In this document: piece by piece, positions 1 through 58,841 of the stretch | Layout of the letters: every line of letters begins with the position of its first letter | How positions within the stretch are numbered: the stretch's first letter is position 1 | The notes under the pieces: generated by a model | Database searches by the model: none | What the model was told of the DNA's origin: nothing | Seen by the model: the letters and a program-made list of their open reading frames with translations, nothing else | Source of the DNA: a virus | Taxonomy: Duplodnaviria > Heunggongvirae > Uroviricota > Caudoviricetes | DNA: 58,841 nt | Strand: one strand, 5' to 3' | Virus record (IMG/VR): IMGVR_UViG_3300023371_000069 | Program-made: the position numbers and the translations under genes

Positions 1-492
1 CGACAGGAATGGATTATCATTAGTTTCCTGGTAAACAGGAATTTCAATTTCCCCTTGGGGAATCGGAACACTAGCCGTGGCGAGCGCTTGAGCGATTTCC
101 GCAGCTTCATATCCCTAACGCTTCATAGTTTCTTCAATTTTCTTATTTGCGACTTCTTGTAAGAACTCAGTATCTTTCCAACGATAATCTCTAAACTGCT
201 TTAGTTTCATCTTTGAAAGATAACGACCTACAATAGTCGTACCAGTTAATTTAGAACGGTCTTTACCATATGATGCCAGTAACTTGTTCCATTCTTCTGG
301 AACATATGGAACATCACATTCTTGTAAAATCCATAAATAAGTATCTGGATTAAAATTATCTACATGCATCGTCGCACACTTCTTACATTTATGCAACTTA
401 CCTTCTGGATACTTACTTGTATTATTAGACCCATAGAACTAATCAGCGTTCATTGTTCGATTACATTTTTCACAATAAAAGCTTTCAGCCAT
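1..492 (-). CDS. Zn-ribbon protein (CxxC..CxxC), C-terminus runs off window; 2 in-frame TAG (439-441, 115-117)
   Basis: ATG at 490-492 with AAGGAGG about 8 nt upstream. The frame stays open through both TAGs to the window edge. The track ORF 115..396 is its middle segment. Confidence 0.6.
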
Positions 493-534
493 AAAAATTC
501 CTCCTTTACTTATAATGAAAATTCAAGGCCGGAA

Positions 535-1587
535 TTATGACTTTTTGGCCTTAGAGTTTCTGCACTTTTTACAAATACTGTAAAAGCCATCTTTTGAAGT
601 CTTATTCTTACTAAAATATTTATTATGTGCTAATTTAATTTCTCCACAGCGGCTGCACTTCTTATACTTACCTTTCATTTCATTTAAAAAATACCAGTTA
701 AGTAATCTATCTTCCGCCTCGGAAGCTATTAATTTTGGAATTTTATTTCTCCATAAACTTGAAATATATTCAACACTATGTTTAATCCCAAATTCCATTT
801 GAAGTTTTTCTTGAATGTCAATATTTTGCAACCCATCAACTTTGTATTCACAAATGCGGTCATATAAAGGATAATCTTTTAAAGCTGCATCCGCAACTTC
901 ATCAAATTCCTACATAAGATACCACAAATCCTTTTCAAACTCTCCCCAACTTTCTTGCTTCATTAAGGAGTAGTTACATAAGATTGCTGAAACGACTTTC
1001 GGGTCACATAAAGAAACACCCTCTGGAATCACATAACCTTCATCGTCAAAATCAAAGTCGCTTTCTAAAGGTATAAAGTGTTTCGAGCGGGTGATATTTT
1101 TGGGGATTATTGGTTTACGATAGGCATCTTTAAGAATATATTGGTCCTTTCGTAATTCGATAATCGCAGTCTTGATGATAAAAGCATCACGCCCGGAAGT
1201 AGTCTTTAACTTCTGTTCCCACATCTTAATGGCTTCTCTTAATTGTGCTAACCCAGGTATCTCTTCTACATCTTTCTTTGTTATCATTACTTTTGGTTGA
1301 AAAATCTAATTCTTATCATTACTAATCATTCCATAAATGCCATCTTCGCCATTTTCGAGTTGGGAAACAAGACCTTCGAAAGAAGTTTCACGTTTATTGA
1401 CTGTGGCCATTCGGTTCTCAGTTAATAGCTTACGCTCCTTTTTCTCTTGTTTCTCCATGCAAAGAACTAGGTAGTCCGCAAGTGTCTCAAGGTACTAGGG
1501 AGTAGGATTGGGACACTCTTCTAAAATTTTTTCGACTAACTATTTTCTTTCTTCTGGAGATTCTAAAGTATAATTTAATTTGGTCAT
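535..1587 (-). CDS. hypothetical protein with C-terminal Zn-ribbon; 4 in-frame TAG (1540-1542, 1495-1497, 1306-1308, 910-912)
   Basis: ATG at 1585-1587 with GGAGG 7 nt upstream and a sigma70-like promoter. One frame of 351 codons links track ORFs 910..1287 and 535..831 and extends upstream. It ends in TAA at 535-537. Confidence 0.6.
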
Positions 1588-1612
1588 TACTTTACCTCCA
1601 GTCTTTCATACT

Positions 1613-1650
1613 TTTATTATACCAGAAAATTTTTCTTGAGTCAAGTTTTT
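1613..1650 (-). promoter_or_regulatory. sigma70-like promoter (TTGACT-17-TGgTATAAT) for the 1587..535 gene
   Basis: Minus-strand reading is cTTGACTcaagaaaaattttcTGgTATAATaaaag, followed by an SD and the ATG. Confidence 0.55.
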
Positions 1651-1726
1651 CCGAAAAATTTTTCCCTAACTTATATTTAAAAATTCTGACAATAAAATAA
1701 ATTGGATTTGACCTGAAGCAACCGAC

Positions 1727-1762
1727 TTGACAAAAGAAAAATTTTTTGTTATAATATTTATA
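1727..1762 (+). promoter_or_regulatory. sigma70-like promoter (TTGACA-17-TATAAT) for the 1789 gene
   Basis: cTTGACAaaagaaaaattttttgtTATAATattt, lying divergent to the minus-strand promoter. Confidence 0.55.
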
Positions 1763-1788
1763 TAAATAAAAGATAAGGAGCAGTATAT

Positions 1789-2217
1789 ATGATTGTCGCA
1801 ATCGTTATCCTAAGTATCTTATTGGTCGGCGCAACCGCCTTTATTTTTTGGTTACTTGGGGTGCTAAAAAACACCTTTGATATTGTTGAAGCCTCTTTAG
1901 ATATGGCCTCCGGCAAACCTTCCGCGAAATTCGGGAAAGCATATGATGGTAAATATTATCCCGCAACAGTAATCTCGCAAGTTAAATTCAATTCAGATTC
2001 TGAAATGATGATTACAGATTTTTCGATGTATGATGAAAAGAAAATTGTAGGTTTTACAATATGTACGAAAGAAAGTGAACGAGAATATATCGGTGCGCAA
2101 GGTGATGATGTTCCCGATGAAATCCTTGAAGAGGCTTTTGGAACTCCGACAATATTTAAGAATGTTGTTGTATATGCTCCTTGGGAAGGAATGTGGACAT
2201 GGAAACCAGCGGATTAA
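1789..2217 (+). CDS. membrane-anchored hypothetical protein
   Basis: Track ORF with an N-terminal hydrophobic helix. SD AAGGAG lies upstream and the stop is TAA. Confidence 0.5.
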   Translation: MIVAIVILSILLVGATAFIFWLLGVLKNTFDIVEASLDMASGKPSAKFGKAYDGKYYPATVISQVKFNSDSEMMITDFSMYDEKKIVGFTICTKESEREYIGAQGDDVPDEILEEAFGTPTIFKNVVVYAPWEGMWTWKPAD

Positions 2218-2432
2218 TTATTGCTATTTTATGGGCAATCATGTCACTCCTGGTGATGATTCAATATGCACCAGCCTGTAAAGATTTAAATTGGAAAGAC
2301 CAATTAATCGTAGGCATTATCTTTATTATTGGCGGTCCAATATTCGCGGCCGCAAATGTACTTGAAGCAATTTTAGACTGTATTTTACCGGAAGGGTGGG
2401 GGGATGACGACGATGGTCCTTGGAAATATTAA
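2199..2432 (+). CDS. small membrane protein
   Basis: In-frame ATG with GGAAGGA upstream. It has two predicted transmembrane helices and an acidic C-terminus. Confidence 0.4.
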   Translation: METSGLIIAILWAIMSLLVMIQYAPACKDLNWKDQLIVGIIFIIGGPIFAAANVLEAILDCILPEGWGDDDDGPWKY

Positions 2433-3216
2433 AGAATATACTAAAGCACTGAAAGAACAATTTAAAGACCGCATTACCGCAATTGGTGATGCACCTAAGT
2501 TAGCAATTATCCAAGTTGGAAATGTAGAAGCATCAAATCGTTATATCAAAAACAAAGTGAAAGATTGTGAAGAGGTCGGTATCATTGCTGATGTTTATCA
2601 ATATCCAGAGGATATTACTGAACATGAGCTATGTGAAAATATCAAGCTCGACCAGGAACACTATGACGGCGTTATAGTGCAACTACCACTCCCACCTCAT
2701 ATCCGCGAGAAGGTCGTGGTTGCCGCAATCAATCCTTTGAAGGATGTTGATGGATTTCATCCAGATAGTCCTTATGACCCAGCAACTCCCGCAGGCATCA
2801 TGAAATATCTTCGTGCTTGCGATTACGACGTTGCGGGACGCGACGTCGTAATCATTGGTCGCAGTAATATTGTTGGTAAGCCTTTGGCGAGAATGATGAC
2901 AGACGCAGATGCGACAGTAACTCTTTGCCACAGTAAATCAAAATTGTCACATCATTTGTATGGGGCTGACCTGATTGTCACAGCAGTAGGTAAAGCAGGC
3001 TTTTTAAATTGCTACCCAATTCATGTGCCTGTTATTGACGTCGGCATTAACTTTGTAACAGATGCTGAAGGCAGAAGCCGACTTGTCGGCGATGCCTTCA
3101 ATACAGAAGGACGAGATGTAACACCAGTTCCAGGAGGGGTCGGTCTTTTGACCAGATGCGCACTTTTGGAGAATGTAATTGATGCGAAAGCAAGGGTGAG
3201 TTTAAAACGTGGATAA
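2404..3216 (+). CDS. folD: bifunctional 5,10-methylene-tetrahydrofolate dehydrogenase/cyclohydrolase
   Basis: 270 aa carrying FolD motifs: LAIIQVGN..AS..Y, DVDGFHP, TPAGIM, VIIGRSNIVGKP, VTAVGK, PVPGGVGLLT. Confidence 0.85.
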   Translation: MTTMVLGNIKEYTKALKEQFKDRITAIGDAPKLAIIQVGNVEASNRYIKNKVKDCEEVGIIADVYQYPEDITEHELCENIKLDQEHYDGVIVQLPLPPHIREKVVVAAINPLKDVDGFHPDSPYDPATPAGIMKYLRACDYDVAGRDVVIIGRSNIVGKPLARMMTDADATVTLCHSKSKLSHHLYGADLIVTAVGKAGFLNCYPIHVPVIDVGINFVTDAEGRSRLVGDAFNTEGRDVTPVPGGVGLLTRCALLENVIDAKARVSLKRG

Positions 3217-3451
3217 ATGGACTTTGATTTTATTAGAAGTTGAAGGTATGTGGGAAGCAGATAGCTATGCCGCATATCTAGGGCAAATTGGCTGCGACCC
3301 GCAGAAGTATCGGGTAGAACGAGATACTTTTAAAGCTGACCGCATTTTTGCCCTTTATGGATATGATTATTTCTTGCGATTTGTAGAGCGGTGCCCGCAT
3401 ATCCAAGAGATGATAGAAAAATATAAACCCTGTGACCAGAACGGCGGCTAG
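3209..3451 (+). CDS. hypothetical protein (ends in TAG; may extend 18 codons to TGA at 3506-3508)
   Basis: Track ORF. Its terminator is TAG, which is otherwise avoided in this genome. Confidence 0.4.
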   Translation: MDKWTLILLEVEGMWEADSYAAYLGQIGCDPQKYRVERDTFKADRIFALYGYDYFLRFVERCPHIQEMIEKYKPCDQNGG

Positions 3452-3486
3452 TGCACAATGTTCTGTGCCTACTATAAGGAAGGAGG

Positions 3487-3723
3487 ATGTACATTATGCC
3501 AATGAGTGATTGGATTAACAACGCGCAATTGATTCCAGAAGGCAGACCATATAAGGTTGATAGTTCAAGTCGAATTGTCGTACCTTCTCATTTGAAAGCA
3601 AAATTTGGAATTGAAAATGGCGACAATATGGACTATTATACCACCTTTGTTGATGGCAGATGGTTTATTTGTGTAACTAAGCACGTTGAAGAAGAGGAAG
3701 CAAAAAATGAAGAAAATATTTAA
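3487..3723 (+). CDS. AbrB/SpoVT-like swapped-hairpin DNA-binding protein
   Basis: RIVVPSHLKAKFGIENGDNM matches the AbrB N-domain pattern. SD AAGGAAGGAGGA lies upstream. Confidence 0.45.
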   Translation: MYIMPMSDWINNAQLIPEGRPYKVDSSSRIVVPSHLKAKFGIENGDNMDYYTTFVDGRWFICVTKHVEEEEAKNEENI

Positions 3724-4231
3724 ATATAGATTGCCAAGAGATGGCGAAGTAATTACCATTCATGCGGATGTAATTAAATGGCTAGATATCCAAGAGCAAA
3801 ATGGCTGGCCTCACATCTGGGCAATCGTCGAAGAAAATGGCAATGCGAGAAACTATGAGATTGCGGCCTGGGGTACCGGCTGGATGGTTCCCGACGAGTT
3901 GATGTTCATGAGCTATCTAGGAACAGCGCAAGACCTGGGTGGTTATGTATGGCATTATTTCATGCGCGAGGCTGATTCTATCTATGAGCCTATCACAGTA
4001 TAGGAATATGACTATAATCCTTACGATTATACTTTGACAACAAAGGGACAGCCAGACCCCGGATACAGCATTACGATTTCTTGCGGCGAGGCCGGTTCAG
4101 CGGTCTCTGGACTGGAATCAAAAGTGTATAATGATTATACAACAAGTATTGACAATTTGCAAGGTGTCGTGGAATATTTAACTGCGGCCGTGGCAACCGG
4201 TAAAACGGCATCTGTAAGAGCGTGTACGTAA
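3707..4231 (+). CDS. hypothetical protein with an in-frame TAG at 4001-4003
   Basis: Track ORFs 3686..4003 and 4034..4231 are in the same frame and separated only by a TAG. ATG at 3707 has GAGGAAG upstream. The final stop is TAA. Confidence 0.5.
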
Positions 4232-4246
4232 AAAATAATTAAAAAA

Positions 4247-4283
4247 TGGGAAAATATAATAAAAACATATTTTCCCATTTTTC
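4247..4283 (+). terminator. rho-independent terminator
   Basis: GGGAAAATAT...ATATTTTCCC hairpin followed by ATTTTTC. Confidence 0.5.
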
Positions 4284-4354
4284 TTTGGACAAAATCCCGA
4301 AATATGAGTTTCGGGAAAATTATATATAATAGCATAAAACAAGGAGGAAATATT

Positions 4355-5118
4355 ATGCCACCATTAAAAATTATACCAGGTATGAAATTTGGAGAATGGG
4401 AAGTTATTGAAAGAGATTATCATCCAACTTCTAAGCAGCATTCAACATTTTGGTTTTGTAAATGTGGATTATGTGGAGAAGTAATTAGTGTTTCAAGAGA
4501 TAGCTTAGTAAATGGAAAAAGTGAATGTTGTAATAAATGCAAAGGAGAAAAGATTAGACAAAAAGCAGAAGAAAGAGGTTTAATTTCTTGGCATAAAGGA
4601 GATAGATTTGGCTTATTAGAAATTATAGATAGAGCTGAATCAAAGGTAATCACAGTTATGTTAAATGTAAGTGCGAGTGTGGTAACATTATTGATGTCAG
4701 AGTTGAGCATTTAAAAGGTCAATTTCATAATCGTACTATTTCTTGTGGATGCGCTTCTCAATCCAGCGGAGAAATAAAACTTACTCAGCTATTGGTAAAA
4801 GCAGGTATTGATTTTCAAACACAGTATAGGATTAAAGAGTTCAATATTTTATCACCATTTGATTTCGCCATTTTTAAAGATGGTAAATTATTGGGATTGA
4901 TTGAATATGATGGTCAGCAACATTTTGAAGCTGTTGAATTATGGGGTGGAGAAGAACAGTTAAAAATTCAACAAGAGCGTGATACAAGAAAAAATCAATG
5001 GTGTAAGGAAAATAATATTCGTCTTATTAGAATACCATATACTGAGTATAATAATTTGACAATAGGGTACCTATTATCTTTTTTCCCAGAATTATCGTTT
5101 TCCGAAATTGAAAATTGA
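4355..5118 (+). pseudogene. putative homing endonuclease (CxC-repeat N-domain plus a DUF559/Vsr-like C-terminal domain), -1 frameshift near 4655-4665
   Basis: The N-terminal part matches track ORF 4304..4714 from the ATG at 4355. The C-terminal part matches ORF 4792..5118, in a different frame. The shifted frame reads KCKCECGNIIDV...IEYDGQQHF and aligns with the paralogue at 39516..40244. Confidence 0.45.
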
Positions 5119-5133
5119 TTTCAAGATTATAAT

Positions 5134-5175
5134 GCCCAGACAAAAGCGTTTTGTCTGGGCAAAAAAATTTTTTTC
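5134..5175 (+). terminator. rho-independent terminator
   Basis: GCCCAGACAAAAGCGTTTTGTCTGGGC hairpin followed by A/T runs. Confidence 0.6.
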
Positions 5176-5284
5176 CCGAAATAGGCCCCGGGGTTTTATT
5201 CACATCTGGGGAAAAACACAAAGTCTATAGTCTGCGTCGCGGCGAGCGCACACAGCAAAGGTATTGCCAGCCCCGGCAAAGAGG

Positions 5285-5395
5285 CGCAAAGACACACACA
5301 ACACATCCTCATACATACACAATAATGTATGTATAATAAACAATACACACACAATAATACATACACAATACACACGCTGGGCCGTGCACGTGCGG
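5285..5395. repeat. CA-rich low-complexity tract (ACACA / ATACATACACAATA repeats)
   Basis: The repeats are visible directly. The tract sits at the boundary before the early promoter array. Confidence 0.6.
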
Positions 5396-5465
5396 CGCGG
5401 CCCTAGCTGCCATGCAATAATACCCTACACAAAAAAAGTTCTACACATTTGTGCATCTTACCTAT

Positions 5466-5494
5466 TGACAAACATCCTGTAATGTGGTATACTG
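5466..5494 (+). promoter_or_regulatory. class 1 early promoter (TTGACAAA-17-TGgTATACT)
   Basis: Consensus -35 and extended -10, followed by a leader and an ATG. Confidence 0.6.
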
Positions 5495-5521
5495 TAGATA
5501 CAACAAAGGAACAGTGAGGTA

Positions 5522-5803
5522 ATGACAATGAGTGAGAAGGTACTGTGTGTGCTGTGTGCTATACTACTGGTAGTGACCTTCAATGCACTAGGTCAAGCAC
5601 AGCTTAATGATAGGTACACAAGAGAAGCTGTGGTAGTAGAGGTAGAGGGTAACACCATCAGCGCAGAGGACACCACAGGCAATGTGTGGTGCTATGATGT
5701 AGAGGGTGACACTGTACCATGTGTAGGCACAAGGGTAGTGCTAACCATGCTAGCCATGGGCAGTGATACTATCTATGATGACAGAGTAGTAGATGTAGAG
5801 TAA
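5522..5803 (+). CDS. small secreted or lipoprotein-like protein
   Basis: Has an N-terminal signal-like hydrophobic segment. It is promoter-driven and ends in TAA. Confidence 0.5.
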   Translation: MTMSEKVLCVLCAILLVVTFNALGQAQLNDRYTREAVVVEVEGNTISAEDTTGNVWCYDVEGDTVPCVGTRVVLTMLAMGSDTIYDDRVVDVE

Positions 5804-5926
5804 GGTACACAGCCTTACTCTATTATACTATGTAGTAGTAGCCACCGAGCACAGGCGTCAGGTCCCCTAGTGGGGCATACTGTAGGGGGTGCTAAAAAAA
5901 AGTTGCGTAAATAAGCAAAAAAACTC

Positions 5927-5955
5927 TTGACAAAAAGCTCCCGTAATGCTATAAT
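5927..5955 (+). promoter_or_regulatory. class 1 early promoter
   Basis: TTGACAAAaagctcccgtaaTGcTATAAT. Confidence 0.6.
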
Positions 5956-6008
5956 AAAGACACAAAGAGAGAGGGACACAACCTCACAGAGTAAAGGAGA
6001 TAACAACA

Positions 6009-6164
6009 ATGACCATTTCTAACAACATCGCTATGTGGATTGCTAACAGCAACCTTGACAATACTACTACTTGTCCTGAGTGGCTGGGTATCACTCTTGT
6101 GGCTCTAGTCGTAGCCTTTGGCGTAGCTGCTATTGCCACTATCATCGCTGTCAACAAGAACTAA
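6009..6164 (+). CDS. small membrane protein (51 aa)
   Basis: ATG follows AAGGAGA. It has one transmembrane helix and ends in TAA. Confidence 0.5.
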   Translation: MTISNNIAMWIANSNLDNTTTCPEWLGITLVALVVAFGVAAIATIIAVNKN

Positions 6165-6181
6165 TAGAGGAGGACAAGACA

Positions 6182-6403
6182 ATGAACAAGAGACCTATCA
6201 ACAAGATGCTGAGCACAGTAAGAGAGCTAAAGCCTGAGGTGCAGGCAAGCCATCAGTACAAGTACATCATCATGGTACTGAACAAGGACAACGAGGACAT
6301 CACCTACGCAGAGAAGCTGATGGTGAGAGACAACCTGCGTGTGCTGTGTAAGGTAGCAGGTGTGTCCTATGAGAGACTGCTGATGAGGGTGTGCCAAGAG
6401 TAA
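6182..6403 (+). CDS. hypothetical protein
   Basis: ATG has GAGGAGG upstream and lies in frame within track ORF 6080..6403. Confidence 0.5.
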   Translation: MNKRPINKMLSTVRELKPEVQASHQYKYIIMVLNKDNEDITYAEKLMVRDNLRVLCKVAGVSYERLLMRVCQE

Positions 6404-6443
6404 GGCACACCCTTTAATTGTGCAATGTGACGAATCCCGCCAT

Positions 6444-6468
6444 AGGCGCGCCAACGGTCCTGGCGCGC
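6444..6468. terminator. GC-rich hairpin (GGCGCGCC...GGCGCGCC)
   Basis: Perfect inverted repeat. It is the first of a family of GC hairpins placed after early operons. Confidence 0.5.
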
Positions 6469-6553
6469 CCTAATTGCCAGTATAACACATCCCAGCCATT
6501 TTGTCAAGAGGAAAATTAGAAAAAAAATAAATAATTATTTTTCCCAAAAGGTA

Positions 6554-6582
6554 TTGACAAATCGGTCTCCGTGTGGTATACT
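6554..6582 (+). promoter_or_regulatory. class 1 early promoter
   Basis: TTGACAAAtcggtctccgtgTGgTATACT. Confidence 0.6.
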
Positions 6583-6615
6583 AAGTACAACAAAAGAACA
6601 AAGGAGCTAAACACC

Positions 6616-6939
6616 ATGAAGAAGATTACCAAGACTGCCGAAGAGACCAAGAGAGACGAACTCGTCATCGCTACTCGCAATGCAAAGGACAAGATTGAGT
6701 ACTGTGTGAGAGTCATCAACCGCAGACAGAAGGCAATGGCTATGTTGCCCCAAGAGTCCGCAGAATACAAGATGTTTGCGGGCGATGTAACCGAGGATAA
6801 ATGGGTACTGGTTTCCGCTCTGCGTAGCTACGACAGAGCAAGGGAAGAACTGGCTGAGCACTGCCGAGCCTACCACCTCGCAGGAAATACTTTCCTTTCT
6901 GGCTATGAACTTTTGGAAATTCTCGCAGAAAAGGCTTGA
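6616..6939 (+). CDS. hypothetical protein
   Basis: ATG follows the leader aaaggagctaaacacc. Confidence 0.5.
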   Translation: MKKITKTAEETKRDELVIATRNAKDKIEYCVRVINRRQKAMAMLPQESAEYKMFAGDVTEDKWVLVSALRSYDRAREELAEHCRAYHLAGNTFLSGYELLEILAEKA

Positions 6940-6964
6940 CAAAAGCCTTTCTCTGTGATACAAT
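6936..6964 (+). promoter_or_regulatory. class 1 early promoter
   Basis: TTGACAAAagcctttctctgTGaTACAAT. Confidence 0.55.
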
Positions 6965-6990
6965 GTAGGTACAAAAGGAAAGGAACTGAA

Positions 6991-7431
6991 ATGAAAATGA
7001 TTTACTGTGGCTATCAGGGTAGTGGAAAATCTACCTACTGTAGAAATAACCCCAATACTACTGTTGACCTCGACAGCTCCGCATTTGTCAAGGTCGCAGG
7101 ATGGGAAGAAAACTATGTGCGGACGGCGGTTGCCCTCGCTACTGACAAGAATGTATTCATCTCCGCTCATCGTGTGGTGATTGAATACTGCATGAACAAC
7201 AACATTCCCTTTGTTATCCTCGCACCCTCGCAGAGCAAAGAGGCTTGGCGTGCTCGTCTTGAGTTCCGCTACCACAAGAACCCCATCCTCGCAAACTTTA
7301 AGGCAATCGCAGACTTCGAACAAAATTTCGACAACGACCTGCAATACTATCGCCTTTTGGAAAGCAAGGGCATTTGCGTGCGGTGGATTGAAGCCACAGT
7401 TGTGACAAACATTGGCGAAAAAATTTTTTGA
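6991..7431 (+). CDS. P-loop NTPase (putative nucleotide or polynucleotide kinase)
   Basis: Walker A motif GYQGSGKST near the N-terminus. ATG follows aaggaaaggaactgaa. Confidence 0.5.
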   Translation: MKMIYCGYQGSGKSTYCRNNPNTTVDLDSSAFVKVAGWEENYVRTAVALATDKNVFISAHRVVIEYCMNNNIPFVILAPSQSKEAWRARLEFRYHKNPILANFKAIADFEQNFDNDLQYYRLLESKGICVRWIEATVVTNIGEKIF

Positions 7432-7438
7432 AAAGGGG

Positions 7439-7467
7439 TTGACAAAACCCCTTTCCCGTGTTATAAT
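7439..7467 (+). promoter_or_regulatory. class 1 early promoter
   Basis: TTGACAAAacccctttcccgTGtTATAAT. Confidence 0.6.
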
Positions 7468-7498
7468 TAAGATACAAAAAGAGAGGAGAGTAAATCAA

Positions 7499-7825
7499 AT
7501 GTTAAAGAGCATGAGCATCACCGTGAGTTTCACCGACCACTGCTACACCGAACGCAGAGAAAGACTTGTAAAAATGGATAGAGAGTTAGGCTTCGGCGAA
7601 ATCATTTGCACCACAATTTACAGAGGAAAGAGAAACTGCTTGACTTCCACTGGTATCTTAATGGTAATGGATGCCAAGAGCAACATTCTTGTCACCGCCT
7701 ACCCTGCAAGATGGAAGATTGCCTGCAAGATGTTCTACGAAACTACTGGTGGTTATCCTCCTGCTGGTTACTCTGAAATCATCAGACGGGCAAAAGCATG
7801 GGACTGTGAAAATAATTGGATTTAG
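7499..7825 (+). CDS. hypothetical protein
   Basis: ATG follows agagaggagagtaaatcaa. Confidence 0.5.
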   Translation: MLKSMSITVSFTDHCYTERRERLVKMDRELGFGEIICTTIYRGKRNCLTSTGILMVMDAKSNILVTAYPARWKIACKMFYETTGGYPPAGYSEIIRRAKAWDCENNWI

Positions 7826-7828
7826 GGG

Positions 7829-7857
7829 TTGACAAATCCCTAAATCTATGGTATAAT
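7829..7857 (+). promoter_or_regulatory. class 1 early promoter
   Basis: TTGACAAAtccctaaatctaTGgTATAAT. Confidence 0.6.
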
Positions 7858-7887
7858 TTAATTACAAAAAGAAAAGAGGTAAACGAA

Positions 7888-8043
7888 ATGAGTAAGAAAA
7901 AGAAAAACACAATCGACCGCAGAATGTTCAAGAAAGAGGGAGAAGAACTTCAGCAGTATCTCCACTTTCGCAAGCGTGGCTCTGTGGTAGAAAGCAAGAA
8001 GAAATACAACAGACAGAAATTCAAAAGGGGTGATAATGGATGA
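7888..8043 (+). CDS. small basic protein
   Basis: ATG follows aaaagaggtaaacgaa. The protein is Lys/Arg-rich. Confidence 0.45.
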   Translation: MSKKKKNTIDRRMFKKEGEELQQYLHFRKRGSVVESKKKYNRQKFKRGDNG

Positions 8044-8264
8044 TTATTAAAGGGGCAGATGGTGAGTACGAAGCCACATGGAAGCTCGGCGAAGACTATG
8101 TTCATGTAGTCTATCGAAAGATAATTCATCCCAATTGGCCCATTTTCCGCACAAAATACTACTATTGCACAGTAATTCACAAAGAAGATTTCAACCAGAA
8201 GCGAGTGCGGGATGCTCTCCTTGTTAGAGAACATTACGAAAAAAAATGTGCTTGCGGGGGTTGA
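8040..8264 (+). CDS. hypothetical protein
   Basis: Overlaps the previous stop with ATGA. Confidence 0.45.
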   Translation: MIIKGADGEYEATWKLGEDYVHVVYRKIIHPNWPIFRTKYYYCTVIHKEDFNQKRVRDALLVREHYEKKCACGG

Positions 8265-8289
8265 CAAAATCCCCAAACCATGTTATAAT
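8261..8289 (+). promoter_or_regulatory. class 1 early promoter
   Basis: TTGACAAAatccccaaaccaTGtTATAAT. Confidence 0.6.
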
Positions 8290-8309
8290 AATGCCAAGAG
8301 GTGAGAACA

Positions 8310-8540
8310 ATGAAAACAGCAGCAGAAATAGCACGAGAGTGGCAAGCACAATTGCGTGACCCTCGCATTAGATGTCCTAACTGCGGGAGTAGTGCCCAAT
8401 CCGAACTGGTGTACCAGGACAATACAAGCAACCGCAGAGAGAAAAAAGACGATTACATTTGCGGGTGCGGGTGTCGGTTCAGGGCACATTTTACACTCAT
8501 TCAAACCGAGATACTGGAAATCGAAGCGCCTTACTACTAA
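8310..8540 (+). CDS. Zn-ribbon protein
   Basis: CPNCGS...CGCGC motifs. A hairpin terminator follows. Confidence 0.5.
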   Translation: MKTAAEIAREWQAQLRDPRIRCPNCGSSAQSELVYQDNTSNRREKKDDYICGCGCRFRAHFTLIQTEILEIEAPYY

Positions 8541-8593
8541 GGCGCTTTTTCCATTTTGCTTTTTCGGTCGCGCGCCCACGGCCCAGGCGCGCG
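8524..8593 (+). terminator. tandem hairpins (AAGCGCC..GGCGCTTTTTCC and the GC-rich CGCGCGCCC..GGGCGCGCG)
   Basis: Inverted repeats with a T-run after the first. Confidence 0.5.
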
Positions 8594-8599
8594 TTATTT

Positions 8600-8760
8600 C
8601 CATTATACCACAGCCCCAGCAATTTGTCAATAGGCAATTTGCACAAAAAATAAATAGTTGTTTTTCCTAAAATTGTGCTTGACTTTCTATTCCGGATGTG
8701 ATACAATGTTCTTGTGGTTGAGAGAGACCACTAAATCAAAAAAAAGTTCAAGAAAATGAA
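8600..8760. repeat. conserved intergenic unit, also seen near 6470, 10390, 12560, 14210, 15815, 17150 and 18165
   Basis: Shared sequence block (tTTCCATTATACCAC.GCCCCAGCAATTTGTCAA.AGG...TTGCACAAA...). Read on the minus strand it gives TTGACA-17-TGGTATAAT. A plus-strand promoter TTGACT-17-TGATACAAT lies at its end. Confidence 0.5.
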
Positions 8761-8769
8761 AAAAAGTTC

Positions 8770-8798
8770 TTGACAAACCGGGAAACTGGTGTTATAAT
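8770..8798 (+). promoter_or_regulatory. class 1 early promoter
   Basis: TTGACAAAccgggaaactggTGtTATAAT. Confidence 0.6.
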
Positions 8799-8835
8799 TA
8801 AGATACAAAAAGGAACTGAAAAGGAGATAATAACA

Positions 8836-9309
8836 ATGACTAAGGGTAATTTCTTCCGCTACTACAACAAGCTGACTGGCGCTGACCGCACTCTGATTTT
8901 CTTCGAGCGCAAGGGTATCATCTACATCTACAACTGCAAGCACATCGCTCCTCGTTGGGCACACGAAGAATTTGAGTCCTCCAAGAACGGCGGACAGCAG
9001 AAATTCAAGATGTACATCAGCGTATCCGAAAAGGATAAGCTGATTGCCAAGGGTGCAACCCCCATCATGACCAAGGCTGAATTTGAAGCCATTCCTTACA
9101 AGAACAAGGGTCACAAGTGCGAAGCCTATCTGCACAAGGCTTGCGGTCTGGGTGAGTACACTCCCGACCATGTCCGCTTTGACTACTGCGGTGATGTGGA
9201 AATCGGTGGCGTTCAGTATCAGGTCAAGTACGAAAACGCAAGCCTGACCAATGTGGATGTGCTCCACAAGGCACAGAAGCGGGCAAGAGAAATGAAAAAG
9301 GGAAAGTAA
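8836..9309 (+). CDS. hypothetical protein
   Basis: ATG follows aaaaggagataataaca. A hairpin of the form GGGAAAG..CTTTCCC follows the stop. Confidence 0.5.
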   Translation: MTKGNFFRYYNKLTGADRTLIFFERKGIIYIYNCKHIAPRWAHEEFESSKNGGQQKFKMYISVSEKDKLIAKGATPIMTKAEFEAIPYKNKGHKCEAYLHKACGLGEYTPDHVRFDYCGDVEIGGVQYQVKYENASLTNVDVLHKAQKRAREMKKGK

Positions 9310-9339
9310 AAAAAACTTTCCCTTTTTTCAAAAAAGGTA

Positions 9340-9368
9340 TTGACAAATCACGGTTTTGGGTGTATAAT
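9340..9368 (+). promoter_or_regulatory. class 1 early promoter
   Basis: TTGACAAAtcacggttttggGTgTATAAT. Confidence 0.6.
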
Positions 9369-9399
9369 TAAGGTACAAAAAGGAAAGGAACTGATACAA

Positions 9400-9852
9400 A
9401 TGGCAAAGCAGATGAACATCACAATTAACTTCGACATGGACGGCACAATCGCTGACCTCTATGGTGTAGAGAACTGGCTCGAATACCTCATCGCAGGTGA
9501 CACTTTCCCCTACGCAAACGCAAGACCTCTGCTCCACCTCTCCGCACTGGCTCGCAAGCTGAACGCACTTCAGCGGAACGGCTACAACCTCGCAGTTATC
9601 TCTTGGTTGAGCAAAAGTGGAACTGCTGAATACAACGAAGCAGTTACCGAAGTCAAGCTGAACTGGCTGAGAAAGCACCTGCCGAGCGTGAACTGGAACG
9701 AAATCCACATCGTTCCCTATGGCACTCCGAAGCAGAACTTCTGCAACAATCCTCTCGACATTCTGTTCGACGATGAAGAACGCAACAGAACGAACTGGAC
9801 AGGCAGAGCCTACGATGTGCAGAACATCTTGGAAATTCTCAGAGAAATCTGA
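9400..9852 (+). CDS. HAD-superfamily hydrolase (5'(3')-deoxyribonucleotidase-like)
   Basis: N-terminal FDMDGTIADL is the HAD DxDGT motif. The protein is about 150 aa. Confidence 0.55.
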   Translation: MAKQMNITINFDMDGTIADLYGVENWLEYLIAGDTFPYANARPLLHLSALARKLNALQRNGYNLAVISWLSKSGTAEYNEAVTEVKLNWLRKHLPSVNWNEIHIVPYGTPKQNFCNNPLDILFDDEERNRTNWTGRAYDVQNILEILREI

Positions 9853-9862
9853 GAATTTCCTC

Positions 9863-9892
9863 TTGACAAACGGCAATTGATGTGCTATAATT
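9863..9892 (+). promoter_or_regulatory. class 1 early promoter
   Basis: TTGACAAAcggcaattgaTGTGcTATAAT. Confidence 0.6.
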
Positions 9893-9922
9893 AAGACACA
9901 AAGAAGAAAGGAACTGATAAAA

Positions 9923-10072
9923 ATGTTAGAAATGATTTGCGCAATCCCCGAAGAAATCGGCTGGGCATTGGTTGGCTTTGTCGGAGCATTCGCCTTGATG
10001 ATGGCTGTCAAGGTCGGCAAGATAATCGTTGAAGCAATCAAAGAAAGATTGGAGGATGATGAAGAATGCTGA
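9923..10072 (+). CDS. small membrane protein (49 aa)
   Basis: ATG follows the leader. It has one transmembrane helix and ends in TGA. Confidence 0.45.
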   Translation: MLEMICAIPEEIGWALVGFVGAFALMMAVKVGKIIVEAIKERLEDDEEC

Positions 10073-10335
10073 AAACTGGAATTGTAGTTTGCCCCACTTG
10101 CGGGGGCGAGGTTGTTGAGTTCGATACTCTCGACATTGAGGTGGACAACACCACTGTGACCCTCTTTAAGGTTGGCGAGTGCGACCACTGCGGAAACCAT
10201 TACCAGTGGCACGAGGAATACACCCTTGCAGGATACCGCGACCTGGAACAGACCCAGGGCGAAAGCGAGGACGAGCCCGATGCGGACGAATGCGGGTTCG
10301 ACCCCTTCGCAGGTTGTTATACTTACGACTGCTGA
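10066..10335 (+). CDS. Zn-ribbon/acidic protein
   Basis: CPTCGG...CDHCG motifs. Ends in TGA. Confidence 0.45.
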   Translation: MLKTGIVVCPTCGGEVVEFDTLDIEVDNTTVTLFKVGECDHCGNHYQWHEEYTLAGYRDLEQTQGESEDEPDADECGFDPFAGCYTYDC

Positions 10336-10446
10336 AAAAGCAGTCGTTTGTTTTTGGCGGCGCGCTCACGGTCCAGGCGCGCCGATTTTCGTCAGAATAA
10401 CCAGTTTCAACAATTTTCCGTGCAATTTATTTGTGCAAAATAACAG

Positions 10447-10475
10447 TTGACAAATCCCAAAAGGTGTGATACAAT
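10447..10475 (+). promoter_or_regulatory. class 1 early promoter
   Basis: TTGACAAAtcccaaaaggtgTGaTACAAT. Confidence 0.55.
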
Positions 10476-10505
10476 AGTATCAACAAAGGAAAGGAACTGA
10501 TACAC

Positions 10506-10910
10506 ATGAAACTGGTTTACGATTGCGGACAATCCATCTCTCTGTCTCCTCGCAGAGATTTTGAAGAAACTTCTATTTGGTGGCACCTGCACCTGCTCGA
10601 TGCGGAAGAATCCCTCGACCGCACCAACCGCACTTACTACGACACTTTCGAGAGCTTTTTTGAAGCGGTCTGTGAAAACAAGGTAAGAAATGCAGAAGCC
10701 TACATCGGTCTGTTCAAGACCCCCAAGGTATTGGTGAAATGTGGCATGAACCACTATACTGTCACCAAGAGGAACTTCAAAGAGGTGTGCGTGTGGAACT
10801 ACACCAAAGAAGTCTCCCACCTGCCCATGTCCACCCTCATGGACAAACTTCCTGCGGACGAGTTCGCAGAATACCTGCGTGAAAGGGGAGTAGCCTTACA
10901 GCAAGGCTAA
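10506..10910 (+). CDS. hypothetical protein
   Basis: ATG follows aaaggaaaggaactgataca. Confidence 0.5.
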   Translation: MKLVYDCGQSISLSPRRDFEETSIWWHLHLLDAEESLDRTNRTYYDTFESFFEAVCENKVRNAEAYIGLFKTPKVLVKCGMNHYTVTKRNFKEVCVWNYTKEVSHLPMSTLMDKLPADEFAEYLRERGVALQQG

Positions 10911-10934
10911 TCCCCGGAAAAATTAAAAAAAGGT

Positions 10935-10964
10935 ATTGACAAATCAAACAATCTGTGCTATAAT
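10935..10964 (+). promoter_or_regulatory. class 1 early promoter
   Basis: TTGACAAAtcaaacaatcTGTGcTATAAT. Confidence 0.6.
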
Positions 10965-10994
10965 AAATTTATCAAGTGAAAGGAAATGATACCA

Positions 10995-11654
10995 ATGTTT
11001 ACTGAAAAAACTTTTGCAATTATCGACACTGAAACCCTCGGCGGTGCTTCTCAGGCGCACTGCCCTACCTACCACTGCGCTGGCATTGCTTTCACCAAGA
11101 GAGCAGAAATCAGCAGAATCAACATCGTGGTCATCGGCAACCTACTTTTGGATTCTGCGTTCTATGGCAAATTCAAAAAAGACTACTACCGCGACCTGCT
11201 CCGCGACCCTGCAACTATTATCTGCTACAACGAAGCAGAGGCAAGCGAAATCTTCTCTGCGTGGCTTGCTGAAAACAATGTGTCCTGCGCCTGCGCCCAC
11301 AACAGCGGTTTTGACTTCAACAAGACTTTCGTTGCTGAGTGTATCGAGGGAATGGAATTCATCGACACTTGGCAGGCATTTTTCGAGACCATCGGCAAGT
11401 ACACCAAGTACAACAAATTCTGCTGTGAAAATGGCTTTGTAACCAAGAGCGGAAACGTTCAGATGACCGCAGAAATCTGCTACCGCTTCATCAGCGGAGA
11501 CATTGAGTTCGTCGAGGAACACACCGCCCTCGCAGATTGTGAAATCGAAATGCAGATTCTGCGTGCGGTTTGGGCAACTCACCGCAAGTTTACTCGCAAT
11601 GTTCACAAGGGCGATTCCGCCTATCGCTTCCAAGTGGTCAAGGGCAGATTCTAA
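10995..11654 (+). CDS. DEDD-family 3'-5' exonuclease (DnaQ/RNase T-like)
   Basis: Exo I motif AIIDTETLG, Exo II motif HNSGFDF and Exo III motif HTALADCE. Confidence 0.6.
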   Translation: MFTEKTFAIIDTETLGGASQAHCPTYHCAGIAFTKRAEISRINIVVIGNLLLDSAFYGKFKKDYYRDLLRDPATIICYNEAEASEIFSAWLAENNVSCACAHNSGFDFNKTFVAECIEGMEFIDTWQAFFETIGKYTKYNKFCCENGFVTKSGNVQMTAEICYRFISGDIEFVEEHTALADCEIEMQILRAVWATHRKFTRNVHKGDSAYRFQVVKGRF

Positions 11655-11666
11655 AATCTGCCCTCC
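11641..11666 (+). terminator. hairpin terminator
   Basis: AGGGCAGATTCTAAAATCTGCCCT. Confidence 0.5.
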
Positions 11667-11682
11667 CGGGCGAAAAAAGGTA

Positions 11683-11712
11683 TTGACAAATTCAAAATCA
11701 TGTGCTATAATT
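11683..11712 (+). promoter_or_regulatory. class 1 early promoter
   Basis: TTGACAAAttcaaaatcaTGTGcTATAAT. Confidence 0.6.
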
Positions 11713-11743
11713 AACTCAGAAAACAAGAAAGGAACTGACAGTA

Positions 11744-12151
11744 ATGACTTGGGCAGAACATTTGGAAGCTATGCGAAATACTCCCGCATTTATTAACGAA
11801 GCAAACCCCCTGCGCTTCTCTGCACCCGAAAGCGAAGGTTTGTACCTTGTAGGTAGCACCAATTTCAATCCCTTTACCCATGAAGAAATCTATTTGGTAA
11901 AGGTTGGTAAAAGCTACAACCTGCAACGCAGAATGAAAGATTATCTCACCACCAACCCTGGAATGTTCCACATTGATTTTTGTACCATTCCCCGCCCCAT
12001 GGTCGGCAAGTCCGAATGGCAGTGCCACGCAATTTTGTATGCAGTTTGCAAAGGCAAGGTAGAAAAAAGCGAAGAGTGGGTGAGAGTAAGCCGAGAGGTT
12101 TATCTCGAAATCTGCGAAAAGGGTTTCAAATATTTTTCTGAAAGAATGTAA
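11744..12151 (+). CDS. hypothetical protein
   Basis: ATG follows the leader. Ends in TAA. Confidence 0.5.
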   Translation: MTWAEHLEAMRNTPAFINEANPLRFSAPESEGLYLVGSTNFNPFTHEEIYLVKVGKSYNLQRRMKDYLTTNPGMFHIDFCTIPRPMVGKSEWQCHAILYAVCKGKVEKSEEWVRVSREVYLEICEKGFKYFSERM

Positions 12152-12158
12152 AAAACCC

Positions 12159-12188
12159 TTGACAAACCCCCAAGAGTGTGCTATAATA
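12159..12188 (+). promoter_or_regulatory. class 1 early promoter
   Basis: TTGACAAAcccccaagagTGTGcTATAAT. Confidence 0.6.
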
Positions 12189-12239
12189 AATACAACAAAG
12201 GGAAAGGAAAATCCCAAACACCAGAAAGGAAATGATACC

Positions 12240-12482
12240 ATGATGAACTACAAGTATGTTGTTGAGAGCTTCTACGATGATGCCAAGGTCACTGTCGAAA
12301 CCAACGACCCCGAGGTCGCAGTTCTGGAAATGATGCAGAGGGACATGGATGGTGTCCACGCCCACTGCGTTGATGGTCTGACTGGCGAAGTCCTCGCCCT
12401 CGTCAACCACCCCGACCAGTTCGTCCAGTCTGAGTTCGCTCTGATGACCCTGGGTGTGCTGATGGCACACCTGGCAAAGTAA
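12240..12482 (+). CDS. small acidic protein
   Basis: ATGATG start follows aaaggaaatgatacc. Confidence 0.5.
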   Translation: MMNYKYVVESFYDDAKVTVETNDPEVAVLEMMQRDMDGVHAHCVDGLTGEVLALVNHPDQFVQSEFALMTLGVLMAHLAK

Positions 12483-12760
12483 CAAACCAAGAGCCATCCC
12501 GCAAGGGGTGGCTTTTTCATTTCAATTTTTGGGCGCGGCGCCCTCGGATGTGGGCGCCGGAATTTCCATTATACCACACCGCCAGCAATTTGTCAAGAGA
12601 AAAGTTACACAAAGTTTGATTGATTTGAATTCCTGTTTTTGTGCATTATTACCTATTGACTTTTGGTGCGGTCTGTGGTATACTATCATTGTCAAGGGGA
12701 GATAGGTGAGCCTGCCCCCAAGGGCGAAAAAAAAATCTCAAAAAAAATTGAGAAAACCCC

Positions 12761-12789
12761 TTGACAAACCCCTTAAAGTGTGATACAAT
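12761..12789 (+). promoter_or_regulatory. class 1 early promoter driving a non-coding transcript
   Basis: TTGACAAAccccttaaagtgTGaTACAAT. No ORF follows within about 220 nt. Confidence 0.5.
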
Positions 12790-12799
12790 AAGGGTACAA

Positions 12800-13020
12800 A
12801 AGGCGAGGGCAAGGCGACCACGAAAAGGTGGGTGCCCACGAGAGCGAGTAAGACCTTGTTACCAATGACCCGACCGCAAGGTGTTCCTGTTTGCGGAATA
12901 CAAATGTGAACCAGACCACGCAGGCTGAAAAAATGTCGTGGATACGCAGGATACAAAAGCCAATTTCTTTGGTGGTGAAAGCGGACTCACCCTAACTGTG
13001 GCTTAAAGGCTCAGCCAAGC
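12800..13020 (+). ncRNA. candidate promoter-driven small RNA (about 220 nt, A-rich 3' end)
   Basis: Lies downstream of a consensus promoter. No start-codon-initiated ORF is present, and the tract ends in an A-run just before the next promoter. Confidence 0.3.
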
Positions 13021-13047
13021 CAAAGAAAAAAAAATTAAAAAAAACTC

Positions 13048-13076
13048 TTGACAAACAAATCAAGATGTGCTATAAT
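13048..13076 (+). promoter_or_regulatory. class 1 early promoter
   Basis: TTGACAAAcaaatcaagaTGTGcTATAAT. Confidence 0.6.
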
Positions 13077-13155
13077 AAGTATGTAAAGAGGAAAACCTCT
13101 TACAAATAAATTCATCGACAGGTTCAAGTCGTTAAAACCGAAAGGAATTGATACT

Positions 13156-13515
13156 ATGGCTAACAACAAGAAGATGACCAAGGCTGACTACTTCAAGCAG
13201 ATTTCTGCCAACTACCCTCTGACTGCCGATGAGCAGGCTTTCATCGCCCACGAACTGGAACTGCTCGCCAAGAAGAACTCTGCGGAAAAGAAGCCGACCG
13301 CACAGCAGGTGGCAAACGCAGGTGTCGCTGATGCCATCGTCAATGCGATGGAAGATGGTGTCCTCTACACCATCACCGACCTCATCAAGACTGTTCCTGC
13401 GTGTGCGGAACTGACCAACCAGCGTGTTTCTGCCATCGTGCGTGGTATGATTGGCACCAAGGTTGAGCGTGTCGAGGAAAAGCGTAAGGCATACTTCCGC
13501 AAGATTGCGGAGTAA
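13156..13515 (+). CDS. early protein family A, copy 1
   Basis: Paralogous to 16185..16553 and 17720..18088. Shares ELELLAKKNSAEKKPTAQQ and PACAELTNQRVSAIVRG. Confidence 0.55.
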   Translation: MANNKKMTKADYFKQISANYPLTADEQAFIAHELELLAKKNSAEKKPTAQQVANAGVADAIVNAMEDGVLYTITDLIKTVPACAELTNQRVSAIVRGMIGTKVERVEEKRKAYFRKIAE

Positions 13516-13586
13516 GCCTACTCCCCCAAGGGCAGGGGGTAACCCCTGCCCACCTTGACCCCGGCGAAAAAATTTTCAAAAAGCAC

Positions 13587-13615
13587 TTGACAAATCCCTC
13601 TGTCTGTGCTATACT
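13587..13615 (+). promoter_or_regulatory. class 1 early promoter
   Basis: TTGACAAAtccctctgtcTGTGcTATACT. Confidence 0.6.
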
Positions 13616-13640
13616 ATAATCACAGAAAGGAAGTGAGTCA

Positions 13641-14000
13641 ATGCTTGATGAAAAGTTAATTGCCAAGCACATGGCAAGCCTCGGCATCAGCCGAGAGGAA
13701 GCAATCCAGTTGATTGAGGATGACAAAGCAATCGACAGGGGCGCAAAGATGTTTGAGCTTGACCCCGAACTTGAGAAAGGCGCAAAAAAGGCAAGACAAG
13801 CCGAGCGCAAGGTCAGCACCACCCCAGTGAAGCGAGAGAAGAAAGCCAAGCCTGAAAAGGCTGAAATCTGCTCCGCAATGATGGATGGTCTGCGAGTTTT
13901 GGGTGTGGAAGATTTCACCATCAACAACCCCGAACGCGAGTTCTTGTTCATCCACAATGGAACGAAGTACAAGGTCACACTTGCCTGCCCTCGTTCCTAA
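13641..14000 (+). CDS. early protein family B, copy 1
   Basis: Paralogous to 16670..17041 through the EEA.QLI.DDKAIDRG motif. Confidence 0.55.
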   Translation: MLDEKLIAKHMASLGISREEAIQLIEDDKAIDRGAKMFELDPELEKGAKKARQAERKVSTTPVKREKKAKPEKAEICSAMMDGLRVLGVEDFTINNPEREFLFIHNGTKYKVTLACPRS

Positions 14001-14266
14001 GGCTCCTAAGGGGTCGAGCCAATCGGCCCCATTCCATTGGCGGTGTGCTGTCATCGTCTGGAGGTAAACCACTAGGGGGAAGGCGCCCAACCCTGGGGTA
14101 TGGTACTAAAACAAAACAGCCGAGAAAAGACCCAGGGGGGCGCCCTTGGGTCTTCGTCATTTTGCACAAAAATTCGGCCGCGCGCTGACGTACGCCAGCG
14201 CCGGTTTTTCGGCGAAATAACCAGTTTCAACAATTTTTGGGGCGAAATCTTTGTGCAAATTGACTA

Positions 14267-14295
14267 TTGACATTTCCCATTATCGGGTGTATAAT
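14267..14295 (+). promoter_or_regulatory. class 1 early promoter
   Basis: TTGACAtttcccattatcggGTgTATAAT. Confidence 0.55.
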
Positions 14296-14324
14296 AAGGG
14301 TACAAAGTCAAGGAGGTAACAACA

Positions 14325-14507
14325 ATGGGTATGACTTACAAGCAGTTCATGGACTACGCAATGCAGAACTACTGCAACGGCGGTGATTGTGTGGTCGAGT
14401 GTTGGGATGAACTCTCTTTCCGCTACTACTGCGAAGAGTTCGGTCCGATGACCAAGGAAAAGGCTGACAGTCTCTTCCGCACTTACCGCGGTTGTGGGGG
14501 GTACTAA
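14325..14507 (+). CDS. small Cys-containing protein
   Basis: ATG follows aaggaggtaacaaca. Confidence 0.5.
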   Translation: MGMTYKQFMDYAMQNYCNGGDCVVECWDELSFRYYCEEFGPMTKEKADSLFRTYRGCGGY

Positions 14508-14542
14508 TTCCCCACAAAAGAAAAAAAGTTTCAAAAAACCTA

Positions 14543-14572
14543 TTGACAAACATCCAAAAGTGTGCTATAATA
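14543..14572 (+). promoter_or_regulatory. class 1 early promoter
   Basis: TTGACAAAcatccaaaagTGTGcTATAAT. Confidence 0.6.
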
Positions 14573-14602
14573 ATTACAGAAAACAAGAAAGGAACTGATA
14601 CT

Positions 14603-14848
14603 ATGAAAATGTTCAATGAAATGTCCCTCAAGTCCATCCGCAACAAGCTCAGCAAGGTCGGTGTCACTATGACCGACGAGCAGTTCAACTCCCTCACCTA
14701 CTCCGAACTCCGCAAGGTGTACAAGAAGTCCAAGAGGGCTTACGCACTCTATGAGCAGGTGGATGCCATTATCAACAAGCCAAAGGCTCCCACTCCTGCG
14801 GTGCCGATGCCTGCCAAGGACAACGACAAGGATGCCAGGGGGTTCTAA
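14603..14848 (+). CDS. hypothetical protein
   Basis: ATG follows aagaaaggaactgatact. Confidence 0.5.
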   Translation: MKMFNEMSLKSIRNKLSKVGVTMTDEQFNSLTYSELRKVYKKSKRAYALYEQVDAIINKPKAPTPAVPMPAKDNDKDARGF

Positions 14849-14888
14849 CCCCTTTGGCTCCGCCCGGAAAAATAATTTCCAAAAGGGT

Positions 14889-14918
14889 ATTGACAAACAG
14901 AGAGATTTGTGCTATAAT
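14889..14918 (+). promoter_or_regulatory. class 1 early promoter
   Basis: TTGACAAAcagagagattTGTGcTATAAT. Confidence 0.6.
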
Positions 14919-14942
14919 AACCACAGAAAGGAAGTGAAGTGA

Positions 14943-15422
14943 ATGGATACGAAATTGCTGATTGTGTTCATCGCTCTGAACATCGCCAATGTTATCATTC
15001 AAACTGTAAAATCTATCGCCACTGTTAAATGCGGAAAGGTGTCTGCCGCAGTTATCAATGCGGTTGCCTATGGTCTGTACACCATCGTCACTGTTTACTT
15101 AATGTGTGAACTTGACCTCTACCTCAAAGCAGGAATTGTGGCTCTGTGTAATTTGGTGGGTGTCTATGTGGTAAAACTCATTGAAGAAAAGGCACGCAAG
15201 GACAAGCTTTGGAAGATTGAAGCAACTGTCTTTGACCCCTACACCAAAAGCCTGCATTGTGATTTGACCGCAGAAGAAATCCCTTGCAACTACATTCCCA
15301 AAATCGGCAAGTGGTCTGTGTTCAACATTTACTGCGACAGCCAAGAGAAAAGCAAGAAAGTCAAAGCCTTGCTTGAAAAATACGATGCAAAATACTTTGT
15401 GAGTGAAAGCAAGACCTTGTAA
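14943..15422 (+). CDS. membrane protein (4 predicted transmembrane helices)
   Basis: Hydrophobic helices are visible in the translation. Confidence 0.5.
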   Translation: MDTKLLIVFIALNIANVIIQTVKSIATVKCGKVSAAVINAVAYGLYTIVTVYLMCELDLYLKAGIVALCNLVGVYVVKLIEEKARKDKLWKIEATVFDPYTKSLHCDLTAEEIPCNYIPKIGKWSVFNIYCDSQEKSKKVKALLEKYDAKYFVSESKTL

Positions 15423-15428
15423 AAAGGT

Positions 15429-15458
15429 CTTGACAAACTCCACCAAATGTGCTATAAT
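15429..15458 (+). promoter_or_regulatory. class 1 early promoter
   Basis: TTGACAAActccaccaaaTGTGcTATAAT. Confidence 0.6.
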
Positions 15459-15490
15459 TAAGACAATCCAAGAGGAAAGGAACTGATACA

Positions 15491-15769
15491 ATGAAAGCAA
15501 CTGGAATTATCCGCAGAGTTGATGACCTCGGCAGAGTGGTTATCCCCAGAGAAATCCGTCGGTCAATGGGCATCCGCGAGGGCGAACCCCTCGAAATCTT
15601 CATCGATGGCAGAGATACTGTCTGCTTCCGCAAGTACGAAGCCAATCTGAATGGCGAAATTGACCATCTGGTGGACACCATCGAAACCTGCGTGGACGAC
15701 TACGAAAAGATGGCACAAATCAAGAAGCTTCTGGGCGAAGTGCGGAAGCTGGTGAAAAGCGAGGAGTAA
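15491..15769 (+). CDS. AbrB-family transition-state regulator/antitoxin-like protein
   Basis: GIIRRVDDLGRVVIPREIRRSMGIREGEPLEIF closely matches the AbrB/SpoVT N-domain. Confidence 0.6.
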   Translation: MKATGIIRRVDDLGRVVIPREIRRSMGIREGEPLEIFIDGRDTVCFRKYEANLNGEIDHLVDTIETCVDDYEKMAQIKKLLGEVRKLVKSEE

Positions 15770-16008
15770 AACCCTCGCTTTTTGCGCGGCCCGGGCGCGA
15801 CTGTGCCCGGCCGAATTTACCATTATACCATGCCCCGCACAATTTGTCAAGAGGAAATGTTGCACAAAATAATCTTTTTAATTTTCCTGTAATTTGTGCA
15901 GTTTGCCTATTGCAATTCGCTTTTGGATGTGGTATACTATCTATGTCAGTAAGGGAGAGACCCAAGCGGACAGACCGAAAAAAAGTTTGAAAAACTTAAA
16001 AAAACCTC

Positions 16009-16038
16009 TTGACAAACCCCCAAAGATGTGATATAATG
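16009..16038 (+). promoter_or_regulatory. class 1 early promoter (first of a tandem pair)
   Basis: TTGACAAAcccccaaagaTGTGaTATAAT. Confidence 0.55.
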
Positions 16039-16105
16039 AATACATCAAAGGGAGAGAGAAAGCCAAAGGTTCAAAAAAGATTTTCAAAAAAATCAAAAAA
16101 ACCTC

Positions 16106-16135
16106 TTGACAAATCGCTCAACCTATGATATAATA
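16106..16135 (+). promoter_or_regulatory. class 1 early promoter (second of the tandem pair)
   Basis: TTGACAAAtcgctcaaccTaTGaTATAAT. Confidence 0.55.
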
Positions 16136-16184
16136 AATACACAAAGACAAGGACAGTCTTAAAAACCAGAAAGGAATTGATACT

Positions 16185-16553
16185 ATGGCTACTACTCAGA
16201 AGATTACCAAGGCTCAGAAGTTTGCAATGCTCAAGGCTATCCCCGCTGTTGCGGAGAACGCAATGCTCGTGGAGTTCATCGAGCACGAGTTGGAGTTGCT
16301 CGCCAAGAAGAACTCCGCTGAGAAGAAACCCACTGCTCAGCAGACCGCCAATGCTTCCATCGGCGAAGCCATCGTGGCTCATCTCCAGAGCCAGCCCAAC
16401 CGCCTCTTTACCATCACTGAGGTTATCAAGGAAGTGCCTGCGTGTGCTGAGTTGACCAATCAGCGAGTGTCCGCAATCGTGCGTGGTCTCATCGGCACCT
16501 CTGTGGAGCGTGTGGAAGAGAAGCGAAAGGCTTATTTCAGAGCCATTCGCTGA
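16185..16553 (+). CDS. early protein family A, copy 2
   Basis: See 13156..13515. Confidence 0.55.
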   Translation: MATTQKITKAQKFAMLKAIPAVAENAMLVEFIEHELELLAKKNSAEKKPTAQQTANASIGEAIVAHLQSQPNRLFTITEVIKEVPACAELTNQRVSAIVRGLIGTSVERVEEKRKAYFRAIR

Positions 16554-16608
16554 GCCACTCCCCAAGGGGGGGCAATAGCCCCCCCAAAATGGGGCACGGA
16601 ATTTCAAA

Positions 16609-16638
16609 AAAGGTCTTGACAAACCGCCCAAGATGTGC
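16609..16638 (+). promoter_or_regulatory. class 1 early promoter
   Basis: TTGACAAAccgcccaagaTGTGcTATACT. Confidence 0.6.
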
Positions 16639-16669
16639 TATACTGTAAGTACAGAAAGGGGGTAAACCA

Positions 16670-17041
16670 ATGGCAGAAAGTCAAGTCGAACGCATTATGC
16701 GAAATCTGAAATGCTCCAAAGAAGAAGCCGAACAGATTATCGCAGACGACAAGGCAATCGACAGAGGTGAGCGAATGGCTTTTGACCTCTCACCTGAAGC
16801 CGAAAAGCAAGCCAAAAAATTCGCAAATACTGGCACAAGGCAGACAAATGGGCAGAAAACCGAGCGAAAACGCAAGGAAAACCCCACAAAAGCCACGATA
16901 ATTGCCGAAATTGCTCAGTTTTTGGCTGAAAATGGCTACGAAATGGTCGAAATCACCAATAAAGAGCGTCAAATCGCCTTAAAAGTTGGTGAAAATGCCT
17001 ACGAACTGACGCTTGTGCAGAAACGCAAGCCAAAAAGTTGA
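16670..17041 (+). CDS. early protein family B, copy 2
   Basis: See 13641..14000. Confidence 0.55.
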   Translation: MAESQVERIMRNLKCSKEEAEQIIADDKAIDRGERMAFDLSPEAEKQAKKFANTGTRQTNGQKTERKRKENPTKATIIAEIAQFLAENGYEMVEITNKERQIALKVGENAYELTLVQKRKPKS

Positions 17042-17044
17042 GAA

Positions 17045-17075
17045 AATCGCCCCAAAAGGGCGATTTTTTCGTTAT
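17045..17075 (+). terminator. rho-independent terminator
   Basis: ATCGCCCCAAAAGGGCGAT hairpin followed by TTTTTTCG. Confidence 0.65.
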
Positions 17076-17373
17076 TTTTTCCAAATTAAATTTAAATTTG
17101 TGCAATTTGCACAAAAATCGGCCGGCCGCACACAGATGTGCGGCCCGGTATTCGGCAAAATGCACAAGTTCAACAAGTTTTTTACCCAATTATTTGTACA
17201 ACATTACCACTTGCATTTTCCTAAAAATCTGCTATAATTAGTAGTGTCAAGGGGATGAAGTAAACCCCCGCAGATGGGTCGGCGCAGAGGGTTGAAAAAT
17301 GTTGGGCAGAGGGGTTAGATTGTCCCACCAATCAGACCACCGAAACTTTTTCAAAAAACTTTTGAAAAACCAC

Positions 17374-17402
17374 TTGACAAACAGCACAAGATGTGCTATA
17401 AT
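17374..17402 (+). promoter_or_regulatory. class 1 early promoter driving a non-coding transcript
   Basis: TTGACAAAcagcacaagaTGTGcTATAAT. No ORF follows for about 200 nt. Confidence 0.5.
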
Positions 17403-17409
17403 GAGTATG

Positions 17410-17615
17410 TAATCAAGAGGGGAACTCCTTCGAGGCAAGACCGCAACAGATGGTGGAAACAGACACAGGCGAATTGAAACTCTACAACTCCTACGCAAGA
17501 TTCCCCCCTACTAGGGTGAGTGGTGAGCAACGAAAGGGTGCGAGTAGACTCAAGGCAGGGGGCAGAAACAAGTCCAGTGAGCGCAAGGATGCTGTGGGAA
17601 TAAAAAAAATAGTCG
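17410..17615 (+). ncRNA. candidate promoter-driven small RNA (about 200 nt)
   Basis: Purine-rich and ORF-less. Ends in an A-run before the next promoter. Confidence 0.3.
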
Positions 17616-17636
17616 CGAATATTTTTTGAAAACCTC

Positions 17637-17666
17637 TTGACAAACTCAAAACCATGTGCTATAATA
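17637..17666 (+). promoter_or_regulatory. class 1 early promoter
   Basis: TTGACAAActcaaaaccaTGTGcTATAAT. Confidence 0.6.
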
Positions 17667-17719
17667 AGTATGTAATCAAGGGAAGGAAAACCCTAAAAAA
17701 CCAGAAAGGAACTGATACT

Positions 17720-18088
17720 ATGGCAAACACTAAGAAGCTGACTAAGAAGGACCATTTCAACACCCTGCTGACCCTGGCTGAGGTCAAGTCCAACCTTGCG
17801 CTGGTCGAGTTCATCGAGCATGAGCTGGAACTCCTGGCGAAGAAGAACTCTGCTGAGAAGAAGCCTACTGCCCAGCAGGTCGCCAATGCTGGTGTGGCAG
17901 AAGCCATTCTGTCCCACATGAGCGCAGACCCCAATCGTCTGTTCTCCATCACTGAGCTGATTAAGGAAGTGCCTGCCTGCGCAGAGCTGACTAATCAGCG
18001 AGTGAGCGCCATCGTGCGTGGCATGATTGGTGTGTCTGTCGAGCGCATCGAGGAGAAGCGCAAGGCGTTCTTCAGGGTCATCCAGTGA
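17720..18088 (+). CDS. early protein family A, copy 3
   Basis: See 13156..13515. Confidence 0.55.
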   Translation: MANTKKLTKKDHFNTLLTLAEVKSNLALVEFIEHELELLAKKNSAEKKPTAQQVANAGVAEAILSHMSADPNRLFSITELIKEVPACAELTNQRVSAIVRGMIGVSVERIEEKRKAFFRVIQ

Positions 18089-18100
18089 TGACCCCTTCCT

Positions 18101-18136
18101 CCCCCTGCCCCCAATTCGTGGGGCAGGGGCTTTTTT
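18101..18136 (+). terminator. rho-independent terminator
   Basis: CCCCTGCCCCCAATTCGTGGGGCAGGGG hairpin followed by CTTTTTT. Confidence 0.65.
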
Positions 18137-18277
18137 GCGCCGTGCGCCAACGAGTGTGGCGCCCGGAATTCGTCAAAATAACTAGTCCCCGTAAATTTCC
18201 AATCGAATTTTTTGTGCAGTTTGTCATCTTGATTTTTCCCGCAATTGGTGGTATACTAATCCTAAGAGGTGAGGCAA

Positions 18278-18448
18278 ATGACCGCAGAAGAAATGCGCAA
18301 GGCTAAAGCTGAATTGCACAAAGTTATTATTGATACTGTTTTATCTTTTGGGGGAACTCTCCATGACGATGCAACCATGTATCGATACATTATCGAATTA
18401 GCGTCTAATGAGCTTTTAGCTTGTGTTCCTTTTTCCAATGAAAATTAA
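18278..18448 (+). CDS. small hypothetical protein (56 aa)
   Basis: Driven by the plus-strand promoter at the end of the intergenic unit (TTGTCA..TGgTATACT). SD AGAGGTGAGG lies upstream. Confidence 0.4.
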   Translation: MTAEEMRKAKAELHKVIIDTVLSFGGTLHDDATMYRYIIELASNELLACVPFSNEN

Positions 18449-18456
18449 AAAAGTGC

Positions 18457-18486
18457 TTGACAAATTATTAAGTCTGTGCTATAATA
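18457..18486 (+). promoter_or_regulatory. class 1 early promoter
   Basis: TTGACAAAttattaagtcTGTGcTATAAT. Confidence 0.6.
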
Positions 18487-18534
18487 AGTATGTAATCAAG
18501 GGAGCGAGTGCTCCACAAGAAAGGGTAATTTACT

Positions 18535-19140
18535 ATGAGAACCATTAAACTGTTTGAGCGTGAAATCAATCTGATTGTCAATGAAGACCTGCGTATGGCG
18601 GTCAAGTCTTACATGGAAGAAGCCACCCCTGACTACTTCTGGACAGATGGTGCTTCCTCTTCTGGCAAGTATCATCCCCAGTTTTCGCAGGGCATCGGCG
18701 GTCTGGTTCGTCACACCAAGGCGGTTGTGATGTTCGCTGAAGAACTGCTCCGCATGAGTTCCTACGCCTACATGAAAGACGAGTACAAGGACTTCGTAAT
18801 TGCGGCTTGTATCATCCATGATACCGCAAAGTATGGTGTCGATTGGTTTGACAAGGCAGAATACAAGAACCACGCAAGAAACGCAAGCAAGGCTTTTGCA
18901 GGTTGGTGCGAACAGGTGTTCGATTTTACTCCCCATTTTCTTCTGCTGAACGCAGTTGAAAGTCACATGGGTCAATGGTCTACTGAACGAGAGGACAGAC
19001 CTTTCACCAGCGTGGACAGATGTGTTCACATGGCGGACTACATGGCAAGTCGCTCTTTCATCGACATTCCTTCCATCACAGAGGAATACAACAAAATCGC
19101 TTGCCAGTGGGCGGCGGAACACCACGAACTGCCTTTCTAA
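18535..19140 (+). CDS. HD-domain phosphohydrolase-like protein
   Basis: Contains a His..HD motif (..KYHPQF.., CIIHDTAKYG) and several conserved His/Asp residues. Confidence 0.45.
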   Translation: MRTIKLFEREINLIVNEDLRMAVKSYMEEATPDYFWTDGASSSGKYHPQFSQGIGGLVRHTKAVVMFAEELLRMSSYAYMKDEYKDFVIAACIIHDTAKYGVDWFDKAEYKNHARNASKAFAGWCEQVFDFTPHFLLLNAVESHMGQWSTEREDRPFTSVDRCVHMADYMASRSFIDIPSITEEYNKIACQWAAEHHELPF

Positions 19141-19186
19141 AGGCAGGGAGTGGAAACCCCGGCGAAAAATATTTTTCAAAAACCTA

Positions 19187-19216
19187 TTGACAAATCTCCA
19201 AGAATGTGCTATAATG
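19187..19216 (+). promoter_or_regulatory. class 1 early promoter
   Basis: TTGACAAAtctccaagaaTGTGcTATAAT. Confidence 0.6.
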
Positions 19217-19244
19217 AGTTCATCAAAGGAAAGGAACTGATACA

Positions 19245-19391
19245 ATGAACTGTCTGAAATGTGATAACTACTGGCGCACCGACATTGACGAAAGCCGATG
19301 CGATAGATGCGGATGCCAAGAAGAATCCAACACCAACCCCAAAGAAAGCGAGGACAAAGGCAATGAGCAAAAAGCATCTGGGCTGTGCTGA
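19245..19391 (+). CDS. small Cys-rich protein
   Basis: ATG follows aaggaaaggaactgataca. CxxC motifs present. Confidence 0.45.
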   Translation: MNCLKCDNYWRTDIDESRCDRCGCQEESNTNPKESEDKGNEQKASGLC

Positions 19392-19500
19392 TAGTGGCTG
19401 TGGCTACTACTGGCAGGACGAGGACGAAGATTACCCCCGCTGTCATTTCGATGGCTTCGGCAAAGCACCCTGTGAGGAGGATGACTGGGATGAAGAATAA
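19363..19500 (+). CDS. small Cys-rich acidic protein
   Basis: Overlapping-frame ORF. CADSGCGYYW and an acidic tail. Confidence 0.4.
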   Translation: MSKKHLGCADSGCGYYWQDEDEDYPRCHFDGFGKAPCEEDDWDEE

Positions 19501-19687
19501 GAAAACCCGATTCATTAACCCCAAGCCCACCGCAGAAAATAGATGCATGCGGTGTACCCATGTGGGGCAGGAAACCACAGACGATGTGGCTTGCTGTAAC
19601 TGTTGCGAGGATGGCGAGTTTTTCGATGACATTGCGGAAGTCGAAGACCGCTATACGCTGGATGACCTCGGTCCGAATTGGTGGTGA
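19490..19687 (+). CDS. small Cys-rich protein
   Basis: CMRCTH..CCNCCEDGEFF. A strong terminator follows. Confidence 0.45.
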   Translation: MKNKKTRFINPKPTAENRCMRCTHVGQETTDDVACCNCCEDGEFFDDIAEVEDRYTLDDLGPNWW

Positions 19688-19716
19688 GACCCCCGCAGGG
19701 GTCTCATTTTTTTTTC
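19686..19716 (+). terminator. rho-independent terminator
   Basis: GAGACCCCCGCAGGGGTCTC hairpin followed by ATTTTTTTTT. Confidence 0.7.
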
Positions 19717-19726
19717 ATTTTACCAC

Positions 19727-19756
19727 TTGACAAGTGCGGCCCGGTATGGTATAATA
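19727..19756 (+). promoter_or_regulatory. sigma70-like promoter followed by a GC-hairpin-rich untranslated region
   Basis: TTGACAagtgcggcccggtaTGgTATAAT. Positions 19760-19960 carry several GC palindromes. Confidence 0.45.
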
Positions 19757-20068
19757 ATGGTGGGGTTCAACGGGCCGCGGACGGAGGCCAAGGCCCGATT
19801 TTCCGACCGGTACACCCCATATGCAAATTTTTTGCTACTTCTAGCGACTTTTCATATGCACTTAATTTTCCCGTAAAGTGAGCCCCGGTCGGGAGCCGAC
19901 CGGTCCTACAAAAACCGCCCGCATATACGCGGGCCGACCGGTAAAAATATGTTTTTTTAATATTATAACATATTTTTTTATAAAAATCAAGGCCGAACGG
20001 CCATTTGATTTTTATAAAATTTTTTTGTATAATAATAATACAATAAGAAAAGAAAGAGGTATATACCA

Positions 20069-20536
20069 ATGGTTATTGATAAGAATTATTTCCTGACCCG
20101 TCTGCAGAATGGTGAGGATATGACTGCTATCGGCAACGAGATTGCCGCAATGATGAATGCCGCTATCGACGAGCACAATGCTGCTCTAGAGGCCGAGGCC
20201 GCAAAGCAGGCTGAGGTAGAGAAGGAAGCCACCAAGAGAGACCTAATTGAAGAGATGGTCGATATCATCAAGGAGCTGGCTATTTTGGAGGGTATGGACC
20301 CCGATGAGATGACCCTTTCCGACGAGGAAATGGACCAGCTGGTTGCGGCTTTCACTGAGATGTTTGCGGCCATGCGCGATTTGAAGAAGATGTTTGCGGA
20401 CCTGGAGGCTAAGCTGGACTCCGACAAGAGCGGCTCAGTGCGTCTTCATCACCCTGGTCCTGCGAGCGGCAGAATTACTCCTGTGGCAAAGAGCGACGAG
20501 CAAATTCTGGCCGATTTTATCAAGATGTTTAATTAA
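20069..20536 (+). CDS. acidic coiled-coil protein
   Basis: Class 2-like promoter at 19990-20030 with leader aagaaagaggtatatacca. Rich in E/D and A. Confidence 0.5.
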   Translation: MVIDKNYFLTRLQNGEDMTAIGNEIAAMMNAAIDEHNAALEAEAAKQAEVEKEATKRDLIEEMVDIIKELAILEGMDPDEMTLSDEEMDQLVAAFTEMFAAMRDLKKMFADLEAKLDSDKSGSVRLHHPGPASGRITPVAKSDEQILADFIKMFN

Positions 20537-20611
20537 TGTGATGAGAAAGACGTCTGTTTATTCTATAGCTAGCTACGAAGACCAAGAGCAGGCAAATTGA
20601 ATTATGAAAGA

Positions 20612-20655
20612 AACTCCCAGATTGTCAAAGGTCTGGGAGTTATTTTTTTATATGT
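20612..20655 (+). terminator. rho-independent terminator
   Basis: ACTCCCAGATTGTCAAAGGTCTGGGAGT hairpin followed by TATTTTTTT. Confidence 0.6.
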
Positions 20656-20825
20656 GAATTTAACGGTGACGGGGACGTGGAAAATACGATTCATATACCT
20701 GGGGCCGATCGGCCACCACACTCTCGCAAAACCTCCGCAAAACACACAATTTCTTCCAAAAGAGCAAAAAAAGGGGGGAACACCATTACAGTGTTCCCCT
20801 AAAGTCACGAGCGAAGCGAAGTGAC

Positions 20826-21356
20826 TTAACCTTTAGCCATTACGCCAAAATCAACTTCCGGCAAGAATCCCTCCAAGAGGCTCTCAACCGTCATCTCTCT
20901 TGCCTTCTTCAATGTGCCTTCAACATCAAGGCCCAGCTTCACATCTCCCACAGGTCTTTCAGTTCTGTTATATCCAGGAGAGTAAGTACCTCCAGTTCCT
21001 GCGGAATCCGCATAGCTTACAGTCATAGTAGCCTGCGGAATGGGTTCACTACTGTATCTCATTCCAGAAGTAGAAGCCTTGCGTGCGGCTGCTGCTGTCT
21101 CTGCGGGAGTTCTATAAGTGCGGACACTACTGTACTCGCTTACACTACCACTCTCACTTACCTCACCATAACTCTTCCATCCGTTGCTGGTCTTGGCGAC
21201 AATCTTATTCTCATCATCATAGAGAATATAATAAGCACCACTTCCCAAGTTATCCAATCTACTAGAGGGAGCAGCAAATACAGCCTTACCATTCCAGTTA
21301 CCTAGTCTTAATCCATCTCTAGCTGCTCTTTTTAAAGTATTATAATCAAATGTCAT
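20826..21356 (-). CDS. hypothetical Ser/Thr/Gly-rich protein
   Basis: ATG at 21354-21356 has AAAGGA upstream, in frame within track ORF 20826..21380. A GGGGAACAC..GTGTTCCCC hairpin lies downstream. Confidence 0.45.
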   Translation of the reverse strand: MTFDYNTLKRAARDGLRLGNWNGKAVFAAPSSRLDNLGSGAYYILYDDENKIVAKTSNGWKSYGEVSESGSVSEYSSVRTYRTPAETAAAARKASTSGMRYSSEPIPQATMTVSYADSAGTGGTYSPGYNRTERPVGDVKLGLDVEGTLKKAREMTVESLLEGFLPEVDFGVMAKG

Positions 21357-21662
21357 CTCATTTTTCCTTTCGATTTTCATTTCATTTTTGATTTCAATTT
21401 CAGATTTTCAAACGAGATTTTGAAATCAGTTTTTCTTCCTACTATTATTATACAAAATTTTATTTTAATTTTCAAATTAAAAATGGATTATCTAGCAAAG
21501 GTTCAATTTCAATTTTCGATTCATTTTTCTAAATTGGTACTATATACATCTTTGGGTCTCCACTTCGCATATATACCTTCACTTCTACCACATTCTCTGG
21601 TAATTTATCATAACTACCCATAGCGAATTTTACTGCTCCCTTAGGTATCTCAAAACCTTCCA

Positions 21663-21881
21663 TTACTTCACCTTCAATTCTACTTTAATACCATTTTTAA
21701 TAGTTTCAATTAATCTTTCTTTGAAACTATCAATATCAAACTTAAATTTATCTACAATCATATCGATTTCTTGTTCATACCATTCTGGATGTTCAATTGG
21801 AGAACTTAATTCCATACCATAATCTTCTCCAATCATCCGAATAGTTCCATTTCTTAATTTGTTTTCATCTAAGATAATCAC
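21663..21881 (-). CDS. small hypothetical protein
   Basis: ATG has GGGAGG upstream on the minus strand. Confidence 0.45.
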   Translation of the reverse strand: MIILDENKLRNGTIRMIGEDYGMELSSPIEHPEWYEQEIDMIVDKFKFDIDSFKERLIETIKNGIKVELKVK

Positions 21882-21974
21882 TTCTATACCTCCCTCCGGC
21901 CCCGCGTATAGAGGATTTAAATGGCCCGAAGGGACATTTAAAGCCTCTTACGATTGACAGTTCTCTATTTCTAT

Positions 21975-22060
21975 TTATAAGGATACTATTTTTTTAACAA
22001 AGTATGTACAAAATTTTAACACTCATGCGTCTAAATTTTTAACACTTTAATTCAACGTAT
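21975..22060. repeat. iteron-like repeats (..GTCTAAATTTTTAACA / GTACAAAATTTTAACAC), 2-3 copies
   Basis: Same repeat family as at 22735-22880. These copies lie downstream of the initiator-like gene. Confidence 0.5.
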
Positions 22061-22667
22061 TAGTTAACCAGTCTAATTGATAAATTGTTTTCACATTTTG
22101 AAAAGTGTCCGCCTCTTGTTTCATTGTAGTCAATGAATACTTAATCAGCCCCACCTTTTCTAATACATACAGGATATTCGTTACGGTATCATTATTACTT
22201 CTCGTGCTTGTGCTAATTCCAATATAACTCTTTACCTGGTCTAATGTAAACTAAAACGGACGACACTCATTAGCATAATAACAATTCAATAAATAAATAT
22301 AAGTTGAAATAGAATTCTCACTTAAAGTGTCTGTAATTAACTTTAATGTCCCATATGGAACCAAAGAAGCTAAATCAGCACTTAATTCAACTAATCTATA
22401 TGTATCTTTTCCTGCTTCAACAACTAAACCCAATTCCTTTAGATTCTTAAACTTCGTTGAAACCGTCTGTCTCGATAAGTTAAACATCTCACCAAGCTTA
22501 CTAAAATTTATATCTTTCTTTGAAAAATATCTAGTTCCGCTCTTCTCATCTCTTGTTGAGATACACTGAAGATAAGCATAAAGAATATCATAATACTTTT
22601 TATTCGAACAAATATCTTTAGCCTTGGGAACCTGTCTTGAATTTGGTTGAATCTTTAACACAATCAC
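22047..22667 (-). CDS. winged-helix DNA-binding, initiator-like protein with an in-frame TAG at 22251-22253
   Basis: Track ORF 22251..22667 ends at TAG, but the frame continues 67 more codons to TAA at 22047-22049. The gene is flanked by iterons. Confidence 0.45.
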
Positions 22668-22734
22668 ACCTCCCTTCCAACTATTCTTAAGAAAAGTTGT
22701 TAACCATTTAACAAGTTTTACCCACGATATAGAA

Positions 22735-22880
22735 GTCTAAATTTTTAACATTTTATATAGATGTACAAAATTTTAACACATTTTTTTAACAAATATATAG
22801 ATGTCTATTTTTTTAACCAAATACATAGAAGTCTAATTTTTTAACAAAAATATAGCTGTCTAATTTTTTAACATTTTTCA
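22735..22880. repeat. 5 tandem iterons (ATAGAtGTCTAAaTTTTTAACA, about 25-30 bp period)
   Basis: Direct repeats are visible. They lie upstream of the minus-strand initiator-like gene. Confidence 0.6.
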
Positions 22881-22994
22881 TTTAAAGTTTGCGGCCGGGA
22901 GGCTCCAAAGCGCTTTTATGTCAGCTAAACCAATCTCTCGTCTCTGGACCCCTAGACACTACGATTCTCCAAACCGCAACTATTTATTTGCTAA

Positions 22995-23023
22995 TTGATT
23001 TTATAAAAAATTTATGATATAAT
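22995..23023 (+). promoter_or_regulatory. class 2 promoter cassette (TTGATT-17-TGaTATAAT plus conserved ATATATGTAAgATAAAGAAAG leader)
   Basis: First of about 22 near-identical cassettes. Confidence 0.6.
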
Positions 23024-23156
23024 ATATATGTAAAGTAAAGAAAGAGATAAAGATAAAAGATGAAAGATTGCTGACGGACTCCGTAAAAATCGTTTCCCGT
23101 CATTTTCTCTCGTCGAAAGAAAAAGGCTGAAAAAATCGACTTTGGAGGTAAACTAT

Positions 23157-23447
23157 ATGGCTATCGGTTCTGCGGGTTTCACCCCTTCCGCCATTGAAGA
23201 TGGCATCTACAACTTAATTGACCGTGCGGATTTCATCGTGTCCTCCAAGGAGTACACCGAGAAGTGTATGCGGGCCGTGGAGTCCTTCCTCCTGTCCTGC
23301 CGCGTCAAGTGGAACTGCATCTGGGATTCTTATCCTGATGAAAGCGGTGCATCCGTATCTTTCGCTTGGATTGAATGCGGCGAGCTCCATCATATCGTAC
23401 TGAATGTGCGATATGATGCTTTCTGTCCGAAGGAGGATGAAGAATGA
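23157..23447 (+). CDS. hypothetical protein
   Basis: ATG has GGAGG upstream. Starts a tightly packed rightward operon. Confidence 0.5.
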   Translation: MAIGSAGFTPSAIEDGIYNLIDRADFIVSSKEYTEKCMRAVESFLLSCRVKWNCIWDSYPDESGASVSFAWIECGELHHIVLNVRYDAFCPKEDEE

Positions 23448-23731
23448 AAACAATGAGAATTGGCTCCTCAATCATTCATCTGGACCCGATGTACGATATC
23501 AACTGTGAAGAGTGTGATGAGGGTACAATCGTGCGTATTGATTATGCTCACGCCGAAAAAGAATATCTCGTACCTGGCTTTTTCGTACCGGAAATCGTGG
23601 CAGCCGCAATCCAAAGAGGTATGAACGGCGAAGGTGGAAGCCTTGATAACTTCGACTTAATGGCAAAACTGCGGGCGCTGGACCGCATATATGGAGGTAT
23701 CAGAGTAGATGAAACTCGAAACGAAGCATGA
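23444..23731 (+). CDS. hypothetical protein
   Basis: Overlaps the previous stop with ATGA. Confidence 0.45.
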   Translation: MKTMRIGSSIIHLDPMYDINCEECDEGTIVRIDYAHAEKEYLVPGFFVPEIVAAAIQRGMNGEGGSLDNFDLMAKLRALDRIYGGIRVDETRNEA

Positions 23732-24176
23732 TGTAATCATTAACTTCATCGAGCAGTTCCAGAAGTTCGGGCCGCAAGTCGTAGACTGTTTTTCCAACGG
23801 AATGTGTTATCAGTTTATGACTATCCTGCGTAAGCGTTTCGGTCCATTCTGCACAACTCCCGTTTACGATGAAGTCATAAACCACTTTGCAACCGAAATT
23901 GACGGTCGTATCTACGATATTACTGGTGATATCACCGACGACCCGCAATACCATTGGAAACGATGGACTATCGTGATTGCGGAAGACTATAAACACGCCA
24001 ATAGAATTTGCCGCGATTGTGCTGATAAGGTACCCAGTGATACACTCATCTGTAAATATTGTGACAATTCTTTTTACGATGAAGTTTTGAATACGTATCT
24101 GTGCGGCCTGGACAATGAGCCGGTTGACCTGGATACCCCCTGTACGAAAGGAGTAGAGCGTGATGCAGGACTTTAA
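23709..24176 (+). CDS. Cys-rich hypothetical protein
   Basis: Track ORF. Confidence 0.45.
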   Translation: MKLETKHDVIINFIEQFQKFGPQVVDCFSNGMCYQFMTILRKRFGPFCTTPVYDEVINHFATEIDGRIYDITGDITDDPQYHWKRWTIVIAEDYKHANRICRDCADKVPSDTLICKYCDNSFYDEVLNTYLCGLDNEPVDLDTPCTKGVERDAGL

Positions 24177-24405
24177 TTTTATTTGTATGTTCCGTGTTCT
24201 CGTCGTTGACGATGTAGCCAACCAGGATAAAGTTGAACACGGTTTTTGTTTCGCCAATGATTTTACCAGTGCGGTCCAGTATCTGGAGCAGCATCTGTAC
24301 GGTGATAACCTGTTGGAAATCCAGCATATGGAACTCTTTGATGCGTGCCCTATCGTTTCCTTCGAAGTGTGGGAAAAGATTAAGACTTGCTTGGAGGAAG
24401 CATAA
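24160..24405 (+). CDS. hypothetical protein
   Basis: Track ORF. Confidence 0.45.
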   Translation: MMQDFNFICMFRVLVVDDVANQDKVEHGFCFANDFTSAVQYLEQHLYGDNLLEIQHMELFDACPIVSFEVWEKIKTCLEEA

Positions 24406-24758
24406 TGGATTTCGGAACTTTTGTTGGCGTAGGTTATATTCTCTCTGAGAGAGAAAGACAAGAGTTAATGGGCCATCTCGAAGACACTAATCCTCAGCGC
24501 TATAACGAAATTATGGACGAAATGTTCTGCTACGATATGGACGAGAAATGGTTCTTCGGTGAGATGGTCTATGAACTCGACGGTTGGGGCGATGCCAAAA
24601 GCCTCGAAACTCTGGCGACTTTGCCTGTTTTACAGGACGACGGCACATTTGGTGCCAAGTATGGTGCAATGTTGGTTGACTGCGGCATTAGCATTGAAGA
24701 AATCAATACTAAGTGGGGTCATCCAAACATCTATATCGTAACATATTGTTACTGCTAA
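24405..24758 (+). CDS. hypothetical protein
   Basis: ATG has GGAGGAAG upstream. Confidence 0.45.
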   Translation: MDFGTFVGVGYILSERERQELMGHLEDTNPQRYNEIMDEMFCYDMDEKWFFGEMVYELDGWGDAKSLETLATLPVLQDDGTFGAKYGAMLVDCGISIEEINTKWGHPNIYIVTYCYC

Positions 24759-24767
24759 GGAGAAAAT

Positions 24768-25229
24768 ATGGAACGAAAATGCGGCGACTGCGCCCTCAAG
24801 GCGCTAAAAAATGGGATGTGCCCGGTCTTTAATGCGAATATGGAGGACGAAAGCGGTTGTCCGTATTTTACCACAGAACTCAAAATTTGTGAGATTTGTG
24901 GTAATCTCATTCTCAGCAATAGCTACCTCCAAGAGGAAAATGGAGTATTCCATCTTTTCTGCCACAATTGCGCGACCGGCCACCCTTGCAAAACTTGCAA
25001 GGAAGTAATCCAATGTCGGTTCAATACCGACGAAACCTGCCAGGAGCCAGCGTATGTGATGGTTCAGCAACGCCAAGGCAATATGGTAGTACAGCAACAA
25101 ATTCAGAACCCCAAGCGCGTTGAAGCCACCTGCGCGCAAGGTTGCCCATGTTATCACGTAGAACATGGTTGTATGCGTGAATATGGGTGTGGCTGCCAAA
25201 ATCTTAAAATAAATTGGAGGAACAAGTAA
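24768..25229 (+). CDS. Cys-rich (probably multi-Zn) protein
   Basis: Many CxxC and CxC motifs. Confidence 0.45.
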   Translation: MERKCGDCALKALKNGMCPVFNANMEDESGCPYFTTELKICEICGNLILSNSYLQEENGVFHLFCHNCATGHPCKTCKEVIQCRFNTDETCQEPAYVMVQQRQGNMVVQQQIQNPKRVEATCAQGCPCYHVEHGCMREYGCGCQNLKINWRNK

Positions 25230-25654
25230 TGATTGTCTGGATTCTGCTCATTGCCCTCATTATAACCGCTGCAGCCATTTTGCTGGGTGGCGTGTTTGGG
25301 CGTCTCAAGACCAAGGCCTACCGTAAAACCATTTATGTCGGCGTAGCTATCTGCGCAGCCCTCATCACTTTCTGCATGGTACTCGGCGGTATCTACCACA
25401 ATGAAGTAAGTAACCTGCAGGCACAGTATGATGACATTATGCTGTACCATGAAGTCGTAAGTAATTGCGACAATGAGCAGGTGCGCTTCGGCCACTACGA
25501 GAAGATTGAAGACTTTAATGCTGAGTATGACAGATTGGCTGTTGTACAGGAAGACTTTATGTTCGGCACTCTCTTCCCCAAGAACTGGTCTGAGAACATG
25601 GGTCCTATTGAGTTCTACTTCCGCGGTGTAAGTTATGAGCCAGTCTACGACTAA
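25229..25654 (+). CDS. membrane protein
   Basis: ATG has GGAGGA upstream. Two N-terminal transmembrane helices. Confidence 0.45.
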   Translation: MIVWILLIALIITAAAILLGGVFGRLKTKAYRKTIYVGVAICAALITFCMVLGGIYHNEVSNLQAQYDDIMLYHEVVSNCDNEQVRFGHYEKIEDFNAEYDRLAVVQEDFMFGTLFPKNWSENMGPIEFYFRGVSYEPVYD

Positions 25655-25988
25655 AATCTATGTCGACCGAGACGAGTTTATGAGTCAAATGCTCAAATGT
25701 CTCGGGAGTGAAGAATGGAAGAAAGCCCTTGAATGTACGGAGGCTCATGCGGCCTCCGCACAATGGGGAATGGCTTTCTGTGCAAACTATGCGGCGGTCC
25801 ATACGCCGTATATGACCATGCAAGACCACAAGGACACCTATCCTTGTAACTACTGCGGCAGCTGTCCCGTTTGGCTAACCGCATTTGAACCAGATACTGG
25901 TTTAGATACTCTTGAAAAAGTGATAATCGAGTGTGTGCGGCGAGACTGCCACCTCGTAGGAAGGAAGGTAGAAAATGCCGAAGTTTAA
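25635..25988 (+). CDS. Cys-rich hypothetical protein
   Basis: Track ORF. Confidence 0.45.
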   Translation: MSQSTTKIYVDRDEFMSQMLKCLGSEEWKKALECTEAHAASAQWGMAFCANYAAVHTPYMTMQDHKDTYPCNYCGSCPVWLTAFEPDTGLDTLEKVIIECVRRDCHLVGRKVENAEV

Positions 25989-26346
25989 AATTTATGCCGG
26001 CTTGTCTGGTGGTTTTGGAGGCTCACACTTCTGTGAAGTCTATGAGTGCGGCAGCCAGGCTGAAGCTGAAACATATGCTCGCGAGGTTGCCATTGAGGAA
26101 TATGAGTCTTACGGTGGTTACCACGGACTCTATACCTGGGATTCTATGCGTCAAACCATTGCCGACGATGAATACGATGGAGATATCGAACAGGTTGACC
26201 CCGAAGATGTCGACATCGCATTAACCGAGGAAATCGAAGGTTGGATTACTTATCACGTAGTCCCCGTAGCCGACGACTTCCCCGATGATTACGACGGTTA
26301 TGATGATGATTATGACGACGATGACGCAGATTGCTACTGCGAATAA
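25975..26346 (+). CDS. highly acidic protein (poly-D/Y C-terminus), possible DNA mimic
   Basis: C-terminus reads DDFPDDYDGYDDDYDDDDADCYCE. Confidence 0.45.
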   Translation: MPKFKIYAGLSGGFGGSHFCEVYECGSQAEAETYAREVAIEEYESYGGYHGLYTWDSMRQTIADDEYDGDIEQVDPEDVDIALTEEIEGWITYHVVPVADDFPDDYDGYDDDYDDDDADCYCE

Positions 26347-26903
26347 GGAATTAAATTACAGCCGATAACATTCCCGGCTGTTGTAAATAAAAGAGCCGCG
26401 GATGCTGGGAGTAATATCTTGGTGTCCGCGGCTAAAAACATATATGCCATATCCGCGACACAATGGTTTGCGCCCAAGAGTATGAACGATGCAACAGAAA
26501 GAATCGTAACATATGGCGCCGTTGGATACTGTTTCACTCCGATATACATAAGAATACCACAGAATACACCGAGAATAATATTTTCAAACCACAAATTGGA
26601 AATTCTTGTCAGAGTGATTGCGGCTGCCCCTGTTGTGAGAGATGCCCCCAGTGGAGTTGCCAAAAGCAAGAGTGAGCATAACGCACAGCCAATTAGGTTG
26701 CCAATCCATATCGTGGCGAGAGACAAAGGTTTAATCTGGCGCTGCGCTAGCAGACCGGCTTTGCCGGTAAATAAATTGAATTGGAAAAATAAGATTGTCA
26801 ACAGACCAATAGAGAACATGAAAGCACCCAACGCTCCACCTACGATTAAGTAAATGGCTGCGGCGAGAGTAATCATAAAGCCGGCCATGATAGACTTTAT
26901 CAT
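26334..26903 (-). CDS. polytopic membrane protein (small transporter-like)
   Basis: Five to six hydrophobic helices. A minus-strand promoter TTGATT-17-TGgTATAAT and SD AAGGAGGG lie upstream, near 26915-26960. Confidence 0.5.
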   Translation of the reverse strand: MIKSIMAGFMITLAAAIYLIVGGALGAFMFSIGLLTILFFQFNLFTGKAGLLAQRQIKPLSLATIWIGNLIGCALCSLLLLATPLGASLTTGAAAITLTRISNLWFENIILGVFCGILMYIGVKQYPTAPYVTILSVASFILLGANHCVADMAYMFLAADTKILLPASAALLFTTAGNVIGCNLIPYSQ

Positions 26904-27093
26904 ATTTCTTCCCTCCTTTATACTTTCTTACTTTTATTATACCAAAATTTTAAACCAAAATCAACTGTCGGATGCGTGCGGTTGAGGGCAAGCTCCATAG
27001 CATATAAAAATTAAGATGTGTCCGGGAGCCGTTCATTAAAACTGTCCGCGTGCCGTTCACTGGAAAAGTCGTACGGTTGGTCGCATCCATCCG

Positions 27094-27122
27094 TTGATTT
27101 TCTGAAAAAATTTTTGTATAAT
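27094..27122 (+). promoter_or_regulatory. class 2-like promoter
   Basis: TTGATTttctgaaaaaatttTTGTATAAT. Confidence 0.5.
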
Positions 27123-27177
27123 AATAATACAGGGTGAGGCCAAACCGAAAAACAATTTTAATAAAGGAGTATTTTAA

Positions 27178-27405
27178 ATGGAGAATATTATTAATGTAAA
27201 TGCGCTGAGAAAAGCGCTTGCTAGCGGCATGAGTTCTGCAACTATTCATGACTGGGTGGATGACACTATTGTTGCAATGGGATATTTTAATCAACATTAT
27301 AGCGATAATTATGTCGCAGTATCAAAAGAAAATATTGAAAAGGTTCAAAGAGAATTGGACCGATTAGAATGTAAAGTCTGCCAAATGTATTTTAAATATA
27401 TGTAA
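27178..27405 (+). CDS. hypothetical protein
   Basis: ATG has AAAGGAG upstream. A terminator hairpin lies at 27411-27437. Confidence 0.5.
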   Translation: MENIINVNALRKALASGMSSATIHDWVDDTIVAMGYFNQHYSDNYVAVSKENIEKVQRELDRLECKVCQMYFKYM

Positions 27406-27410
27406 AAAAA

Positions 27411-27437
27411 TAGACCCTCTGGTTTTCAGAGGGTCTA
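27411..27437 (+). terminator. rho-independent terminator
   Basis: TAGACCCTCTGGTTTTCAGAGGGTCTA. Confidence 0.65.
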
Positions 27438-27466
27438 TTGATTTTTATAAAAAAATATGATATAAT
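27438..27466 (+). promoter_or_regulatory. class 2 promoter cassette
   Basis: TTGATTtttataaaaaaatatgaTATAAT. Confidence 0.6.
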
Positions 27467-27515
27467 ATTTATAGAAAGTAAAGGATAAGAAAAGTTCAGA
27501 AAGGAATTGATATAT

Positions 27516-27824
27516 ATGGAAAATTTGAGAATTCTGGGTCTTGATGATGATAATCACTCTCCTTGCTTCCGCTGTGAGGATGGTACTGTGTTTAGTACCT
27601 GTAAGGAGCTGGTAGACTTCCTGTCTAAGCCTCACGATTGCCAGGTTGAAGTTAAGATGTTTGCCATCGTTGATGAATGGGAAGGCGGTCTGGCAGATTT
27701 TGAAGAGGAAGAAGTCAATTCTATGTTTGACTATATGACTGGTTATGGTCGTCTTCCCGAAAATATGATTGGCGATTTGATTTTTGAACTGTTTTGGAAT
27801 TCTGCCAATCGTCTGTGGTGGTAA
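27516..27824 (+). CDS. hypothetical protein
   Basis: ATG follows aaaggaattgatatat. Confidence 0.5.
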   Translation: MENLRILGLDDDNHSPCFRCEDGTVFSTCKELVDFLSKPHDCQVEVKMFAIVDEWEGGLADFEEEEVNSMFDYMTGYGRLPENMIGDLIFELFWNSANRLWW

Positions 27825-27833
27825 GGAGGAAGT

Positions 27834-28124
27834 ATGGCATATCAAAAAACTGCGAAAGACTTAGCCTGGGACAGAGAACGAGCTAAGCTACGTCACGAGG
27901 CTGAAGAGTGGCGTATGAAATATAATCAATCTCAAGCCATTATAGCTGCCCAGGAGCAGGAAATGTTGGCATATGAATGCGAAAATCAGAGTTTGCGGGA
28001 GGCCATTACTTATCTCACAGAGGGTGCGGCAACTCCCGATGAAGTTCTGGAGAAAATGAAAAAGCAATCTGAGCTGTGTGATATGATGAAATTCCTTGTA
28101 AATGGTACGAGGGGGATGTTCTAA
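27834..28124 (+). CDS. coiled-coil protein
   Basis: Track ORF. Confidence 0.45.
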   Translation: MAYQKTAKDLAWDRERAKLRHEAEEWRMKYNQSQAIIAAQEQEMLAYECENQSLREAITYLTEGAATPDEVLEKMKKQSELCDMMKFLVNGTRGMF

Positions 28125-28429
28125 TGTGGGAGACAGTCATTATCCCTATTGTTGTGGCGAGTATTCTTTTAGGTTCATTTCTTTTCGCTAAGCATATGGA
28201 TACAATTCGTATGCAGGCTTGGCTAGATAAGAAGATTATCATTGAGAAATGGATTAAATATCGCCGCATCAAAGACCAGTATGAGACTGGACATGATTTC
28301 ATTATCTCCATCGAGGAATTAAACGAAGCAGAACAAGATTTGCGGAAGACTGCTAAGTGGTATAATGATAAGTACCGTTTATACGGGTATTGTTGCCCGC
28401 CAGAACTGTTGTTTGATTTGGAGGATTAA
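28124..28429 (+). CDS. membrane-anchored protein
   Basis: Track ORF with an N-terminal transmembrane helix. Confidence 0.45.
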   Translation: MWETVIIPIVVASILLGSFLFAKHMDTIRMQAWLDKKIIIEKWIKYRRIKDQYETGHDFIISIEELNEAEQDLRKTAKWYNDKYRLYGYCCPPELLFDLED

Positions 28430-28430
28430 A

Positions 28431-28736
28431 ATGAAACGAATAATTGATAGACCTCAGATGTCTGACATGGGCAGCGGTTTTGGTCATATCGAAATTGAAC
28501 AAAATGCTGTTACGCTCGAAGAGGCTCTGAAGTGGCTTCGGGAAAATCAAAAAACTTGGGGAACAGTAACCATTTATCGTGGCTCTGATAATATTGTGCG
28601 TTGTTTTGATTACGACCTATATAATAATAATATCTTTTATCATCACTTAAATGGTTGGCAATATGGATATATTGTCAAAAAGATAGAGTTTAATTACTGT
28701 TTTATGGGTGAAGATATTGATATTTATGTGAAGTAA
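28431..28736 (+). CDS. hypothetical protein
   Basis: ATG has GGAGGA upstream. Confidence 0.45.
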   Translation: MKRIIDRPQMSDMGSGFGHIEIEQNAVTLEEALKWLRENQKTWGTVTIYRGSDNIVRCFDYDLYNNNIFYHHLNGWQYGYIVKKIEFNYCFMGEDIDIYVK

Positions 28737-28746
28737 GGAGGTTTCT

Positions 28747-29067
28747 ATGGTAATTGCAAAATGGTCTGGCGAATACCCTTGCCGTTGCTCTGGTGAGTGG
28801 TCACTCTTCATCGGAGGAGTGAATTATTCCCATATGATTCCAGAAGACCTGCGAACTTCTCATATGAACACTGCCGGCACTTATGAAGAGTGGTGGTTTG
28901 ATGACGATATGTGCGAACAGTTTGGAAACTACGAGGATGGTCTAGAATTTGAGGAGTGGGTTGCGGAGAATCCCTGGGTTCATGACCTGCCGGCTTCTTT
29001 GTTCGACATTTATTTGGCGTTTCAAGCCGAGGACTTCCGTCCTGGTGAATGTGGAGGGTGTATATAA
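28747..29067 (+). CDS. hypothetical protein
   Basis: Track ORF. Confidence 0.45.
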   Translation: MVIAKWSGEYPCRCSGEWSLFIGGVNYSHMIPEDLRTSHMNTAGTYEEWWFDDDMCEQFGNYEDGLEFEEWVAENPWVHDLPASLFDIYLAFQAEDFRPGECGGCI

Positions 29068-29366
29068 TGAAATATAAAACCGTTCCCTGTTTTTGGGTTG
29101 GAGATTTAGAAAATGCTCTTGAAGCTCAATATGGACCTGAATTCATCCAGGAGATTCGAGCAAAGCACAATGGTATTCGTCGTTTAATGTTTGATAATTT
29201 CTACATGAACGATGTGTGCTGCAAATATTACATTGACGAGCTTGATGAATATGAGGGTCATTCTTGGCAGGATGAAGCCCACATCCGTCTGGAAAATTGC
29301 ATCAAGACTTTTCTGCGGGATATGTTTCCTGAGTACGACTATGTGGTCGTTGATGTAATGTGGTAA
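29067..29366 (+). CDS. hypothetical protein
   Basis: ATG has GGAGGG upstream. Confidence 0.45.
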   Translation: MKYKTVPCFWVGDLENALEAQYGPEFIQEIRAKHNGIRRLMFDNFYMNDVCCKYYIDELDEYEGHSWQDEAHIRLENCIKTFLRDMFPEYDYVVVDVMW

Positions 29367-29371
29367 AGATA

Positions 29372-29400
29372 AGAAGCCTACTAGATGCTAGTAGGCTTCT
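29372..29400 (+). terminator. rho-independent terminator
   Basis: AGAAGCCTACTAGATGCTAGTAGGCTTCT hairpin followed by TTGATTTTT. Confidence 0.65.
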
Positions 29401-29429
29401 TTGATTTTTATAAAAAAATATGATATAAT
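29401..29429 (+). promoter_or_regulatory. class 2 promoter cassette
   Basis: Cassette consensus. Confidence 0.6.
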
Positions 29430-29465
29430 ATATATAGAAAGTGAAAGAGAAAGGAAATGATAAAT

Positions 29466-29648
29466 ATGGTATGGAGTTGGCAGTATGTAGCAACTTTTGT
29501 TGAGAGAGATTTCGGTGCTTACGTGGACTGGGATGAAGAGTTCTTCGAGTGCCCCGAATGTGGCGAGCCTATTTACAAGTGTGATTATCCCTATATCAGC
29601 GTCGGTATGATTTGCCCCGTCTGTGAAGCTATGATTGAGGAGGAATAA
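29466..29648 (+). CDS. small Zn-ribbon protein
   Basis: CPECGEP..CPVC motifs. Confidence 0.45.
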   Translation: MVWSWQYVATFVERDFGAYVDWDEEFFECPECGEPIYKCDYPYISVGMICPVCEAMIEEE

Positions 29649-29649
29649 T

Positions 29650-30366
29650 ATGGTAGCAAAATCTTTTCAGAGTATGAAACAGTTGGGCGAGCCTTTCTGC
29701 GAAAAAGGTAAGATGTATGTAAATGTTCAGAATGAAAAGTCCGGCACTGTTCGTAAGGTTCGTTGGTATACTGAAGCTGAGTACGCTAAAATGTATGGCG
29801 AAAAAGTAGATGCTCCTGCAAAAGTTTTCAAGACTCAGAAGCAGGTTCTCGGCTTTGAGAATGGCTATGTAACTATCTTCAAGGGTGATACATATGCTAA
29901 CCTGGAATGGTTCCAGAAGTCCATCGCAAGATACTGTAAGTGGTGGGGCTGGTACATTGTATCTACTGAAGCAGTTCCTTTCGACCTGCCTGCTGGCCTT
30001 GAGCCTATTGAGCTAAAGTGGGAACTGGTTGGTGAAGAAGAAGGTTGTCTGAAGCCTGATGCAGATGTTAAGTCTGCGGTTGAGTCTATCCTGTATGACA
30101 AGGGCGATTCTACTTTCCAGGGCACTGTAGGTGAAAGACTTGACCTTGAGGTCGAAGTTATCGTTGCTCATAAGCGTGATGGCTACTATGGTGAGCAGAC
30201 TATTCACTATATGGTTGATGCTGCTGGCAATCAGTATCTGTGGAGCACTGCTTCCAAGAGTTGGGAAGTTGGCGATAAGCGTCATATTAAGGGTACTGTA
30301 AAAGACCATAAGGTCATTCGCAATGTGGAAACTACTGTCCTTACTCGCTGTTCTTTGGTGAAGTAA
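29650..30366 (+). CDS. hypothetical protein (possible ssDNA-binding/OB-fold protein)
   Basis: ATG has GAGGAGG upstream. Function unclear. Confidence 0.4.
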   Translation: MVAKSFQSMKQLGEPFCEKGKMYVNVQNEKSGTVRKVRWYTEAEYAKMYGEKVDAPAKVFKTQKQVLGFENGYVTIFKGDTYANLEWFQKSIARYCKWWGWYIVSTEAVPFDLPAGLEPIELKWELVGEEEGCLKPDADVKSAVESILYDKGDSTFQGTVGERLDLEVEVIVAHKRDGYYGEQTIHYMVDAAGNQYLWSTASKSWEVGDKRHIKGTVKDHKVIRNVETTVLTRCSLVK

Positions 30367-30399
30367 GGACAGCCAGCCACCTGGCGAAAAGAGTTCTCT

Positions 30400-30428
30400 T
30401 TGATTTTTATAAAAAAATATGATATAAT
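30400..30428 (+). promoter_or_regulatory. class 2 promoter cassette
   Basis: Cassette consensus, followed by the ACAGCAA motif. Confidence 0.6.
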
Positions 30429-30470
30429 ATATATGTAAGATAAAGAAAGACATTAACAGCAATTTCAATT

Positions 30471-30560
30471 TGCCTGTCACGCCGGGGGTTGCAGGTTCGA
30501 GTCCTGCCTGGGTCGCCACATGGCCCAGTAGCTCAACTGGTTAGAGCGACGTTATGTAAT
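30471..30560 (+). other. permuted tRNA-like element: 3' part (anticodon loop CTGTCAC, T-arm, acceptor 3' strand, CCA) placed directly upstream of a matching 5' part (acceptor 5' strand and D-arm)
   Basis: GCAGGTTCGAGTCCTGC T-arm, then CTGGGTCGCCA. 4 nt later comes GGCCCAGTAGCTCAACTGGTTAGAGC. The acceptor strands are complementary. Confidence 0.4.
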
Positions 30561-30716
30561 ATGTCTTGTATCTTGACCGACAGCAGATGGAGTCGTAAAA
30601 CTGGCTAGTGAGGTTGTGGGCAGGTAATCCAAAATGACAAAACCTATCCCCCTGGGAGTTTGCGGTCTCGCCAGAATAATATCCAAAACCGCATCACATT
30701 TGAAAGGATTGATACT

Positions 30717-30986
30717 ATGTGTAAGAATGTAGATTTCATTGATATGTCTTGGGACGAGCTGGAGGCTCTGGAAAAGGCTATCCACTTTGAAAAGATGCAT
30801 CGTAAGGAAAAGCGTTTCAATGAGCTGGCGAAGGCTGCGGCCGAGGCTCTGACTGCTCTGAAAGATGAGTATCCTTATGTGGAGCTGACTTTCGAAGCTC
30901 ATTGCGAAGACTGCGGCGAAAGCACCGAAGTAAACCTGTTTGATTACTTCAAACACTTCGGAGCGGGTCATTTCTCTATGGGGTAA
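30717..30986 (+). CDS. hypothetical protein
   Basis: ATG follows aaaggattgatact. Confidence 0.45.
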   Translation: MCKNVDFIDMSWDELEALEKAIHFEKMHRKEKRFNELAKAAAEALTALKDEYPYVELTFEAHCEDCGESTEVNLFDYFKHFGAGHFSMG

Positions 30987-31315
30987 TGCGTATGAGTTGG
31001 TTTTGTGATGCTCATCGCGCTGAGCATAATGAGTGCGACCACAATAATCACGGCGTTCACAGCCATTGTGAATTTGGTCTGTTTGCACCGGACAGACATA
31101 CTTCAATAAACAATCTGGCATTTTCTGCCTACGCATATCATCAGACTTGCATTGATGATTATGTTGAAAGGCTTGCGGCAGCTGATGACCCGAATGACAG
31201 TGCAACGCAGGCAAATCTGCTATATGCGGTAGGTCTAAGTCCAGATGCTTTGACCTCCGATGATATAGAATATATCGAGAGAGAGGTAAGTAAAAGATAT
31301 GCCGACAGGTTCTAA
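30986..31315 (+). CDS. His/Cys-rich hypothetical protein
   Basis: Track ORF. Confidence 0.45.
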   Translation: MRMSWFCDAHRAEHNECDHNNHGVHSHCEFGLFAPDRHTSINNLAFSAYAYHQTCIDDYVERLAAADDPNDSATQANLLYAVGLSPDALTSDDIEYIEREVSKRYADRF

Positions 31316-32588
31316 ACTCTATATGAGTTGGTGGGATTTTTGTGGCTATCTATCAGATTTTGAAGATTTCGTCTATGATGGTGTGTTTCATAAGATGGAT
31401 TACCATATGTGGCGAAAGCTGAAATACAGCAGAGATAATGAAACTCAAGTTATCATTGAAAAGTGCGGCGATTCCTTTGTCGTGATTATTGGTCACGAAG
31501 ATGAATATCATCGCTTTTGTCGTGGTGATGAAAGTTTTGGCGACTTTCTGTTTGAAAATCTGATTGATGTCAAGGAATATGACCACGACTGGAATTATTA
31601 TAATATGCCTTTGAGTAATGAACTCGAGGTGCCTATTGATGCAACGGTACAATGCACCTCCAGTAGTGTATATCCTGTTAAGAATTATAAACTGGATATT
31701 GCAGCCATTGAGTCTGCAAAAAATATCGCTATTGATTGCGGCGAGGCTCTAAAGCATTCTTTGGCAATCACAAAAGATAAGCTGGCAGACATTGGTATTT
31801 CTGCTATTGCGGCAGATACCGGTCCCACACTTTCTTGCGTAATCGACACCAAGGTCGATAAAGCAGAGTTTGATAAAAGACTGGACGACTTGACCTCCAA
31901 GGTTGAGAATGTCTTGAATAAATATGAAAATAAAAAGGAGAATTCTACTATGAAGGGTTTCAATTTTGACTTCGGTCCTATGAATAACAATGTCGTCCGT
32001 ATGTCTGTTTACGGTATGGCTGTGAAAAATAAGGTCGGTACTTGGGTGTCTTATGATGCCAAGGCTGGCGAGATTATGGACGTCGATGTGTTCAACTTCG
32101 AGGGTTCCAAGTTCATGTATAAGATGCCTGTGGCTATCAATGATGTTGCTGTTGGCGATATCATCGTTCATATGAGCGTTCCTATGTTCGTTGTTGGCAA
32201 GGCTGAGGACGGTAAGGCTGTCGTTGCAGTCGACCCTGTTTCTGGCGAGCGTAAGGAGATTATGCTGACTAAGAGCCCCTTCGGCTTCAATTTCGTTACC
32301 AAGGTTGTCAACTTCCTGGGCAATGCTTTCAATGCAGATGCCAATAATCCCTTTGGTAATCTGGGTCTGATGATGATGCTGTCTGAGGATGGCAATGGTG
32401 TGAAGGATATGCTGCCTCTGATGCTGATGGCTAATGGTGGCAACATCGATATGTCCAACCCTCTGATGATGTATGCTCTGATGAGCGGTGACAGTAAGAT
32501 GGGTGATATGCTTCCCTTTATGCTGATGATGAACGCTAATAAGCCCGCTGGTGCTCATGAGTGCCACTGCGGTGAGCATCACGAGTAA
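31299..32588 (+). CDS. hypothetical protein with a Met-rich C-terminal region and HECHCGEHHE tail
   Basis: Track ORF of 429 aa. Confidence 0.5.
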   Translation: MPTGSKLYMSWWDFCGYLSDFEDFVYDGVFHKMDYHMWRKLKYSRDNETQVIIEKCGDSFVVIIGHEDEYHRFCRGDESFGDFLFENLIDVKEYDHDWNYYNMPLSNELEVPIDATVQCTSSSVYPVKNYKLDIAAIESAKNIAIDCGEALKHSLAITKDKLADIGISAIAADTGPTLSCVIDTKVDKAEFDKRLDDLTSKVENVLNKYENKKENSTMKGFNFDFGPMNNNVVRMSVYGMAVKNKVGTWVSYDAKAGEIMDVDVFNFEGSKFMYKMPVAINDVAVGDIIVHMSVPMFVVGKAEDGKAVVAVDPVSGERKEIMLTKSPFGFNFVTKVVNFLGNAFNADANNPFGNLGLMMMLSEDGNGVKDMLPLMLMANGGNIDMSNPLMMYALMSGDSKMGDMLPFMLMMNANKPAGAHECHCGEHHE

Positions 32589-32628
32589 GGAGCCTTAGGG
32601 CTCCCCTCGTGGGAGATAAAAATCTTTC

Positions 32629-32657
32629 TTGATTTTTTATAAAAAATATGTTATAAT
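32629..32657 (+). promoter_or_regulatory. class 2 promoter cassette
   Basis: Cassette consensus, preceded by the GGAGCCTTAGGGCTCC hairpin. Confidence 0.6.
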
Positions 32658-32696
32658 ATATATGTAAGATAAAGAAAGAGATGAGAGGTAGCCGAT

Positions 32697-34412
32697 ATGA
32701 GTATATTTGAAAGGCTCCCGGACGAAGATAAGTCACAATTTAAGTCTTATATTTCTCACTACGGTGATGAAGGTAACGGAACTCTTCCGTTAGACAAAAT
32801 GGGATATTTCCTTCGTTTTTGGGACGAAAATAAAGAACCGTTCTTCCGGGCGTTCGGAGAGCAGTTTATCGTAAAAAAGGAAGTTCGTTTAGTTAAGCCA
32901 AAAGATGAACTGTCCAATGATATGTATTCCGCTTTAAACAACGGACACCAGATGATTCGTAACTTTATTTCTGCCTATAAGGATGCTGCTCGACATATCG
33001 GCAACGAGATGGGCGATATTGATATGACTTATCGCCTCAAGTCCTTTGTTGAAGATTGGGATATGTTGGTTGACAATATTTATCCCGGTCCTGGTTTCAC
33101 AATCCCTGGCAAGTTTACTAAGGATGGACGACCTCTTGTGGTTAATGCTAACTGCAAAGCTGTTAAAATGCTTGGTAAGATTGCGGCGGCTCTTAATGTA
33201 GAACTCCCCATCATGTACTGCAGCGGTTGTGGCTGCTACTACACTGATGGCGAAACAGAGTGCTGCGGGCCGTTAGAAAAGTCTTCTGGATATGAGCTGT
33301 TCCGACAGGCACATTCTCAAGTTCTAAACCAGAAGCAGATTAAAGGTAATCTTTGCCTGTCTATTCACCCGCTTGATTTTATCACTATGAGTGATAACAA
33401 CTGCGGCTGGACCTCTTGTATGAGCTGGATGGACGAACCTGGCGATTACAGACTGGGAACCATCGAAATGATGAACTCTCCTTGTGTCATCGTGGCATAT
33501 GTTGAGTCCAAGGAGCCTATGTGGACTCCCGGCGGTAACTGGAATAGTAAGCGTTGGCGTCAGCTTTACATCGTAACAAGAGAAGTCATTCTTGGAAATC
33601 GTCAGTATCCTTACATCAGCGATGATTTGCAGGGTGTAGCGATTAGATGGATTCGAGATTTGATGACTCAGATTCCGGGATATGGACCTTATCCCGAAGA
33701 AACTATTCAGCTGAAAAATGACAGCTGGAACACTGTCAAGGATAAACACATTCGTTTCAACTTCTACTGTAATTATATGTACAATGATGTCTATGATTAT
33801 CGTTTAGCATATGTGGCAGACCAGAAGATTGAAGATGATGACCATTATTCTTGCAACTTCTCTGGACCTGCAGTTTGCACTGGCTGCGGCGATATTATTG
33901 AGCTTGACGAGGTCGATGCTCATGTTGTACAGTGCAGAGCGTGTGACGGACACTGGCGTTGCGATTTCTGCGGCGACTGGCACAGCTCATATGATGAGTC
34001 CTATACAGTTGACGACGATTATATCGCCTGCGACTGGTGTTACCACAATGAACTGAGTGAATGTGAGGTTTGCGGCGACCATCATAGAAATGATTGCGTT
34101 GCACACATTTATCTTCAGTTTGCAGATACTGAAAACGAAGAAATTCGTGATGGATTTAATTACAACTTCTATGTATCTATCTGTGAAGATTGTTTGAACC
34201 ATCCGGAAGAGTATGAACCTCTATTCGGTCAGTTGTATGATGTTAGAGATAGCTGGGGTAATAGACGCCAAGCATTTGACATCCGCAATGTTACTGAGGA
34301 CGGCTTCAATGCCGGCAATTTGAGTCGACGCACCATCGAGTGGCTAAAGCAAATGCAAGCCACAAAGAGCGATGAAGAGCGTATTGACCTACTCGGGAAA
34401 ATCGTCTATTGA
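32697..34412 (+). CDS. large Cys-rich protein (multi-Zn-finger C-terminus), paralogue of 38033..39439
   Basis: 571 aa. The N-terminal half aligns with 38033..39439 (..IKGNLCLSIHPLDF..), and the C-terminus has many CxxC pairs. Confidence 0.5.
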   Translation: MSIFERLPDEDKSQFKSYISHYGDEGNGTLPLDKMGYFLRFWDENKEPFFRAFGEQFIVKKEVRLVKPKDELSNDMYSALNNGHQMIRNFISAYKDAARHIGNEMGDIDMTYRLKSFVEDWDMLVDNIYPGPGFTIPGKFTKDGRPLVVNANCKAVKMLGKIAAALNVELPIMYCSGCGCYYTDGETECCGPLEKSSGYELFRQAHSQVLNQKQIKGNLCLSIHPLDFITMSDNNCGWTSCMSWMDEPGDYRLGTIEMMNSPCVIVAYVESKEPMWTPGGNWNSKRWRQLYIVTREVILGNRQYPYISDDLQGVAIRWIRDLMTQIPGYGPYPEETIQLKNDSWNTVKDKHIRFNFYCNYMYNDVYDYRLAYVADQKIEDDDHYSCNFSGPAVCTGCGDIIELDEVDAHVVQCRACDGHWRCDFCGDWHSSYDESYTVDDDYIACDWCYHNELSECEVCGDHHRNDCVAHIYLQFADTENEEIRDGFNYNFYVSICEDCLNHPEEYEPLFGQLYDVRDSWGNRRQAFDIRNVTEDGFNAGNLSRRTIEWLKQMQATKSDEERIDLLGKIVY

Positions 34413-34437
34413 TTTTTTCAAAAAAATATGATATAAT
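34409..34437 (+). promoter_or_regulatory. class 2 promoter cassette
   Basis: Cassette consensus. Confidence 0.6.
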
Positions 34438-34505
34438 ATATATGTAAGGTAAAGAAAGAAAGCCTTACGAAATAAATAAATTTTTGAAAGGTATAGGTGC
34501 AAATT

Positions 34506-34910
34506 ATGGAAAAGATTACTAAGAGAGAGATGTTCGAGGCTATCAAGGAGACTTTCGAGACTGGTTCTTGCAAGTTCGATGCTGCCACTGTGATGGCATT
34601 CTGCGACAAGGAGATTGCTTCCTTGGATTCCAAGGCTGCTAAGGCTAAGGAGCGTGCCGCTGCTAAGAAGGCTGAGGCCGATGTTCTCATGGACCAGGTC
34701 CGTGACGCTTTGACTGGCGAGTTCCAGACTATCGCTGACATCGCCGCTGCTGTTGCTGAGGTCAACGCAGACGCTACTGTGTCTAAGGTTACTTACCGCT
34801 TGACTAAGCTGGTTGAGGCTGGTGACGCAGAGAAGACTGATGTCACTGTTCCTGGCGTTGATGGCGCCAAGGCTCGTAAGGTAAAGGCTTTCCGCGCAGT
34901 GGAAGCCTGA
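34506..34910 (+). CDS. Ala/Lys-rich acidic protein
   Basis: ATG at 34506, in frame within track ORF 34497..34910. Confidence 0.45.
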   Translation: MEKITKREMFEAIKETFETGSCKFDAATVMAFCDKEIASLDSKAAKAKERAAAKKAEADVLMDQVRDALTGEFQTIADIAAAVAEVNADATVSKVTYRLTKLVEAGDAEKTDVTVPGVDGAKARKVKAFRAVEA

Positions 34911-34982
34911 GCCTAACTCAGATAGCTTAATTCACGGGGGCGGGACTTCCGCCCCCATTCTTTTTGAGAGAGGAGGAGTATT

Positions 34983-36065
34983 ATGTTAAGCGAATTTATG
35001 TTAAAAGTGAGAGACTTGCACGAGGAAATCAGACAGGTAGCTGAACTTCTGAAACCTCAAGAGATGAAAGACCGTATGGCTTATCTCGAAGCTAAGTTCA
35101 ACCACTCAACCTGGAATGAAATTCCAGAAGAGGAGCTGAAGGAATACTCTCGCCTCAAAAAGAAATATGATTTATATTTCGGTATCTGGAATATGTATGA
35201 TGACCTTAAAACTTTAACTGAGTATGCAATAGAGGAAGGCGAAGTCAACTATTTGCATGAATTTGAGATGGATTATAATTACCTCGTCGAGGAAATCCAA
35301 AAGCTCAAGTTAGAGTTAATGTTCACAGGTAAGTACGATTCCTGCAACGCCATTTTAAATATTCATTCTGGTGCCGGTGGTAAAGAAGCACAAGACTGGA
35401 CCAGAATGTTACTTCAGATGTATGCGGCCTGGGCTAGTAATCATGATTTTCAATTCAATATTTTGGATTGGCAAGATGGTGAAGATAGCTCAGTCGTGAA
35501 AAGTGTTTCGGTAGAAATCAGAGGAGAGAATGTATACGGCTTGCTGAACGCTGAGAATGGCGTCCATCGTTTGGTTCGCGTTTCTCCCTTTGATTCTCAA
35601 AATAGACGCCATACTTCATTCGCAGCAGTCGAAGTAATGCCTGAAATCGAGGCAGATAACTCTGTGGAACTCGATATGAAAGATGTTAGAGTTGATACTT
35701 TCCGTTCAAGCGGAAAAGGCGGTCAGCACGTCAATAAGACTGAATCTGCGATTAGATTAACACATATTCCTACTGGCATTGTGGTGGGGTGCCAGCAAGA
35801 GCGAAGTCAACATCAGAACAAAGAAAAAGCCATGAAGATGCTTATCTCAAGGCTGGTTGCTATTAAAGAAAAAGAACACTATGACAACTTGTCTGAAATT
35901 CAGGGCGAGCAGAGTCGAATCGAATGGGGCAACCAAATTCGTTCTTATGTCTTTATGCCATATCAAATGGTTAAAGACCACAGGACTAACCACCAAACTT
36001 CTAATATTGACGCAGTGATGCGTGGAGATATAGATGAATTCATTTTCAAGAGTCTCGCTGAATAA
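34983..36065 (+). CDS. prfB: peptide chain release factor 2 homologue
   Basis: RF2 'anticodon' motif SPF (RVSPFDSQNRRHTSFA). GGQ catalytic motif (RSSGKGGQHVNKTESAIRLTHIPTGIV). About 360 aa. SD GAGGAGG. Confidence 0.85.
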   Translation: MLSEFMLKVRDLHEEIRQVAELLKPQEMKDRMAYLEAKFNHSTWNEIPEEELKEYSRLKKKYDLYFGIWNMYDDLKTLTEYAIEEGEVNYLHEFEMDYNYLVEEIQKLKLELMFTGKYDSCNAILNIHSGAGGKEAQDWTRMLLQMYAAWASNHDFQFNILDWQDGEDSSVVKSVSVEIRGENVYGLLNAENGVHRLVRVSPFDSQNRRHTSFAAVEVMPEIEADNSVELDMKDVRVDTFRSSGKGGQHVNKTESAIRLTHIPTGIVVGCQQERSQHQNKEKAMKMLISRLVAIKEKEHYDNLSEIQGEQSRIEWGNQIRSYVFMPYQMVKDHRTNHQTSNIDAVMRGDIDEFIFKSLAE

Positions 36066-36184
36066 GCGAGGCTCTTTTTTTGTTTTGAAACCAATGTTTC
36101 ATGAACCTGCTCCGGCCGGCATGGGGTGTGGGGACCGACAAGCCCAAAACGAAAAGGCCTCCAACTAATTTTTTGAGCGAATGG

Positions 36185-36213
36185 TTGATAAACATGAAAA
36201 AATTTTGTATAAT
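36185..36213 (+). promoter_or_regulatory. sigma70-like promoter
   Basis: TTGATAaacatgaaaaaatttTGTATAAT. Confidence 0.5.
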
Positions 36214-36234
36214 ATATTATAAAGGAGTGATTAT

Positions 36235-37056
36235 ATGCGTTTTTGTGTAAGTGGCAGACAGCCATATTCAGTTATTAAAATTGCTGACGAAATCAAGTTT
36301 GCATATGCTGATAAGGATAGAATTCTTGACCTCGTTGAAAAGTACCCTGAAAAGACAGTAATTCTTGATGTTCCCGGCCATGAAGGCGATTGGAAGCTAT
36401 GGGAAATGTATAGTGAGAAGTTTGCGGAATTCTATATCGCTCTTCATGATTTAAGTAGAGTTGCTGAATTTAATCAAGCTGGTATCAAATGGTATTGGCC
36501 TTATCCAATTACATCTTATTATGAGTTATCAATGATTGTTAATTTGCATCCAAGTTATCTGATGATTGGTCCTCCGCTAACATTTGATTTGGATAAGATT
36601 GTTCCCCATACATATGATGATAGTGTCGAGGAAAATGCAACACCAATTCCTTTGCGAATGGTGGTTAATGTTGCGCATCCTGCATATCTCCCAACCAATG
36701 GGACACACGGTATGTGCGGCCAGTGGGTGCGCCCGGAAGATGCTAACTTATATGCAACCCGCATCAACTGTTTTGAGTTTGATGAATGCGCTACCCTAAA
36801 GGAAGAAGAGGTTCTATTGAATACTTATAAGTCTGGCACATGGCCCGGTAACTTGAATCTAATTATTAAAAAGTTAGATTTCAACGTTGATAATCGCGCA
36901 ATTCCAGAAGAATTGGGAGAAAGACGAATGACTTGCGGCCAACGATGCTGGTCTGGCTCAGGATGTCATTTGTGTGTGAGCGCGTTTAGGTTTGCCGACC
37001 AGATTCGAAAAGAGCACCTTCGTCGCAACCAGAAGGACGATATTGACAATAATTAA
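36235..37056 (+). CDS. hypothetical protein
   Basis: Track ORF of 273 aa. Confidence 0.5.
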   Translation: MRFCVSGRQPYSVIKIADEIKFAYADKDRILDLVEKYPEKTVILDVPGHEGDWKLWEMYSEKFAEFYIALHDLSRVAEFNQAGIKWYWPYPITSYYELSMIVNLHPSYLMIGPPLTFDLDKIVPHTYDDSVEENATPIPLRMVVNVAHPAYLPTNGTHGMCGQWVRPEDANLYATRINCFEFDECATLKEEEVLLNTYKSGTWPGNLNLIIKKLDFNVDNRAIPEELGERRMTCGQRCWSGSGCHLCVSAFRFADQIRKEHLRRNQKDDIDNN

Positions 37057-37071
37057 AAAAAATGGTATAAT
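37043..37071 (+). promoter_or_regulatory. sigma70-like promoter
   Basis: TTGACAataattaaaaaaaaTGgTATAAT. Confidence 0.55.
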
Positions 37072-37100
37072 ATAATATAAGAGATAAAAGGAGGATACTT

Positions 37101-38084
37101 ATGCGAGTTCTAAGTGATAGTGATTACAAGCTATTTGAACGCTTAGTATCTTTGAGTCAAAAAGAATTAAAGAAGGCTATGGCTCAGTATCTAAAAGCAA
37201 AATATGATAAGGTAATCTTCACGAAAGATTATCTGGTTGCTGTTGGAGATATTCCGATTGCACTTGTTGCTCACTTAGACACTGTGTACAAGACTCCTGT
37301 ATCGAATTTATATTATGACCAAAGAAAAGGCGTGTTGTGGAGCCCAGATGGTTTGGGTGCCGATGACCGAGCAGGCGTATTTGCAATTTTGAAAATATTG
37401 CAAGATGGATATAGACCCTCGGTGATTTTTACAACCGATGAAGAGAAGGGTGGATTGGGTGCAAGTACTCTTGCGATGCGAGATTGTCCCATTCCAAACT
37501 TAAAATATATGATTGAACTTGACCGACGTGGTAGTAATGATTGCGTATTTTACGATTGTTATTGCCCTGAATTTGTTGATTATGTTGAATCATTCGGTTT
37601 CTGTGAGAAATATGGTTCATTCTCTGATATTAGTTTTTTAATGGGAGAATGGTTAGTTTGTGGTGTTAACTTGTCTGTTGGCTATGAGGAAGAACACTCA
37701 TATGCTGAACATCTATATGTTGGACCACTATTTGATACAATTAAGAAAGTTAAAAAGATGCTCGATGAAAAGGACATTCCTGACTTCGAGTATGATGAAT
37801 TGAATATTGCGGCTTCTGCTTGGTGGAAGACTAGCGATACTGTATATGGACAGCATTGTAGTAAATGCAAAAAGCTGTTCATGGAAGAAGAATTATTCCC
37901 AGTAAAGGGTCTTGACGGCAAAAAGAAATATTATTGCCCCGATTGTATTGTCGGAAATGTAAGTTGGTGCAATATCTGCCAAGAGGCATATGAAATCGCA
38001 GACCCTGCAGATGATAAAAAAATGTGTAAGGAGTGTGCGGAAGGCCTATGTACGAAGACATCAGAGAGCAGTTTAAATCAGTAA
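37101..38084 (+). CDS. M28/M20-family metallopeptidase-like protein with a C-terminal Zn-ribbon
   Basis: HLD.., GADDRAG and TTDEEKG motifs are typical of co-catalytic Zn exopeptidases. Confidence 0.45.
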   Translation: MRVLSDSDYKLFERLVSLSQKELKKAMAQYLKAKYDKVIFTKDYLVAVGDIPIALVAHLDTVYKTPVSNLYYDQRKGVLWSPDGLGADDRAGVFAILKILQDGYRPSVIFTTDEEKGGLGASTLAMRDCPIPNLKYMIELDRRGSNDCVFYDCYCPEFVDYVESFGFCEKYGSFSDISFLMGEWLVCGVNLSVGYEEEHSYAEHLYVGPLFDTIKKVKKMLDEKDIPDFEYDELNIAASAWWKTSDTVYGQHCSKCKKLFMEEELFPVKGLDGKKKYYCPDCIVGNVSWCNICQEAYEIADPADDKKMCKECAEGLCTKTSESSLNQ

Positions 38085-39439
38085 TTAGTTTTTCTCAAAA
38101 TATACCTGACCCCAATGTTGATTATCTTTTTAGAGAGTGGGAAGCTAATAAAGCGAAGTTTATTGAGCGATTTGGTGGACTCATCTATGAATGGTCTGAA
38201 CCGATTGAATTTACTTTGGATGAAAACCAGAAGCGAATGAGAGCAATGGAATTTGCGACTACTGTTTCTGATACTTTTAATAATCCTAACTTGGCTGAAT
38301 TTATAGATGAAAATTTGGATGGTTTCTTTGAAAATAAAGTCATTAAGACCTGCGGTGAGAAGGGTATTCCGACCGGAATGAAATTACTCAAAGCATTCAA
38401 GTATTTTGAGCCTAACAAGGCAGCTTTGAGAAGCATTCAAGATATGGCAAGTAATATTATCCAAGAGAATAAGATTAAGGGAACTTTATGTTTCTCTGTT
38501 CATCCTCTTGATTTTCTGTCCAGTAGTGAGAATACATATAACTGGCGTAGCTGTCATGCACTGGATGGAGAATACCGTGCAGGCAATCTGAGTTATATGG
38601 TTGATAAAACCACCTTTATGGTCTATTTGAAAGGCGCAGATAACCAAAAACTATTTGGGTTCGGTCCAGTAGAATGGAATTCTAAGAAGTGGCGTATGTT
38701 AATTCATGTTGCTGAGAATGATGATATTATGTTTGCTGGACGTCAGTATCCATTTAGTTCTAAAAGCGGTATTGATACCGTATTGAATATTTATAATAAT
38801 CTAATGATTGCAGAAAAGCCTTTTGGATATGGTACTTATAAATATGCAGGATGGCGAGCTGATTACGTAGACTCATATGTTCCATATGACGCAACTTCTA
38901 TGGATGTTACATATGATTTAGCAACTCGTTATTTGGTATATGATAATCAGCTGGTAGATATTAGAAGTATTGTAAAAGAAGGACACAATTGTCTGAATTA
39001 TAACGATATTTTGAAGTCTACTTGTTATAAATATCCTTATTATGCAATTTTCGACCCATATAGTTATCATTCTCTATCTCATCTGTTGGAAAATCCAGTA
39101 GTAGTTGGCGAAGAAGTGCCTTGCCTTCATTGCGGCGATGAGTTAATTAGTAATCCTGAGACTATGCGATGCGATGACTGTGAGCTGGAGTATGGTACTG
39201 AGGAGAATGATGTATATAGTTCTTGTGACTGTTGTGGTGCAAGAATTTATGTAGATGATGCAATTTGCGTTGGAGACGATGGAGATTTAATTTGTGATGC
39301 TTGCTTTCATGCACACGCTTTCGTCTGTGATTGCTGCGGCGGTGTCTACTATGAAGCAGACAAAGTCTTCATCCCCGAAAAAAATGACGAAGAAAATGGC
39401 CGGTGGTATTGCCGCGGCTGCTATGAAGATATGGATTAA
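38033..39439 (+). CDS. large Cys-rich protein, paralogue of 32697..34412
   Basis: 468 aa with a shared N-terminal domain and a C-terminal CxxC cluster. Confidence 0.5.
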   Translation: MCGRPMYEDIREQFKSVISFSQNIPDPNVDYLFREWEANKAKFIERFGGLIYEWSEPIEFTLDENQKRMRAMEFATTVSDTFNNPNLAEFIDENLDGFFENKVIKTCGEKGIPTGMKLLKAFKYFEPNKAALRSIQDMASNIIQENKIKGTLCFSVHPLDFLSSSENTYNWRSCHALDGEYRAGNLSYMVDKTTFMVYLKGADNQKLFGFGPVEWNSKKWRMLIHVAENDDIMFAGRQYPFSSKSGIDTVLNIYNNLMIAEKPFGYGTYKYAGWRADYVDSYVPYDATSMDVTYDLATRYLVYDNQLVDIRSIVKEGHNCLNYNDILKSTCYKYPYYAIFDPYSYHSLSHLLENPVVVGEEVPCLHCGDELISNPETMRCDDCELEYGTEENDVYSSCDCCGARIYVDDAICVGDDGDLICDACFHAHAFVCDCCGGVYYEADKVFIPEKNDEENGRWYCRGCYEDMD

Positions 39440-39515
39440 AAGATAAAAATTTCTGGGTAAAATTTTTCAATCTTCTTATCTTAAAAATTATATATAATAG
39501 AAAGAGGTGAGAAAA

Positions 39516-40244
39516 ATGCCTAAAAGCGAAAATTTAGTTGGGCAAGTATTTCATAGATTAACAGTTATTTCCAAAGATGCTGAAGCATCTAAAAAGCATG
39601 GACGTTCTTATTGGCTATGTTAGTGTGAATGTGGAAAATAGAAAGTAATCGCAGGATTGAGTCTAAAAAATGGAGCTACAAAAAGTTGTGGTTGCTTACG
39701 CAATGAACGAGTATTTGAAGCTATTGCAAAAGATGAAGTTGGTAATCATTATGGAAAATTAACTGTTTTATCTATGGATAAAGAACGAGATAGTTTTGGA
39801 CGTATTAAATGGATATGCCAATGTGAATGTGGTAATATAAAATCTATTAGTGGGTCAGATTTGCGAAGTGGTAATACTCAAAGTTGTGGATGTATTTCTC
39901 GAATTTCTCGTGGAGAGCAAAAAATTATTGATATTTTAGAGCAATTTAATATATCATACATTAGAGAATATAAACCAATAAATTTGGGTAATAAAAGATT
40001 TGACTTTGCTATTTTAAATGATAATAATGAAGTAATTCGTTTAATTGAATTCGATGGAGAGCAACATTATAAAGAAAGTAATTGGGAACGAGAAAAGTTA
40101 AGTCGTACCCAAGAATCTGATAAAATTAAAAATCATTATGCTTTAAGTCTATCTATTCCTTTAGTAAGAATTCCATATTGGGAATTAGAAAACTTAAATT
40201 ATAATATGCTATTTTCACAACATTATGAAATAAAAGGAGAATAA
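39516..40244 (+). CDS. putative homing endonuclease (CxC-repeat N-domain plus DUF559/Vsr-like IEFDGEQHY..RIPY C-domain) with 2 in-frame TAG near 39622 and 39640
   Basis: ATG has AGAGGTGAG upstream. The frame continues through ..WLC[TAG]CECGK[TAG]KVIAG.. into track ORF 39657..40244. It is a paralogue of 4355..5118. Start coordinate is +/-1. Confidence 0.5.
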
Positions 40245-40246
40245 TT

Positions 40247-40561
40247 ATGGCACGTGGAGCTATTGGAAAACAAAACGTCATTAACAAAATCAAAGAGGCA
40301 TTCGGGGCAGATTTTATTGGAGAATATGACAAGAAAATTTACGTTTATACACAGGAGAATGGTGAACGTATCCAAATTGCACTTTCTCTGACTTGTCCTA
40401 AGGTTCAGGTCGCTGTGGCAGATGCCCCGGCAACAGGAGATTTTAACTTTGAGGATGACGCACCTTCTACTGTGGTTGCGGCCAGTGCTTTCCAGCCTGC
40501 CGAAATCTCTGATGAAGAGCGTGCCAGAGTTAATGATTTGATGGCAAAGCTCGGTTTGTAA
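40247..40561 (+). CDS. hypothetical protein
   Basis: Track ORF. SD AAGGAG. Confidence 0.5.
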   Translation: MARGAIGKQNVINKIKEAFGADFIGEYDKKIYVYTQENGERIQIALSLTCPKVQVAVADAPATGDFNFEDDAPSTVVAASAFQPAEISDEERARVNDLMAKLGL

Positions 40562-40632
40562 TTCGGTTGGGCGGAAACGCCCAATTTGAATTTCTAATTT
40601 TTTATAAATATTACTTTCCCAAAAAATCTTAA

Positions 40633-40661
40633 TTGATTTTTTGAAAAAATTATGTTATAAT
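40633..40661 (+). promoter_or_regulatory. class 2 promoter cassette
   Basis: Cassette consensus. Start of the tRNA array. Confidence 0.6.
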
Positions 40662-40705
40662 ATATATGTAAGATAAAGAAAGGCACTTACAGCAAACTAC
40701 AAATT

Positions 40706-40777
40706 TTTGCGATAGTCAAATGGTTAAGACATTACCCTCCTACGGTGAAAGTTGGGGTTCAAATCCCCATTGCAGTT
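40706..40777 (+). tRNA. tRNA-Arg(CCU)-like
   Basis: D-arm, anticodon arm TTACC/CTCCTAC/GGTGA and T-arm TGGGG/TTCAAAT/CCCCA. The acceptor stem has a 1:72 mismatch and two G:U pairs. Confidence 0.4.
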
Positions 40778-40796
40778 AAATTTAGTGCCTTGATAT

Positions 40797-40871
40797 AGGG
40801 GAATCGTATAATGGCTAGTACGACAGTCTCCAAAACTGCTTGTTGGGGTTCGAGTCCCTATTCCCCTGCCA
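40797..40871 (+). tRNA. tRNA-Trp(CCA)
   Basis: Acceptor AGGGGAA/TTCCCCT, anticodon loop CTCCAAA, T-loop TTCGAGT, encoded CCA. Confidence 0.65.
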
Positions 40872-40892
40872 AAAGAAAGGAATGTGGTATTT

Positions 40893-41063
40893 ATGCATCA
40901 ACATTTTGTAAAAGGTAAAAAACTATTACTTATTTTCAAAGATGGGCATCAAGAACTCGGGAAATATAGAGTGACCGATAAAGGTATTCTGTATTTTTCT
41001 GACCGTAAACCAGTTCCTTTAGATAAGCTGCGATGTGCAGGTTATTATAAACCAGCAACATAA
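40893..41063 (+). CDS. small hypothetical protein (56 aa)
   Basis: ATG-initiated ORF between tRNAs. Not in the ORF track (<60 aa). Confidence 0.3.
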   Translation: MHQHFVKGKKLLLIFKDGHQELGKYRVTDKGILYFSDRKPVPLDKLRCAGYYKPAT

Positions 41064-41069
41064 ACTTCT

Positions 41070-41098
41070 TTGATTTTTATAAAAAAATATGTTATAAT
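41070..41098 (+). promoter_or_regulatory. class 2 promoter cassette
   Basis: Cassette consensus. Confidence 0.6.
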
Positions 41099-41131
41099 AT
41101 TTATGTAAGATAAAGAAAGGAAATGATAGCT

Positions 41132-41518
41132 ATGGAAAAATCTTATTTTGATAGACCTACGCAGGTTGTGTTCGCTGACCCCGATAATCCCGGCGAGTGG
41201 CTTTCCGGTATCGCTTATCGAGATGAAATTATCTGCGGCTGTTGCGGCGGAGTATTCGATATCGACGATGTAATCGAGATGGCTCGCGAGGACGGTGTCA
41301 AATGCGCAATTCACGAGTATCACGAATGGAATGATATTGCTGATGAAATCGTTGGCGGTGAACTCCCCGAGACTCTGGACCGCAACGAAGATGGTGAAAT
41401 CTATGAGGTTTCTGATGAAGATTACGAGCAGCACTCTTTCCTTTTGGAAGAGGAAGAGGAAGCAGCTGTTTTCGCTAACACTTGGGTTGATGGCGTGGCA
41501 ATGCCCTCCATTAACTAA
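41132..41518 (+). CDS. acidic Cys-containing protein
   Basis: ATG follows aaagaaaggaaatgatagct. Confidence 0.5.
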   Translation: MEKSYFDRPTQVVFADPDNPGEWLSGIAYRDEIICGCCGGVFDIDDVIEMAREDGVKCAIHEYHEWNDIADEIVGGELPETLDRNEDGEIYEVSDEDYEQHSFLLEEEEEAAVFANTWVDGVAMPSIN

Positions 41519-41534
41519 GTAAAAAGATTTCTCT

Positions 41535-41563
41535 TTGATTTTTCAAAAAAAATATGTTATAAT
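41535..41563 (+). promoter_or_regulatory. class 2 promoter cassette
   Basis: Cassette consensus. Confidence 0.6.
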
Positions 41564-41655
41564 ATATATGTAAGGTAAAGAAAGTGATATGCACGAATCG
41601 CTTTCGATTCCATACAACCTTTTCCATTAAAAAGACGGTAACAGCAATTAAACGA

Positions 41656-41745
41656 TTGCTTGGGGTGCCGGAAGTCGCAGGTTCGAGTCCTGCCTCCCGC
41701 TCCGCTTATGCGGGAGTAGTTCAGCTGGATAGAACGCCGTATATC
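41656..41745 (+). other. permuted tRNA-like element (3' part with Pro-like loop TTGGGGT, T-arm and acceptor 3' strand, then the complementary 5' part with D-arm)
   Basis: ..GCAGGTTCGAGTCCTGC CTCCCGC TCC, then GCGGGAG TA GTTC AGCTGGATA GAAC. Confidence 0.4.
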
Positions 41746-42039
41746 GAAAAAATCCCGTCTTGAAAAAGTACCAAGAGGCTGATAAGAAATGGGTTAGCTG
41801 CCAAAGTATTTGATGTGAGGTGCCGGTCTGAGTAGCCGTATTGCCGGATAATAGAGCTACAGCGTTTGAGATGGTCAGCAGCCACCCTTTGTCGTTTGCT
41901 ACAAGAACGAAAGATGATTGGCTCGCCCCTAAGGATTATGGACTTAACAGGTGGGTTAAGGCGGATGGTAAAGTCCAATGCTAGTGTGGGTTTGATAGTT
42001 TCCCTCTCTGCGGAGGAAAAACTAATCAAAAAATCTTTC

Positions 42040-42068
42040 TTGATTTTTTACAAAAAATATGTTATAAT
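42040..42068 (+). promoter_or_regulatory. class 2 promoter cassette
   Basis: Cassette consensus. Confidence 0.6.
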
Positions 42069-42100
42069 ATATATGTAAGATAAAGAAAGAAATTAAATAT

Positions 42101-42176
42101 TGCCCTGTAGCTCAGTCGGTAGAGCGCCAGACTGTTAATCTGGATGTCGTGGGTTCGAGCCCCACCGGGGCAGCCA
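42101..42176 (+). tRNA. tRNA-Asn(GUU)
   Basis: Acceptor TGCCCTG/CGGGGCA, anticodon loop CTGTTAA, encoded CCA. Confidence 0.75.
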
Positions 42177-42320
42177 GCCGTAAGGCGTTTGTTGTTGTGA
42201 GGATTTTCTCGCTCGGAGGTTTTAGTACACCGTTTCTCCGGTAACCAAATATAAGCGGGTACACTCTCAAGTACCGCCCCAGAGTCGAGAGTATAATAAA
42301 ACTCGTGGGGCACTCCGCCT

Positions 42321-42405
<85 letters not shown>

Positions 42406-42586
42406 CGATGCCCAGCGTTGCGGCTGGGGGCAGAAAAATTGCTCGTGTCCATACGATAGTTGGGCGTTTGTTGAGGAAACTACGAGAAATAAGTATCCTC
42501 CCTCAATCAAGTGGTCGAAGTCCGAGGTTAAAGTCTTATGCCAGGGTGGTTGGCAACTCCATCAGTACATAAATAAGTTGCAATAT

Positions 42587-42662
42587 GGGGTCGTAGCTCA
42601 GTTGGGAGAGCACCTGCCTTGCAAGCAGGGGGTCGCGGGTTCAAGTCCCGTCTTCTCCACCA
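42587..42662 (+). tRNA. tRNA-Ala(UGC)
   Basis: Anticodon loop CTTGCAA and G3:U70. The acceptor has U:U and C:U mismatches at 5:68 and 6:67. CCA is encoded. Confidence 0.5.
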
Positions 42663-42665
42663 TAT

Positions 42666-42736
42666 GTTTTTCTGGTCTAAGGGTAGGGCGACGGCGAGGG
42701 AAGCCGTAGATGTTGGTTCGATTCCAGCGGAAAACA
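42666..42736 (+). tRNA. tRNA-like gene with an atypical anticodon loop (GAGGGAA, no U33)
   Basis: Good acceptor GTTTTTC/GGAAAAC, D-arm and T-arm. Anticodon identity is uncertain. Possibly a pseudogene. Confidence 0.3.
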
Positions 42737-43174
42737 TATTAGATTTATAAAAGCTCCGTTAGTTTAATGGCGAGAACGCACGAAGTAATAGGTGTTGTAT
42801 CGGTTCGAGTCCGGTACGGAGAAATCTCTCCTGGCTGTGTAAGCTAAGGTGAGTGGGTTATCGATTAGAAGAGATGGCGTTGATAATATTAGCCGATAGA
42901 GATGTATGATAACTCTTTATTAAAGTTAAGTCCTTTAGTAGTGTTTTTGTCTTTGAGTTTGCTATGAGTTGGGACTATAAACTGAACTCCAAAAGAAGAA
43001 AGACGGTTGTGCGAGTGCCCTAAAACGCTCCGGTACGGCCTTACCGCAACAGGAACAGCCCTAAATGGGGCGGTAAAGATACATGGTGTGTTTAGTTGAT
43101 TCATTGCCGGAAGAATTAGAATCGCCAGTGATGCTGCTGTGCGGGGCTGCAGACCCCTAAAATGCGTTTAACAT

Positions 43175-43261
43175 GGGGATATGATGGAATTGGTAGACGT
43201 GTCAGACTCAAAATCTGATGACCGAGAGGTCGTGTGGGTTCGAGTCCCACTATCCCCACCA
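43175..43261 (+). tRNA. tRNA-Leu(CAA), type II
   Basis: Acceptor GGGGATA/TATCCCC, loop CTCAAAA, long variable arm, encoded CCA. Confidence 0.7.
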
Positions 43262-43361
43262 AGAGGGCCGGTCATACGCGTTAATACCGGATAGCCAAAG
43301 CGAAGTTCCCAATGCGGGTTGCAAACTGCTGCGGTAAAATATTCTCCCCTCCGCCAAATAT

Positions 43362-43446
43362 GTCCGAGTGATGGAATAGGCAGACATGCTACATTCAGAG
43401 TGTAGTGTCGAAAGACGTGCGGGTTCAAGTCCCGCCTGGGACACCA
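43362..43446 (+). tRNA. tRNA-Leu(CAG), type II
   Basis: Loop TTCAGAG, disc A, long variable arm. One G:G mismatch in the acceptor. Confidence 0.55.
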
Positions 43447-43684
43447 TCGGGGAAAGCCCGACAAAAAACATTGCAGAGAATAACATGGTTTAGAGTGAGT
43501 ACATGAGTAATAGCTATAGGCAGCTAAACCGGGCCTGGCTATAGGGGTGTGCCGAGAGTTTGGAGCGATGTTCTCTTCAACCGAGACAAGATGGGAGGAA
43601 ACGAGCGAATAGTCCTCACCGTCCATGGAACGGCGACGCGGTAAAGAATTCGTAACCGCACTTGTAGTAGGTTATCTTTAATAT

Positions 43685-43760
<76 letters not shown>

Positions 43761-43930
43761 TTGACTTTATATGAGTCTGAGGCTAGGGTCGGCTTGACAA
43801 CAAATGACTCACAGGTAGCGGCGAACTGGACAATCTAGCCGTGGGCTTCAGTGCATGGTCCCTATTATGCTCCGGCACCTTGGATGCTGAGAAGTGGTTG
43901 CTAGCGCCATTCCAAATCAAAAAATCTTTC

Positions 43931-43959
43931 TTGATTTTTTACAAAAAATATGTTATAAT
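43931..43959 (+). promoter_or_regulatory. class 2 promoter cassette
   Basis: Cassette consensus. Confidence 0.6.
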
Positions 43960-43993
43960 ATATATGTAAGATAAAGAAAGAGAGGTAATTCAA

Positions 43994-44119
43994 ATGCAGA
44001 AATTTGATGATTTTGACACTCAGATTCAGTGTGAAGAAGTCTACAATGAAGAAATGTATGAAGCCTGGATGGCTTACAATGACTCTCTTGAAGACCCGAG
44101 GTACATTGATGAAGAATAA
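43994..44119 (+). CDS. tiny acidic ORF (41 aa)
   Basis: ATG follows agaaagagaggtaattcaa. Confidence 0.3.
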   Translation: MQKFDDFDTQIQCEEVYNEEMYEAWMAYNDSLEDPRYIDEE

Positions 44120-44122
44120 TTT

Positions 44123-44197
44123 GGCCCCTTAGTCAAGCGGTTAAGACGCCGCCCTTTCACGGCGGAGACGGGAGTTCGACTCTCCCAGGGGTCACCA
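44123..44197 (+). tRNA. tRNA-Glu(UUC)
   Basis: Loop CTTTCAC, T-loop TTCGACT, encoded CCA. Confidence 0.75.
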
Positions 44198-44392
44198 GGA
44201 GCGAAGTAACAGTGGGAAGTCATGACTGAACCTGCGAAAAACTCAGAGGTTTGTTCGCGTATGAGAAAAACGCTTCTTGAGCCTTACAAAAACGAAGCGG
44301 GAATGTCTCCTAGAGCTGCGGTTGAGAGGAAATGCCGAGCGGTGTGAGAAACCTTACAATCTCTTGGGCGGGTGCGCAACTGCCCAATATCT

Positions 44393-44467
44393 GGCCCCGT
44401 AGTCAAGCGGTTAAGACGTCGGCCTCTCACGCCGAAGACCCGGGTTCGATTCCCGGCGGGGTCACCA
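44393..44467 (+). tRNA. tRNA-Glu(CUC)
   Basis: Loop CTCTCAC, encoded CCA. Confidence 0.75.
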
Positions 44468-44844
44468 TTGGGCAAAGCCCACAAATGCGTTAACATGGAT
44501 TTGTAAGTTAAACTACCACCGGCTGAGGATACGCAGAGCAATACTGATGCCTTGGATATGTGGCTTTAGTGGAAAACGCTATATAAAGAAGCAAAGTAAA
44601 CTTACACAAGCGAATGAGCAGACAAATTGCGGCCAATAGACTTTCGCTACCGCAAAGATACTGAAACGGGTCAGGTCCAATCGCCCGACTAAGATGCTGA
44701 GGTAAATGAGGTTGGTTTGGGGCTTACTTATGGAAAGCATAAGGACATCCTACGAAAGTAGAGGTACACTCCCCTGTAAAATGCCTACGGCAGTAAAGGT
44801 GGCTCTGAAAAATGTGTCCGCTTAGTCTATAGTATCTTACATAT

Positions 44845-44922
44845 AGCTTCGTAGAGAAGCCTGGAGTTCTCGCCAGTCTGTCACACTGGAAATCGCGGGT
44901 TCAAATCCCGTCGAAGCTGCCA
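44845..44922 (+). tRNA. tRNA-Asp(GUC)
   Basis: Acceptor AGCTTCG/CGAAGCT, loop CTGTCAC, encoded CCA. Confidence 0.65.
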
Positions 44923-45090
44923 TAAAGGTATGTTCCCAGTACCTTGTAGCGGAAAACCTGGGCGTGGAAGAGGAGACGAAAGAATCGCTTTTTTAAGTAG
45001 TAAGTTTTGATGGAGAAACTGCTTCGGGTGTTGATGTGACCCTAGGGCTTAAGAGCATATTAGAGGATAGCTGTCCAACATCATTTATAT

Positions 45091-45167
45091 GGCTTCGTAG
45101 TTCAGTAGCGTAGAATGCCAGCCTGTCACGCTGGAGGTCGGGGGTTCGAGTCCCCTCGGAGTCGCCA
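45091..45167 (+). tRNA. tRNA-Asp(GUC), second copy
   Basis: Acceptor GGCTTCG/CGGAGTC, loop CTGTCAC, encoded CCA. Confidence 0.7.
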
Positions 45168-45279
45168 TCATCCTAACAAAGGAGGATTTTGCTTATGATT
45201 GTATTTGTTAAATCCACTTCGGAGGACACTCCAATCGGCTGATTGGGTTCCTGGGCATGAACAGAAACTGCCCACTATA

Positions 45280-45811
45280 TGCCCGAGTAGCTCAGTTGGT
45301 TTAGAGCGCCGCCCTCATATCGAGCAATACCATATTTGTAAAAAGTAATGGATACAAATATTAAAGGAACAATTACAGAATTAAAGTGTAAAACTTACTT
45401 TTTAGAATTAGGTTATATGGTTTCTACACCAGAAAGCCCAGTTCGATATGACTTCATTTTAGATACTGGTAAAGAGTTGCTGAAAATTCAAGTCAAAACC
45501 AGTCATACCGATGGAGAAAAAATTATCTTCAAAACGAGTTCAACTCATATTACCGCAAAAGGAAATACAGTGCATCACTATAAAGATGATGGTATAGATT
45601 ATTTTTGCACTTGGTTTGATAATGAATGTTATTTGGTACCTGTGCAAGATTGCGGAAAAAGTGAAAAATATTTACGATTGATTCCCACTAAAAATGGGCA
45701 AGTCAAAAATATTGCTTTTGCGAAAGACTATGTTGCAAAGGAGGTCTTAGCAAATAAGTGAGCTTGATATGAAGGCGGAGGTCGTGGGTTCGATTCCCAC
45801 CTTTGGTACCA
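45280..45811 (+). tRNA. tRNA-Met(CAU)-like gene interrupted in the anticodon loop by a 454-nt insertion encoding a nuclease
   Basis: 5' part GCCCGAG TA GCTC..GAGC G CCGCC CTCAT (45280-45317). 3' part AA GGCGG AGGTC GTGGG TTCGATT CCCAC CTTTGGT A CCA (45772-45811). The anticodon stem matches across the break, but the acceptor pairing is imperfect. Confidence 0.4.
45348..45761 (+). CDS. Hjc-like PD-(D/E)xK nuclease, putative homing endonuclease (copy 1)
   Basis: Paralogue of 53105..53512 and 56023..56430. Sits inside the split tRNA gene. Confidence 0.5.
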   Translation: MDTNIKGTITELKCKTYFLELGYMVSTPESPVRYDFILDTGKELLKIQVKTSHTDGEKIIFKTSSTHITAKGNTVHHYKDDGIDYFCTWFDNECYLVPVQDCGKSEKYLRLIPTKNGQVKNIAFAKDYVAKEVLANK

Positions 45812-45888
45812 ACCGCTAAGGCGGTTTTCATTTCCTTTCATGTGCGGTCGTGGGGGCTCCGACCGGAAAAACAATCCCCCTTTGATAT

Positions 45889-45965
45889 TGCAGGGTAGAG
45901 CAGTCTGGCAGCTCGTCGGGTTCATAACCCGGAGGTCGGAGGTTCGAATCCTTCCCCTGCACCCA
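45889..45965 (+). tRNA. tRNA-Met(CAU), possibly the initiator type (3 G:C pairs in the anticodon stem)
   Basis: Acceptor TGCAGGG/CCCTGCA. Anticodon arm TCGGG/TTCATAA/CCCGG. Encoded CCA. Confidence 0.6.
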
Positions 45966-45966
45966 T

Positions 45967-46043
45967 TGCGGAGTGGAGCAGATGGTAGCTCGTTAGCCTC
46001 ATAAGCTAAAGGTCGCTGGTTCGAGTCCAGCCTCTCGCACCCA
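45967..46043 (+). tRNA. tRNA(CAU) (Met, or Ile2 if modified)
   Basis: Anticodon arm TTAGC/CTCATAA/GCTAA. The acceptor has a mismatch and a bulge. Confidence 0.4.
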
Positions 46044-46109
46044 AGGGATAGCACTCCCTTTCTTGACGTGATGTTTTTTAGGCACACACAGCAATATTTT
46101 TCTTTAAGA

Positions 46110-46172
46110 AAAAATTTAGCTCATTTGGTAGAGCAATTGTCTGTTAAACAATGTGTAGTGGGTTCAATTCCC
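46110..46172 (+). tRNA. tRNA-Asn(GUU)-like with an A/T-rich acceptor, possible pseudogene
   Basis: Anticodon arm ATTGT/CTGTTAA/ACAAT. No CCA. Confidence 0.25.
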
Positions 46173-46282
46173 TCAATTCTTTCTTTTGTGCCTAGTCAAA
46201 AGCATCGGCAGACTGAAAATTGGACTGAAAAATTTAATGTGGTCTACTTAAAATTCAATAATAGTAGAAGGAGTTGAGTTTT

Positions 46283-46765
46283 ATGTCTAATATTAAAATC
46301 TGTACAAAATGTAAAAGAGAGTTGCCTATTTCTGAATTTCGTTGGAAAAATAAAACCAAGGGGATTCATCATTCGCAATGTAAAGATTGCCAAAAGGCAC
46401 AAGAAAAAGTCCATTATCAAGAGAGTAAAGAGCGTAGAGATGCAGTTAGAGCAACTGCAGATACTCAAAAGTTAAACAATCTTGGAATTATTGATAATGC
46501 TAAAGCGTGTGGTTGTCGTAAATGTGGAGAAAAACGTCCATATGTTTTAGACTTCCATCATCGAGACCCCTCGGTAAAAGAAGGAACTATCAATCATATG
46601 TTAAAATCTTCAAGTTTTGAAAAACTTATGGAAGAAATTAATAAATGTGATGTTTTATGTGCCAACTGTCATAGAGAATTTCATCATTTGGAAAGAGAAA
46701 TTGGAATTTCTTATGATGAATATATAGATGGGACGGTGGCGTACACGGTTGGCGCGCCGGTCTGA
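46283..46765 (+). CDS. HNH homing endonuclease (copy 1)
   Basis: HNH motif LDFHHRDP..K..CANCHREFHH plus Zn-binding Cys pairs. SD AAGGAG. The 3' end overlaps tRNA-Phe by about 36 nt. Confidence 0.7.
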   Translation: MSNIKICTKCKRELPISEFRWKNKTKGIHHSQCKDCQKAQEKVHYQESKERRDAVRATADTQKLNNLGIIDNAKACGCRKCGEKRPYVLDFHHRDPSVKEGTINHMLKSSSFEKLMEEINKCDVLCANCHREFHHLEREIGISYDEYIDGTVAYTVGAPV

Positions 46766-46805
46766 AAAACCGAGAACGGTGGTTCGACTCCACCCCGTCC
46801 CACCA
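46730..46805 (+). tRNA. tRNA-Phe(GAA)
   Basis: Acceptor GGGACGG/CCGTCCC, loop CTGAAAA, T-loop TTCGACT, encoded CCA. Confidence 0.65.
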
Positions 46806-47065
46806 CAGTGTGAGAAGTCACTGTTATAAAAACTTCTCAAAAAAGACCGGTAAGCGGGGACCCACATCAACCCAAACAGTTTTTGTCTTGTTGTTTCATA
46901 TTTATGCCTCCTCATATATATAAAGCGGATGTGGCTGCCGGGAACGTACCCTTTCTATATATTCTGAAATATATAGAAACAAAAACTATTTCTGTGGTAG
47001 AGAGTTTTTACATCTAGGCTCGGCTGAGTTTGTTTTTTACTCTACCATTTCTTCATACTTTGTAT

Positions 47066-47155
47066 GGAGAGGTGGGTGAGTGGCTTAAACCAGCTCCCTG
47101 CTAAGGAGCCGACCCGATTTAGGGTCCGAGGGTTCGAATCCCTCCCTCTCCGCCA
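47066..47155 (+). tRNA. tRNA-Ser(GCU), type II
   Basis: Acceptor GGAGAGG/CCTCTCC, loop CTGCTAA, long variable arm, disc G, encoded CCA. Confidence 0.7.
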
Positions 47156-47283
47156 AGAGTAGAGAAGTACAATCTACTTAGTGATGTATAGTGTAGGTAG
47201 GAAAGAACACGCCAAAATGGAGGTCATATGCCAGAGTAGGTAACCCGGACGCCTAAGAAGCTCACCCGGTGCATCACGCATAT

Positions 47284-47371
47284 GGAAGAGTAAGCATAAT
47301 TGGTACTGCCTCGGTCTAGAAAACCGTTCGTCGGCAACGGCGTGCAGGTTCGAGTCCTGTCTCTTCCGCCA
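47284..47371 (+). tRNA. type II tRNA (Ser-like; anticodon AGA?)
   Basis: Acceptor GGAAGAG/CTCTTCC, disc G, long variable arm. Anticodon loop read as CTAGAAA. Confidence 0.4.
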
Positions 47372-47421
47372 ACATCCATATCCCTTTAACATTGATTTTG
47401 ATACGAAAGGTGAGATATGCG

Positions 47422-47568
47422 ATGAGTTTTCCTACAAACTGTTCTACTTGTCAATTCCGCAACCGTTGTGATGCGGCTATGTATACTGACAAGTGTCACT
47501 TCTATGGAAAAGAAGATAAACCACAGAAGTTTAGCTTCAAGCGTTTTTTCTTCAAGTTTTTCGCCTAA
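47422..47568 (+). CDS. small Cys-rich ORF (49 aa)
   Basis: ATG has AAGGTGAG upstream. CSTC..C..C motifs. Between tRNAs. Confidence 0.3.
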   Translation: MSFPTNCSTCQFRNRCDAAMYTDKCHFYGKEDKPQKFSFKRFFFKFFA

Positions 47569-47583
47569 TAAAACTTGTTATAT

Positions 47584-47660
47584 GCTTCCATAGCTCAGTT
47601 GGCCAGAGCAACGCACTAGTAATGCGTAGGTCGTCAGTTCGAATCTGACTGGAAGCTCCA
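47584..47660 (+). tRNA. tRNA-Thr(AGU) (A34)
   Basis: Acceptor GCTTCCA/TGGAAGC, anticodon arm ACGCA/CTAGTAA/TGCGT, encoded CCA. Confidence 0.6.
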
Positions 47661-47663
47661 TAT

Positions 47664-47739
47664 GCGGGGTTAGCTCAGCTGGGAGAGCATATGCCTTACA
47701 AGCATAGGGTCGGCGGTTCGAGCCCGTCACTCCGCACCA
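47664..47739 (+). tRNA. tRNA-Val(UAC)
   Basis: Loop CTTACAA, encoded CCA. Confidence 0.75.
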
Positions 47740-47823
47740 CTCTCCGTAGTAGGTTCATAAACCATACGAAAAAATAACAGGTTTAGACGCACTGAACCTG
47801 CGTCGGCTACGGAGATACCATAT

Positions 47824-47899
47824 GCGGCTGTGGCTCAGTTGGTAGAGCATCTGATTGCCATTCAGAAGGTCGCGGGTTCGAACCCCGTCAGCCGCTCCA
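47824..47899 (+). tRNA. tRNA-Gly(GCC)
   Basis: Acceptor GCGGCTG/CAGCCGC, loop TTGCCAT, encoded CCA. Confidence 0.75.
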
Positions 47900-48013
47900 G
47901 GGTAGTCCGCAAGAATCAAGTGTGAACGAGATGTGACGTCCGCTCTTAGTACCATTTGAGGAACAAAAATGAGGCTATAGTGACAGCGGATACAACTCCT
48001 ACCCGCCAAATAT

Positions 48014-48090
48014 GGTGGCTGTAGTTCAGTTGGTTAGAACGCCAGATTGTGGCTCTGGAGGTCGCGTGTTCGAGTCACGTCAGCCACCCC
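48014..48090 (+). tRNA. tRNA-His(GUG) with an encoded G-1
   Basis: G-1:C73, loop TTGTGGC, encoded CCA. Confidence 0.75.
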
Positions 48091-48180
48091 ATAGACAGAC
48101 ACAGCAAATTTATTTTTTACAAAAACGCTTATTTTGGGTTTAAGAATTGTTACTGTAAATTCTGTCTAGTTTTTTTTTAT

Positions 48181-48257
48181 GCCCCAGTAGCTCAGTTGGA
48201 TAGAGCATCCGGCTTCTACCCGGTCTGTCGGGAGTTCGAGTCTCTCCTGGGGTGCCA
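48181..48257 (+). tRNA. tRNA-Arg(UCU)
   Basis: Loop CTTCTAC, encoded CCA. Confidence 0.75.
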
Positions 48258-48266
48258 ACTATATAT

Positions 48267-48344
48267 GTCCGCTTAGCTCAGTTGGAATAGAGCGCCTGGC
48301 TACGAACCAGGAGGTCGGGAGTTCGAGTCTCTCAGCGGATGCCA
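48267..48344 (+). tRNA. tRNA-Arg(ACG)
   Basis: Loop CTACGAA, encoded CCA. Confidence 0.7.
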
Positions 48345-48359
48345 ACTGAAAAATCTTTT

Positions 48360-48388
48360 TTGATTTTTCTTAAAAAATATGATATAAT
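48360..48388 (+). promoter_or_regulatory. class 2 promoter cassette
   Basis: Cassette consensus. Confidence 0.6.
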
Positions 48389-48502
48389 ATATATGTAAGA
48401 TGAAAAGGATAAAATCCTTTTCAAAGGCTCATACAGCAATTCTAATGTAAATGACCTGTTGCTCAAAATTGGTAATATACAAAAGAATGAGTTTTGAAAT
48501 AA

Positions 48503-48579
48503 CGGAGTATAGCTCAGATGGTTAGAGCACCGTGCTGATAACGCGGGGGTCACTGGTTCGACTCCAGTTACTCCGACCA
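48503..48579 (+). tRNA. tRNA-Ile(GAU)
   Basis: Acceptor CGGAGTA/TACTCCG, loop CTGATAA, encoded CCA. Confidence 0.7.
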
Positions 48580-48606
48580 TATCACCAAGAAAGGAAAAGT
48601 GCAAAC

Positions 48607-49737
48607 ATGGGTATGAATGTTGTTCATTCCGGCGATACCTTCCAGATTTATGGTGACGCCCTAAAAACTTATGATAAATTACCAGTAGGCACATATGATG
48701 TGTGCTTCCATAAAATGATGGGTTTTTATTTAACTTCTCACGCAGACCTCGTTGTCAATGAAGAGAAGATTTATGGTTCAAGTCCTGCTAAGGTTGAAAA
48801 GGTTCTGCGTGGTTTCCAGGCAGTTGACCGCAACTTTGGCGTTATCCTTTCCGGTCGTAAGGGTATTGGTAAGTCTTTGTTCGCTCGTCAGCTTGCTGTT
48901 CGAGCAAAGGATTATAATCTTCCCCTTATCATCGTATCCTGCTATTACCCTGGAATTGCTGATTTCCTCAGCTCCATTGAGCAGGAAGTAATTGTGCTCT
49001 TCGACGAGTTTGAAAAGACTTTTGCCGACCAGGAGCACGCAAATCCGCAGGAAGATATGCTTCCTCTGTTCGACGGTATCGACAATGGTAAGAAGCTGTT
49101 CATTATCACTTGTAACGAAGTGCATAAGCTGAACTCTTATCTGATTAACCGTCCCGGTCGTTTCCATTATCATTTCGTTCTGGGTAATCCTAATCCCGAC
49201 GAAATCAAGGAGTATATGACCGATAAGTTAAATCCCGAGTACCATCACCTTATCAAAAAGCTGATTGGTTTCTCTCTGAATGTAGATTTGACTTATGACG
49301 TCCTCCGAGCAATCGCATTTGAGTTAAATATGGGTTATTCTTTCGAGGATACTCTCATGGACTTGAATATTAGCAAGGAAGGCACTCCTAAGTATAATAT
49401 CCGTGTTGAGTTTGCGGACGGTACCTACCGCGTGGTTAGTGGCCAGCGTGTGAATACTTACTCCAATGACCGTGTCTACTTCTGGTTTAACGACAAGAGT
49501 GGACGCTCTAGCGATTCCATTCGTTTGGAGTTTATTCCTTCCGACATTATCCTTGACATGGACCACGCCGAAATGACTCTTGACCCCTCCAAAGTTGAGA
49601 AGTATGTCGACGAGGACTACTTCGATATGGAGAAGCCCGAAGAGAAGAAGCGTTACGAGTATCTGTGTAATTTGGAAATCACCAAGATTACCTTTACTCG
49701 CGTAGTTGACGAGTATGCTTACAAGTATCTCGTTTAA
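48607..49737 (+). CDS. AAA+ family ATPase
   Basis: Walker A GRKGIGKS and Walker B IVLFDEF. 376 aa. ATG lies in frame inside track ORF 48532..49737. Confidence 0.6.
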   Translation: MGMNVVHSGDTFQIYGDALKTYDKLPVGTYDVCFHKMMGFYLTSHADLVVNEEKIYGSSPAKVEKVLRGFQAVDRNFGVILSGRKGIGKSLFARQLAVRAKDYNLPLIIVSCYYPGIADFLSSIEQEVIVLFDEFEKTFADQEHANPQEDMLPLFDGIDNGKKLFIITCNEVHKLNSYLINRPGRFHYHFVLGNPNPDEIKEYMTDKLNPEYHHLIKKLIGFSLNVDLTYDVLRAIAFELNMGYSFEDTLMDLNISKEGTPKYNIRVEFADGTYRVVSGQRVNTYSNDRVYFWFNDKSGRSSDSIRLEFIPSDIILDMDHAEMTLDPSKVEKYVDEDYFDMEKPEEKKRYEYLCNLEITKITFTRVVDEYAYKYLV

Positions 49738-49742
49738 TTAAC

Positions 49743-49758
49743 GGGGCCTGCGGGCCCC
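49743..49758 (+). terminator. GC hairpin (GGGGCCTGCGGGCCCC)
   Basis: Lies immediately after the ATPase stop codon. Confidence 0.4.
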
Positions 49759-49764
49759 TCATAT

Positions 49765-49842
49765 CCGGGCGTAGCTCAGTTTGGCTAGAGCGCGTGGTTT
49801 GGGACCATGAGGCCGCAGGTTCGAGTCCTGTCGCCCGGACCA
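49765..49842 (+). tRNA. tRNA-Pro(UGG)
   Basis: Acceptor CCGGGCG/CGCCCGG, loop TTTGGGA, encoded CCA. Confidence 0.7.
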
Positions 49843-49988
49843 AAAAACCTCGTCTATGTGGAGGCACGAGCCATTGGCAAACATAGACAAAATTATCTTA
49901 GTAGGTTAGTAGTGAGGTAATCAGCCAATTAAGTCCTCGCTAGACGCGAAAAGATGTGATGGTTGGAGGTTAGCCATCACACATATAT

Positions 49989-50066
49989 CTGGATGCAGCT
50001 CAGTTTGGCTAGAGCGCTACCTTGGGGTGGTAGAGGCCGAAGGTTCAAGTCCTTTCATTCAGACCA
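49989..50066 (+). tRNA. tRNA-Pro(GGG)
   Basis: Loop TTGGGGT, encoded CCA. Confidence 0.65.
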
Positions 50067-50105
50067 TAGACACATACAGCAAATTTATTCTACTAAAGAA
50101 TAATT

Positions 50106-50180
50106 GTCGGTTCGAGTCCGACTCCAAGCTCCGAACAGCTTAGATGGCGAAATTGGTTTACGCGCTTGTCTGATAAACAA
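50106..50180 (+). other. permuted tRNA-like element (T-arm and acceptor 3' strand, then acceptor 5' strand, D-arm and a complete Ile-like GAU anticodon arm)
   Basis: GTCGG TTCGAGT CCGAC TCCAAGC TCC, then GCTTAGA TG GCG..CGC G CTTGT CTGATAA ACAAG. Confidence 0.4.
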
Positions 50181-50223
50181 GTATTAAATGTCTTTTAGAG
50201 GTGTCTAGCAATTAAATCTTTAT

Positions 50224-50252
50224 TGATTTTCTTAAAAAATTATGATATAATA
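50224..50252 (+). promoter_or_regulatory. class 2 promoter cassette
   Basis: Cassette consensus. Confidence 0.6.
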
Positions 50253-50284
50253 TATACATAAGATAAAGAAAGGAATTGATAAAG

Positions 50285-50590
50285 ATGCCGAAGTTAGTAG
50301 CAGCAGCTATCAAGTTTAAGCCAAAAGGCTGTGAATATTTTCAAATTATGTGCGGCAAGCGACACTGCAATGTCCTTGAAATGATGTACAATCTCCGCAT
50401 TGAATATGAAAAAGCTACTGCGGTCCAGGGTTTCCTCACTGAGGACGACCAGTTTGTCGACCGGTACGATGCCGCACAGATGGCTTATCGTAGTAAACAA
50501 ATTTTACCAGATTCCGACCTCTTGGAGAAGATGAATGCAGACCCCGATATGTTAAATGCATATCAGTTGTTTTCGGAGGATGTATGGTAA
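50285..50590 (+). CDS. hypothetical protein
   Basis: ATG follows aaagaaaggaattgataaag. Confidence 0.5.
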   Translation: MPKLVAAAIKFKPKGCEYFQIMCGKRHCNVLEMMYNLRIEYEKATAVQGFLTEDDQFVDRYDAAQMAYRSKQILPDSDLLEKMNADPDMLNAYQLFSEDVW

Positions 50591-50763
50591 GTGAAGAACT
50601 AAAAAAGGATATTGGCAATGCTCTTGCGGCATATGCTTACATCTTAAATGCGGCTGCTCTTGGATGCCAAGTTCCTTCTCAATTTGAAATTTTTAAGCAG
50701 TTAGAACCCGAAGAGGTTCATGAAAGACTATCTAAACTGCATGAGTGGTATCAGCAGTTATAA
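50584..50763 (+). CDS. small hypothetical protein (59 aa)
   Basis: ATGGTAA overlap with the preceding stop. Not in the track. Confidence 0.35.
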   Translation: MVSEELKKDIGNALAAYAYILNAAALGCQVPSQFEIFKQLEPEEVHERLSKLHEWYQQL

Positions 50764-50800
50764 ATAAAGGCACACACAGCAATCACACTTTTTGTGTACC

Positions 50801-50880
50801 GTCGGTTCGAGTCCGATTTTTCCAGCCATTTTTGGAGAATAGCTTAGTGGGTAAAGCAACAAATTAAGTGCCTTGTAAAT
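50801..50880 (+). other. permuted tRNA-like element (T-arm, acceptor 3' strand and CCA, then the complementary 5' part with D-arm)
   Basis: GTCGG TTCGAGT CCGAT TTTTCCA G CCA, then TGGAGAA TA GCTT AGTGGGTAAA GC. Confidence 0.35.
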
Positions 50881-50960
50881 CCGTTCGTTAGGCGGAAAAG
50901 AGTCAAAAATAGTTAATTTATAATCAGTGCTTTTCACATATAGTGAAGGGAGTTGAGTAT

Positions 50961-51353
50961 ATGGAAACTAAAATTTGCTCTAAATGTGGTGTTGAAAAAC
51001 CCATCACCGAATATCATAAAAATGGGTTTGATAGACAAGGTAATCAAAAATATCGTGGTTATTGTAAAACTTGTGCAAATAAGCGAGAAACTGAACGATA
51101 TTGGGAAAAACGAGCATTTGTTGATGCACAACGAACAGTTTGTGCCAAATGTGGAGAAACTCGTTCCTATGTTTTAGATTTTCATCATATGGACCCAGAT
51201 GAAAAATCATTTACAATTGGAAAAATGAAAAAAGGCTCAGAAGAAACTCTACAAAAAGAAATTGATAAATGTGTTTGTTTATGTGCTAATTGCCATCGAG
51301 AATTTCATCATTTTGAAAAGATGGGATTGACATTAGAAGATTATCTTGTATAA
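50961..51353 (+). CDS. HNH homing endonuclease (copy 2)
   Basis: LDFHHMDP..CANCHREFHH. Same leader as copy 1 (GAAGGGAGTTGAGTAT ATG). Confidence 0.7.
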   Translation: METKICSKCGVEKPITEYHKNGFDRQGNQKYRGYCKTCANKRETERYWEKRAFVDAQRTVCAKCGETRSYVLDFHHMDPDEKSFTIGKMKKGSEETLQKEIDKCVCLCANCHREFHHFEKMGLTLEDYLV

Positions 51354-51361
51354 TCTTTATT

Positions 51362-51437
51362 GGGGATTAGAATAAAGGCAGTTCCGCGGGCTTTGACCCC
51401 GTGTGTGTAGTGGTTCGAATCCACTATCCCCAGCCAG
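51362..51437 (+). tRNA. tRNA-Gln(UUG)
   Basis: Acceptor TGGGGAT/ATCCCCA (U1:A72), disc G, loop CTTTGAC, encoded CCA. Confidence 0.7.
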
Positions 51438-51505
51438 GCGCTAGGCGCTGATTGGGAAAAGTAATTGAAGTCGTTTGCGGTTATCGACAATAAAAACCGC
51501 AATAT

Positions 51506-51581
51506 TGGGGATTGGCGCAATTGGTAGCGCGGCAGACTCTGACTCTGATGGTTAAAGGTTCGAATCCTTTATCCCCAGCCA
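51506..51581 (+). tRNA. tRNA-Gln(CUG)
   Basis: Same acceptor as Gln(UUG). Loop CTCTGAC. Encoded CCA. Confidence 0.65.
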
Positions 51582-51764
51582 TAAAGTAGGAGCATTACGG
51601 ACGGAAACCGTATATAAGCCTCTGAAAAAGGATAGGACGTAGGATTAGAAGTGTCCATCGTTTAAAGAGTGGTCCGCGGCTTTGGTACAATGCCTTTGGT
51701 GTATAAACACACTATCCCAGGTTTGCGGTCAACCTGACCAAAAACCGCCTTTTAAAGAAAAAAT

Positions 51765-51793
51765 TTGATTTTTCAAAAAAAATATGATATAAT
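51765..51793 (+). promoter_or_regulatory. class 2 promoter cassette
   Basis: Cassette consensus. Followed by about 800 nt of ORF-poor sequence. Confidence 0.55.
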
Positions 51794-52630
51794 ATATATG
51801 TAAGGTTATGAGAAGAGTACACTTCCCTTTCGAGGATATATGATGATTCCAAGTGCGCCGGGTTCGTGGCTTAAGCCGATAAGTGAGAAAGATAAGGCGG
51901 CCGGTAAGAGGGTCTGTTGAAGGACTGTTTCTTTGACACTTGTTTCTCCTAAAATCTTAACCTTTTTAAGCAACCGATAACTGATAACCCTCCGCTGAAT
52001 AAGCCTGGTGGTTGCGATTTCGACTAATATCAGTTTGAACCTTGAAAAGTTTGCATCTCGGTGAAGAGCGAATCCCATCGTGCCGAGAACCCAATCCTGC
52101 CTGCGGGCGCCAGGAGTCCGAAATAATTTTGTCGACGATAGCCGGCAATAGGTAGAGGGCTTGCGTTGTGAAGCGTGAGTTCCGCCTCAGAACTGAGGTC
52201 CTGGATGGAGGGGTGTGCAATCATAACCGCATCTAAAAACACTGTCTCGTCGCTTCCGCAATAGACGCCCCTGTGGGGAATAAGCCATGTTAGGGTTTAG
52301 CTGGTGACTGTACCAAACCATGGTAGACCAATAAGGAAGTTTGCGTTGATGACCGGGTGACCGGCCTATAAGACGAGGTTGTGGTACGAGTAGCCCAATC
52401 GCAAAGAACATTAATGCTTGATGATTTAGTTGGTTATTATCAAATATTTCTGAATGGCGGGTGAAAGTTGCAGGCAATCATTCCTGCATGGGACTTGGTC
52501 GAAAGACTGGGGCCGGAAGTTAGGGGTCGCTCCCCGAAGCTCAGACCGTGTCTCCCCATTGGTTGAATATAGGTGAAGGTTAAACAGAGTGTATGGCGAA
52601 GGTCAGCAAACTTTTCAAGATTCTAAATAT

Positions 52631-52769
52631 GAGCCGTTGGCGGAATTGGTAGACGCACCGGACCGGAATGAAATAGTGTCTTGGTCTAAAACGCTAACAG
52701 CAAGTAAAATCGGACTTAAAATCCGGCGCCTTAGTTGGCATCTTGGTTCAAGTCCAAGGCGGCTCACCA
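52631..52769 (+). tRNA. tRNA-Leu(UAA), type II, carrying a roughly 54-nt insertion between the D-arm and anticodon arm
   Basis: Acceptor GAGCCGT/GCGGCTC, anticodon arm TCGGA/CTTAAAA/TCCGG, T-arm CTTGG/TTCAAGT/CCAAG, encoded CCA. The insertion (about 52658-52712) is flanked by a CCGGA/TCGGA direct repeat and contains AACAGCAAG. Confidence 0.4.
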
Positions 52770-53104
52770 CGGCCCAAGGTTATTGTTGTAGTAGAGTTAG
52801 CCGCTACTGCGTATAAATAACTTTTTTTGATTGAACAAAGCTATCGCTAAAGTCCTGGCATAACCTATCTAGCTTCCAAGGACCGGTGCCTGCACCGGAC
52901 CCGTTTTCAAGGTAGGCATGGAAACATCCAAGCATCGTAGGTTAAACTCGAGTAATTATCTGCGTCGGTAGGCTGTCAAAATTGAGGTTGGATGTATATT
53001 TGACAAGGCATTTATATTTCGGCAGACACCGTGGCCGGCGTTGATTAATTTATATGATTTAGTTTTGAAATATAGTAGAAGCTAAAAGAAAAGGAGATTT
53101 TACT

Positions 53105-53512
53105 ATGTTATTTGAAACAAATCGTGATAAAGGTCGCGCAGGCATGGCGATGGCAATCGCCTATTTTGGAGCCAATGGATATACAATTAATGTCCCTCTA
53201 AACGATACTCAATGGTATGATTTAGTCATTGAAAAAGATGGCGTATTTAAAACAGTTCAATGTAAAGCAACTGGTAGTGCTGATAATAGTGTTTCAATTA
53301 AAAGCACTGGTGGTACAAAAGGTAGTGTGTATGATACTATATTAAACCACCCTGTTGATTATTTATTCTGTTTAGATGGGGAAATGCATATGTATGTCAT
53401 TCCAGTTCAAGATTTGCGAGATTATGGAGTGAGTAAACAAATTACTCTCCGCACTCAAAAATCTGCCAATGGACAAGGTTTTCAAACTTATCAATATATG
53501 GTGTCTATTTAA
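53105..53512 (+). CDS. Hjc-like PD-(D/E)xK nuclease, putative homing endonuclease (copy 2)
   Basis: KGRAG..AYF..GY.INVPLNDTQWYDLVIEKDGVFKTVQCK matches the Holliday-junction-resolvase-like fold. Confidence 0.5.
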   Translation: MLFETNRDKGRAGMAMAIAYFGANGYTINVPLNDTQWYDLVIEKDGVFKTVQCKATGSADNSVSIKSTGGTKGSVYDTILNHPVDYLFCLDGEMHMYVIPVQDLRDYGVSKQITLRTQKSANGQGFQTYQYMVSI

Positions 53513-53520
53513 TACCATAT

Positions 53521-53607
53521 GGGTCAGTACAGTGTAACTGGTATCACCCCTGACTGTAAATCAGGTGCTTAATGCGGTTGTAGGTTCGAGTCCTACCTGG
53601 CCCACCA
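53521..53607 (+). tRNA. tRNA-Tyr(GUA), type II
   Basis: Acceptor GGGTCAG/CTGGCCC, anticodon arm CCTGA/CTGTAAA/TCAGG, long variable arm, encoded CCA. Confidence 0.6.
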
Positions 53608-54393
53608 TTGAATGCGAAGCATTCAAAAATTAAAATGAATACCATTCGCTGCGAATATAGGCGGGGCATCCTTTCATTCCCAAAGTCCTCGTAGGGTAAA
53701 ACGTGGAAACTGCTCCTATGGCTGAAGGTTTCTGGTGGTATTTGGACTAAATAAGGTTACTCCCCCTGGTGACTGTGGTGAAACGATATATCCCGACCCG
53801 TGCTGACACGTATCAGATATTTAGTTTGACGCTCCATATGCGTTAATATGGTAGGTTTTTTGTTGACTTTTCCCTTCGTGTTTGACCTAAAAGTCAAATG
53901 GTAGTAGTTGTATTATTGATATGAAGAACTTTTCTTTACGGTCTACGGTCTGTAATGTAAATACTTCTTCCCTCTGCTATTAGGTCCCTGGAGTATAAAC
54001 TAAGTCGAGTTATAGGATACGAAGATTAAGTCCAGGCGCCCCTATCGCGAAATGGATAGGTGAGATTGGGTAACGATAATTGAATGCAGACTCGCAACTG
54101 TTATATGATTAAATGTATTAAAAATCTTATTATTGATTGAAGTAGCGCTCGGTGAAATAGCCCAATACTGAGGTAATGCGATGAAAAGCGAAAAGATTGA
54201 TTTTAAGTGGAAAATTCCGTATTAGAAAATATGATAACCGATGGTAAGAGGCCCTAGTACTGCCCCATTTAGCTTACAGATTATATGGGTAGGTGGAACG
54301 GGAGAGGTTGGTAGTGTGCGGCGAGACCAAGAGATGTTTCAGCGCGTACAAAGTAGGTTTGACTTGACTCTAATACGGGATTTTTTCTACTCT

Positions 54394-54422
54394 TTGACTT
54401 TGAAAAAAAATTTTTGTATAAT
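54394..54422 (+). promoter_or_regulatory. class 2 promoter cassette (TTGACT variant)
   Basis: TTGACTttgaaaaaaaatttTTGTATAAT. Confidence 0.55.
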
Positions 54423-54523
54423 ATATACATAAGATAAAGATAAAAAAAATAAGACTCATACAGCAAATTTAATTTTGGAACAATCTTTTAAATTGTCAGA
54501 CCAGAAAAAAGAGTCTTGAGTAT

Positions 54524-54589
54524 GCCGGTATAGCTCAGTTGGTAGAGTAGCTCACTTGTAATGAGCAGGTCGGGGGTTCGAGTCCGTCT
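54524..54589 (+). tRNA. tRNA-Thr(UGU)
   Basis: Acceptor GCCGGTA/TACCGGC, loop CTTGTAA, encoded CCA. Confidence 0.65.
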
Positions 54590-54642
54590 ACCGGCTCCAT
54601 TTCCAAAAGGAAAAATATATTAAAGAGTAAAAGGTGAATGAA

Positions 54643-54996
54643 ATGAGATATCCTATTGAGAAGTATCAGATTGTGGTTCATCAACATCCTGACTACCACA
54701 CTACTGAAATTCTGGCACGAAGCACTTATGCTGGTGAGACCGTTAAGGGTAAGGCTATTTGCCATCTGAACGATACCTATGATGAAGATAAGGGTGTTAA
54801 GCTGGCTGTTGCTCGTTGCGCAGAAAAGATTGCCAAGAAGCGTAAGGCTCGTGCGGCCCGCCTGTTGAAGAAGGCACAGGACCAGCTGGCTATGGCTCAG
54901 AAGTATGTGACCGATATGACCGCATACCATACTGATGCCACTGCAGAACTGGCTGAAGCCCAGGCTGACGTTGCTAATATTCTGGCAACTATGTAA
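54643..54996 (+). CDS. hypothetical protein with a basic/Ala-rich C-terminus
   Basis: ATG has AAAGGTGA upstream. Confidence 0.5.
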   Translation: MRYPIEKYQIVVHQHPDYHTTEILARSTYAGETVKGKAICHLNDTYDEDKGVKLAVARCAEKIAKKRKARAARLLKKAQDQLAMAQKYVTDMTAYHTDATAELAEAQADVANILATM

Positions 54997-55040
54997 GAGC
55001 TAAGCTCTTACGATTCAATGGGAGCATATGCTCCCGATAT

Positions 55041-55128
55041 GGAGGTTTGGCCGAGTGGTTTAAGGCAGCAGTCTTGAAAACTGCCGGCCCGCGAGGGTCC
55101 CTGGGTTCGAATCCCAGAGCCTCCGCCA
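55041..55128 (+). tRNA. tRNA-Ser(UGA), type II
   Basis: Acceptor GGAGGTT/AGCCTCC, anticodon arm GCAGT/CTTGAAA/ACTGC, disc G, encoded CCA. Confidence 0.7.
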
Positions 55129-55236
55129 TCACTCGTAGTTTAAGAGAAAAACACTTCGTTCCGGAACGGGAGAGTTGCGCTGTGCTACCCGCCAGAGCCG
55201 AGTGAGCCTAAAATTAAATAGAAAGGATGATGTGTT

Positions 55237-55563
55237 ATGATTGGTGCATATAATCGTGATGTATCTATTAGAAAGGCACTTCGTAAAAGACGCCTTGCAA
55301 GGGAGATTTACCGTTGGAATCCCGAGTGGGAGTATTACGATAACCTTCATCAGTTTTCTAAAAATAAAATCCATTGTTCTTGTCCTTGTTGCTCTACAAA
55401 GACTCGTAACAAGGGTCACCGCAGACATAAAGCCGGTAATTACAATCGCAATTTGAATTACAAGGCTTCTGAATTGCGTAGACTCTTGGCTATGGATGAA
55501 GAAGAAATGGAATATGTTGGACGCATTTGGCGTCCTAATCGTTGTAAATATGAATCGTGCTAA
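55237..55563 (+). CDS. small basic Cys-containing protein
   Basis: SD AAAGGATG. Lys/Arg-rich. Confidence 0.45.
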   Translation: MIGAYNRDVSIRKALRKRRLAREIYRWNPEWEYYDNLHQFSKNKIHCSCPCCSTKTRNKGHRRHKAGNYNRNLNYKASELRRLLAMDEEEMEYVGRIWRPNRCKYESC

Positions 55564-55744
55564 ACGCCGTAAGCCGCGTCCTCAGCCACCTTGGTACTAT
55601 TGGTATGACACAGATGGTTGTTGGGATTGTCCAAATCGAAATGGTTGTTCTGGATGTAAAAGATTAAAAACCTATATTTATGAGCAACAACGGACTAAAA
55701 GAAAAATCGCCCGAGACGAGAAGCGATTCCTTGACAATTCATAA
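55550..55744 (+). CDS. small basic Cys-rich protein
   Basis: ATG is in an overlapping frame. MNRAKRRKPRP.. and CWDCPNRNGCSGC. Confidence 0.4.
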   Translation: MNRAKRRKPRPQPPWYYWYDTDGCWDCPNRNGCSGCKRLKTYIYEQQRTKRKIARDEKRFLDNS

Positions 55745-55759
55745 AATTTTTGCTATAAT
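55731..55759 (+). promoter_or_regulatory. sigma70-like promoter followed by the CAGCAAA motif
   Basis: TTGACAattcataaaattttTGcTATAAT. Confidence 0.55.
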
Positions 55760-55809
55760 AATAATATAAGAAAAAAGACACTTTCAGCAAATTCTACTAT
55801 AAAAAATTA

Positions 55810-55950
55810 AGCCTTCCAAGCCGGATGTCGTGGGTTCGAGTCCCTTCCTCCCCTGCCAGTTCACCTGGCAAGGTGGCGTAGGTGAACTACTAGGGGAACT
55901 TCGGTTCCCTGAATATAGGGGAGTAGCTCAGCTGGTAGAGCGCCGTTAAA
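55810..55950 (+). other. permuted tRNA-like element (Gly-UCC-like anticodon loop CTTCCAA, T-arm and acceptor 3' strand; then 2 hairpins; then the complementary 5' part with D-arm)
   Basis: ..CCTTCCAAGCCGG ATGTC GTGGG TTCGAGT CCCTT CCTCCCC T GCCA. About 58 nt further on comes GGGGAGT A GCTC AGCTGGTA GAGC G CCGTT. Confidence 0.35.
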
Positions 55951-56022
55951 CATTTTTTATGCGTGTCTTGTGTTTTCCGTTCGAGTTATCGAAAAAACAA
56001 GTTATTGTAAAGGAGAATAAGT

Positions 56023-56430
56023 ATGTATTAGTCAATTTAGGGAAATTTAGGTTTTGGTAAAGCCGTTGAATATTTTACCAGTCATGGTATCACAGTTGCG
56101 ATTCCGCTTAATGATACTCAAAAATATGATTTAATTGCTGATTTTAATGGTGGCTTGTAGAGAGTTCAAGTTAAAACCAGTCGATATAGTAGAAATGGTA
56201 TTTCCTATGAAGTAATGTTAAAAAACTGTGGGGGTACCAGTAAAGGCTCTAAAATTCGACCATTTGATAACACTTCTTGTGATTATGTATTTATTGTAAC
56301 AGGGAATGATAAAACTTATTTAATTCCTTGTGAAGCAATTTCTGCTACTAATACAATCACAGTTGGGAATAAATATACTGAATTTGAAGTATTTAGCTTA
56401 CCCTTATCTGAATTCCAGGCTGAAGAATGA
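56023..56430 (+). CDS. Hjc-like PD-(D/E)xK nuclease, putative homing endonuclease (copy 3), with 3 in-frame TAG (56029-56031, 56038-56040, 56158-56160)
   Basis: ATG has AAGGAGAATAAGT upstream. The frame runs to TGA at 56428-56430. It aligns with copies 1 and 2 across the TAG positions. The track shows only its stop-free tail, 56215..56430. Confidence 0.5.
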
Positions 56431-56433
56431 TAT

Positions 56434-56508
56434 TGGGGTGTCGTTCAAAGGTTAGGACCGCGGTCTCTAAAATCGCAGATGTCAGTTCGATTCTGACCGC
56501 CCCCGCCA
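56434..56508 (+). tRNA. amber suppressor tRNA-Sup(CUA), type I, Gln-like
   Basis: Acceptor TGGGGTG/CGCCCCC (weak 1:72 pair), disc G, D-arm GTTC/AAAGGTTA/GGAC, anticodon arm GCGGT/CTCTAAA/ATCGC, T-arm GTCAG/TTCGATT/CTGAC, encoded CCA. Same architecture as the Gln tRNAs at 51362 and 51506. Confidence 0.7.
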
Positions 56509-56605
56509 TGGGGTGTATTCTAATGGTAAGAAAAGAGTCTCTAAAACTCCAGGAAGCACGGCTCTGACCCGTGATGTGGGGGTTCGAATCCCTCCACCCC
56601 AGCCA
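56509..56605 (+). tRNA. second tRNA-Sup(CUA), type II (long variable arm, G73, Ser-like)
   Basis: Acceptor TGGGGTG/CACCCCA, anticodon arm (A)GAGT/CTCTAAA/ACTC(C), 27-nt variable arm with a CACGG/CTCTGAC/CCGTG hairpin, T-arm GGGGG/TTCGAAT/CCCTC, encoded CCA. Abuts the previous tRNA with no spacer. Confidence 0.55.
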
Positions 56606-56617
56606 AGTATCGAAAAT

Positions 56618-56645
56618 TGATTTTTATAAAAATTTTTGATATAAT
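56618..56645 (+). promoter_or_regulatory. class 2 promoter cassette
   Basis: Cassette consensus. Confidence 0.6.
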
Positions 56646-56785
56646 ATATATGTAAGATAAAAAAGGCTCTTACAGCAAATCATACACACTTTCTAAAAGA
56701 AATAGAAAATTATATATCCTTCCAAGATATTACAGATGTGAATGACGAGCCTTGTGAAAACTTCGTTTTCACGAAGTGAAAACAT

Positions 56786-56872
56786 CCCGGTGTGGTGGAA
56801 TTGGCAGACACAAGGGACTTAAAATCCCTCGGTGGTGACACCGTACCGGTTCGAGTCCGGTCACCGGGACCA
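56786..56872 (+). tRNA. tRNA-Leu(UAA), type II, intact copy
   Basis: Acceptor CCCGGTG/CACCGGG, anticodon arm AGGGA/CTTAAAA/TCCCT, disc A, encoded CCA. Confidence 0.7.
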
Positions 56873-56946
56873 CAACCTTAAATGAAAGGACTGATTCCAA
56901 TGTACAAGGTGATTATCTTCTAACTATCCAAAAGGAGGTTAGAAAA

Positions 56947-57249
56947 ATGAGTCGCTCTTACAAGCACACTCCGCGCAGCGGAGACACCAAAGATAAGTTC
57001 TTCAAAAAATACGCAAATCGTCGAGTGCGGCGGCTTCCCATCGAGGAGCTTCCCTTAAACAACAAGACCTATAAAAAGGTAACTTGTAGTTGGAATATCT
57101 GCGACTACGAAACAGTCGGCATATCATTTGAGCAATACTGGGATAGTCTTCTCAAAAGCTGGCACAGATGGCGTAAGGGATGCGGACATCCGTACCCAAA
57201 CCGAGACGAAGCGTATCAAGAATACTGTCGTTGGTTTCTAAGAAAATAA
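56947..57249 (+). CDS. small basic protein
   Basis: SD AAAGGAGG. Lys/Arg/Trp-rich. Resembles 55237..55563. Confidence 0.5.
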   Translation: MSRSYKHTPRSGDTKDKFFKKYANRRVRRLPIEELPLNNKTYKKVTCSWNICDYETVGISFEQYWDSLLKSWHRWRKGCGHPYPNRDEAYQEYCRWFLRK

Positions 57250-57250
57250 G

Positions 57251-57279
57251 TTGATTTTTTCAAAAAATTTTTGTATAAT
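57251..57279 (+). promoter_or_regulatory. class 2 promoter cassette
   Basis: Cassette consensus. Confidence 0.6.
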
Positions 57280-57375
57280 ATACTTACAGGAAATAAAGAA
57301 AAAATCTTCTCCCCTTTCTTTAAAGTTCCTATCTTCTCGGGTGGGCTGACACCCCCTCGTTAGTCCACCTTTTCT

Positions 57376-57450
57376 GCGGGTGTAGTACATCGGCTAGTGC
57401 GCCTGCCTTCCAAGCAGGATAGACGGGTTCGATTCCCGTTACCCGCTCCA
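57376..57450 (+). tRNA. tRNA-Gly(UCC)
   Basis: Acceptor GCGGGTG/TACCCGC, loop CTTCCAA, encoded CCA. Confidence 0.7.
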
Positions 57451-57900
57451 TTTTCAATCAATACAAACGAGGCCGTTAGAATCGTAGGTCTATCGGAGTT
57501 GTAGTTATTGATTGAGAACTTCATACTGAGAGCCATACAGCAAATCTAAATTGTACTTTCAAGTACAGCTTGTCGCTACTTCGGTAGCTCTATGATGAAA
57601 CATCTACAATAATAGATTTACTTAAGAAAGAAGAATGGTTTAAACTCAAACTAATCTTTACCGGCTTAGCAGCTCCCCATCTGCCCCATATGTGTTGAGG
57701 CTCTCGACACTTATCATCGCATATGGGGCCGGGGAGTGCTAAATCGGACATAATATTTAATAAGGCACATTCAGCAAATAACCTTATAAAAGAATTTACT
57801 AATTTTAGATGAATTAAAATATGCAAAGCCTTTACATAAGTTATTAGTGCCTTGCAGGGTGTAGGGCATTCGTGCCCTCACCCAATTTTTCTCTTTATAT

Positions 57901-57979
57901 GCGCCGCTAGCTCAGCAGGTTTCAGAGCACCGCCCTTTTAAGGCGGGTGTCCTGGGTTCGAATCCCAGGCGGCGCACCA
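57901..57979 (+). tRNA. tRNA-Lys(UUU)
   Basis: Acceptor GCGCCGC/GCGGCGC, loop CTTTTAA, encoded CCA. Confidence 0.75.
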
Positions 57980-58392
57980 GGGTCAAGTGTGAGAAAGTTC
58001 ATTGGCATCGCTGACGGTAAATGGCAATCTATGTGAAAGGGCCTAAGTAGCATAGTGCGCAAGCATCTCGTAGTTCAGTCGTTGGAGAATCTTAAAGAGC
58101 AACGGATTTCTTGGTTAGGCCAATCAAGAAAGAGGAATTCTGTCGTTAAGTTCCTAATAAAGAAAGCGACACAGCGGGGGTACTATGTGCGAAGAATAGT
58201 ACGCCCCGCATCCCATCTAAACCGGTCTTGCCTTGTGCACTGGGAGAAATTCCTCAAGACCGCCTCATACTGAGGGTACGATTAAGGTTTTACAGTAGGG
58301 ACTAAGTGGCAATCGTGTAACAGGAAATCTGACACGACCTAAGCCCTAAAATTAGCCTTAATCATTGTTTTTTCTAATCCAAAAATCTTTTT

Positions 58393-58421
58393 TGATTTTT
58401 ATAAAAAAATATGATATAATA
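58393..58421 (+). promoter_or_regulatory. class 2 promoter cassette
   Basis: Cassette consensus. Confidence 0.6.
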
Positions 58422-58594
58422 TATATGTAAGGTAAAGGAAATGTGAAAACTCTCCTCTTGAGAAGTCCGAGACAATCTACCATTGCTTCTTGGGCGAAGA
58501 ACAAGAGAATAAGCTCCATTTTGAGGGTAACCCTCGTAGCGGAAGTCTGGTGGTAGCAGTTACGACCGACCGATAGGCCCCTCACCTTCAATAT

Positions 58595-58671
58595 CCGCCC
58601 TTAGCTCAGCTGGCCAGAGCACCTGACTCTTAATCAGGGTGTCCAGGGTTCGAATCCCTGAGGGCGGACCA
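58595..58671 (+). tRNA. tRNA-Lys(CUU)
   Basis: Acceptor CCGCCCT/AGGGCGG, loop CTCTTAA, encoded CCA. Confidence 0.75.
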
Positions 58672-58841
58672 GGATAGCTCCTCACGGGGAGGATAAGTAA
58701 TGTAAGTAGTATGGAAGTAAAAACTGCGATGTGGAGATAAATGCCCACTGTCGCCTTGCGTGCGCGAAACCGGTGTAGCGTGGATGGGGTCTCTCCAGAA
58801 GGCTACATGAAAAAAGCGAGGTTCGAGTCCTCGAGTATCCA

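Follow-up and report, generated by a model that had tools for sequence, protein, structure and literature searches.

The tRNA(CAU) gene at positions 45281–45811 of this viral DNA (the 58,841-nt stretch that was analysed, hereafter the window) is interrupted in its anticodon loop by a 453-nt insert that encodes a homing endonuclease and has no ribozyme, and the ends of the insert can pair with each other and with the anticodon. Judging from sequence comparisons, we see an even chance that the insert is a mobile 'hairpin intron', which would be excised by protein enzymes and whose flanking tRNA halves would be joined by an RNA ligase. It belongs to a large family of mobile elements, not described before, that inhabit the tRNA arrays of large gut and rumen phages of the Firmicutes type. 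Each consists of a PF11645 gene with non-coding sequence on either side (about 30 nt on one and about 14 nt on the other), and lies between tRNA nucleotides 36 and 37. Searches of the full-text literature returned no account of tRNA inserts that carry PF11645 but no ribozyme.

The split tRNA(CAU) gene

When run in its intron mode, ARAGORN called tRNA-Met(cat) as a single gene at 45281–45811 with an intron of 453 nt (ctcat|intron|aaggc); the standard mode misses this gene. The call confirms the original prediction of a CAU tRNA split by a nuclease-encoding insert and its end at 45811, and it corrects the start from 45280 to 45281 and the length of the insert from 454 to 453 nt. The 5′ exon (45281–45318, nucleotides 1–36) ends in CCGCC CUCAU, in which the anticodon CAU occupies 45316–45318. 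The insert extends from 45319 to 45771, and the 3′ exon (45772–45811, nucleotides 37–76, including an encoded CCA) begins with AA GGCGG. All of these features lie on the forward strand, and after excision of the insert the two exons, 78 nt in all, form a cloverleaf. The 5-bp anticodon stem and the 7-nt loop CUCAUAA are restored by the excision, as had been anticipated.

The acceptor strands had been described as pairing poorly, which was an overstatement: six of the seven positions pair, with four Watson-Crick pairs, two G·U pairs and one C/U mismatch. Because G1·U72 also occurs in the related exons of four other loci (L010, L147, L014 and L015), it is a trait of this type of tRNA and not a sign of decay. 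Comparison of the exons with those of relatives likewise indicates that the flanks are not chimeric remnants of two different tRNAs. The suggestion of a trans-processed split tRNA finds no support, in that the two halves lie on the same strand, 453 nt apart, and are followed by a single terminator-like hairpin and T run (45811–45826, forward strand) directly 3′ of the tRNA. The remaining intron calls of ARAGORN in the window each span two neighbouring tRNAs, and none of them is a second real split tRNA.

Is this gene dispensable to the phage? The best match of the split tRNA body is E. coli tRNA-Ile. Both intact CAU tRNAs, called 'Met', match tRNA-Met genes that occur four times per E. coli genome, which we take to be the initiator set, and the copy at 45889–45965 has the three G–C pairs typical of initiators. 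By these resemblances, both intact CAU tRNAs are probably initiator-like and the split one Ile-like, and the split tRNA seems to be the sole non-initiator CAU tRNA of the array. The intact Met copies at 45889 and 45967, which had been named as possible substitutes, thus probably do not make it dispensable. No intronless allele of the same tRNA was found: uninterrupted genes with an identical anticodon arm are present on seven viral contigs, and all seven matches are other tRNAs. Among GenBank phages there were no close relatives, and only tRNA-sized matches were returned.

An endonuclease of the I-Ssp6803I family

The insert contains an ORF of 414 nt (45348–45761, forward strand), which leaves 39 nt non-coding. 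Its product of 137 aa is a PD-(D/E)XK homing endonuclease of the I-Ssp6803I family. It matches the Pfam profile PF11645 over residues 1–129 with 84.3 bits (cut-off, 26.1 bits; E = 1.1e-23), and 2OST, the solved structure of I-Ssp6803I, is its sole sequence match in the PDB. In a fold search with the AlphaFold model (pLDDT 88.8), the best matches were four 2OST chains (TM 0.75, E = 1.5e-7), and Hjc resolvases were found at E of about 0.02. The motif YDFILD...KIQVK aligns with YDLVFD...KVQVK of 2OST, and E11, D35, Q48 and K50 are invariant among 41 homologs. Profile, fold and active-site motif all place the protein in the PF11645/I-Ssp6803I family; the earlier description as an Hjc-like nuclease ORF was right about the nuclease and its length of 414 nt, and wrong about the family.

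No Shine-Dalgarno motif was found within 20 nt upstream of the start in any of the 16 Met-family or 16 Asn-family copies. A Shine-Dalgarno-like GGAGG (45740–45744, forward strand, within AAGGAGGU) lies inside the last ORF codons, 5 nt upstream of helix 2 (described below). In 15 of 16 members of the Met family, 16 of 16 of the Asn family and 6 of 6 of the Ser family, a motif of the GGAGG type occurs within the final 60 nt of the insert, and none precedes the start codon in these three families. The AAG GAG codons at the motif run counter to the preference of these ORFs for AAA and GAA. Sitting inside a tRNA and without an upstream Shine-Dalgarno motif, the ORF does not qualify as a free-standing homing endonuclease gene. 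A free-standing PF11645 paralog, with AAGGAG upstream, is located at 53105–53512 of the window.

Related inserts in many tRNAs

Homologs of the endonuclease numbered 233. Among the 143 homologous ORFs with enough flanking sequence, 109 sit at 36|37 of a tRNA that ARAGORN recognizes after removal of the insert. Distinct junctions among them number 73 and fall into about 20 anticodon types as called (a few of the calls are mis-registered solutions); 44 of the junctions are positionally unambiguous. An identical endonuclease protein is recorded on at least 23 contigs. Taken together, the repeated recovery of the same protein and the shared position of the 109 homologs indicate that the arrangement is not a product of chance, and they remove the possibility, raised earlier, that the insert is confined to this genome. 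The contigs that carry such inserts are mostly those of large gut and rumen phages, and one insert family occupies tRNA(CAU) backbones that clearly differ. Some copies (L004/L094, L041 and L107) have a degenerate appearance. A circular-RNA signature considered in two very short contigs, L169 and L170, was dismissed, both being ordinary genomic fragments with exons.

The host tRNAs are structurally intact. Exons of the split tRNAs (n = 73) form 19.6 Watson-Crick pairs with 0.74 mismatches, compared with 19.7 and 0.61 in intact neighbours (n = 327), and related insert-bearing tRNAs show compensatory differences in the acceptor stem. Recent and repeated homing into healthy tRNA genes could also leave the exons intact. 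The same arrays contain further ribozyme-free inserts in anticodon loops, including a nested tRNA (L151, 9670–9819), hairpins with NCCA tails (L132 and L139) and a 46-nt derivative that has no ORF.

RNA helices formed by the insert ends

In the folded precursor, the anticodon stem runs on into one long helix. Helix 1 is formed by 45316–45325, that is, C34, A35 and U36 followed by insert bases 1–7 (AUCGAGC), and by 45762–45771 (GCUUGAUAUG), the last three bases of which, AUG (45769–45771), complement the anticodon. In helix 2, UAUUUGU (45333–45339), within the 5′ untranslated part of the insert, pairs with GCAAAUA (45750–45756), which lies over the last ORF codons and ends 2 nt before the UGA stop (45759–45761). 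All four strands are numbered on the forward strand. Helix 1 is present in the MFE structures of the whole 531-nt precursor and of a mini-precursor, helix 2 is present in that of the mini-precursor, and the MFE folds retain the cloverleaf together with the extended helix. The two junctions, 36|i1 and iN|37 (where i1 and iN are the first and last bases of the insert), therefore lie on opposite strands of one helix, 3 bp apart, with 3′ overhangs.

These helices are supported by covariation. In the Met family (17 sequences), 93% of cells pair, double changes are seen in 13 pairs, and covariation scores 0.484, compared with 0.175 in shuffles (0/500) and at most 0.10 in slid controls. In helix 2, compensatory changes affect five of the seven pairs, and 97.5% of cells are paired. 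Statistics across families were computed by script in a fixed register; a MAFFT alignment of 69 junctions misregistered some families. In the register 34:iN, paired runs average 6.0, compared with 0.2–1.0 when the 3′ strand is slid, and 92% of the anticodon/anti-anticodon cells are paired, compared with 51% in shuffles (maximum 60% of 1000). About 14 complementary combinations of anticodon and insert end occur, and within one insert family CAU/AUG has changed to CGU/ACG, loci L151 and L152 having the anticodon CGU and the insert end ACG. Across the first 10 positions, G·U outnumbers A·C by 94 to 22, and this excess indicates that the constraint acts on the sense-strand RNA. Two causes of the terminal complementarity at the level of DNA were considered and dropped, in that a target-site duplication yields a direct and not an inverted repeat, and DNA cut at the two junctions would have identical overhangs that could not be ligated. 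Selection solely for expression of the endonuclease or for stability of the RNA could also account for the helices, the anticodon pairing included.

Group I intron and other self-splicing readings

Might the insert be a group I or other self-splicing intron, with a core that shares sequence with the ORF or is provided in trans? Group I introns are the only other setting in which PF11645 genes are known (PMC1995217, PMC13011429), and this copy does have a U before the insert and a G at its end, as the original prediction observed; moreover, GUGAG (45758–45762) could pair with the exon sequence CUCAU as a P1-like helix, which is 91.8% paired in the family. We nevertheless regard self-splicing as highly improbable. 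The covariance-model scan with Rfam found no group I or group II match, nor any other ribozyme match, at E ≤ 10 in 44800–46300, and no group I or group II match at the gathering score in the window plus 19 loci, although the same scan recovered group I introns (RF00028) in the tRNAs of L120 (61.5 bits) and L151 (35.9 bits), which served as positive controls. The 39 non-coding nucleotides compare with 184 nt for the smallest tRNA group I introns reported (PMC13011429), so the insert is, as the original prediction had it, not long enough to hold a group I ribozyme. Synonymous variation is distributed over the entire ORF, with no block in which it is suppressed. As a sign of group I splicing, the terminal U and G fail among the relatives: at the 73 junctions, base 36 is T in 55, A in 9, C in 7 and G in 2, and the last insert base is A in 28, G in 22, C in 20 and T in 3. 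In this copy they are by-products of the CAU anticodon, the insert end being its complement (AUG). As for the P1-like pairing, one pair is changed on both sides, in two near-identical sequences, shuffles score equally, and the pairing is absent in other families. A further pairing, CAUAUCU/AGAUAUG, was also discarded: it shows almost no covariation, is equalled by shuffles, competes with helix 1 and is not general.

How might the insert be removed?

We considered that proteins might do what a ribozyme does elsewhere. At the DNA level, the endonuclease would cut uninterrupted tRNA genes at the anticodon, and repair would copy the element in; such homing would explain the occurrence of one insert family in different tRNA(CAU) backbones. 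At the RNA level, both strands of the anticodon–intron helix would be cut by an endonuclease, with no RNA catalysis, and the anticodon loop would be sealed by an RNA ligase, either of the phage T4 Rnl1 type (as in L157) or from the host. The simplest candidate for this cutting step may be the intron's own dimeric or tetrameric PD-(D/E)XK enzyme, given that 3 bp of a single helix separate the two junctions. To that enzyme the folded RNA would present a duplex copy of the left half of the DNA target and of its centre. The junctions would correspond to the positions at which I-Ssp6803I reportedly cuts DNA, on both flanks of the anticodon triplet and with 3-nt 3′ ends. Such cuts would give 3′-OH and 5′-phosphate ends that ATP-dependent RNA ligases could join directly. 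Translation of the endonuclease would start from a ribosome-binding site that helix 2 brings together, GGAGG being located at the 3′ end of the ORF and the AUG just after the 5′ strand of the helix. The full proposal is tentative, and we consider it rather doubtful: bacterial viruses would have a third class of tRNA intron, dependent on proteins, whose endonuclease cuts DNA at the anticodon flanks and an RNA duplex at the same positions, after which an Rnl1- or RtcB-type ligase seals the product. PF11645 enzymes are not known to cleave RNA, and we know of no bacterial or phage enzyme that cuts a continuous RNA helix 3 bp apart. A T4 Rnl1-type gene is located 8 kb from the insert in L157; linkage to Rnl1 was seen in this locus only, and a viral scan revealed no relatives of this Rnl1. 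Pfam searches of the 59-kb window (about 90 ORFs) found no RNA ligase or EndA-like gene, and none was found in the 10 kb upstream.

Two of the readings offered originally remain live, namely a novel minimal intron and inactivation of the tRNA by a homing endonuclease. According to the latter, the insert would be an unspliced, selfish endonuclease gene that inactivates an accessory phage tRNA and spreads by homing despite the cost; the helices would serve transcript stability and the ribosome-binding site, and the exons would be intact because the invasions are recent and recurrent. We hold this to be a real possibility, albeit a minority one. It would readily accommodate the lack of an identified splicing machinery in the window and the 10 kb upstream, the degenerate appearance of some copies, the role in expression that the layout of GGAGG and helix 2 gives to the helices, and the abundance of free-standing endonuclease genes in phage tRNA arrays, among them the second PF11645 gene in the window and GIY-YIG/HNH genes in relatives. 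It sits less easily with exons that pair in 73 split tRNAs as they do in 327 intact neighbours, whereas the endonucleases have diverged to 59% identity in one family. Nor would it predict that, in about 14 anticodon types, the first pair is exactly that between nucleotide 34 and the final base of the insert, which argues that both junctions are specified and that the helix is not merely a stable stem. The 46-nt derivative without an ORF in L017 retains the terminal pairing in an otherwise intact tRNA, and, apart from initiators, the array seems to have no CAU tRNA other than the one that would be sacrificed here.

If the insert is a protein-spliced intron, the cut might be made not by its own endonuclease but by a host or phage RNase, ruler-type or double-strand-specific, that reads the tRNA body and the extended helix, with a ligase joining the halves. 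What is constant across the families is indeed geometry and not sequence (anticodon stem, 2×2 loop and helix), and the ORF-less or tRNA-like inserts (L017, L132, L139 and L150–152) would need trans-acting enzymes such as RNase P. However, RNase III leaves 2-nt 3′ overhangs and those here would be 3 nt, one would expect RNase P and RNase Z to act at helix ends and not 3 bp inside, and no candidate gene is consistently linked to the inserts, so that we think an RNase of this kind quite unlikely. Pairing between anticodon and intron is also found in archaeal and eukaryal pre-tRNAs, and tRNA splicing endonucleases belong to the same PD-(D/E)XK fold superfamily as the endonuclease encoded here (PMC3424549), as an archaeal-type bulge-helix-bulge intron might lead one to expect. 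Yet the 3-nt bulges and the 4-bp central helix are both missing, the junctions lie inside a continuous covarying helix at 36/37 and not at 37/38, no EndA-family match was found in the window, and the fold match of the model to a splicing endonuclease is insignificant (E = 0.47). The related idea that the split tRNA works as unjoined halves conflicts with the behaviour of tRNAs nicked in the anticodon loop, which are known from anticodon nucleases to be inactive in translation. Both ideas have, in our view, very little chance of being correct.

Comparison with known systems

The group I intron in the tRNA-fMet gene of Synechocystis PCC 6803 (I-Ssp6803I) resembles the present insert in its endonuclease family and in its location in the anticodon loop of a CAU tRNA, and the DNA target logic, a pseudo-palindromic anticodon stem-loop, is presumably alike. 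Other known PF11645 group I introns interrupt tRNA-Arg(UCU) of Bacteroidota and Campylobacterota. Known introns of this kind measure 655 nt, of which about 200 nt are ribozyme, and lie at 33/34 after U33 (PMC1995217, PMC13011429), whereas the insert described here has 453 nt, 39 of them non-coding, is without a ribozyme and lies at 36/37. A 3′ end that pairs with the anticodon is a feature of this insert that the group I introns do not have.

The archaeal bulge-helix-bulge introns of rRNAs and tRNAs, some of which contain homing-endonuclease ORFs, are similar in having no ribozyme, an ORF in a loop, and pairing between anticodon and intron; their paired ends likewise present the splice sites to a symmetric protein nuclease, and a protein ligase is needed. 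In contrast, the present insert has neither bulges nor a 4-bp spacer (3 bp in a continuous helix), occupies another position, encodes a PD-(D/E)XK and not a LAGLIDADG enzyme, and resides in a bacterial virus. We know of no splicing endonuclease in the bacterial domain.

Partial parallels exist among bacteria and their phages. In the anticodon-loop repair of phage T4 (cutting by PrrC, healing by Pnkp and sealing by Rnl1), a ligase closes a broken anticodon loop, which is the step needed here, but this system mends a single host-inflicted nick at 33/34 and removes no insert. The intervening sequences excised by RNase III from 23S rRNA are bacterial inserts whose ends form a helix and which a protein nuclease removes with no ribozyme; however, the rRNA fragments work unligated after a 2-nt stagger, whereas the tRNA would need ligation after a 3-nt stagger. 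Free-standing endonuclease genes in phage tRNA regions, such as T4 SegB (as cited in PMC8421152), target tRNA genes and spread within arrays, and genes split by insertion of an endonuclease gene can be grouped with them as a known parallel. Unlike the present element, which lies inside a tRNA and forms RNA helices that define the junctions, the free-standing genes lie between genes and have their own ribosome-binding sites.

Implications for tRNA splicing and annotation

Protein-only splicing of tRNAs is regarded as an archaeal and eukaryal trait, and to our knowledge every tRNA intron so far reported from bacteria or phages splices itself, most belonging to group I and a few to group II. The family described here, with more than 100 loci in many tRNA species, no ribozyme, strongly covarying helices that mark both junctions and structurally intact host tRNAs, suggests that bacterial viruses may carry protein-spliced tRNA introns. 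If the inserts are spliced, phage and bacterial RNA ligases would gain a natural splicing substrate, and the origin of PD-(D/E)XK splicing endonucleases would become testable with one small protein and a 531-nt RNA; if the endonuclease acts on both DNA and RNA, it would be a present-day counterpart of the step that may have turned a PD-(D/E)XK DNA nuclease into a tRNA splicing endonuclease. If they are not spliced, they would still illustrate clearly how an endonuclease gene can inactivate a tRNA and assemble its ribosome-binding site across an RNA helix. Because standard annotation misses such split genes, phage tRNA repertoires are under-counted, and the omissions include what is apparently the only non-initiator CAU tRNA of this array.

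The interrupted tRNA gene and its endonuclease

What kind of element interrupts this tRNA gene? An array of 39 tRNA genes lies on the plus strand of the window, and ARAGORN in intron mode called a further tRNA(cat) at 45281-45811, with a 453-nt insert between nucleotides 36 and 37 (flanks ...CCGCC CUCAU and AA GGCGG...) and a terminator-like hairpin 3′ of the gene. The insert holds an ORF of 137 amino acids (45348-45761, plus strand), leaving non-coding stretches of 29 nt before and 10 nt after it; on this call and the extent of the ORF, the gene structure and flanks described in the original prediction are right to within one base. Removal of the insert leaves a cloverleaf of 18 Watson-Crick and 2 G.U pairs with a single mismatch, inside the range of nearby uninterrupted tRNAs, and the G1.U72 pair is also found in related exons at L010, L147, L014 and L015, loci gathered from other contigs.

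The ORF product, first described as an Hjc-like nuclease, belongs by profile to PF11645 (PDDEXK_5), the I-Ssp6803I homing-endonuclease family (84.3 bits vs a cut-off of 26.1). The I-Ssp6803I structure 2OST is its only sequence match among solved structures, and four 2OST chains are the best fold matches of its AlphaFold model (pLDDT 88.8; TM 0.75), to which Hjc resolvases are marginal fold matches only. The D...QxK motif of 2OST aligns with residues E11, D35, Q48 and K50, which are invariant in 41 homologs. The homing endonuclease I-Ssp6803I belongs to a 655-nt group I intron in Synechocystis tRNA-fMet (PMC1995217). The ORF product itself is unremarkable within its known family, whereas the element that carries it is not of an ordinary type. 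A second PF11645 gene (53105-53512, plus strand; 135 aa, E 4e-16) is free-standing, lacks flanking tRNA halves and lies 8 nt upstream of tRNA-Tyr (53521-53607).

The ORF protein has 233 homologs (E<=1e-3). Viral contigs, metagenomes and MAGs yielded about 170 loci. Most are of human gut or rumen origin and sit on contigs of 100-190 kb; a few are binned with Clostridia or Bacilli. The insert is not confined to this genome: among the 143 endonuclease copies flanked by 200 nt or more, removal of the insert at position 36/37 left an ARAGORN-recognised tRNA in 109. These represent 73 distinct junctions, with the anticodons CAU (16), GUU (16), UGU (15), UGA (6) and about a dozen others; 44 of the 73 are positionally unambiguous and cannot be shifted by even one base. 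Insert length is 450-490 nt throughout. We rate the element as an endonuclease-bearing mobile tRNA intron or insertion. Full-text literature searches returned no description of ribozyme-free PF11645 inserts in tRNAs. We see a considerable probability that the element stands for a mode of splicing hitherto unknown in bacteria and their viruses.

Absence of a group I ribozyme

The reading of the insert as a group I intron was rejected on Rfam scans, synonymous variation and the lack of conservation of its U and G ends. Neither a permissive scan of 44800-46300 (E<=10) nor a gathering-threshold scan of the window and 19 related loci gave an intron or ribozyme match, which bears out the original view that the insert has no room for a ribozyme core. 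This null result is meaningful because the same tool detected the group I model RF00028 in tRNA genes of two sister loci, L120 (61.5 bits) and L151 (35.9 bits). These are ordinary ORF-less group I introns in similar phage arrays (L120 345-563; L151 2425-2615), so that ribozyme-bearing and ribozyme-free inserts coexist there, both kinds being present in L151. Synonymous codon variation extends along the entire ORF in 16 family members, and hence no hidden conserved core is apparent within it. The group-I-like ends noted originally, a U before the insert and a G at its end, are indeed present, but they are peculiar to CAU hosts and not general among the 73 junctions, where the last insert base is A in 28, G in 22, C in 20 and T in 3. 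The insert departs from group I introns in three of their defining features, differs from bulge-helix-bulge introns in having no such motif, and is not a free-standing endonuclease gene.

RNA architecture at the junctions

In every family of inserts the last three insert bases are the complement of the anticodon; directly upstream of those three, the bases pair with the opening 3-7 bases of the insert. When nucleotide 34 was set against the final insert base and the following positions accordingly, unbroken pairing ran for 6.0 positions on average, vs 0.2-1.0 when the 3′ strand was slid by 1-3 bases; 92% of anticodon/anti-anticodon cells were paired, vs 51% in 1000 shuffles (maximum 60%). About 14 complementary combinations of anticodon and insert end occur, among them CAU/AUG, CGU/ACG, GUU/AGC, UGU/ACA, UGA/UCA, UUU/AAA and GAU/AUC. 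The most telling case is that of L151/L152, whose endonuclease is 78% identical to that of the window; the host anticodon is CGU, and the insert ends in ACG, not AUG. Within the first ten positions there are more G.U pairs than A.C oppositions (94 vs 22), as would be expected from selection on the sense-strand RNA rather than on a DNA inverted repeat.

A nested model was evaluated on 17 distinct Met-family sequences, four of them hand-registered using N placeholders. It comprises the anticodon stem, helix 1 (nucleotides 34-36 and insert bases 1-7, pairing with the final ten insert bases) and helix 2 (UAUYUR of the 5′ leader with the ORF end). In this model 93% of cells are paired, 13 of 22 pairs have changes on both sides, and the covariation score is 0.484, vs 0.175 for shuffles (0/500) and <=0.10 for slid controls. 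Two alternative pairings, the P1-like CUCAU/GUGAG and CAUAUCU/AGAUAUG, pair well but were rejected, since they show almost no covariation, with both-sided change in one pair from two near-identical sequences, and shuffles equal them. The minimum free energy fold of the full 531-nt precursor retains the acceptor, D and T arms, and past a C32.A38 mismatch its anticodon stem continues into a helix of 11 bp that begins at U33-A37 and reaches insert base 7; in a mini-precursor helix 2 forms as well. This extended pairing places both junctions on opposite strands of one continuous helix, three anticodon base pairs apart, with 3′ overhangs. In Asn- and Lys-family inserts, such as L024 1466-1934 and L098 1467-1937, an internal loop between the terminal helices has CUGA in its 5′ strand and CUGAUGU in its 3′ strand, a resemblance to boxes D and C that might indicate a kink-turn.

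The same helices may bear on expression. A Shine-Dalgarno sequence precedes the insert ORF in 0/16 Met, 0/16 Asn, 1/6 Ser and 1/15 Thr members, and GGAGG lies within the last ORF codons in 15/16, 16/16, 6/6 and 7/15, respectively, where its AAG GAG codons run contrary to the strong AAA/GAA preference of these ORFs (706:178 and 520:149). GGAGG stands 5 nt before the 3′ strand of helix 2 and the AUG 8 nt after its 5′ strand, so that helix 2, or a circularised insert, would juxtapose the two. The free-standing paralog (53105-53512) is preceded by an ordinary AAGGAG and lacks the 3′ motif. Any ribosome that terminates at the stop codon would open up helices 2 and 1, which would make translation and the splicing-competent fold mutually exclusive.

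Splicing or inactivation

How might the tRNA survive such an insertion? We give an even chance to the insert being a protein-spliced intron, judging from sequence comparison. At the DNA level the endonuclease would home at the anticodon stem-loop; at the RNA level protein enzymes would excise the insert, and ligation would follow. The left half-site of the presumed DNA target and its centre recur in the folded precursor as an RNA duplex, with nucleotides 27-36 on one strand and the anti-anticodon, A37, A38 and 39-43 on the other, and the two junctions flank the anticodon triplet at a distance of 3 nt, with 3′ overhangs. In work by Bonocora and Shub from 2001, I-Ssp6803I reportedly cuts DNA on either side of the anticodon triplet, leaving 3-nt 3′ overhangs. 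This pattern agrees with the cyanobacterial tRNA intron position, 33/34 (PMC13011429), and with the present insert at 36/37. A symmetric PD-(D/E)XK dimer cutting both strands would leave 3′-OH and 5′-phosphate ends, which a T4 Rnl1-type ligase could seal in the anticodon loop. That the insert's own endonuclease is the cutter we consider unlikely overall. The tRNA splicing endonucleases share its fold superfamily and have a different active site (PMC3424549). In L157 a T4 Rnl1-type RNA ligase gene (PF09511; 8709-9845) is found at 8 kb from the insert, and L158 has a weak RNA-ligase-like match; no RNA ligase gene was found in the window or the adjoining upstream stretch. Near inserts there are a weak PHA02142-type match (L158 14370-15647), DUF2828/DUF7788 proteins (L158 2205-3752; L159 8742-10190) and a weak Y-RNA-like match (L132 341-435), which together with the ligase hint at RNA-repair modules in these phages.

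The insert might instead knock out the tRNA without being spliced, a reading we hold to be rather unlikely. Repeated homing into healthy alleles could yield the same picture of intact exons, and a few insert copies (L004/L094, L041, L107) look degenerate. Against this, the 73 split tRNAs after excision are about as well paired (means of 19.63 Watson-Crick, 1.45 G.U and 0.74 mismatched stem positions) as 327 distinct uninterrupted tRNAs of the same loci (19.73, 1.75 and 0.61). In the Met family one insert lineage occupies clearly different tRNA backbones, and the differences between related backbones are compensated stem changes. Nor do the intact tRNA-Met copies nearby probably make the split gene dispensable, a question raised originally: both adjoining 'Met' genes match the four-copy E. 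coli tRNA-Met genes, which we take to be the initiator set, and the one at 45889-45965 has the three consecutive G-C pairs typical of initiators. The body of the split tRNA matches E. coli tRNA-Ile, so that it is probably the array's only elongator-type CAU tRNA (Met or Ile2), which argues that it is needed.

Other inserts and genomic context

The same arrays contain other inserts without a recognisable ribozyme. In three independent assemblies (L150, L151 and L152, about 9670-9819), an otherwise perfect tRNA-Lys(UUU) is interrupted precisely at 36/37 by a complete 74-nt tRNA-Asn(GUU) that runs from its first base through CCA. ORF-less anticodon-loop inserts of 70-119 nt (L132 1270-1412; L139 1136-1284; L045 2785-2976) have a closing 5-9-bp stem followed by an ACCA/GCCA-like (NCCA) 3′ tail, an acceptor-stem mimic that might direct RNase P; their junctions are ambiguous by 1-2 nt. 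The tRNA(CAU) at L017 1663-1782 carries a 46-nt ORF-less insert at 36/37 whose ends resemble the Met-family insert (AUCUGAGG...AAUCGGAUAUA), and the full 120 nt are covered by the Rfam tRNA model. A deletion that spared the terminal helix probably gave rise to this insert. The inserts of these arrays suggest either that these phage-host systems are able to join the halves of a tRNA again or that DNA capture has a hot spot at the site cut by the endonuclease.

The genomic context of the window is phage-like. A FolD-like methylene-THF dehydrogenase/cyclohydrolase gene (2404-3216, plus strand) and SPbeta-type yonB/yonD/yonG homologs just upstream of the window (L171 116-8704) assign the phage to the SPbeta-like phages of Firmicutes. 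The phage also encodes a class I release factor (PCRF and RF-1 domains; 34983-36065, plus strand) and two adjacent tRNAs with anticodon CUA, labelled 'Pyl' by ARAGORN (56434-56605, plus strand), a combination that suggests amber stop-codon reassignment or suppression during infection. A full-length ROOL RNA lies within the tRNA array (52033-52624, plus strand; 312.6 bits vs a gathering score of 99.1), and another occurs in a second insert-bearing phage locus (L003 5894-6402). A partial OLE RNA match at the array end (58280-58363, plus strand; model positions 439-592; 53.5 bits vs 50) may be chance or fragmentary. Between tRNA-Asn and tRNA-Phe, a Cys/His-rich ORF of 163 aa (46274-46765, plus strand) with CxxC ... 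HH motifs and no Pfam match overlaps the tRNA-Phe start (46730) and may be another endonuclease gene of the array.

Follow-up and report, generated by a model that had tools for sequence, protein, structure and literature searches.

Near one end of a 58,841-nt stretch of DNA from a Caudoviricetes virus (IMG/VR record IMGVR_UViG_3300023371_000069; the whole stretch is called the window here) two tRNA genes follow each other directly, and both carry the anticodon CUA. The locus raises the question of which amino acid each tRNA inserts at UAG, and of how a host enzyme that reads anticodons could charge a tRNA whose anticodon is CUA. In the preprint by Borges et al. the charging of phage suppressors is itself posed as an open question. 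The best explanation overall is probably that the two genes encode Gln-inserting amber suppressors and that an extra arm in the second supplies the anticodon identity element that it would otherwise lack. The two genes are:

56434-56508, + strand: supA, 75-nt type-I amber suppressor tRNA (ARAGORN, Rfam; anticodon CUA at 56467-56469, tRNA position 34 according to ARAGORN)
56509-56605, + strand: supB, 97-nt five-arm amber suppressor tRNA (ARAGORN, Rfam; anticodon CUA at 56541-56543, tRNA position 33 according to ARAGORN)

The first-pass annotation had described two back-to-back CUA tRNA genes, and tRNA prediction agrees. ARAGORN calls tRNA(cta) for both, neither failed to fold, and the matches to Rfam RF00005 score 47.1 bits (E = 1.9e-07) for supA and 54.2 bits (E = 2e-09) for supB, with a gathering score of 29. 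The minimum-free-energy fold is a cloverleaf for supA and a cloverleaf with five arms for supB. The genes abut with zero spacer, supB beginning right after the CCA of supA, and both have the anticodon loop CUCUAAA in the canonical position. The pair is base-identical in five independent metagenome assemblies (L007-L011). ARAGORN also labels both tRNAs 'Pyl'; this label was rejected because the program assigns it from the anticodon only. A tRNA-Pyl is marked by a 3-nt variable loop, a small D loop and a 6-bp anticodon stem, in the company of pylS and pylBCD. In supA and supB the variable regions are 4 and 27 nt long and the D loops are normal with GG, and no Pyl genes were found among the ten largest ORFs scanned against Pfam.

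ARAGORN finds 39 tRNA genes in the whole window, at 40706-58671, every one on the + strand. Judging from the SPbeta-type structural domains in neighbouring genes of its relatives, where YonG, YonD, YonB, YomX, YomW, YomV and YomU domains are encoded around the terminase, the window is part of a large SPbeta-like phage, about 190 kb in size; the samples are from gut or rumen. The exact sequences of its RF2 and of the adjoining 100-aa protein turn up in over 30 data blocks from metagenomes, where the contigs reach 0.2-1 Mb. Searches of GenBank phages with 20 kb of the window and with the tRNA pair returned no match or short tRNA matches only. An exact IMG/VR search with the 16-mer at the supA/supB junction gave two chance matches, neither with tRNAs, and an IMG/VR search with RF2 found no relative.

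The meaning of TAG was assessed from the following protein-coding genes and from related loci:

34983-36065, + strand: RF2 gene (prfB), full-length TIGR00020 match at 445.5 bits against a cut-off of 370
39516-40244, + strand: 242-aa gene with in-frame TAGs at 39621-39623 and 39639-39641
56023-56430, + strand: PD-(D/E)XK (PF11645) endonuclease-like gene, 135 aa, 3 nt 5' of supA, with in-frame TAGs at 56029-56031, 56038-56040 and 56158-56160
535-1587, - strand: late-region gene, 350 aa, with four in-frame TAGs, adjoining the terminase module
1-522, - strand: C-terminal part of a YonG_N-like late gene with two in-frame TAGs

RF2 reads UAA and UGA, not UAG. The phage protein carries the SPF and GGQ motifs (RVSPFDS, SGKGGQ) and its ORF is continuous, without a frameshift site. 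TAG is absent from the RF2 gene and from seven other large ORFs tested for Pfam domains. Where in-frame TAGs do occur, they repeatedly face Gln. In the internal repeat of the 242-aa gene, WLC(TAG)CECGK(TAG)K aligns with WICQCECGNIK. The endonuclease-like gene reads MY(TAG)S[IL](TAG)GN in the window and in L104 and MYQSLQGN in its L067 orthologue, so that two of its three TAGs correspond to Q there, and both TAGs of the 1-522 gene face Gln codons in L013 and L014.

A larger comparison was made possible by L012, retrieved with the FolD protein as an exact sequence match. The gene at 535-1587 recurs there with an identical 350-aa product, and L012 shows a large terminase and more late genes directly upstream of the window, read on the window's minus strand. 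L012 and L013 (43 TAGs in the late genes of the latter) served as the recoded set, and L014 and L015, where late-gene ORFs of at least 180 codons hold only five TAGs per locus, as the comparison set. Late-gene TAGs lie opposite CAA or CAG at 74 of 112 positions, a match of 66% against the 60% at which Gln codons themselves are conserved in the same alignments. For the TAG substitution profile, the log-likelihood under Gln is -170, compared with -361 under Lys and -395 under Ser. Serine is outside the six commonest residues opposite TAG; a few TAG positions face Ser codons (e.g., TCT at one terminase position). The substitution counts alone may leave room for some minor insertion of Ser; the 112 late-gene positions gave no sign of it. 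The terminase module of L012 also has in-frame TAGs, and the terminase TAG sits in the motif SGGKE-Q-AAG, with Q in all 34 homologues read and an ordinary sense codon for it in L014 and L015. This terminase has 7433 homologues at E <= 1e-10, the best 120 of which show 80-99% identity, with the longest contigs at 160-200 kb.

Stop codon usage fits this picture. Among the 73 ORFs that score well by whole-ORF codon score, the terminal codon is TAA in 51, TGA in 16 and TAG in 6. Of the six that end in TAG, two or more are pieces of recoded genes. TAG seldom if ever serves as a genuine stop. A naive comparison of ORF lengths between codes did not discriminate in the window, because it consists mostly of early genes and tRNAs. 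In-frame TAGs in conserved genes thus align with Gln in standard-code relatives, which is how genetic code 15 is recognised. Taken together, the alignments, the terminase motif and the stop usage indicate that TAG is read as Gln (code 15) in the late genes. The earlier description of the CUA pair, the RF2 gene and the in-frame TAGs as one self-encoded recoding system is consequently upheld, the RF2 match being at 445.5 bits and the TAGs lying in real genes. Its suggestion that the two suppressors carry different amino acids is contradicted by the substitution profile.

The first suppressor was also correctly recognised as Gln-like. The acceptor of supA (UGGGGUG/CGCCCCC) has a U1-C72 mismatch, G2:C71, G3:C70, G73 and an encoded CCA, and the tRNA further shows G10:C25 and a 4-nt variable loop. 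The mismatch is retained in the supA orthologue of L327, and the short forms of three unrelated phages (L067, L104, L112) share a 1:72 mismatch and G73. It resembles E. coli supE, tRNA-Gln(CUA), in its type-I structure, acceptor UGGGG, G73, G10 and anticodon CUA, and differs in having U1-C72, kept in relatives, in place of U1:A72. By these features supA is a conventional supE-like tRNA-Gln derivative in which the 1:72 pair has been opened.

The second suppressor is less conventional. Its most unusual part is a hairpin in the variable position, for which the phage's own two tRNA-Gln genes served as reference:

56557-56573, + strand: supB variable-arm hairpin, stem CACGG/CCGUG, 7-nt loop CUCUGAC at 56562-56568, CUG triplet at 56564-56566
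51361-51436, + strand: tRNA-Gln(UUG) (ARAGORN; acceptor UGGGGAU, anticodon loop CUUUGAC)
51506-51581, + strand: tRNA-Gln(CUG) (ARAGORN; acceptor UGGGGAU, anticodon loop CUCUGAC)

The 5' acceptor strand of supB is UGGGGUG, as in supA, with U1:A72, G2:C71, G3:C70, G73 and an encoded CCA. Its D arm is of type I (4-bp stem, 7-nt loop with GG), and an A-C mismatch at 27:43 leaves four standard pairs in the anticodon stem. The variable region of 27 nt runs from a linker AGGAAG through the stem CACGG, the loop CUCUGAC and the stem CCGUG to a second linker, AUGU. This loop has exactly the sequence that the phage's tRNA-Gln(CUG) carries as its anticodon loop, and CUG occurs in supB only there. In the L329 orthologue the arm loop is CUUUGAC, the loop of tRNA-Gln(UUG). 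Deleting the CUA arm and linker from supB yields a perfect 74-nt tRNA-Gln(CUG). An alignment of the supB subfamily (six sequences) has 98% of its cells paired, with compensatory changes in 15 of 26 pairs; all five helices are supported, and the variable-arm helix is 100% paired with four of its five pairs covarying.

These features leave only part of the first-pass description of supB standing: it does have 97 nt, a long arm and G73, but a Gln acceptor, a type-I D arm and a Gln anticodon loop in the arm do not make it Ser-type. The phage's three tRNA-Ser genes start with GGAG or GGAAG and have G1:C72 and class II D arms. A bacterial tRNA-Ser would also show a 3-bp D stem with a large D loop, and its long arm would be tightly attached and end in a small loop. 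Assignment of supB as a bacterial tRNA-Ser was rejected, given that its acceptor, D arm and arm design differ from these three and that TAG is not Ser. Assignment as tRNA-Sec or allo-tRNA was rejected as well: the acceptor/T helices are 7/5, with covariation in both, against 8/5, 8/4 or 9/3.

The identity elements of E. coli GlnRS gave a divided answer. A weak or open 1:72 pair, G2:C71, G3:C70 and G73 are present in both supA and supB, so the acceptor is Gln-type in both. The anticodon elements U35 and G36 are incomplete in both decoding anticodons, since CUA puts A at position 36. As for G10, which E. coli GlnRS uses, supA has G10:C25, supB and its subfamily have an invariant U10:A25, and most other long members have G10.

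To place supB among other tRNAs, IMG/VR was scanned twice with the anticodon loop CTCTAAA and the T loop fixed, once with a UGGGG 5' end required and once with nothing further specified than 28-48 free bases between the two loops; the variable arm was unconstrained in both scans. The long set comprises the distinct tRNA(CUA) sequences of at least 84 nt, supB included, of which there are 44 among the matches listed. All 44 have a hairpin in the variable position. Numbered as an anticodon loop, the arm loop in these 44 listed matches has C or U at position 32 in 40, U33 in 35, C34 in 40 and U34 in the other 4, U35 and G36 in every one and A37 in 42. It is thus of the type Y-U-(C/U)UG-A, that is, a tRNA-Gln anticodon loop with CUG or UUG. 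As a control, YUG was found in only 2 of 81 variable-arm loops of Ser, Leu and Tyr tRNAs from the same loci.

The arm stems of the 44 listed tRNAs measure 2-6 bp and share no sequence relationship. They covary with a score of 0.60, compared with 0.18 for shuffles, none of 500 shuffles reaching 0.60; both inner pairs form in 37 of 37 sequences, and each of these pairs shows 10-11 double changes (again among the matches listed). The acceptor ends vary in sequence and keep the Gln pattern: of the 44 listed, 43 have a weak or mismatched 1:72 pair, all have G2, and 29 have G and 13 have A at position 73. A Ser-like member with G1:C72 was not found among them. At loci with long CUA tRNAs, reading through TAG raised ORF coverage by 0.19 and reading through TGA by 0.09, compared with 0.075 (TAG) and 0.087 (TGA) at control loci; the measure is crude, and L040 gave a nonsensical negative value. 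Some members of the long-suppressor family lie on contigs of MAGs assigned to Acutalibacteraceae, Oscillospiraceae, Faecalibacterium and Erysipelotrichaceae, which points weakly to Bacillota hosts. When two other members were searched against GenBank phages, only T-arm and acceptor segments matched.

Relatives show how the short and long forms are distributed. Five were found via the AAA/nSTAND3 protein of the tRNA array, and the slot between tRNA-Ser (UGA; AGA in L330) and tRNA-Leu(UAA) was examined in each:

56786-56872, + strand: tRNA-Leu(UAA), conserved neighbour of the suppressor slot (ARAGORN)
Window: short and long form in tandem in the slot
L327 (AAA protein 89% identical to that of the window): short form only
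L329 (83%): supB orthologue only, arm loop CUUUGAC (UUG for CUG)
L330 (80%): long form of another subfamily
L326 (91%): CUA tRNA absent from the locus
L328 (86%): CUA tRNA absent from the locus

The unrelated IMG/VR phages L067, L104 and L112 have both short and long forms, likewise beside tRNA-Leu(UAA), which also adjoins the slot in L327, L329 and L330. In two of these three unrelated phages a PD-(D/E)XK homologue, about 52% identical, lies between the short and the long tRNA. The same slot can therefore be occupied by either form on its own, by the two together or by neither, which speaks against two suppressors of different amino acids. The interchangeability of the forms in one syntenic slot argues that they behave as equivalent Gln suppressors and move as a module. 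From the meaning of TAG, the acceptor ends and this arrangement, supA and supB both very probably insert Gln at UAG.

The arrangement of supB is not limited to CUA tRNAs. Long UCA tRNAs, scanned for in the same way, yielded 21 distinct sequences, roughly five of them classical and selC-like. Another 12 of the 21 have in their arm the Trp anticodon loop (G/C)UCCAA(A/C/G), and these 12 mostly combine A1:U72 with G73, as bacterial tRNA-Trp does. Among the tRNA-Ile(UAU) genes lying in the fetched loci (16 distinct, 7 long), all seven long ones have a GAU-centred 7-nt arm loop, A73 and covarying stems. From these arm loops and acceptor ends it appears that the arm triplet always fits the amino acid of the acceptor end: Gln for CUA, Trp for UCA and Ile for UAU. 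As far as the sequences indicate, the triplets also fit the only reassignments reported for phages on standard-code hosts, TAG to Gln and TGA to Trp (Borges et al. preprint).

What, then, could the extra arm do? What is observed is the tRNA genes and their folds, TAG read as Gln, Gln-type acceptors, a loop motif on covarying stems and the parallels in UCA and UAU tRNAs. That the extra arm of supB serves synthetase recognition is, on this basis, mildly favoured. A promoter-like site lies in the region 5' of the pair:

55731-55759, + strand: promoter-like site, TTGACA, 17 nt, TG-TATAAT (12/12 matches; a consensus match only)

This site precedes the PD-(D/E)XK gene and both suppressors. The next promoter-like site, at 56617-56645, is ahead of tRNA-Leu(UAA).

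In the proposed sequence of events, supA and supB would be co-transcribed with the upstream TAG-containing endonuclease gene from the 55731-55759 site, and the RNase P cut at the 5' end of supB would also free the CCA end of supA. Both tRNAs would read UAG through their CUA anticodons; the in-frame TAGs in conserved genes of this genome are indirect evidence for their expression, charging and read-through. From established knowledge, the phage RF2 would sustain termination at UAA and UGA without competing at UAG. In supB, CUA sits on the canonical arm, and the second hairpin, in the variable position, carries the exact tRNA-Gln anticodon loop C-U-CUG-A-C. This second arm would offer the U35/G36 identity element to the Gln-charging enzyme of the host, either GlnRS or a non-discriminating GluRS followed by GatCAB as candidates, and the outcome would be a suppressor efficiently charged with Gln.

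Some points call for caution. In supB and its closest relatives U10 replaces the G10 used by E. coli GlnRS. In a normal L-shaped tRNA, moreover, the variable arm is not located at the site where GlnRS contacts the anticodon. Given this position and the 2-3-bp arm stems of many family members, direct docking would need an unusual geometry or an alternative stacking of the arms. For supB it is possible that the CUG arm takes the anticodon position during charging by such alternative stacking; in members with 2-3-bp stems this is less plausible. PMC9976931 describes GlnRS, TrpRS and IleRS as depending strongly on the anticodon. It also cites a long-arm amber tRNA-Ser that was turned into a Gln acceptor by changes at pairs 1-72 and 3-70, so that, as far as that account goes, a long arm is no bar to charging with Gln.

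Among the alternatives, the one that survives best, although still unlikely, is that the hairpin is read by some other partner: an enzyme that modifies tRNA, an amidotransferase, a factor of the phage, or an anticodon nuclease of the host, to which it would be a decoy. A conserved loop motif alone would be compatible with several reader proteins, and the geometric objection to GlnRS binding leaves space for one of them. The arm triplet, however, always agrees with the amino acid implied by the acceptor and with the known reassignment (Gln, Trp, Ile), a match that a nuclease decoy would not require, and the synthetases for all three are anticodon-dependent, as is both established and stated in PMC9976931.

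The hairpin might instead be a relic, left when the anticodon arm of a tRNA-Gln(CUG) was duplicated and one copy mutated, with no role in identity and at most one in stabilising the fold. Such an origin would suit the perfect tRNA-Gln(CUG) that remains when the CUA arm and linker are removed from supB, as well as the likeness of the two loops (CUCUAAA and CUCUGAC). It is nevertheless very improbable: across the 44 listed matches the stems have diverged fully in sequence and length while U35, G36 and A37 stay fixed, position 34 varies only between C and U, both of which give Gln anticodons, and cognate triplets arise independently in UCA (CCA) and UAU (GAU) tRNAs.

A further alternative makes supB a two-state molecule in which either arm can stack as the anticodon arm, so that it would be charged in the CUG state and may decode both CAG and UAG as Gln. 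The 5-bp stem and 7-nt loop of the CUG arm in supB, followed by a 4-nt linker resembling a normal variable loop, are compatible with it, and long linkers flank the arm family-wide among the matches listed. Most members listed have arm stems of just 2-3 bp, though, too short for a normal anticodon stem, and as a separate explanation it is highly improbable; it overlaps with the favoured one and does not exclude it.

Extremely improbable, finally, is an ambiguous reading of TAG as Gln by supA and as Ser by a class II supB charged through its long arm, for although supB carries a long arm in the variable position, its stem 5 bp in length, as well as G73 and G2:C71, SerRS is established to ignore the anticodon and a few TAGs such as the one opposite the terminase TCT face Ser codons, its acceptor and D arm are Gln-like and unlike those of the phage's own Ser tRNAs, its arm (7-nt loop, single-stranded linkers of 6 and 4 nt) is unlike Ser arms, the substitution profile (Ser at -395 against Gln at -170, with Ser outside the top six residues) and the 44 listed long tRNAs without a G1:C72 member point away from Ser, and the amber tRNA-Ser cited in PMC9976931 gained Gln identity by 1-72 and 3-70 changes.

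The favoured explanation, two Gln suppressors of which one carries its identity element in the extra arm, combines familiar and unfamiliar elements. Code 15 (TAG to Gln) is known from Lak, Agate, crAss-like and phAss-1 phages, with a suppressor tRNA and sometimes RF2. The present phage is like these in having its in-frame TAGs concentrated in late and structural genes, in encoding tRNA(CUA) and RF2, and in the alignment of TAG with Gln; unlike them, it belongs to an SPbeta-like clade without a GenBank relative. Two or three CUA tRNA genes per phage have been reported for phAss-1 and relatives (PMC10607447), and the phAss-1 region 90000-135976 was found to contain only a short CUA tRNA. Unlike E. 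coli supE, supB has a whole extra arm.

In class II tRNAs, allo-tRNA, tRNA-Sec and nev-tRNA it is the arm rather than the anticodon that sets identity, according to PMC5389517 and PMC3333845. supB shares with class II tRNAs (Ser, Leu, bacterial Tyr), allo-tRNA, tRNA-Sec and nematode nev-tRNA a long arm between the anticodon and T arms. It differs from them in its 7/5 acceptor/T helices (not 8/4 or 9/3), its type-I D arm and its arm loop of 7 nt, whose fixed sequence is that of a cognate anticodon loop and which is flanked by long linkers; its amino acid is very probably Gln, not Ser or Leu. Anticodon-loop mimics that bind synthetases are known from mRNA leaders, namely the E. coli thrS operator and yeast synthetase mRNAs (PMC9976931). 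Like these, the supB hairpin displays a cognate triplet outside the anticodon position. Those mimics are regulatory and part of an mRNA, whereas that of supB is built into a tRNA that decodes, and its role would be in charging.

A search of open-access papers and preprints found no account of a tRNA with a cognate-anticodon hairpin as its variable arm, nor is the architecture of the long suppressor described in the code-15 phage papers examined. The apparently new element is the five-arm suppressor with its cognate-anticodon hairpin, the code-15 system with suppressor tRNA and RF2 and the multiple CUA genes being already known.

If the proposal for supB is correct, it would answer how a host enzyme that reads anticodons charges a CUA tRNA, and decoding and identity would be uncoupled in one natural tRNA. 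The long UCA and UAU tRNAs extend the proposal: their arms suggest that phages duplicate the stem-loop of a cognate anticodon and use it as the variable arm (CUG or UUG in CUA tRNAs for Gln, CCA in UCA tRNAs for Trp, GAU in UAU tRNAs for Ile) so that host synthetases charge tRNAs with unusual anticodons. Whether this is a general phage device is, in our judgement, evenly poised. For annotation, long CUA and UCA tRNAs of phages should not be labelled Ser, Sec or Pyl. Were the device general, the decoding anticodon and the identity anticodon would be physically apart within one tRNA, and this would account for the confinement of phage recoding to TAG to Gln and TGA to Trp. Designers of orthogonal tRNAs would also have a model from nature to follow, which is of practical interest for expanding the genetic code. 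With the same design seen for Trp (in UCA tRNAs) and for Ile (in UAU tRNAs), viruses of standard-code hosts may follow it generally when they extend or rewrite the code.

The tRNA array contains three paralogues of the PD-(D/E)XK family (PF11645), each of which ends shortly upstream of a tRNA gene.

PD-(D/E)XK paralogues in the tRNA array (window coordinates)
45348-45761, ends about 130 nt upstream of tRNA-Met
53105-53512, ends at most 10 nt before tRNA-Tyr
56023-56430, ends at most 10 nt before supA, the short amber suppressor tRNA

Among the three paralogues, TAG codons are found only in the last, upstream of the suppressors. In two other phages (L067 and L104) PD-(D/E)XK homologues are located between the short and the long suppressor, an arrangement that suggests a mobile module of endonuclease and tRNA. 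A terminator-like hairpin was also detected at the junction of supA and supB, the long suppressor (56501-56513, CCCCGCCATGGGG). It is simply the end of supA (3' acceptor strand plus CCA) paired with supB's 5' acceptor strand, and arises because the two genes abut and have a common UGGGG acceptor.

The array also houses a ROOL RNA, a partial OLE RNA match and a tRNA-like gene.

Structured-RNA matches and the tRNA-like gene (window coordinates)
52033-52624, full-length ROOL RNA (Rfam RF03087, 312.6 bits)
52631-52766, tRNA-like gene of 136 nt (Rfam tRNA, 33.3 bits; no call by ARAGORN)
58280-58363, part of the OLE RNA model RF01071 matched, at 53.5 bits (gathering score, 50)

ROOL has tRNA-Gln genes on one side and tRNA-Tyr on the other, with the tRNA-like gene immediately after it. 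This gene is class II and Leu(UAA)-like, but its D arm and anticodon arm are separated by about 50 inserted nucleotides, which start by repeating the anticodon stem's 5' half and include GGUCUAAAAC. The OLE match covers only model positions 439-592 and is flanked by two tRNA-Lys genes.

A repeat of about 64-67 bp is present in three intergenic copies that are 98-100% identical, one preceding a 571-aa gene and two within the tRNA array. The phage also encodes FolD (methylene-tetrahydrofolate dehydrogenase/cyclohydrolase), whose gene adjoins the late-gene module and is kept in relatives L014 and L015.

Intergenic repeat and FolD (window coordinates)
32618-32681, repeat copy
42024-42090, repeat copy
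43915-43981, repeat copy
2404-3216, FolD gene

Phage tRNA arrays hold tRNA-Ile(UAU) genes of a long type (89-95 nt). In each of them the variable arm forms a hairpin with a 7-nt loop, C-A-GAU-U-A or U-A-GAU-G-A, the centre of which (GAU) is the standard isoleucine anticodon. These genes have A73 and covarying stems.

Long tRNA-Ile(UAU) genes, by locus
L119 6110-6201
L120 1804-1892
L130 5346-5437
L144 902-993
L147 929-1020
L159 3352-3443
L171 3669-3763

The tryptophan anticodon loop, (G/C)UCCAA(A/C/G), is found as the variable-arm loop of long phage tRNA(UCA) genes (L263, L195, L212, L261, L303, L249, L257, L268, L285, L280, L221, L235), most of which have Trp-type ends (A1:U72, G73). The selC-like UCA tRNAs from the same scan are separate from these. 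The crAss-like phage cr56_1 (NC_055890.1; L332 551-630) has an 80-nt CUA tRNA, labeled tRNA-Gln in RefSeq, which is in between the short and long suppressor forms in length. Its variable region of 11 nt (UAUGAUUUGUG) is unpaired, and a homing endonuclease gene follows.

A relative that is 95.5% identical (L005) aligns with window positions 32914-39442 but diverges after this point: genes of 433, 454, and 498 aa (L005 6532-13010) stand in place of the tRNA array, and no tRNA is found within its 13 kb. Among close relatives with syntenic tRNA arrays (L326-L330), the slot between tRNA-Ser (anticodon UGA; AGA in L330) and tRNA-Leu(UAA) is variable. Either suppressor, short or long, can stand there alone (the long one in two subfamilies); elsewhere the slot contains both or neither. 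This variation may be a record of the stepwise gain or loss of recoding.

Follow-up and report, generated by a model that had tools for sequence, protein, structure and literature searches.

Why would an amber-suppressor tRNA carry a second arm that resembles the anticodon arm of tRNA-Gln, and what might read that arm? The question is raised by a gene near the end of a 58,841-nucleotide stretch of Caudoviricetes DNA (IMG/VR record IMGVR_UViG_3300023371_000069), the whole of which we will call the window. We propose that the second arm is a pseudo-anticodon, that is, an identity element, and that the gene encodes an amber suppressor, derived from tRNA-Gln, that assigns decoding to one arm and identity to the other. 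We hold this reading, which rests on comparison of sequences, to be probable (roughly 0.6).

Two anticodon-type arms in one tRNA

ARAGORN and the Rfam tRNA model (RF00005, 54.2 bits for 56509–56605) both call the gene as a 97-nt tRNA, and both place its anticodon, CUA, at 56541–56543. We will term it Sup2, and its upstream neighbor Sup1; the two sit in a dense tRNA array, as annotated by ARAGORN. The relevant features of the window are as follows.

51361–51436, + strand: tRNA-Gln(UUG), with the anticodon loop CUUUGAC, one base different from the pseudo-anticodon loop of Sup2
51506–51581, + strand: tRNA-Gln(CUG), with the anticodon loop CUCUGAC, the same as the pseudo-anticodon loop of Sup2
56434–56508, + strand: Sup1, an ordinary 75-nt type-I CUA suppressor with no spacer between it and Sup2; U1·C72 mismatch, G73, CCA
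56509–56605, + strand: Sup2, a 97-nt amber-suppressor tRNA with anticodon CUA, two tandem anticodon-type arms, and an encoded CCA (ARAGORN, Rfam RF00005, sequence, and minimum free energy fold)
56518–56532, + strand: D arm of Sup2, with 5' strand UUCU (56518–56521), a 7-nt loop, and 3' strand AGAA (56529–56532); type-I-like, U10-A25
56534–56550, + strand: decoding arm of Sup2, AGAGU-CUCUAAA-ACUCC, with an A27·C43 mismatch (sequence, ARAGORN, and Rfam model)
56551–56556, + strand: linker AGGAAG, 5' of the pseudo-anticodon arm
56557–56573, + strand: pseudo-anticodon arm, CACGG-CUCUGAC-CCGUG, with its loop at 56562–56568 and the Gln triplet CUG at 56564–56566
56574–56577, + strand: spacer AUGU from the pseudo-anticodon arm to the T stem, with the length of an ordinary variable loop
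56578–56605, + strand: T arm GGGGG-UUCGAAU-CCCUC, acceptor 3' strand CACCCCA, discriminator G73 (56602), and CCA (56603–56605)

Read from the sequence, the 5' end consists of the acceptor strand UGGGGUG, then UA, the D arm UUCU-AAUGGUA-AGAA, and a single A, and the 27-nt variable region (56551–56577) reads AGGAAG / CACGG CUCUGAC CCGUG / AUGU. An earlier note on this DNA had claimed that the variable arm folds as a CACGG/CUCUGAC/CCGUG stem-loop, and it does: the minimum free energy fold is a five-arm cloverleaf that includes this 5-bp/7-nt hairpin, the hairpin is the sole internal helix retained in the centroid, and no alternative fold removes it. (The fold energy of Sup2 by itself is not significant, z = −0.16, which is usual for tRNAs.) The second hairpin is thus shaped like an anticodon arm that is followed by a normal 4-nt variable loop. 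Indeed, removing either of two 23-nt segments from Sup2 leaves a canonical 74-nt tRNA; ARAGORN calls one of these a CUA tRNA and the other a tRNA-Gln(CUG), in which the stem is 5 bp and the variable loop 4 nt long. Within the window, the 5' part of Sup2 is closest to Sup1 (77%) and its 3' part is closest to the two tRNA-Gln genes (76%).

The same note's claim that this loop and the anticodon loop of tRNA-Gln(CUG) have the same sequence is correct as well. The chance of a single 7/7 loop match is about 6 × 10−5 per loop, or about 2 × 10−3 against 39 tRNA loops. One such match could still be a coincidence, but the match recurs in homologs (see below), so we do not attribute it to chance.

What kind of tRNA body carries this arm? 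The earlier note described a type II tRNA on a Ser-like scaffold, and here our results differ. Sup2 does have a long variable region of the type II kind (27 nt, as against a threshold of about 10 nt) that forms a stem-loop, but its geometry is not that of a type II arm: the loop is 7 nt and the 3' spacer 4 nt long, while the variable arms of Ser, Leu, and Tyr tRNAs have loops of 3–6 nt (mode 4) and spacers of 0–2 nt. (Of 214 such controls, 92% have a 0–2-nt spacer and just 6 have a 7-nt loop.) Nor is the D arm of type II. It has a 4-bp stem and a 7-nt loop, AAUGGUA, with 25 nt ahead of the anticodon stem, whereas genuine type II CUA tRNAs from the same scans have 27–28 nt ahead of the anticodon stem and a long GAGUGG..-type D loop. 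Finally, the acceptor end is Gln-like rather than Ser-like: U1-A72, G2-C71, G3-C70, and G73 make up the glutamine set as defined for E. coli GlnRS (PMC9976931). In all of the relatives that we found, G2-C71 and G73 are kept and the 1:72 pair is weak or mismatched. As for the anticodon determinants, the decoding CUA has U35 but A36, and the second arm has C34, U35, G36, and A37.

One member of the E. coli GlnRS set is absent from Sup2, namely G10: Sup2 has U10-A25, while G10-C25 is present in Sup1 and in the window's two tRNA-Gln genes. This counts against reading by GlnRS.

These features bear on the idea that Sup2 is a Ser-type suppressor, whose long arm would make it a substrate for SerRS (or LeuRS or TyrRS) so that UAG would be read as Ser. 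A long variable arm and G73 are indeed serine determinants (PMC5389517). Besides the type-I D arm, the glutamine acceptor end, and the 7-nt loop and 4-nt spacer, however, relatives of Sup2 occur in Phass-1, a phage that uses genetic code 15. Also, when phage tRNAs were tested in E. coli extract, Gln was the residue inserted by tRNA-CUA in 28 of 29 cases, and Trp was the one inserted by tRNA-UCA in all 13, counted irrespective of a second arm (10.1101/2025.10.30.685624). We consider the Ser-type reading to be very improbable.

Other labels can be set aside. ARAGORN's label of tRNA-Pyl reflects the CUA anticodon only; tRNA-Pyl has a 3-nt variable loop, a small D loop, and a 6-bp anticodon stem, and in Sup2 the variable region is 27 nt, the D loop is normal, and the anticodon stem is 4–5 bp. 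Sup2 is not a tRNA-Sec or an allo-tRNA, in which the acceptor and T stems are 8/5, 8/4, or 9/3 and the D stem is long, as it is 7/5 with a 4-bp D stem. An intron seems excluded because the hairpin is conserved with a specific triplet, and no bacterial mechanism is known that would remove it.

Conservation of the second triplet in three tRNA families

We define a pseudo-anticodon family by a hairpin that separates the decoding arm from the T arm, has a loop of about 7 nt, and is followed by a spacer of 3–7 nt; the triplet at the center of its loop must be a standard anticodon for the amino acid that is expected from the decoding anticodon. Sup2 has CUG centered in CUCUGAC and a 4-nt spacer, and pseudo-anticodon arms in general have 7-nt loops and 3–7-nt 3' spacers. 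When we compared both suppressors to a collection of annotated phages with BLAST, the sole match was in Phass-1 (70% identity), which uses code 15 (TAG to Gln) and also has the tandem Sup1 and Sup2 pair. Using structure-anchored patterns, we located further homologs of Sup2 in IMG/VR contigs, metagenomes, and MAG bins. In these and in Phass-1 the center of the loop is CUG or UUG, and the stems are quite different; the mimicry of the tRNA-Gln anticodon arm that the earlier note saw in one gene is present in its relatives as well.

The scans for CUA tRNAs did not use the motif of the second arm; they required only an anticodon loop with CUA and a T loop at a long distance from it. The scans were restricted to particular anticodon-loop and T-loop sequences, and all of the counts in this section are of distinct sequences among the matches listed, not of independent lineages. 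Among these matches, 42 of the 44 CUA tRNAs with a long arm and a type-I-like body have CUG or UUG centered in a 7-nt loop with at least 2 flanking base pairs. Across the 42 second arms, U35 and G36 are invariant, position 34 is C (37 sequences) or U (5 sequences), both of which give Gln anticodons, and A37 is present in 41, while the stem columns are variable. The variation in the stem maintains pairing: the two inner pairs are paired in 32 of 32 sequences, with exchanges among CG, GC, AU, and UA, and the covariation score among the matches listed is 0.516, as compared to 0.18 for shuffles (0 of 500 reach the actual value) and 0.10–0.16 for slid controls. The linker GGAAG hardly varies, while the adjacent stems do.

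A cross-table that is blind to the motif gives a wider view. For each variable region in phage contigs, we took the center of the best hairpin with a 7-nt loop, again among the matches listed.

CUA tRNAs (54): YUG 33, CCA 1, GAU 0
UCA tRNAs (76): YUG 2, CCA (Trp) 39, GAU 0
UAU tRNAs (73): YUG 0, CCA 2, GAU (Ile) 63
Ser/Leu/Tyr controls (231): YUG 5, CCA 0, GAU 0

In three separate tRNA families, then, the triplet of the second arm matches the amino acid that is expected for the decoding anticodon (chi-square P ~ 10−52 for the table; Fisher's exact test against the controls, P = 10−23 to 10−55; these tests treat distinct sequences among the matches listed, not lineages). Each of the CUA, UCA, and UAU families includes 24 to 48 distinct acceptor stems among those matches. 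True tRNA-Sec in the scans for opal suppressors look different and lack the CCA pseudo-anticodon. Among the matches listed, we found no pseudo-anticodon in the type-II-bodied CUA suppressors or in the long-arm ochre (UUA) tRNAs that were scanned.

How much of the loop is copied varies. Complete 7/7 identity with a co-resident tRNA-Gln was found at 2 of 8 loci, and the conserved core is only N-U-YUG-A-N. More broadly, the flanks of the pseudo-anticodon triplet copy the loop of the co-resident cognate tRNA in 13 of 13 cases for Trp, 2 of 8 for Gln, and 1 of 21 for Ile. In the Ile family the pseudo-anticodon loop has A33 and U37, unlike a real anticodon loop, so the mimicry concerns the triplet and not necessarily the entire loop. 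(To that extent, the departure in the Ile family counts against our proposal.)

How the second arm might be read

In our proposal, the first arm (CUA) would read UAG on the ribosome. The second arm, a copy of the Gln anticodon stem-loop (CUG) that is placed between the decoding arm and a variable loop of ordinary length, would restore the anticodon determinants that are missing from CUA, above all G36, and together with the Gln elements of the acceptor end would lead to efficient charging with Gln by the host's GlnRS or the corresponding Gln-charging enzyme (if the host uses it, the GluRS/GatCAB route). The phage would then read UAG as Gln, and its RF2 would handle UAA and UGA. That a synthetase reads the second arm, and the route by which it would gain access, are what we infer from the comparative data. 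Of the earlier note's guesses as to the role of the hairpin, a recognition element fits these data best, with an invariant YUG, covarying stems, and Trp or Ile triplets in the same place in other families.

Leu- and Ser-type enzymes do not read the anticodon, and the absence of pseudo-anticodons from the listed type-II-bodied CUA suppressors and UUA suppressors agrees with the expected rule. The insertion of Gln and of Trp in E. coli extract, cited above, is an independent experiment that agrees with it too. For GlnRS, TrpRS, and IleRS, the anticodon is a major determinant. Mutating the determinants of tRNA-Gln costs up to 10^4–10^5 in kcat, and G36 aids both binding and recognition (reviewed in PMC9976931). 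There is also a synthetic example, in which a pseudo-anticodon variable arm boosted the charging of an amber suppressor when the synthetase had an extra anticodon-binding domain (PMC7590224). The second arm is not strictly required, because plain CUA suppressors such as Sup1 exist, and it is known that suppressors of this kind receive Gln.

The reading of a pseudo-anticodon faces a serious problem of geometry, and the added binding domain that was required in the synthetic case of Mukai illustrates it. The side of the tRNA that class I synthetases bind is the inside of its L, and the variable region points away from there. An ordinary GlnRS should thus not reach the loop of the variable arm unless something rearranges. 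The second arm might be read in place, or the two arms might swap positions. In the subfamily that the window's tRNA belongs to, a swap could occur by re-pairing of the D stem with the linker: GGAA (56552–56555) can pair with the 5' strand of the D stem, UUCU, and its offset of −10 from the second loop is exactly the register of a 3' strand of the D stem. The resulting structure (cloverleaf B) has the form of a canonical tRNA-Gln(CUG) whose D loop contains the CUA hairpin.

Taken further, this would mean that Sup2 alternates between two folds. Fold A has UUCU:AGAA as its D stem, with the CUA arm at the anticodon position and the Gln arm in the variable region. Fold B has UUCU:GGAA as its D stem; the CUG arm now takes the anticodon position, AUGU forms the variable loop, and the CUA hairpin lies in the D loop. 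GlnRS would charge fold B as tRNA-Gln(CUG), and the ribosome would use fold A at UAG; if fold B were used at CAG, this would be harmless because both folds give Gln. The two folds are close in energy (−27.5 kcal/mol for A and −24.5 for B, a gap of just 3 kcal/mol), ARAGORN accepts the core of fold B as tRNA-Gln(CUG), and the geometry problem would be resolved. Moreover, in every D-stem variant that we found, the 5' strand of the D stem is complementary, fully or in 3 of 4 positions, to the four bases at offset −10 relative to the second loop: UUCU:GGAA (AGAA in relative L574, still 4/4), GCUU:GAGC (4/4, above the 3/4 of its canonical pairing), and GCUA:CAGC (3/4, the same as its canonical pairing). 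In other pseudo-anticodon tRNAs, the background rate of 4/4 pairing at any offset is about 1–2%. However, the alternative D-stem pairing occurs only in the subfamily with a 27-nt variable region and not in the commoner short-linker (Phass-type) members or in the Trp or Ile members, so fold B cannot be the general mechanism. A long-linker relative (L569, AAUAAG) also lacks the complementarity. With only three types of D stem the covariation is thin, and separate recent fusions could explain it. Finally, a D-loop insertion of 23 nt that bears a hairpin may clash with the elbow of the tRNA or with GlnRS. Overall, we view charging by way of fold B as rather unlikely.

Could the second arm instead be a relic? 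Sup2 could have arisen by the fusion, unequal recombination, or partial duplication of a CUA suppressor and a tRNA-Gln gene, with the old arm being merely tolerated. As an account of the origin of Sup2, the earlier note's "fossil of recombination" may well be right: the similarity is chimeric (77% to Sup1 in the 5' part and 76% to the tRNA-Gln genes in the 3' part), either 23-nt deletion restores a complete tRNA, the linker holds a copy of the 3' strand of the D stem in its canonical register, and Sup1 and Sup2 lie end to end within a dense array of tRNA genes, a setting in which events of this kind are likely. The cognate triplet, too, would be explained by ancestry alone, provided that each family descends from a fusion with its cognate tRNA, and this point also weighs against our proposal. 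As an account of the arm's persistence, it conflicts with the conservation. A neutral remnant would be expected to decay or to be deleted, yet 42 sequences (among the matches listed) all have U35 and G36, with C or U at position 34, despite changes in the stems, linkers, acceptors, and arm lengths; the hairpin has been preserved through compensatory exchanges; the linker GGAAG is almost constant beside variable stems; and the same pattern is maintained in two further large families, Trp and Ile. A tolerated relic seems improbable to us. About as improbable, in our view, is that the hairpin's partner is something other than a synthetase, such as a tRNA-modifying enzyme or a phage protein controlling the code switch, or that the hairpin is a decoy for, or a protection against, an anticodon nuclease or another defense that targets tRNAs. 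A conserved loop on a covarying stem implies just some sequence-specific partner, and with A33 and U37 the loop of the Ile family is not a faithful mimic for every reader of anticodon loops. But any such partner must account for a triplet that tracks the amino acid in three families, which is why the cognate synthetase is the simplest candidate, and, in an informal comparison, no candidate gene was consistently linked at the loci that we examined.

We also considered a broader version of the pseudo-anticodon proposal, in which two-arm phage tRNAs represent a general split of decoding from recognition (CUA for UAG, UCA for UGA, or UAU for AUA, together with a Gln, Trp, or Ile triplet that would be bound by the host's anticodon-reading class I synthetase), the window's subfamily is truly bistable, and the second triplet labels the amino acid that is inserted. 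We regard this version as possible but less likely than not.

Related systems and the phage's genetic code

Sup2 resembles the supE-type suppressors of E. coli and the code-15 suppressors of phages (crAss-like, Lak, and Phass-1) in having CUA on a glutamine-type body. Like them, it would be expected to accept Gln from GlnRS and to insert it at UAG; like the phage suppressors, it lies in a phage tRNA array in a genome with RF2. Unlike the described suppressors of either kind, which are ordinary type I tRNAs of 72–76 nt, it adds a complete Gln anticodon arm. With type II tRNAs (Ser, Leu, and bacterial Tyr; tRNA-Sec; allo-tRNAs) it shares an extra stem-loop before the T arm which, by hypothesis, serves recognition by the synthetase. 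However, type II arms are recognized by their shape, length, and orientation, and have a 3–6-nt loop, a 0–2-nt spacer, and a type II D arm, whereas Sup2 has a 7-nt copy of an anticodon loop with a triplet that is conserved in sequence, a spacer that is 3–7 nt in the family, and a type I body. In nematodes, tRNAs with variable arms (nev-tRNAs) reportedly have anticodons that are mismatched to their charging; these are said to be type II tRNAs of the Leu type that are charged by an enzyme that is blind to the anticodon. In both systems a variable arm uncouples identity from the decoding anticodon, but nev-tRNAs involve no copy of an anticodon.

The closest precedent is the engineered pseudo-anticodon arm on amber-suppressor allo-tRNAs (Mukai 2020, PMC7590224). 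The idea is the same, in that the variable arm was swapped for the cognate anticodon arm (GUG, His) to recruit the synthetase, and the triplet mattered. That system is artificial, it used HisRS fused to a second anticodon-binding domain, and its effect was modest, while the phage design is natural and widespread and presumably works with unmodified host enzymes. Hairpins with anticodon-like loops also bind synthetases in the thrS operator of E. coli, in synthetase-bound mRNAs of yeast, and in viral tRNA-like structures (PMC9976931), but these are regulatory or replication elements, and none is a second arm within a decoding tRNA. The papers on Phass-1, on recoded phages, and on theta ribozymes do not mention the second arm. 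We found no description of natural tRNAs with pseudo-anticodon arms in the literature that we searched; most papers in subscription journals are outside it, so an earlier report is possible.

Phages that recode rarely encode synthetases, and it has been suggested that they need to stimulate a side reaction of the host's GlnRS or TrpRS (Borges et al., preprint). How host synthetases charge the suppressors of these phages is an acknowledged open question, and a cognate second arm would be a direct answer within the tRNA itself. If our proposal is correct, then a copy of the anticodon outside of the anticodon position would be a new kind of identity element for class I enzymes. It would reach past stop codons to the AUA-reading tRNA-Ile(UAU), where it would bypass the need for lysidine, and the amino acid of a reassigned codon could be read from the sequence of the tRNA gene. 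As the usual limitation of suppressor tRNAs is that recognition of the anticodon is lost, such an arm would also be a natural blueprint for efficient suppressors, for genetic code expansion or for therapeutic nonsense suppression.

Does the phage itself recode UAG? One further feature of the window is relevant.

34983–36065, + strand: release factor gene of the RF2 type, with PCRF and RF-1 domains and SPF and GGQ motifs

This gene is consistent with a phage that reassigns UAG (compare the preprint by Borges et al.). Comparing the lengths of the window's open reading frames under different sets of stop codons gave no clear signal of TAG, TGA, or TAA recoding, with the region from 3 to 29 kb being poorly resolved. 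The long open reading frames at 29–40 kb use the standard code without internal TAG, and no gene that is interrupted by TAG is evident within the window. Because the reading frames gave no clear signal, the case that this phage recodes rests on its context, that is, on two CUA tRNAs and an RF2. As to the host, relatives of the window's type are found in MAG bins assigned to Acutalibacteraceae, Oscillospiraceae, and Faecalibacterium; this points weakly to a host among the Clostridia.

The two CUA suppressor tRNAs

The final 18 kb of the window carry a phage-type array of 39 tRNAs on the + strand (ARAGORN). Two of these, termed Sup1 and Sup2, lie head to tail with zero spacer, and CCA is encoded in both.

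56434-56508, +: Sup1, 75 nt, CUA anticodon; Rfam tRNA model, 47.1 bits
56509-56605, +: Sup2, 97 nt, CUA anticodon; Rfam tRNA model, 54.2 bits
56557-56573, +: second hairpin of Sup2, CACGG/CUCUGAC/CCGUG; from the sequence, the minimum-free-energy structure and the centroid

As read from the sequence, Sup2 begins with UGGGGUG UA, a D arm (UUCU-AAUGGUA-AGAA) and A, continues through the decoding arm (AGAGU-CUCUAAA-ACUCC) and the variable region (AGGAAG CACGG-CUCUGAC-CCGUG AUGU), and ends with a T arm (GGGGG-UUCGAAU-CCCUC) and CACCCCA G CCA. An earlier note reported a variable-arm hairpin with the anticodon loop of tRNA-Gln(CUG). This is correct to the base, because the hairpin is present in both the minimum-free-energy fold and the centroid and its loop is identical to that of the anticodon arm in the window's tRNA-Gln(CUG) (51506-51581). 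The anticodon loop of tRNA-Gln(UUG) (51361-51436) differs from this sequence at one base.

The same note described the scaffold as Ser-like and type II, which is not borne out. The D arm is type-I-like (4-bp stem, 7-nt loop, 25 nt ahead of the anticodon stem). The acceptor end (U1-A72, G2-C71, G3-C70, G73) is the glutamine set as summarised in an identity review (PMC9976931), and this set is common to Sup1 and both tRNA-Gln genes of the window. Also, the variable arms of Ser, Leu and Tyr tRNAs have a 3-6-nt loop (mode 4) with 0-2 nt left unpaired ahead of the T stem (214 tRNAs from the fetched loci), whereas in Sup2 and its relatives the loop is 7 nt and the spacer to the T stem 3-7 nt. This is the geometry of an anticodon arm that has a normal variable loop after it. 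If positions 21-43 are removed from Sup2, the remaining 74 nt, whose anticodon stem has all 5 bp paired and whose variable loop is 4 nt, are called as tRNA-Gln(CUG) by ARAGORN; if positions 43-65 are removed, a 74-nt canonical CUA tRNA remains. The nearest match of the 5' part is Sup1 (77%). From the second arm to the 3' end, the two tRNA-Gln genes rank highest among 38 (76% each), by a small margin over unrelated tRNAs. The description that fits Sup2 best is a tRNA with two tandem anticodon arms.

Second arms in CUA, UCA and UAU tRNAs

The sole annotated relative found by BLAST is the code-15 phage Phass-1, which has the same tandem pair, annotated merely as tRNA-Sup-CTA. The variable region of its second suppressor (U AUUCC-CUCUGAA-GGGGU UGU) differs from that of Sup2 in the stem and has the same loop core. 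(The acceptor-stem top of Sup1 has a U1.C72 mismatch, as does its counterpart in Phass-1 and related contigs; the loci are 56434-56508 and L001 1501-1575, L numbers denoting loci gathered in our survey.)

We scanned IMG/VR with patterns that fixed a CUA anticodon loop, a T loop and long spacing between them and nothing else, and then ran ARAGORN on the loci. Among the matches listed, the long-arm CUA tRNAs are of two kinds. Those with type II bodies have ordinary variable arms with small loops (e.g., GAAA) and lack the Gln triplet. Those with type-I-like bodies have a weak or mismatched 1:72 pair, G2-C71 and G73, and it is here that the hairpin seen in Sup2 recurs: 42 of the 44 distinct sequences have CUG or UUG centred in a 7-nt loop with at least 2 flanking bp. 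Across these 42 listed matches, U35 and G36 never vary and position 34 is restricted to C (37) or U (5), each giving a Gln anticodon; A37 is found in 41 and U33 in 36. The stem columns carry low information. In 32 aligned sequences the inner two pairs are always formed, with exchanges among CG, GC, AU and UA, and the third pair is formed in 23. As inner pairing served as a selection criterion, only the exchanges count as evidence; the covariation score is 0.516, versus 0.18 ± 0.04 for shuffled alignments (0 of 500 reach 0.516) and 0.10-0.16 for slid registers.

The close relatives that share the 27-nt variable region of Sup2 include L043, with a compensatory change from CACGG/CCGUG to UACGG/CCGUA; L116 and L037, which ARAGORN mis-called; contigs L511, L526 and L527 from MAG bins (Acutalibacteraceae, Oscillospiraceae and Faecalibacterium); and about 15 further metagenome variants. 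Type-II-bodied CUA tRNAs without a pseudo-anticodon also occur singly, apparently outside tRNA arrays, in MAGs of Acidobacteriota and Thermoguttaceae (type-II-bodied MAG loci: L504, L507, L513, L522, L525, L528, L531, L532, L535, L540 and L541).

A scan of the same kind for opal tRNAs gave at least 77 distinct long-arm UCA sequences. About two thirds of those listed have tRNA-Trp-like bodies (AGGGGC..., A1-U72, G73; e.g., L297, L313, L274 and L277, within L180-L382) and a variable-region hairpin whose loop, CUCCAAA or GUCCAAA, is the tRNA-Trp anticodon loop with CCA centred. The remaining listed matches are ordinary tRNA-Sec, without the CCA hairpin. Scanning for UAU anticodons gave at least 73 distinct long-arm sequences (e.g., L111, L125, L127 and L385-L501). 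Almost all of those listed have a hairpin loop (CAGAUUA, UAGAUAA and others) centred on the standard Ile anticodon GAU, on stems that covary strongly; three exceptions (L030, L449 and L442) have CUCACAA-type loops instead.

We also used a motif-blind procedure, in which the 7-nt-loop hairpin with the longest stem is taken from each variable region and its central triplet is recorded.

Table. Central triplets by the motif-blind procedure (CUA, UCA and UAU rows: among the matches listed)
Class; n; YUG; CCA; GAU
CUA tRNAs; 54; 33; 1; 0
UCA tRNAs; 76; 2; 39; 0
UAU tRNAs; 73; 0; 2; 63
Ser/Leu/Tyr controls; 231; 5; 0; 0

The chi-square p for this cross-table is about 1e-52, and each class differs from the controls at 1e-23 to 1e-55 (distinct sequences among the matches listed). 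Family counts are of distinct sequences, not independent events; among the matches listed, the CUA, UCA and UAU families have 24, 27 and 48 distinct acceptor 7-mers and form 7, 15 and 28 single-linkage clusters at 80% body identity. No triplet of this kind was found in the ochre (UUA) long-arm tRNAs or the type-II-bodied CUA tRNAs among the matches listed. In a single case, a tRNA-Trp(CCA) with a long variable region (L220 2697-2788) has a GAU-centred hairpin loop (CUGAUCA), which may be chance. Phage tRNAs with the Asn anticodon GUU and type II bodies (L174, L223 and L017) have long, ordinary variable arms.

A candidate identity element and its rivals

The most economical explanation, judging from these sequences, is a pseudo-anticodon: the second arm would serve as an identity element and restore recognition by the synthetase. 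In all three families, the decoding anticodon departs from the standard anticodon at a base that the cognate synthetase reads (CUG to CUA loses G36, CCA to UCA loses C34, and GAU to UAU loses G34). The anticodon is a major determinant for GlnRS, TrpRS and IleRS; mutations of Gln determinants cost up to 1e4-1e5 in kcat, and G36 of tRNA-Gln contributes to both binding and recognition (PMC9976931). The second arm would supply the cognate triplet in place of the lost determinant. In E. coli extract, phage tRNA-CUA inserted Gln in 28 of 29 cases and phage tRNA-UCA inserted Trp in 13 of 13, in agreement with the amino acids predicted from the second arms, which that study does not mention (10.1101/2025.10.30.685624). 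There is also a synthetic precedent: Mukai (PMC7590224) placed a GUG pseudo-anticodon arm in the variable arm of an amber-suppressor allo-tRNA, and the gain in histidylation was triplet-dependent and seen only with a HisRS bearing an extra anticodon-binding domain.

Several observations count against an identity element. Plain suppressors without the arm, such as Sup1, exist; Sup2 lacks G10; and the Ile pseudo loops, with A33 and U37, depart from genuine Ile anticodon loops (CUGAUAA). The 58,841-nt window reveals neither the host nor demonstrable TAG recoding. The geometry is also problematic, as discussed below. One rival reading is that a fusion of tRNA genes left the second arm behind as a relic with no function, which the earlier note had raised as a possible fossil of recombination. 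A fusion accounts for the chimeric similarity of Sup2 and for the triplet being cognate, but it leaves unexplained why the triplet is invariant despite wholesale change of stem, linker and body in three families. The second arm may bind a partner other than the synthetase, but this partner would need to track the amino acid. The body of Sup2, its arm geometry and the Gln insertion data all contradict a Ser identity.

If the second arm is a pseudo-anticodon, how might it be reached? The side of the L that class I synthetases bind is its inner face, from which the variable region is directed away. GlnRS, as Rould et al. reportedly found in 1991, keeps the anticodon arm in a form in which 32 pairs with 38 and 33 with 37, and bases 34-36 are splayed out. 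Many pseudo arms can extend their stems by GlnRS-type 32-38/33-37 pairing, and UUCUGAG loops fold as U.G, U-A and a CUG triloop (ViennaRNA). Access to a variable-arm loop would still need a rearrangement. As the decoding arm is canonically placed relative to the D arm and the second arm relative to the T arm, this spacing suggests that the two arms may swap position. In the 27-nt subfamily, four linker bases at offset -10 from the second loop lie just where a D-stem 3' strand would be placed, and in each D-stem variant found they can pair with the D-stem 5' strand (UUCU:GGAA, with AGAA in one, GCUU:GAGC and GCUA:CAGC); equivalent complementarity in other pseudo-anticodon tRNAs is at the background level of 1-2%. 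The resulting fold B would be a canonical tRNA-Gln(CUG) with the CUA hairpin inside the D loop (computed at -24.5 kcal/mol, versus -27.5 for fold A, in which the CUA arm decodes). Because the evidence is thin (three D-stem types, with one exception, L569) and re-pairing is not possible as a general mechanism, we rank this putative route as a sub-hypothesis.

In full-text searches, none of the literature covered described a natural tRNA whose variable region carries a copy of the cognate anticodon (Phass-1, recoded phages, theta ribozymes, novel cloverleaf tRNAs, a 2023 identity review and a 2025 metagenomic suppressor screen, with subscription journals mostly outside the scope). The extra arm of type II tRNAs is an identity element; that of the Sup2 type would be one too, but would differ in mimicking an anticodon for class I enzymes. 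If confirmed, anticodon mimicry by an extra arm would be a principle new in nature.

Other features of the window

An RF2-type release factor (34983-36065, +) has SPF and GGQ motifs; its gene is a single uninterrupted ORF and lacks the programmed frameshift that bacterial prfB usually has. RF2-type release factors have been reported for the TAG-recoded Lak and Agate phages (Borges et al.). At 3000-29000, G+C is 44-48% and the AT skew is strongly positive at 6-18 kb, yet there are few long ORFs in the standard bacterial code, and reading TAG, TGA or TAA as sense does not clearly restore them.

The tRNA array contains a full-length ROOL RNA (52033-52624, +; RF03087, 312.6 bits), directly followed by a type II tRNA-Leu(UAA)-like gene (52631-52769, +). 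The Rfam tRNA model fits this gene (33.3 bits) only by skipping a 58-nt insertion on the 5' side of the anticodon arm, and the gene is not among the ARAGORN calls. A CCGGAC...UCGGAC repeat lies around the insertion; the gene may be a pseudogene or a further tRNA that has gained an inserted element. Between two tRNA-Lys genes lies a partial match to OLE RNA (58280-58363, +; RF01071, 53.5 bits versus a 50-bit gathering threshold, model positions 439-592 only). The window also encodes a FolD-like methylene-THF dehydrogenase/cyclohydrolase (2404-3216, +) and, within the tRNA array, an AAA/STAND-type ATPase (48532-49737, +).
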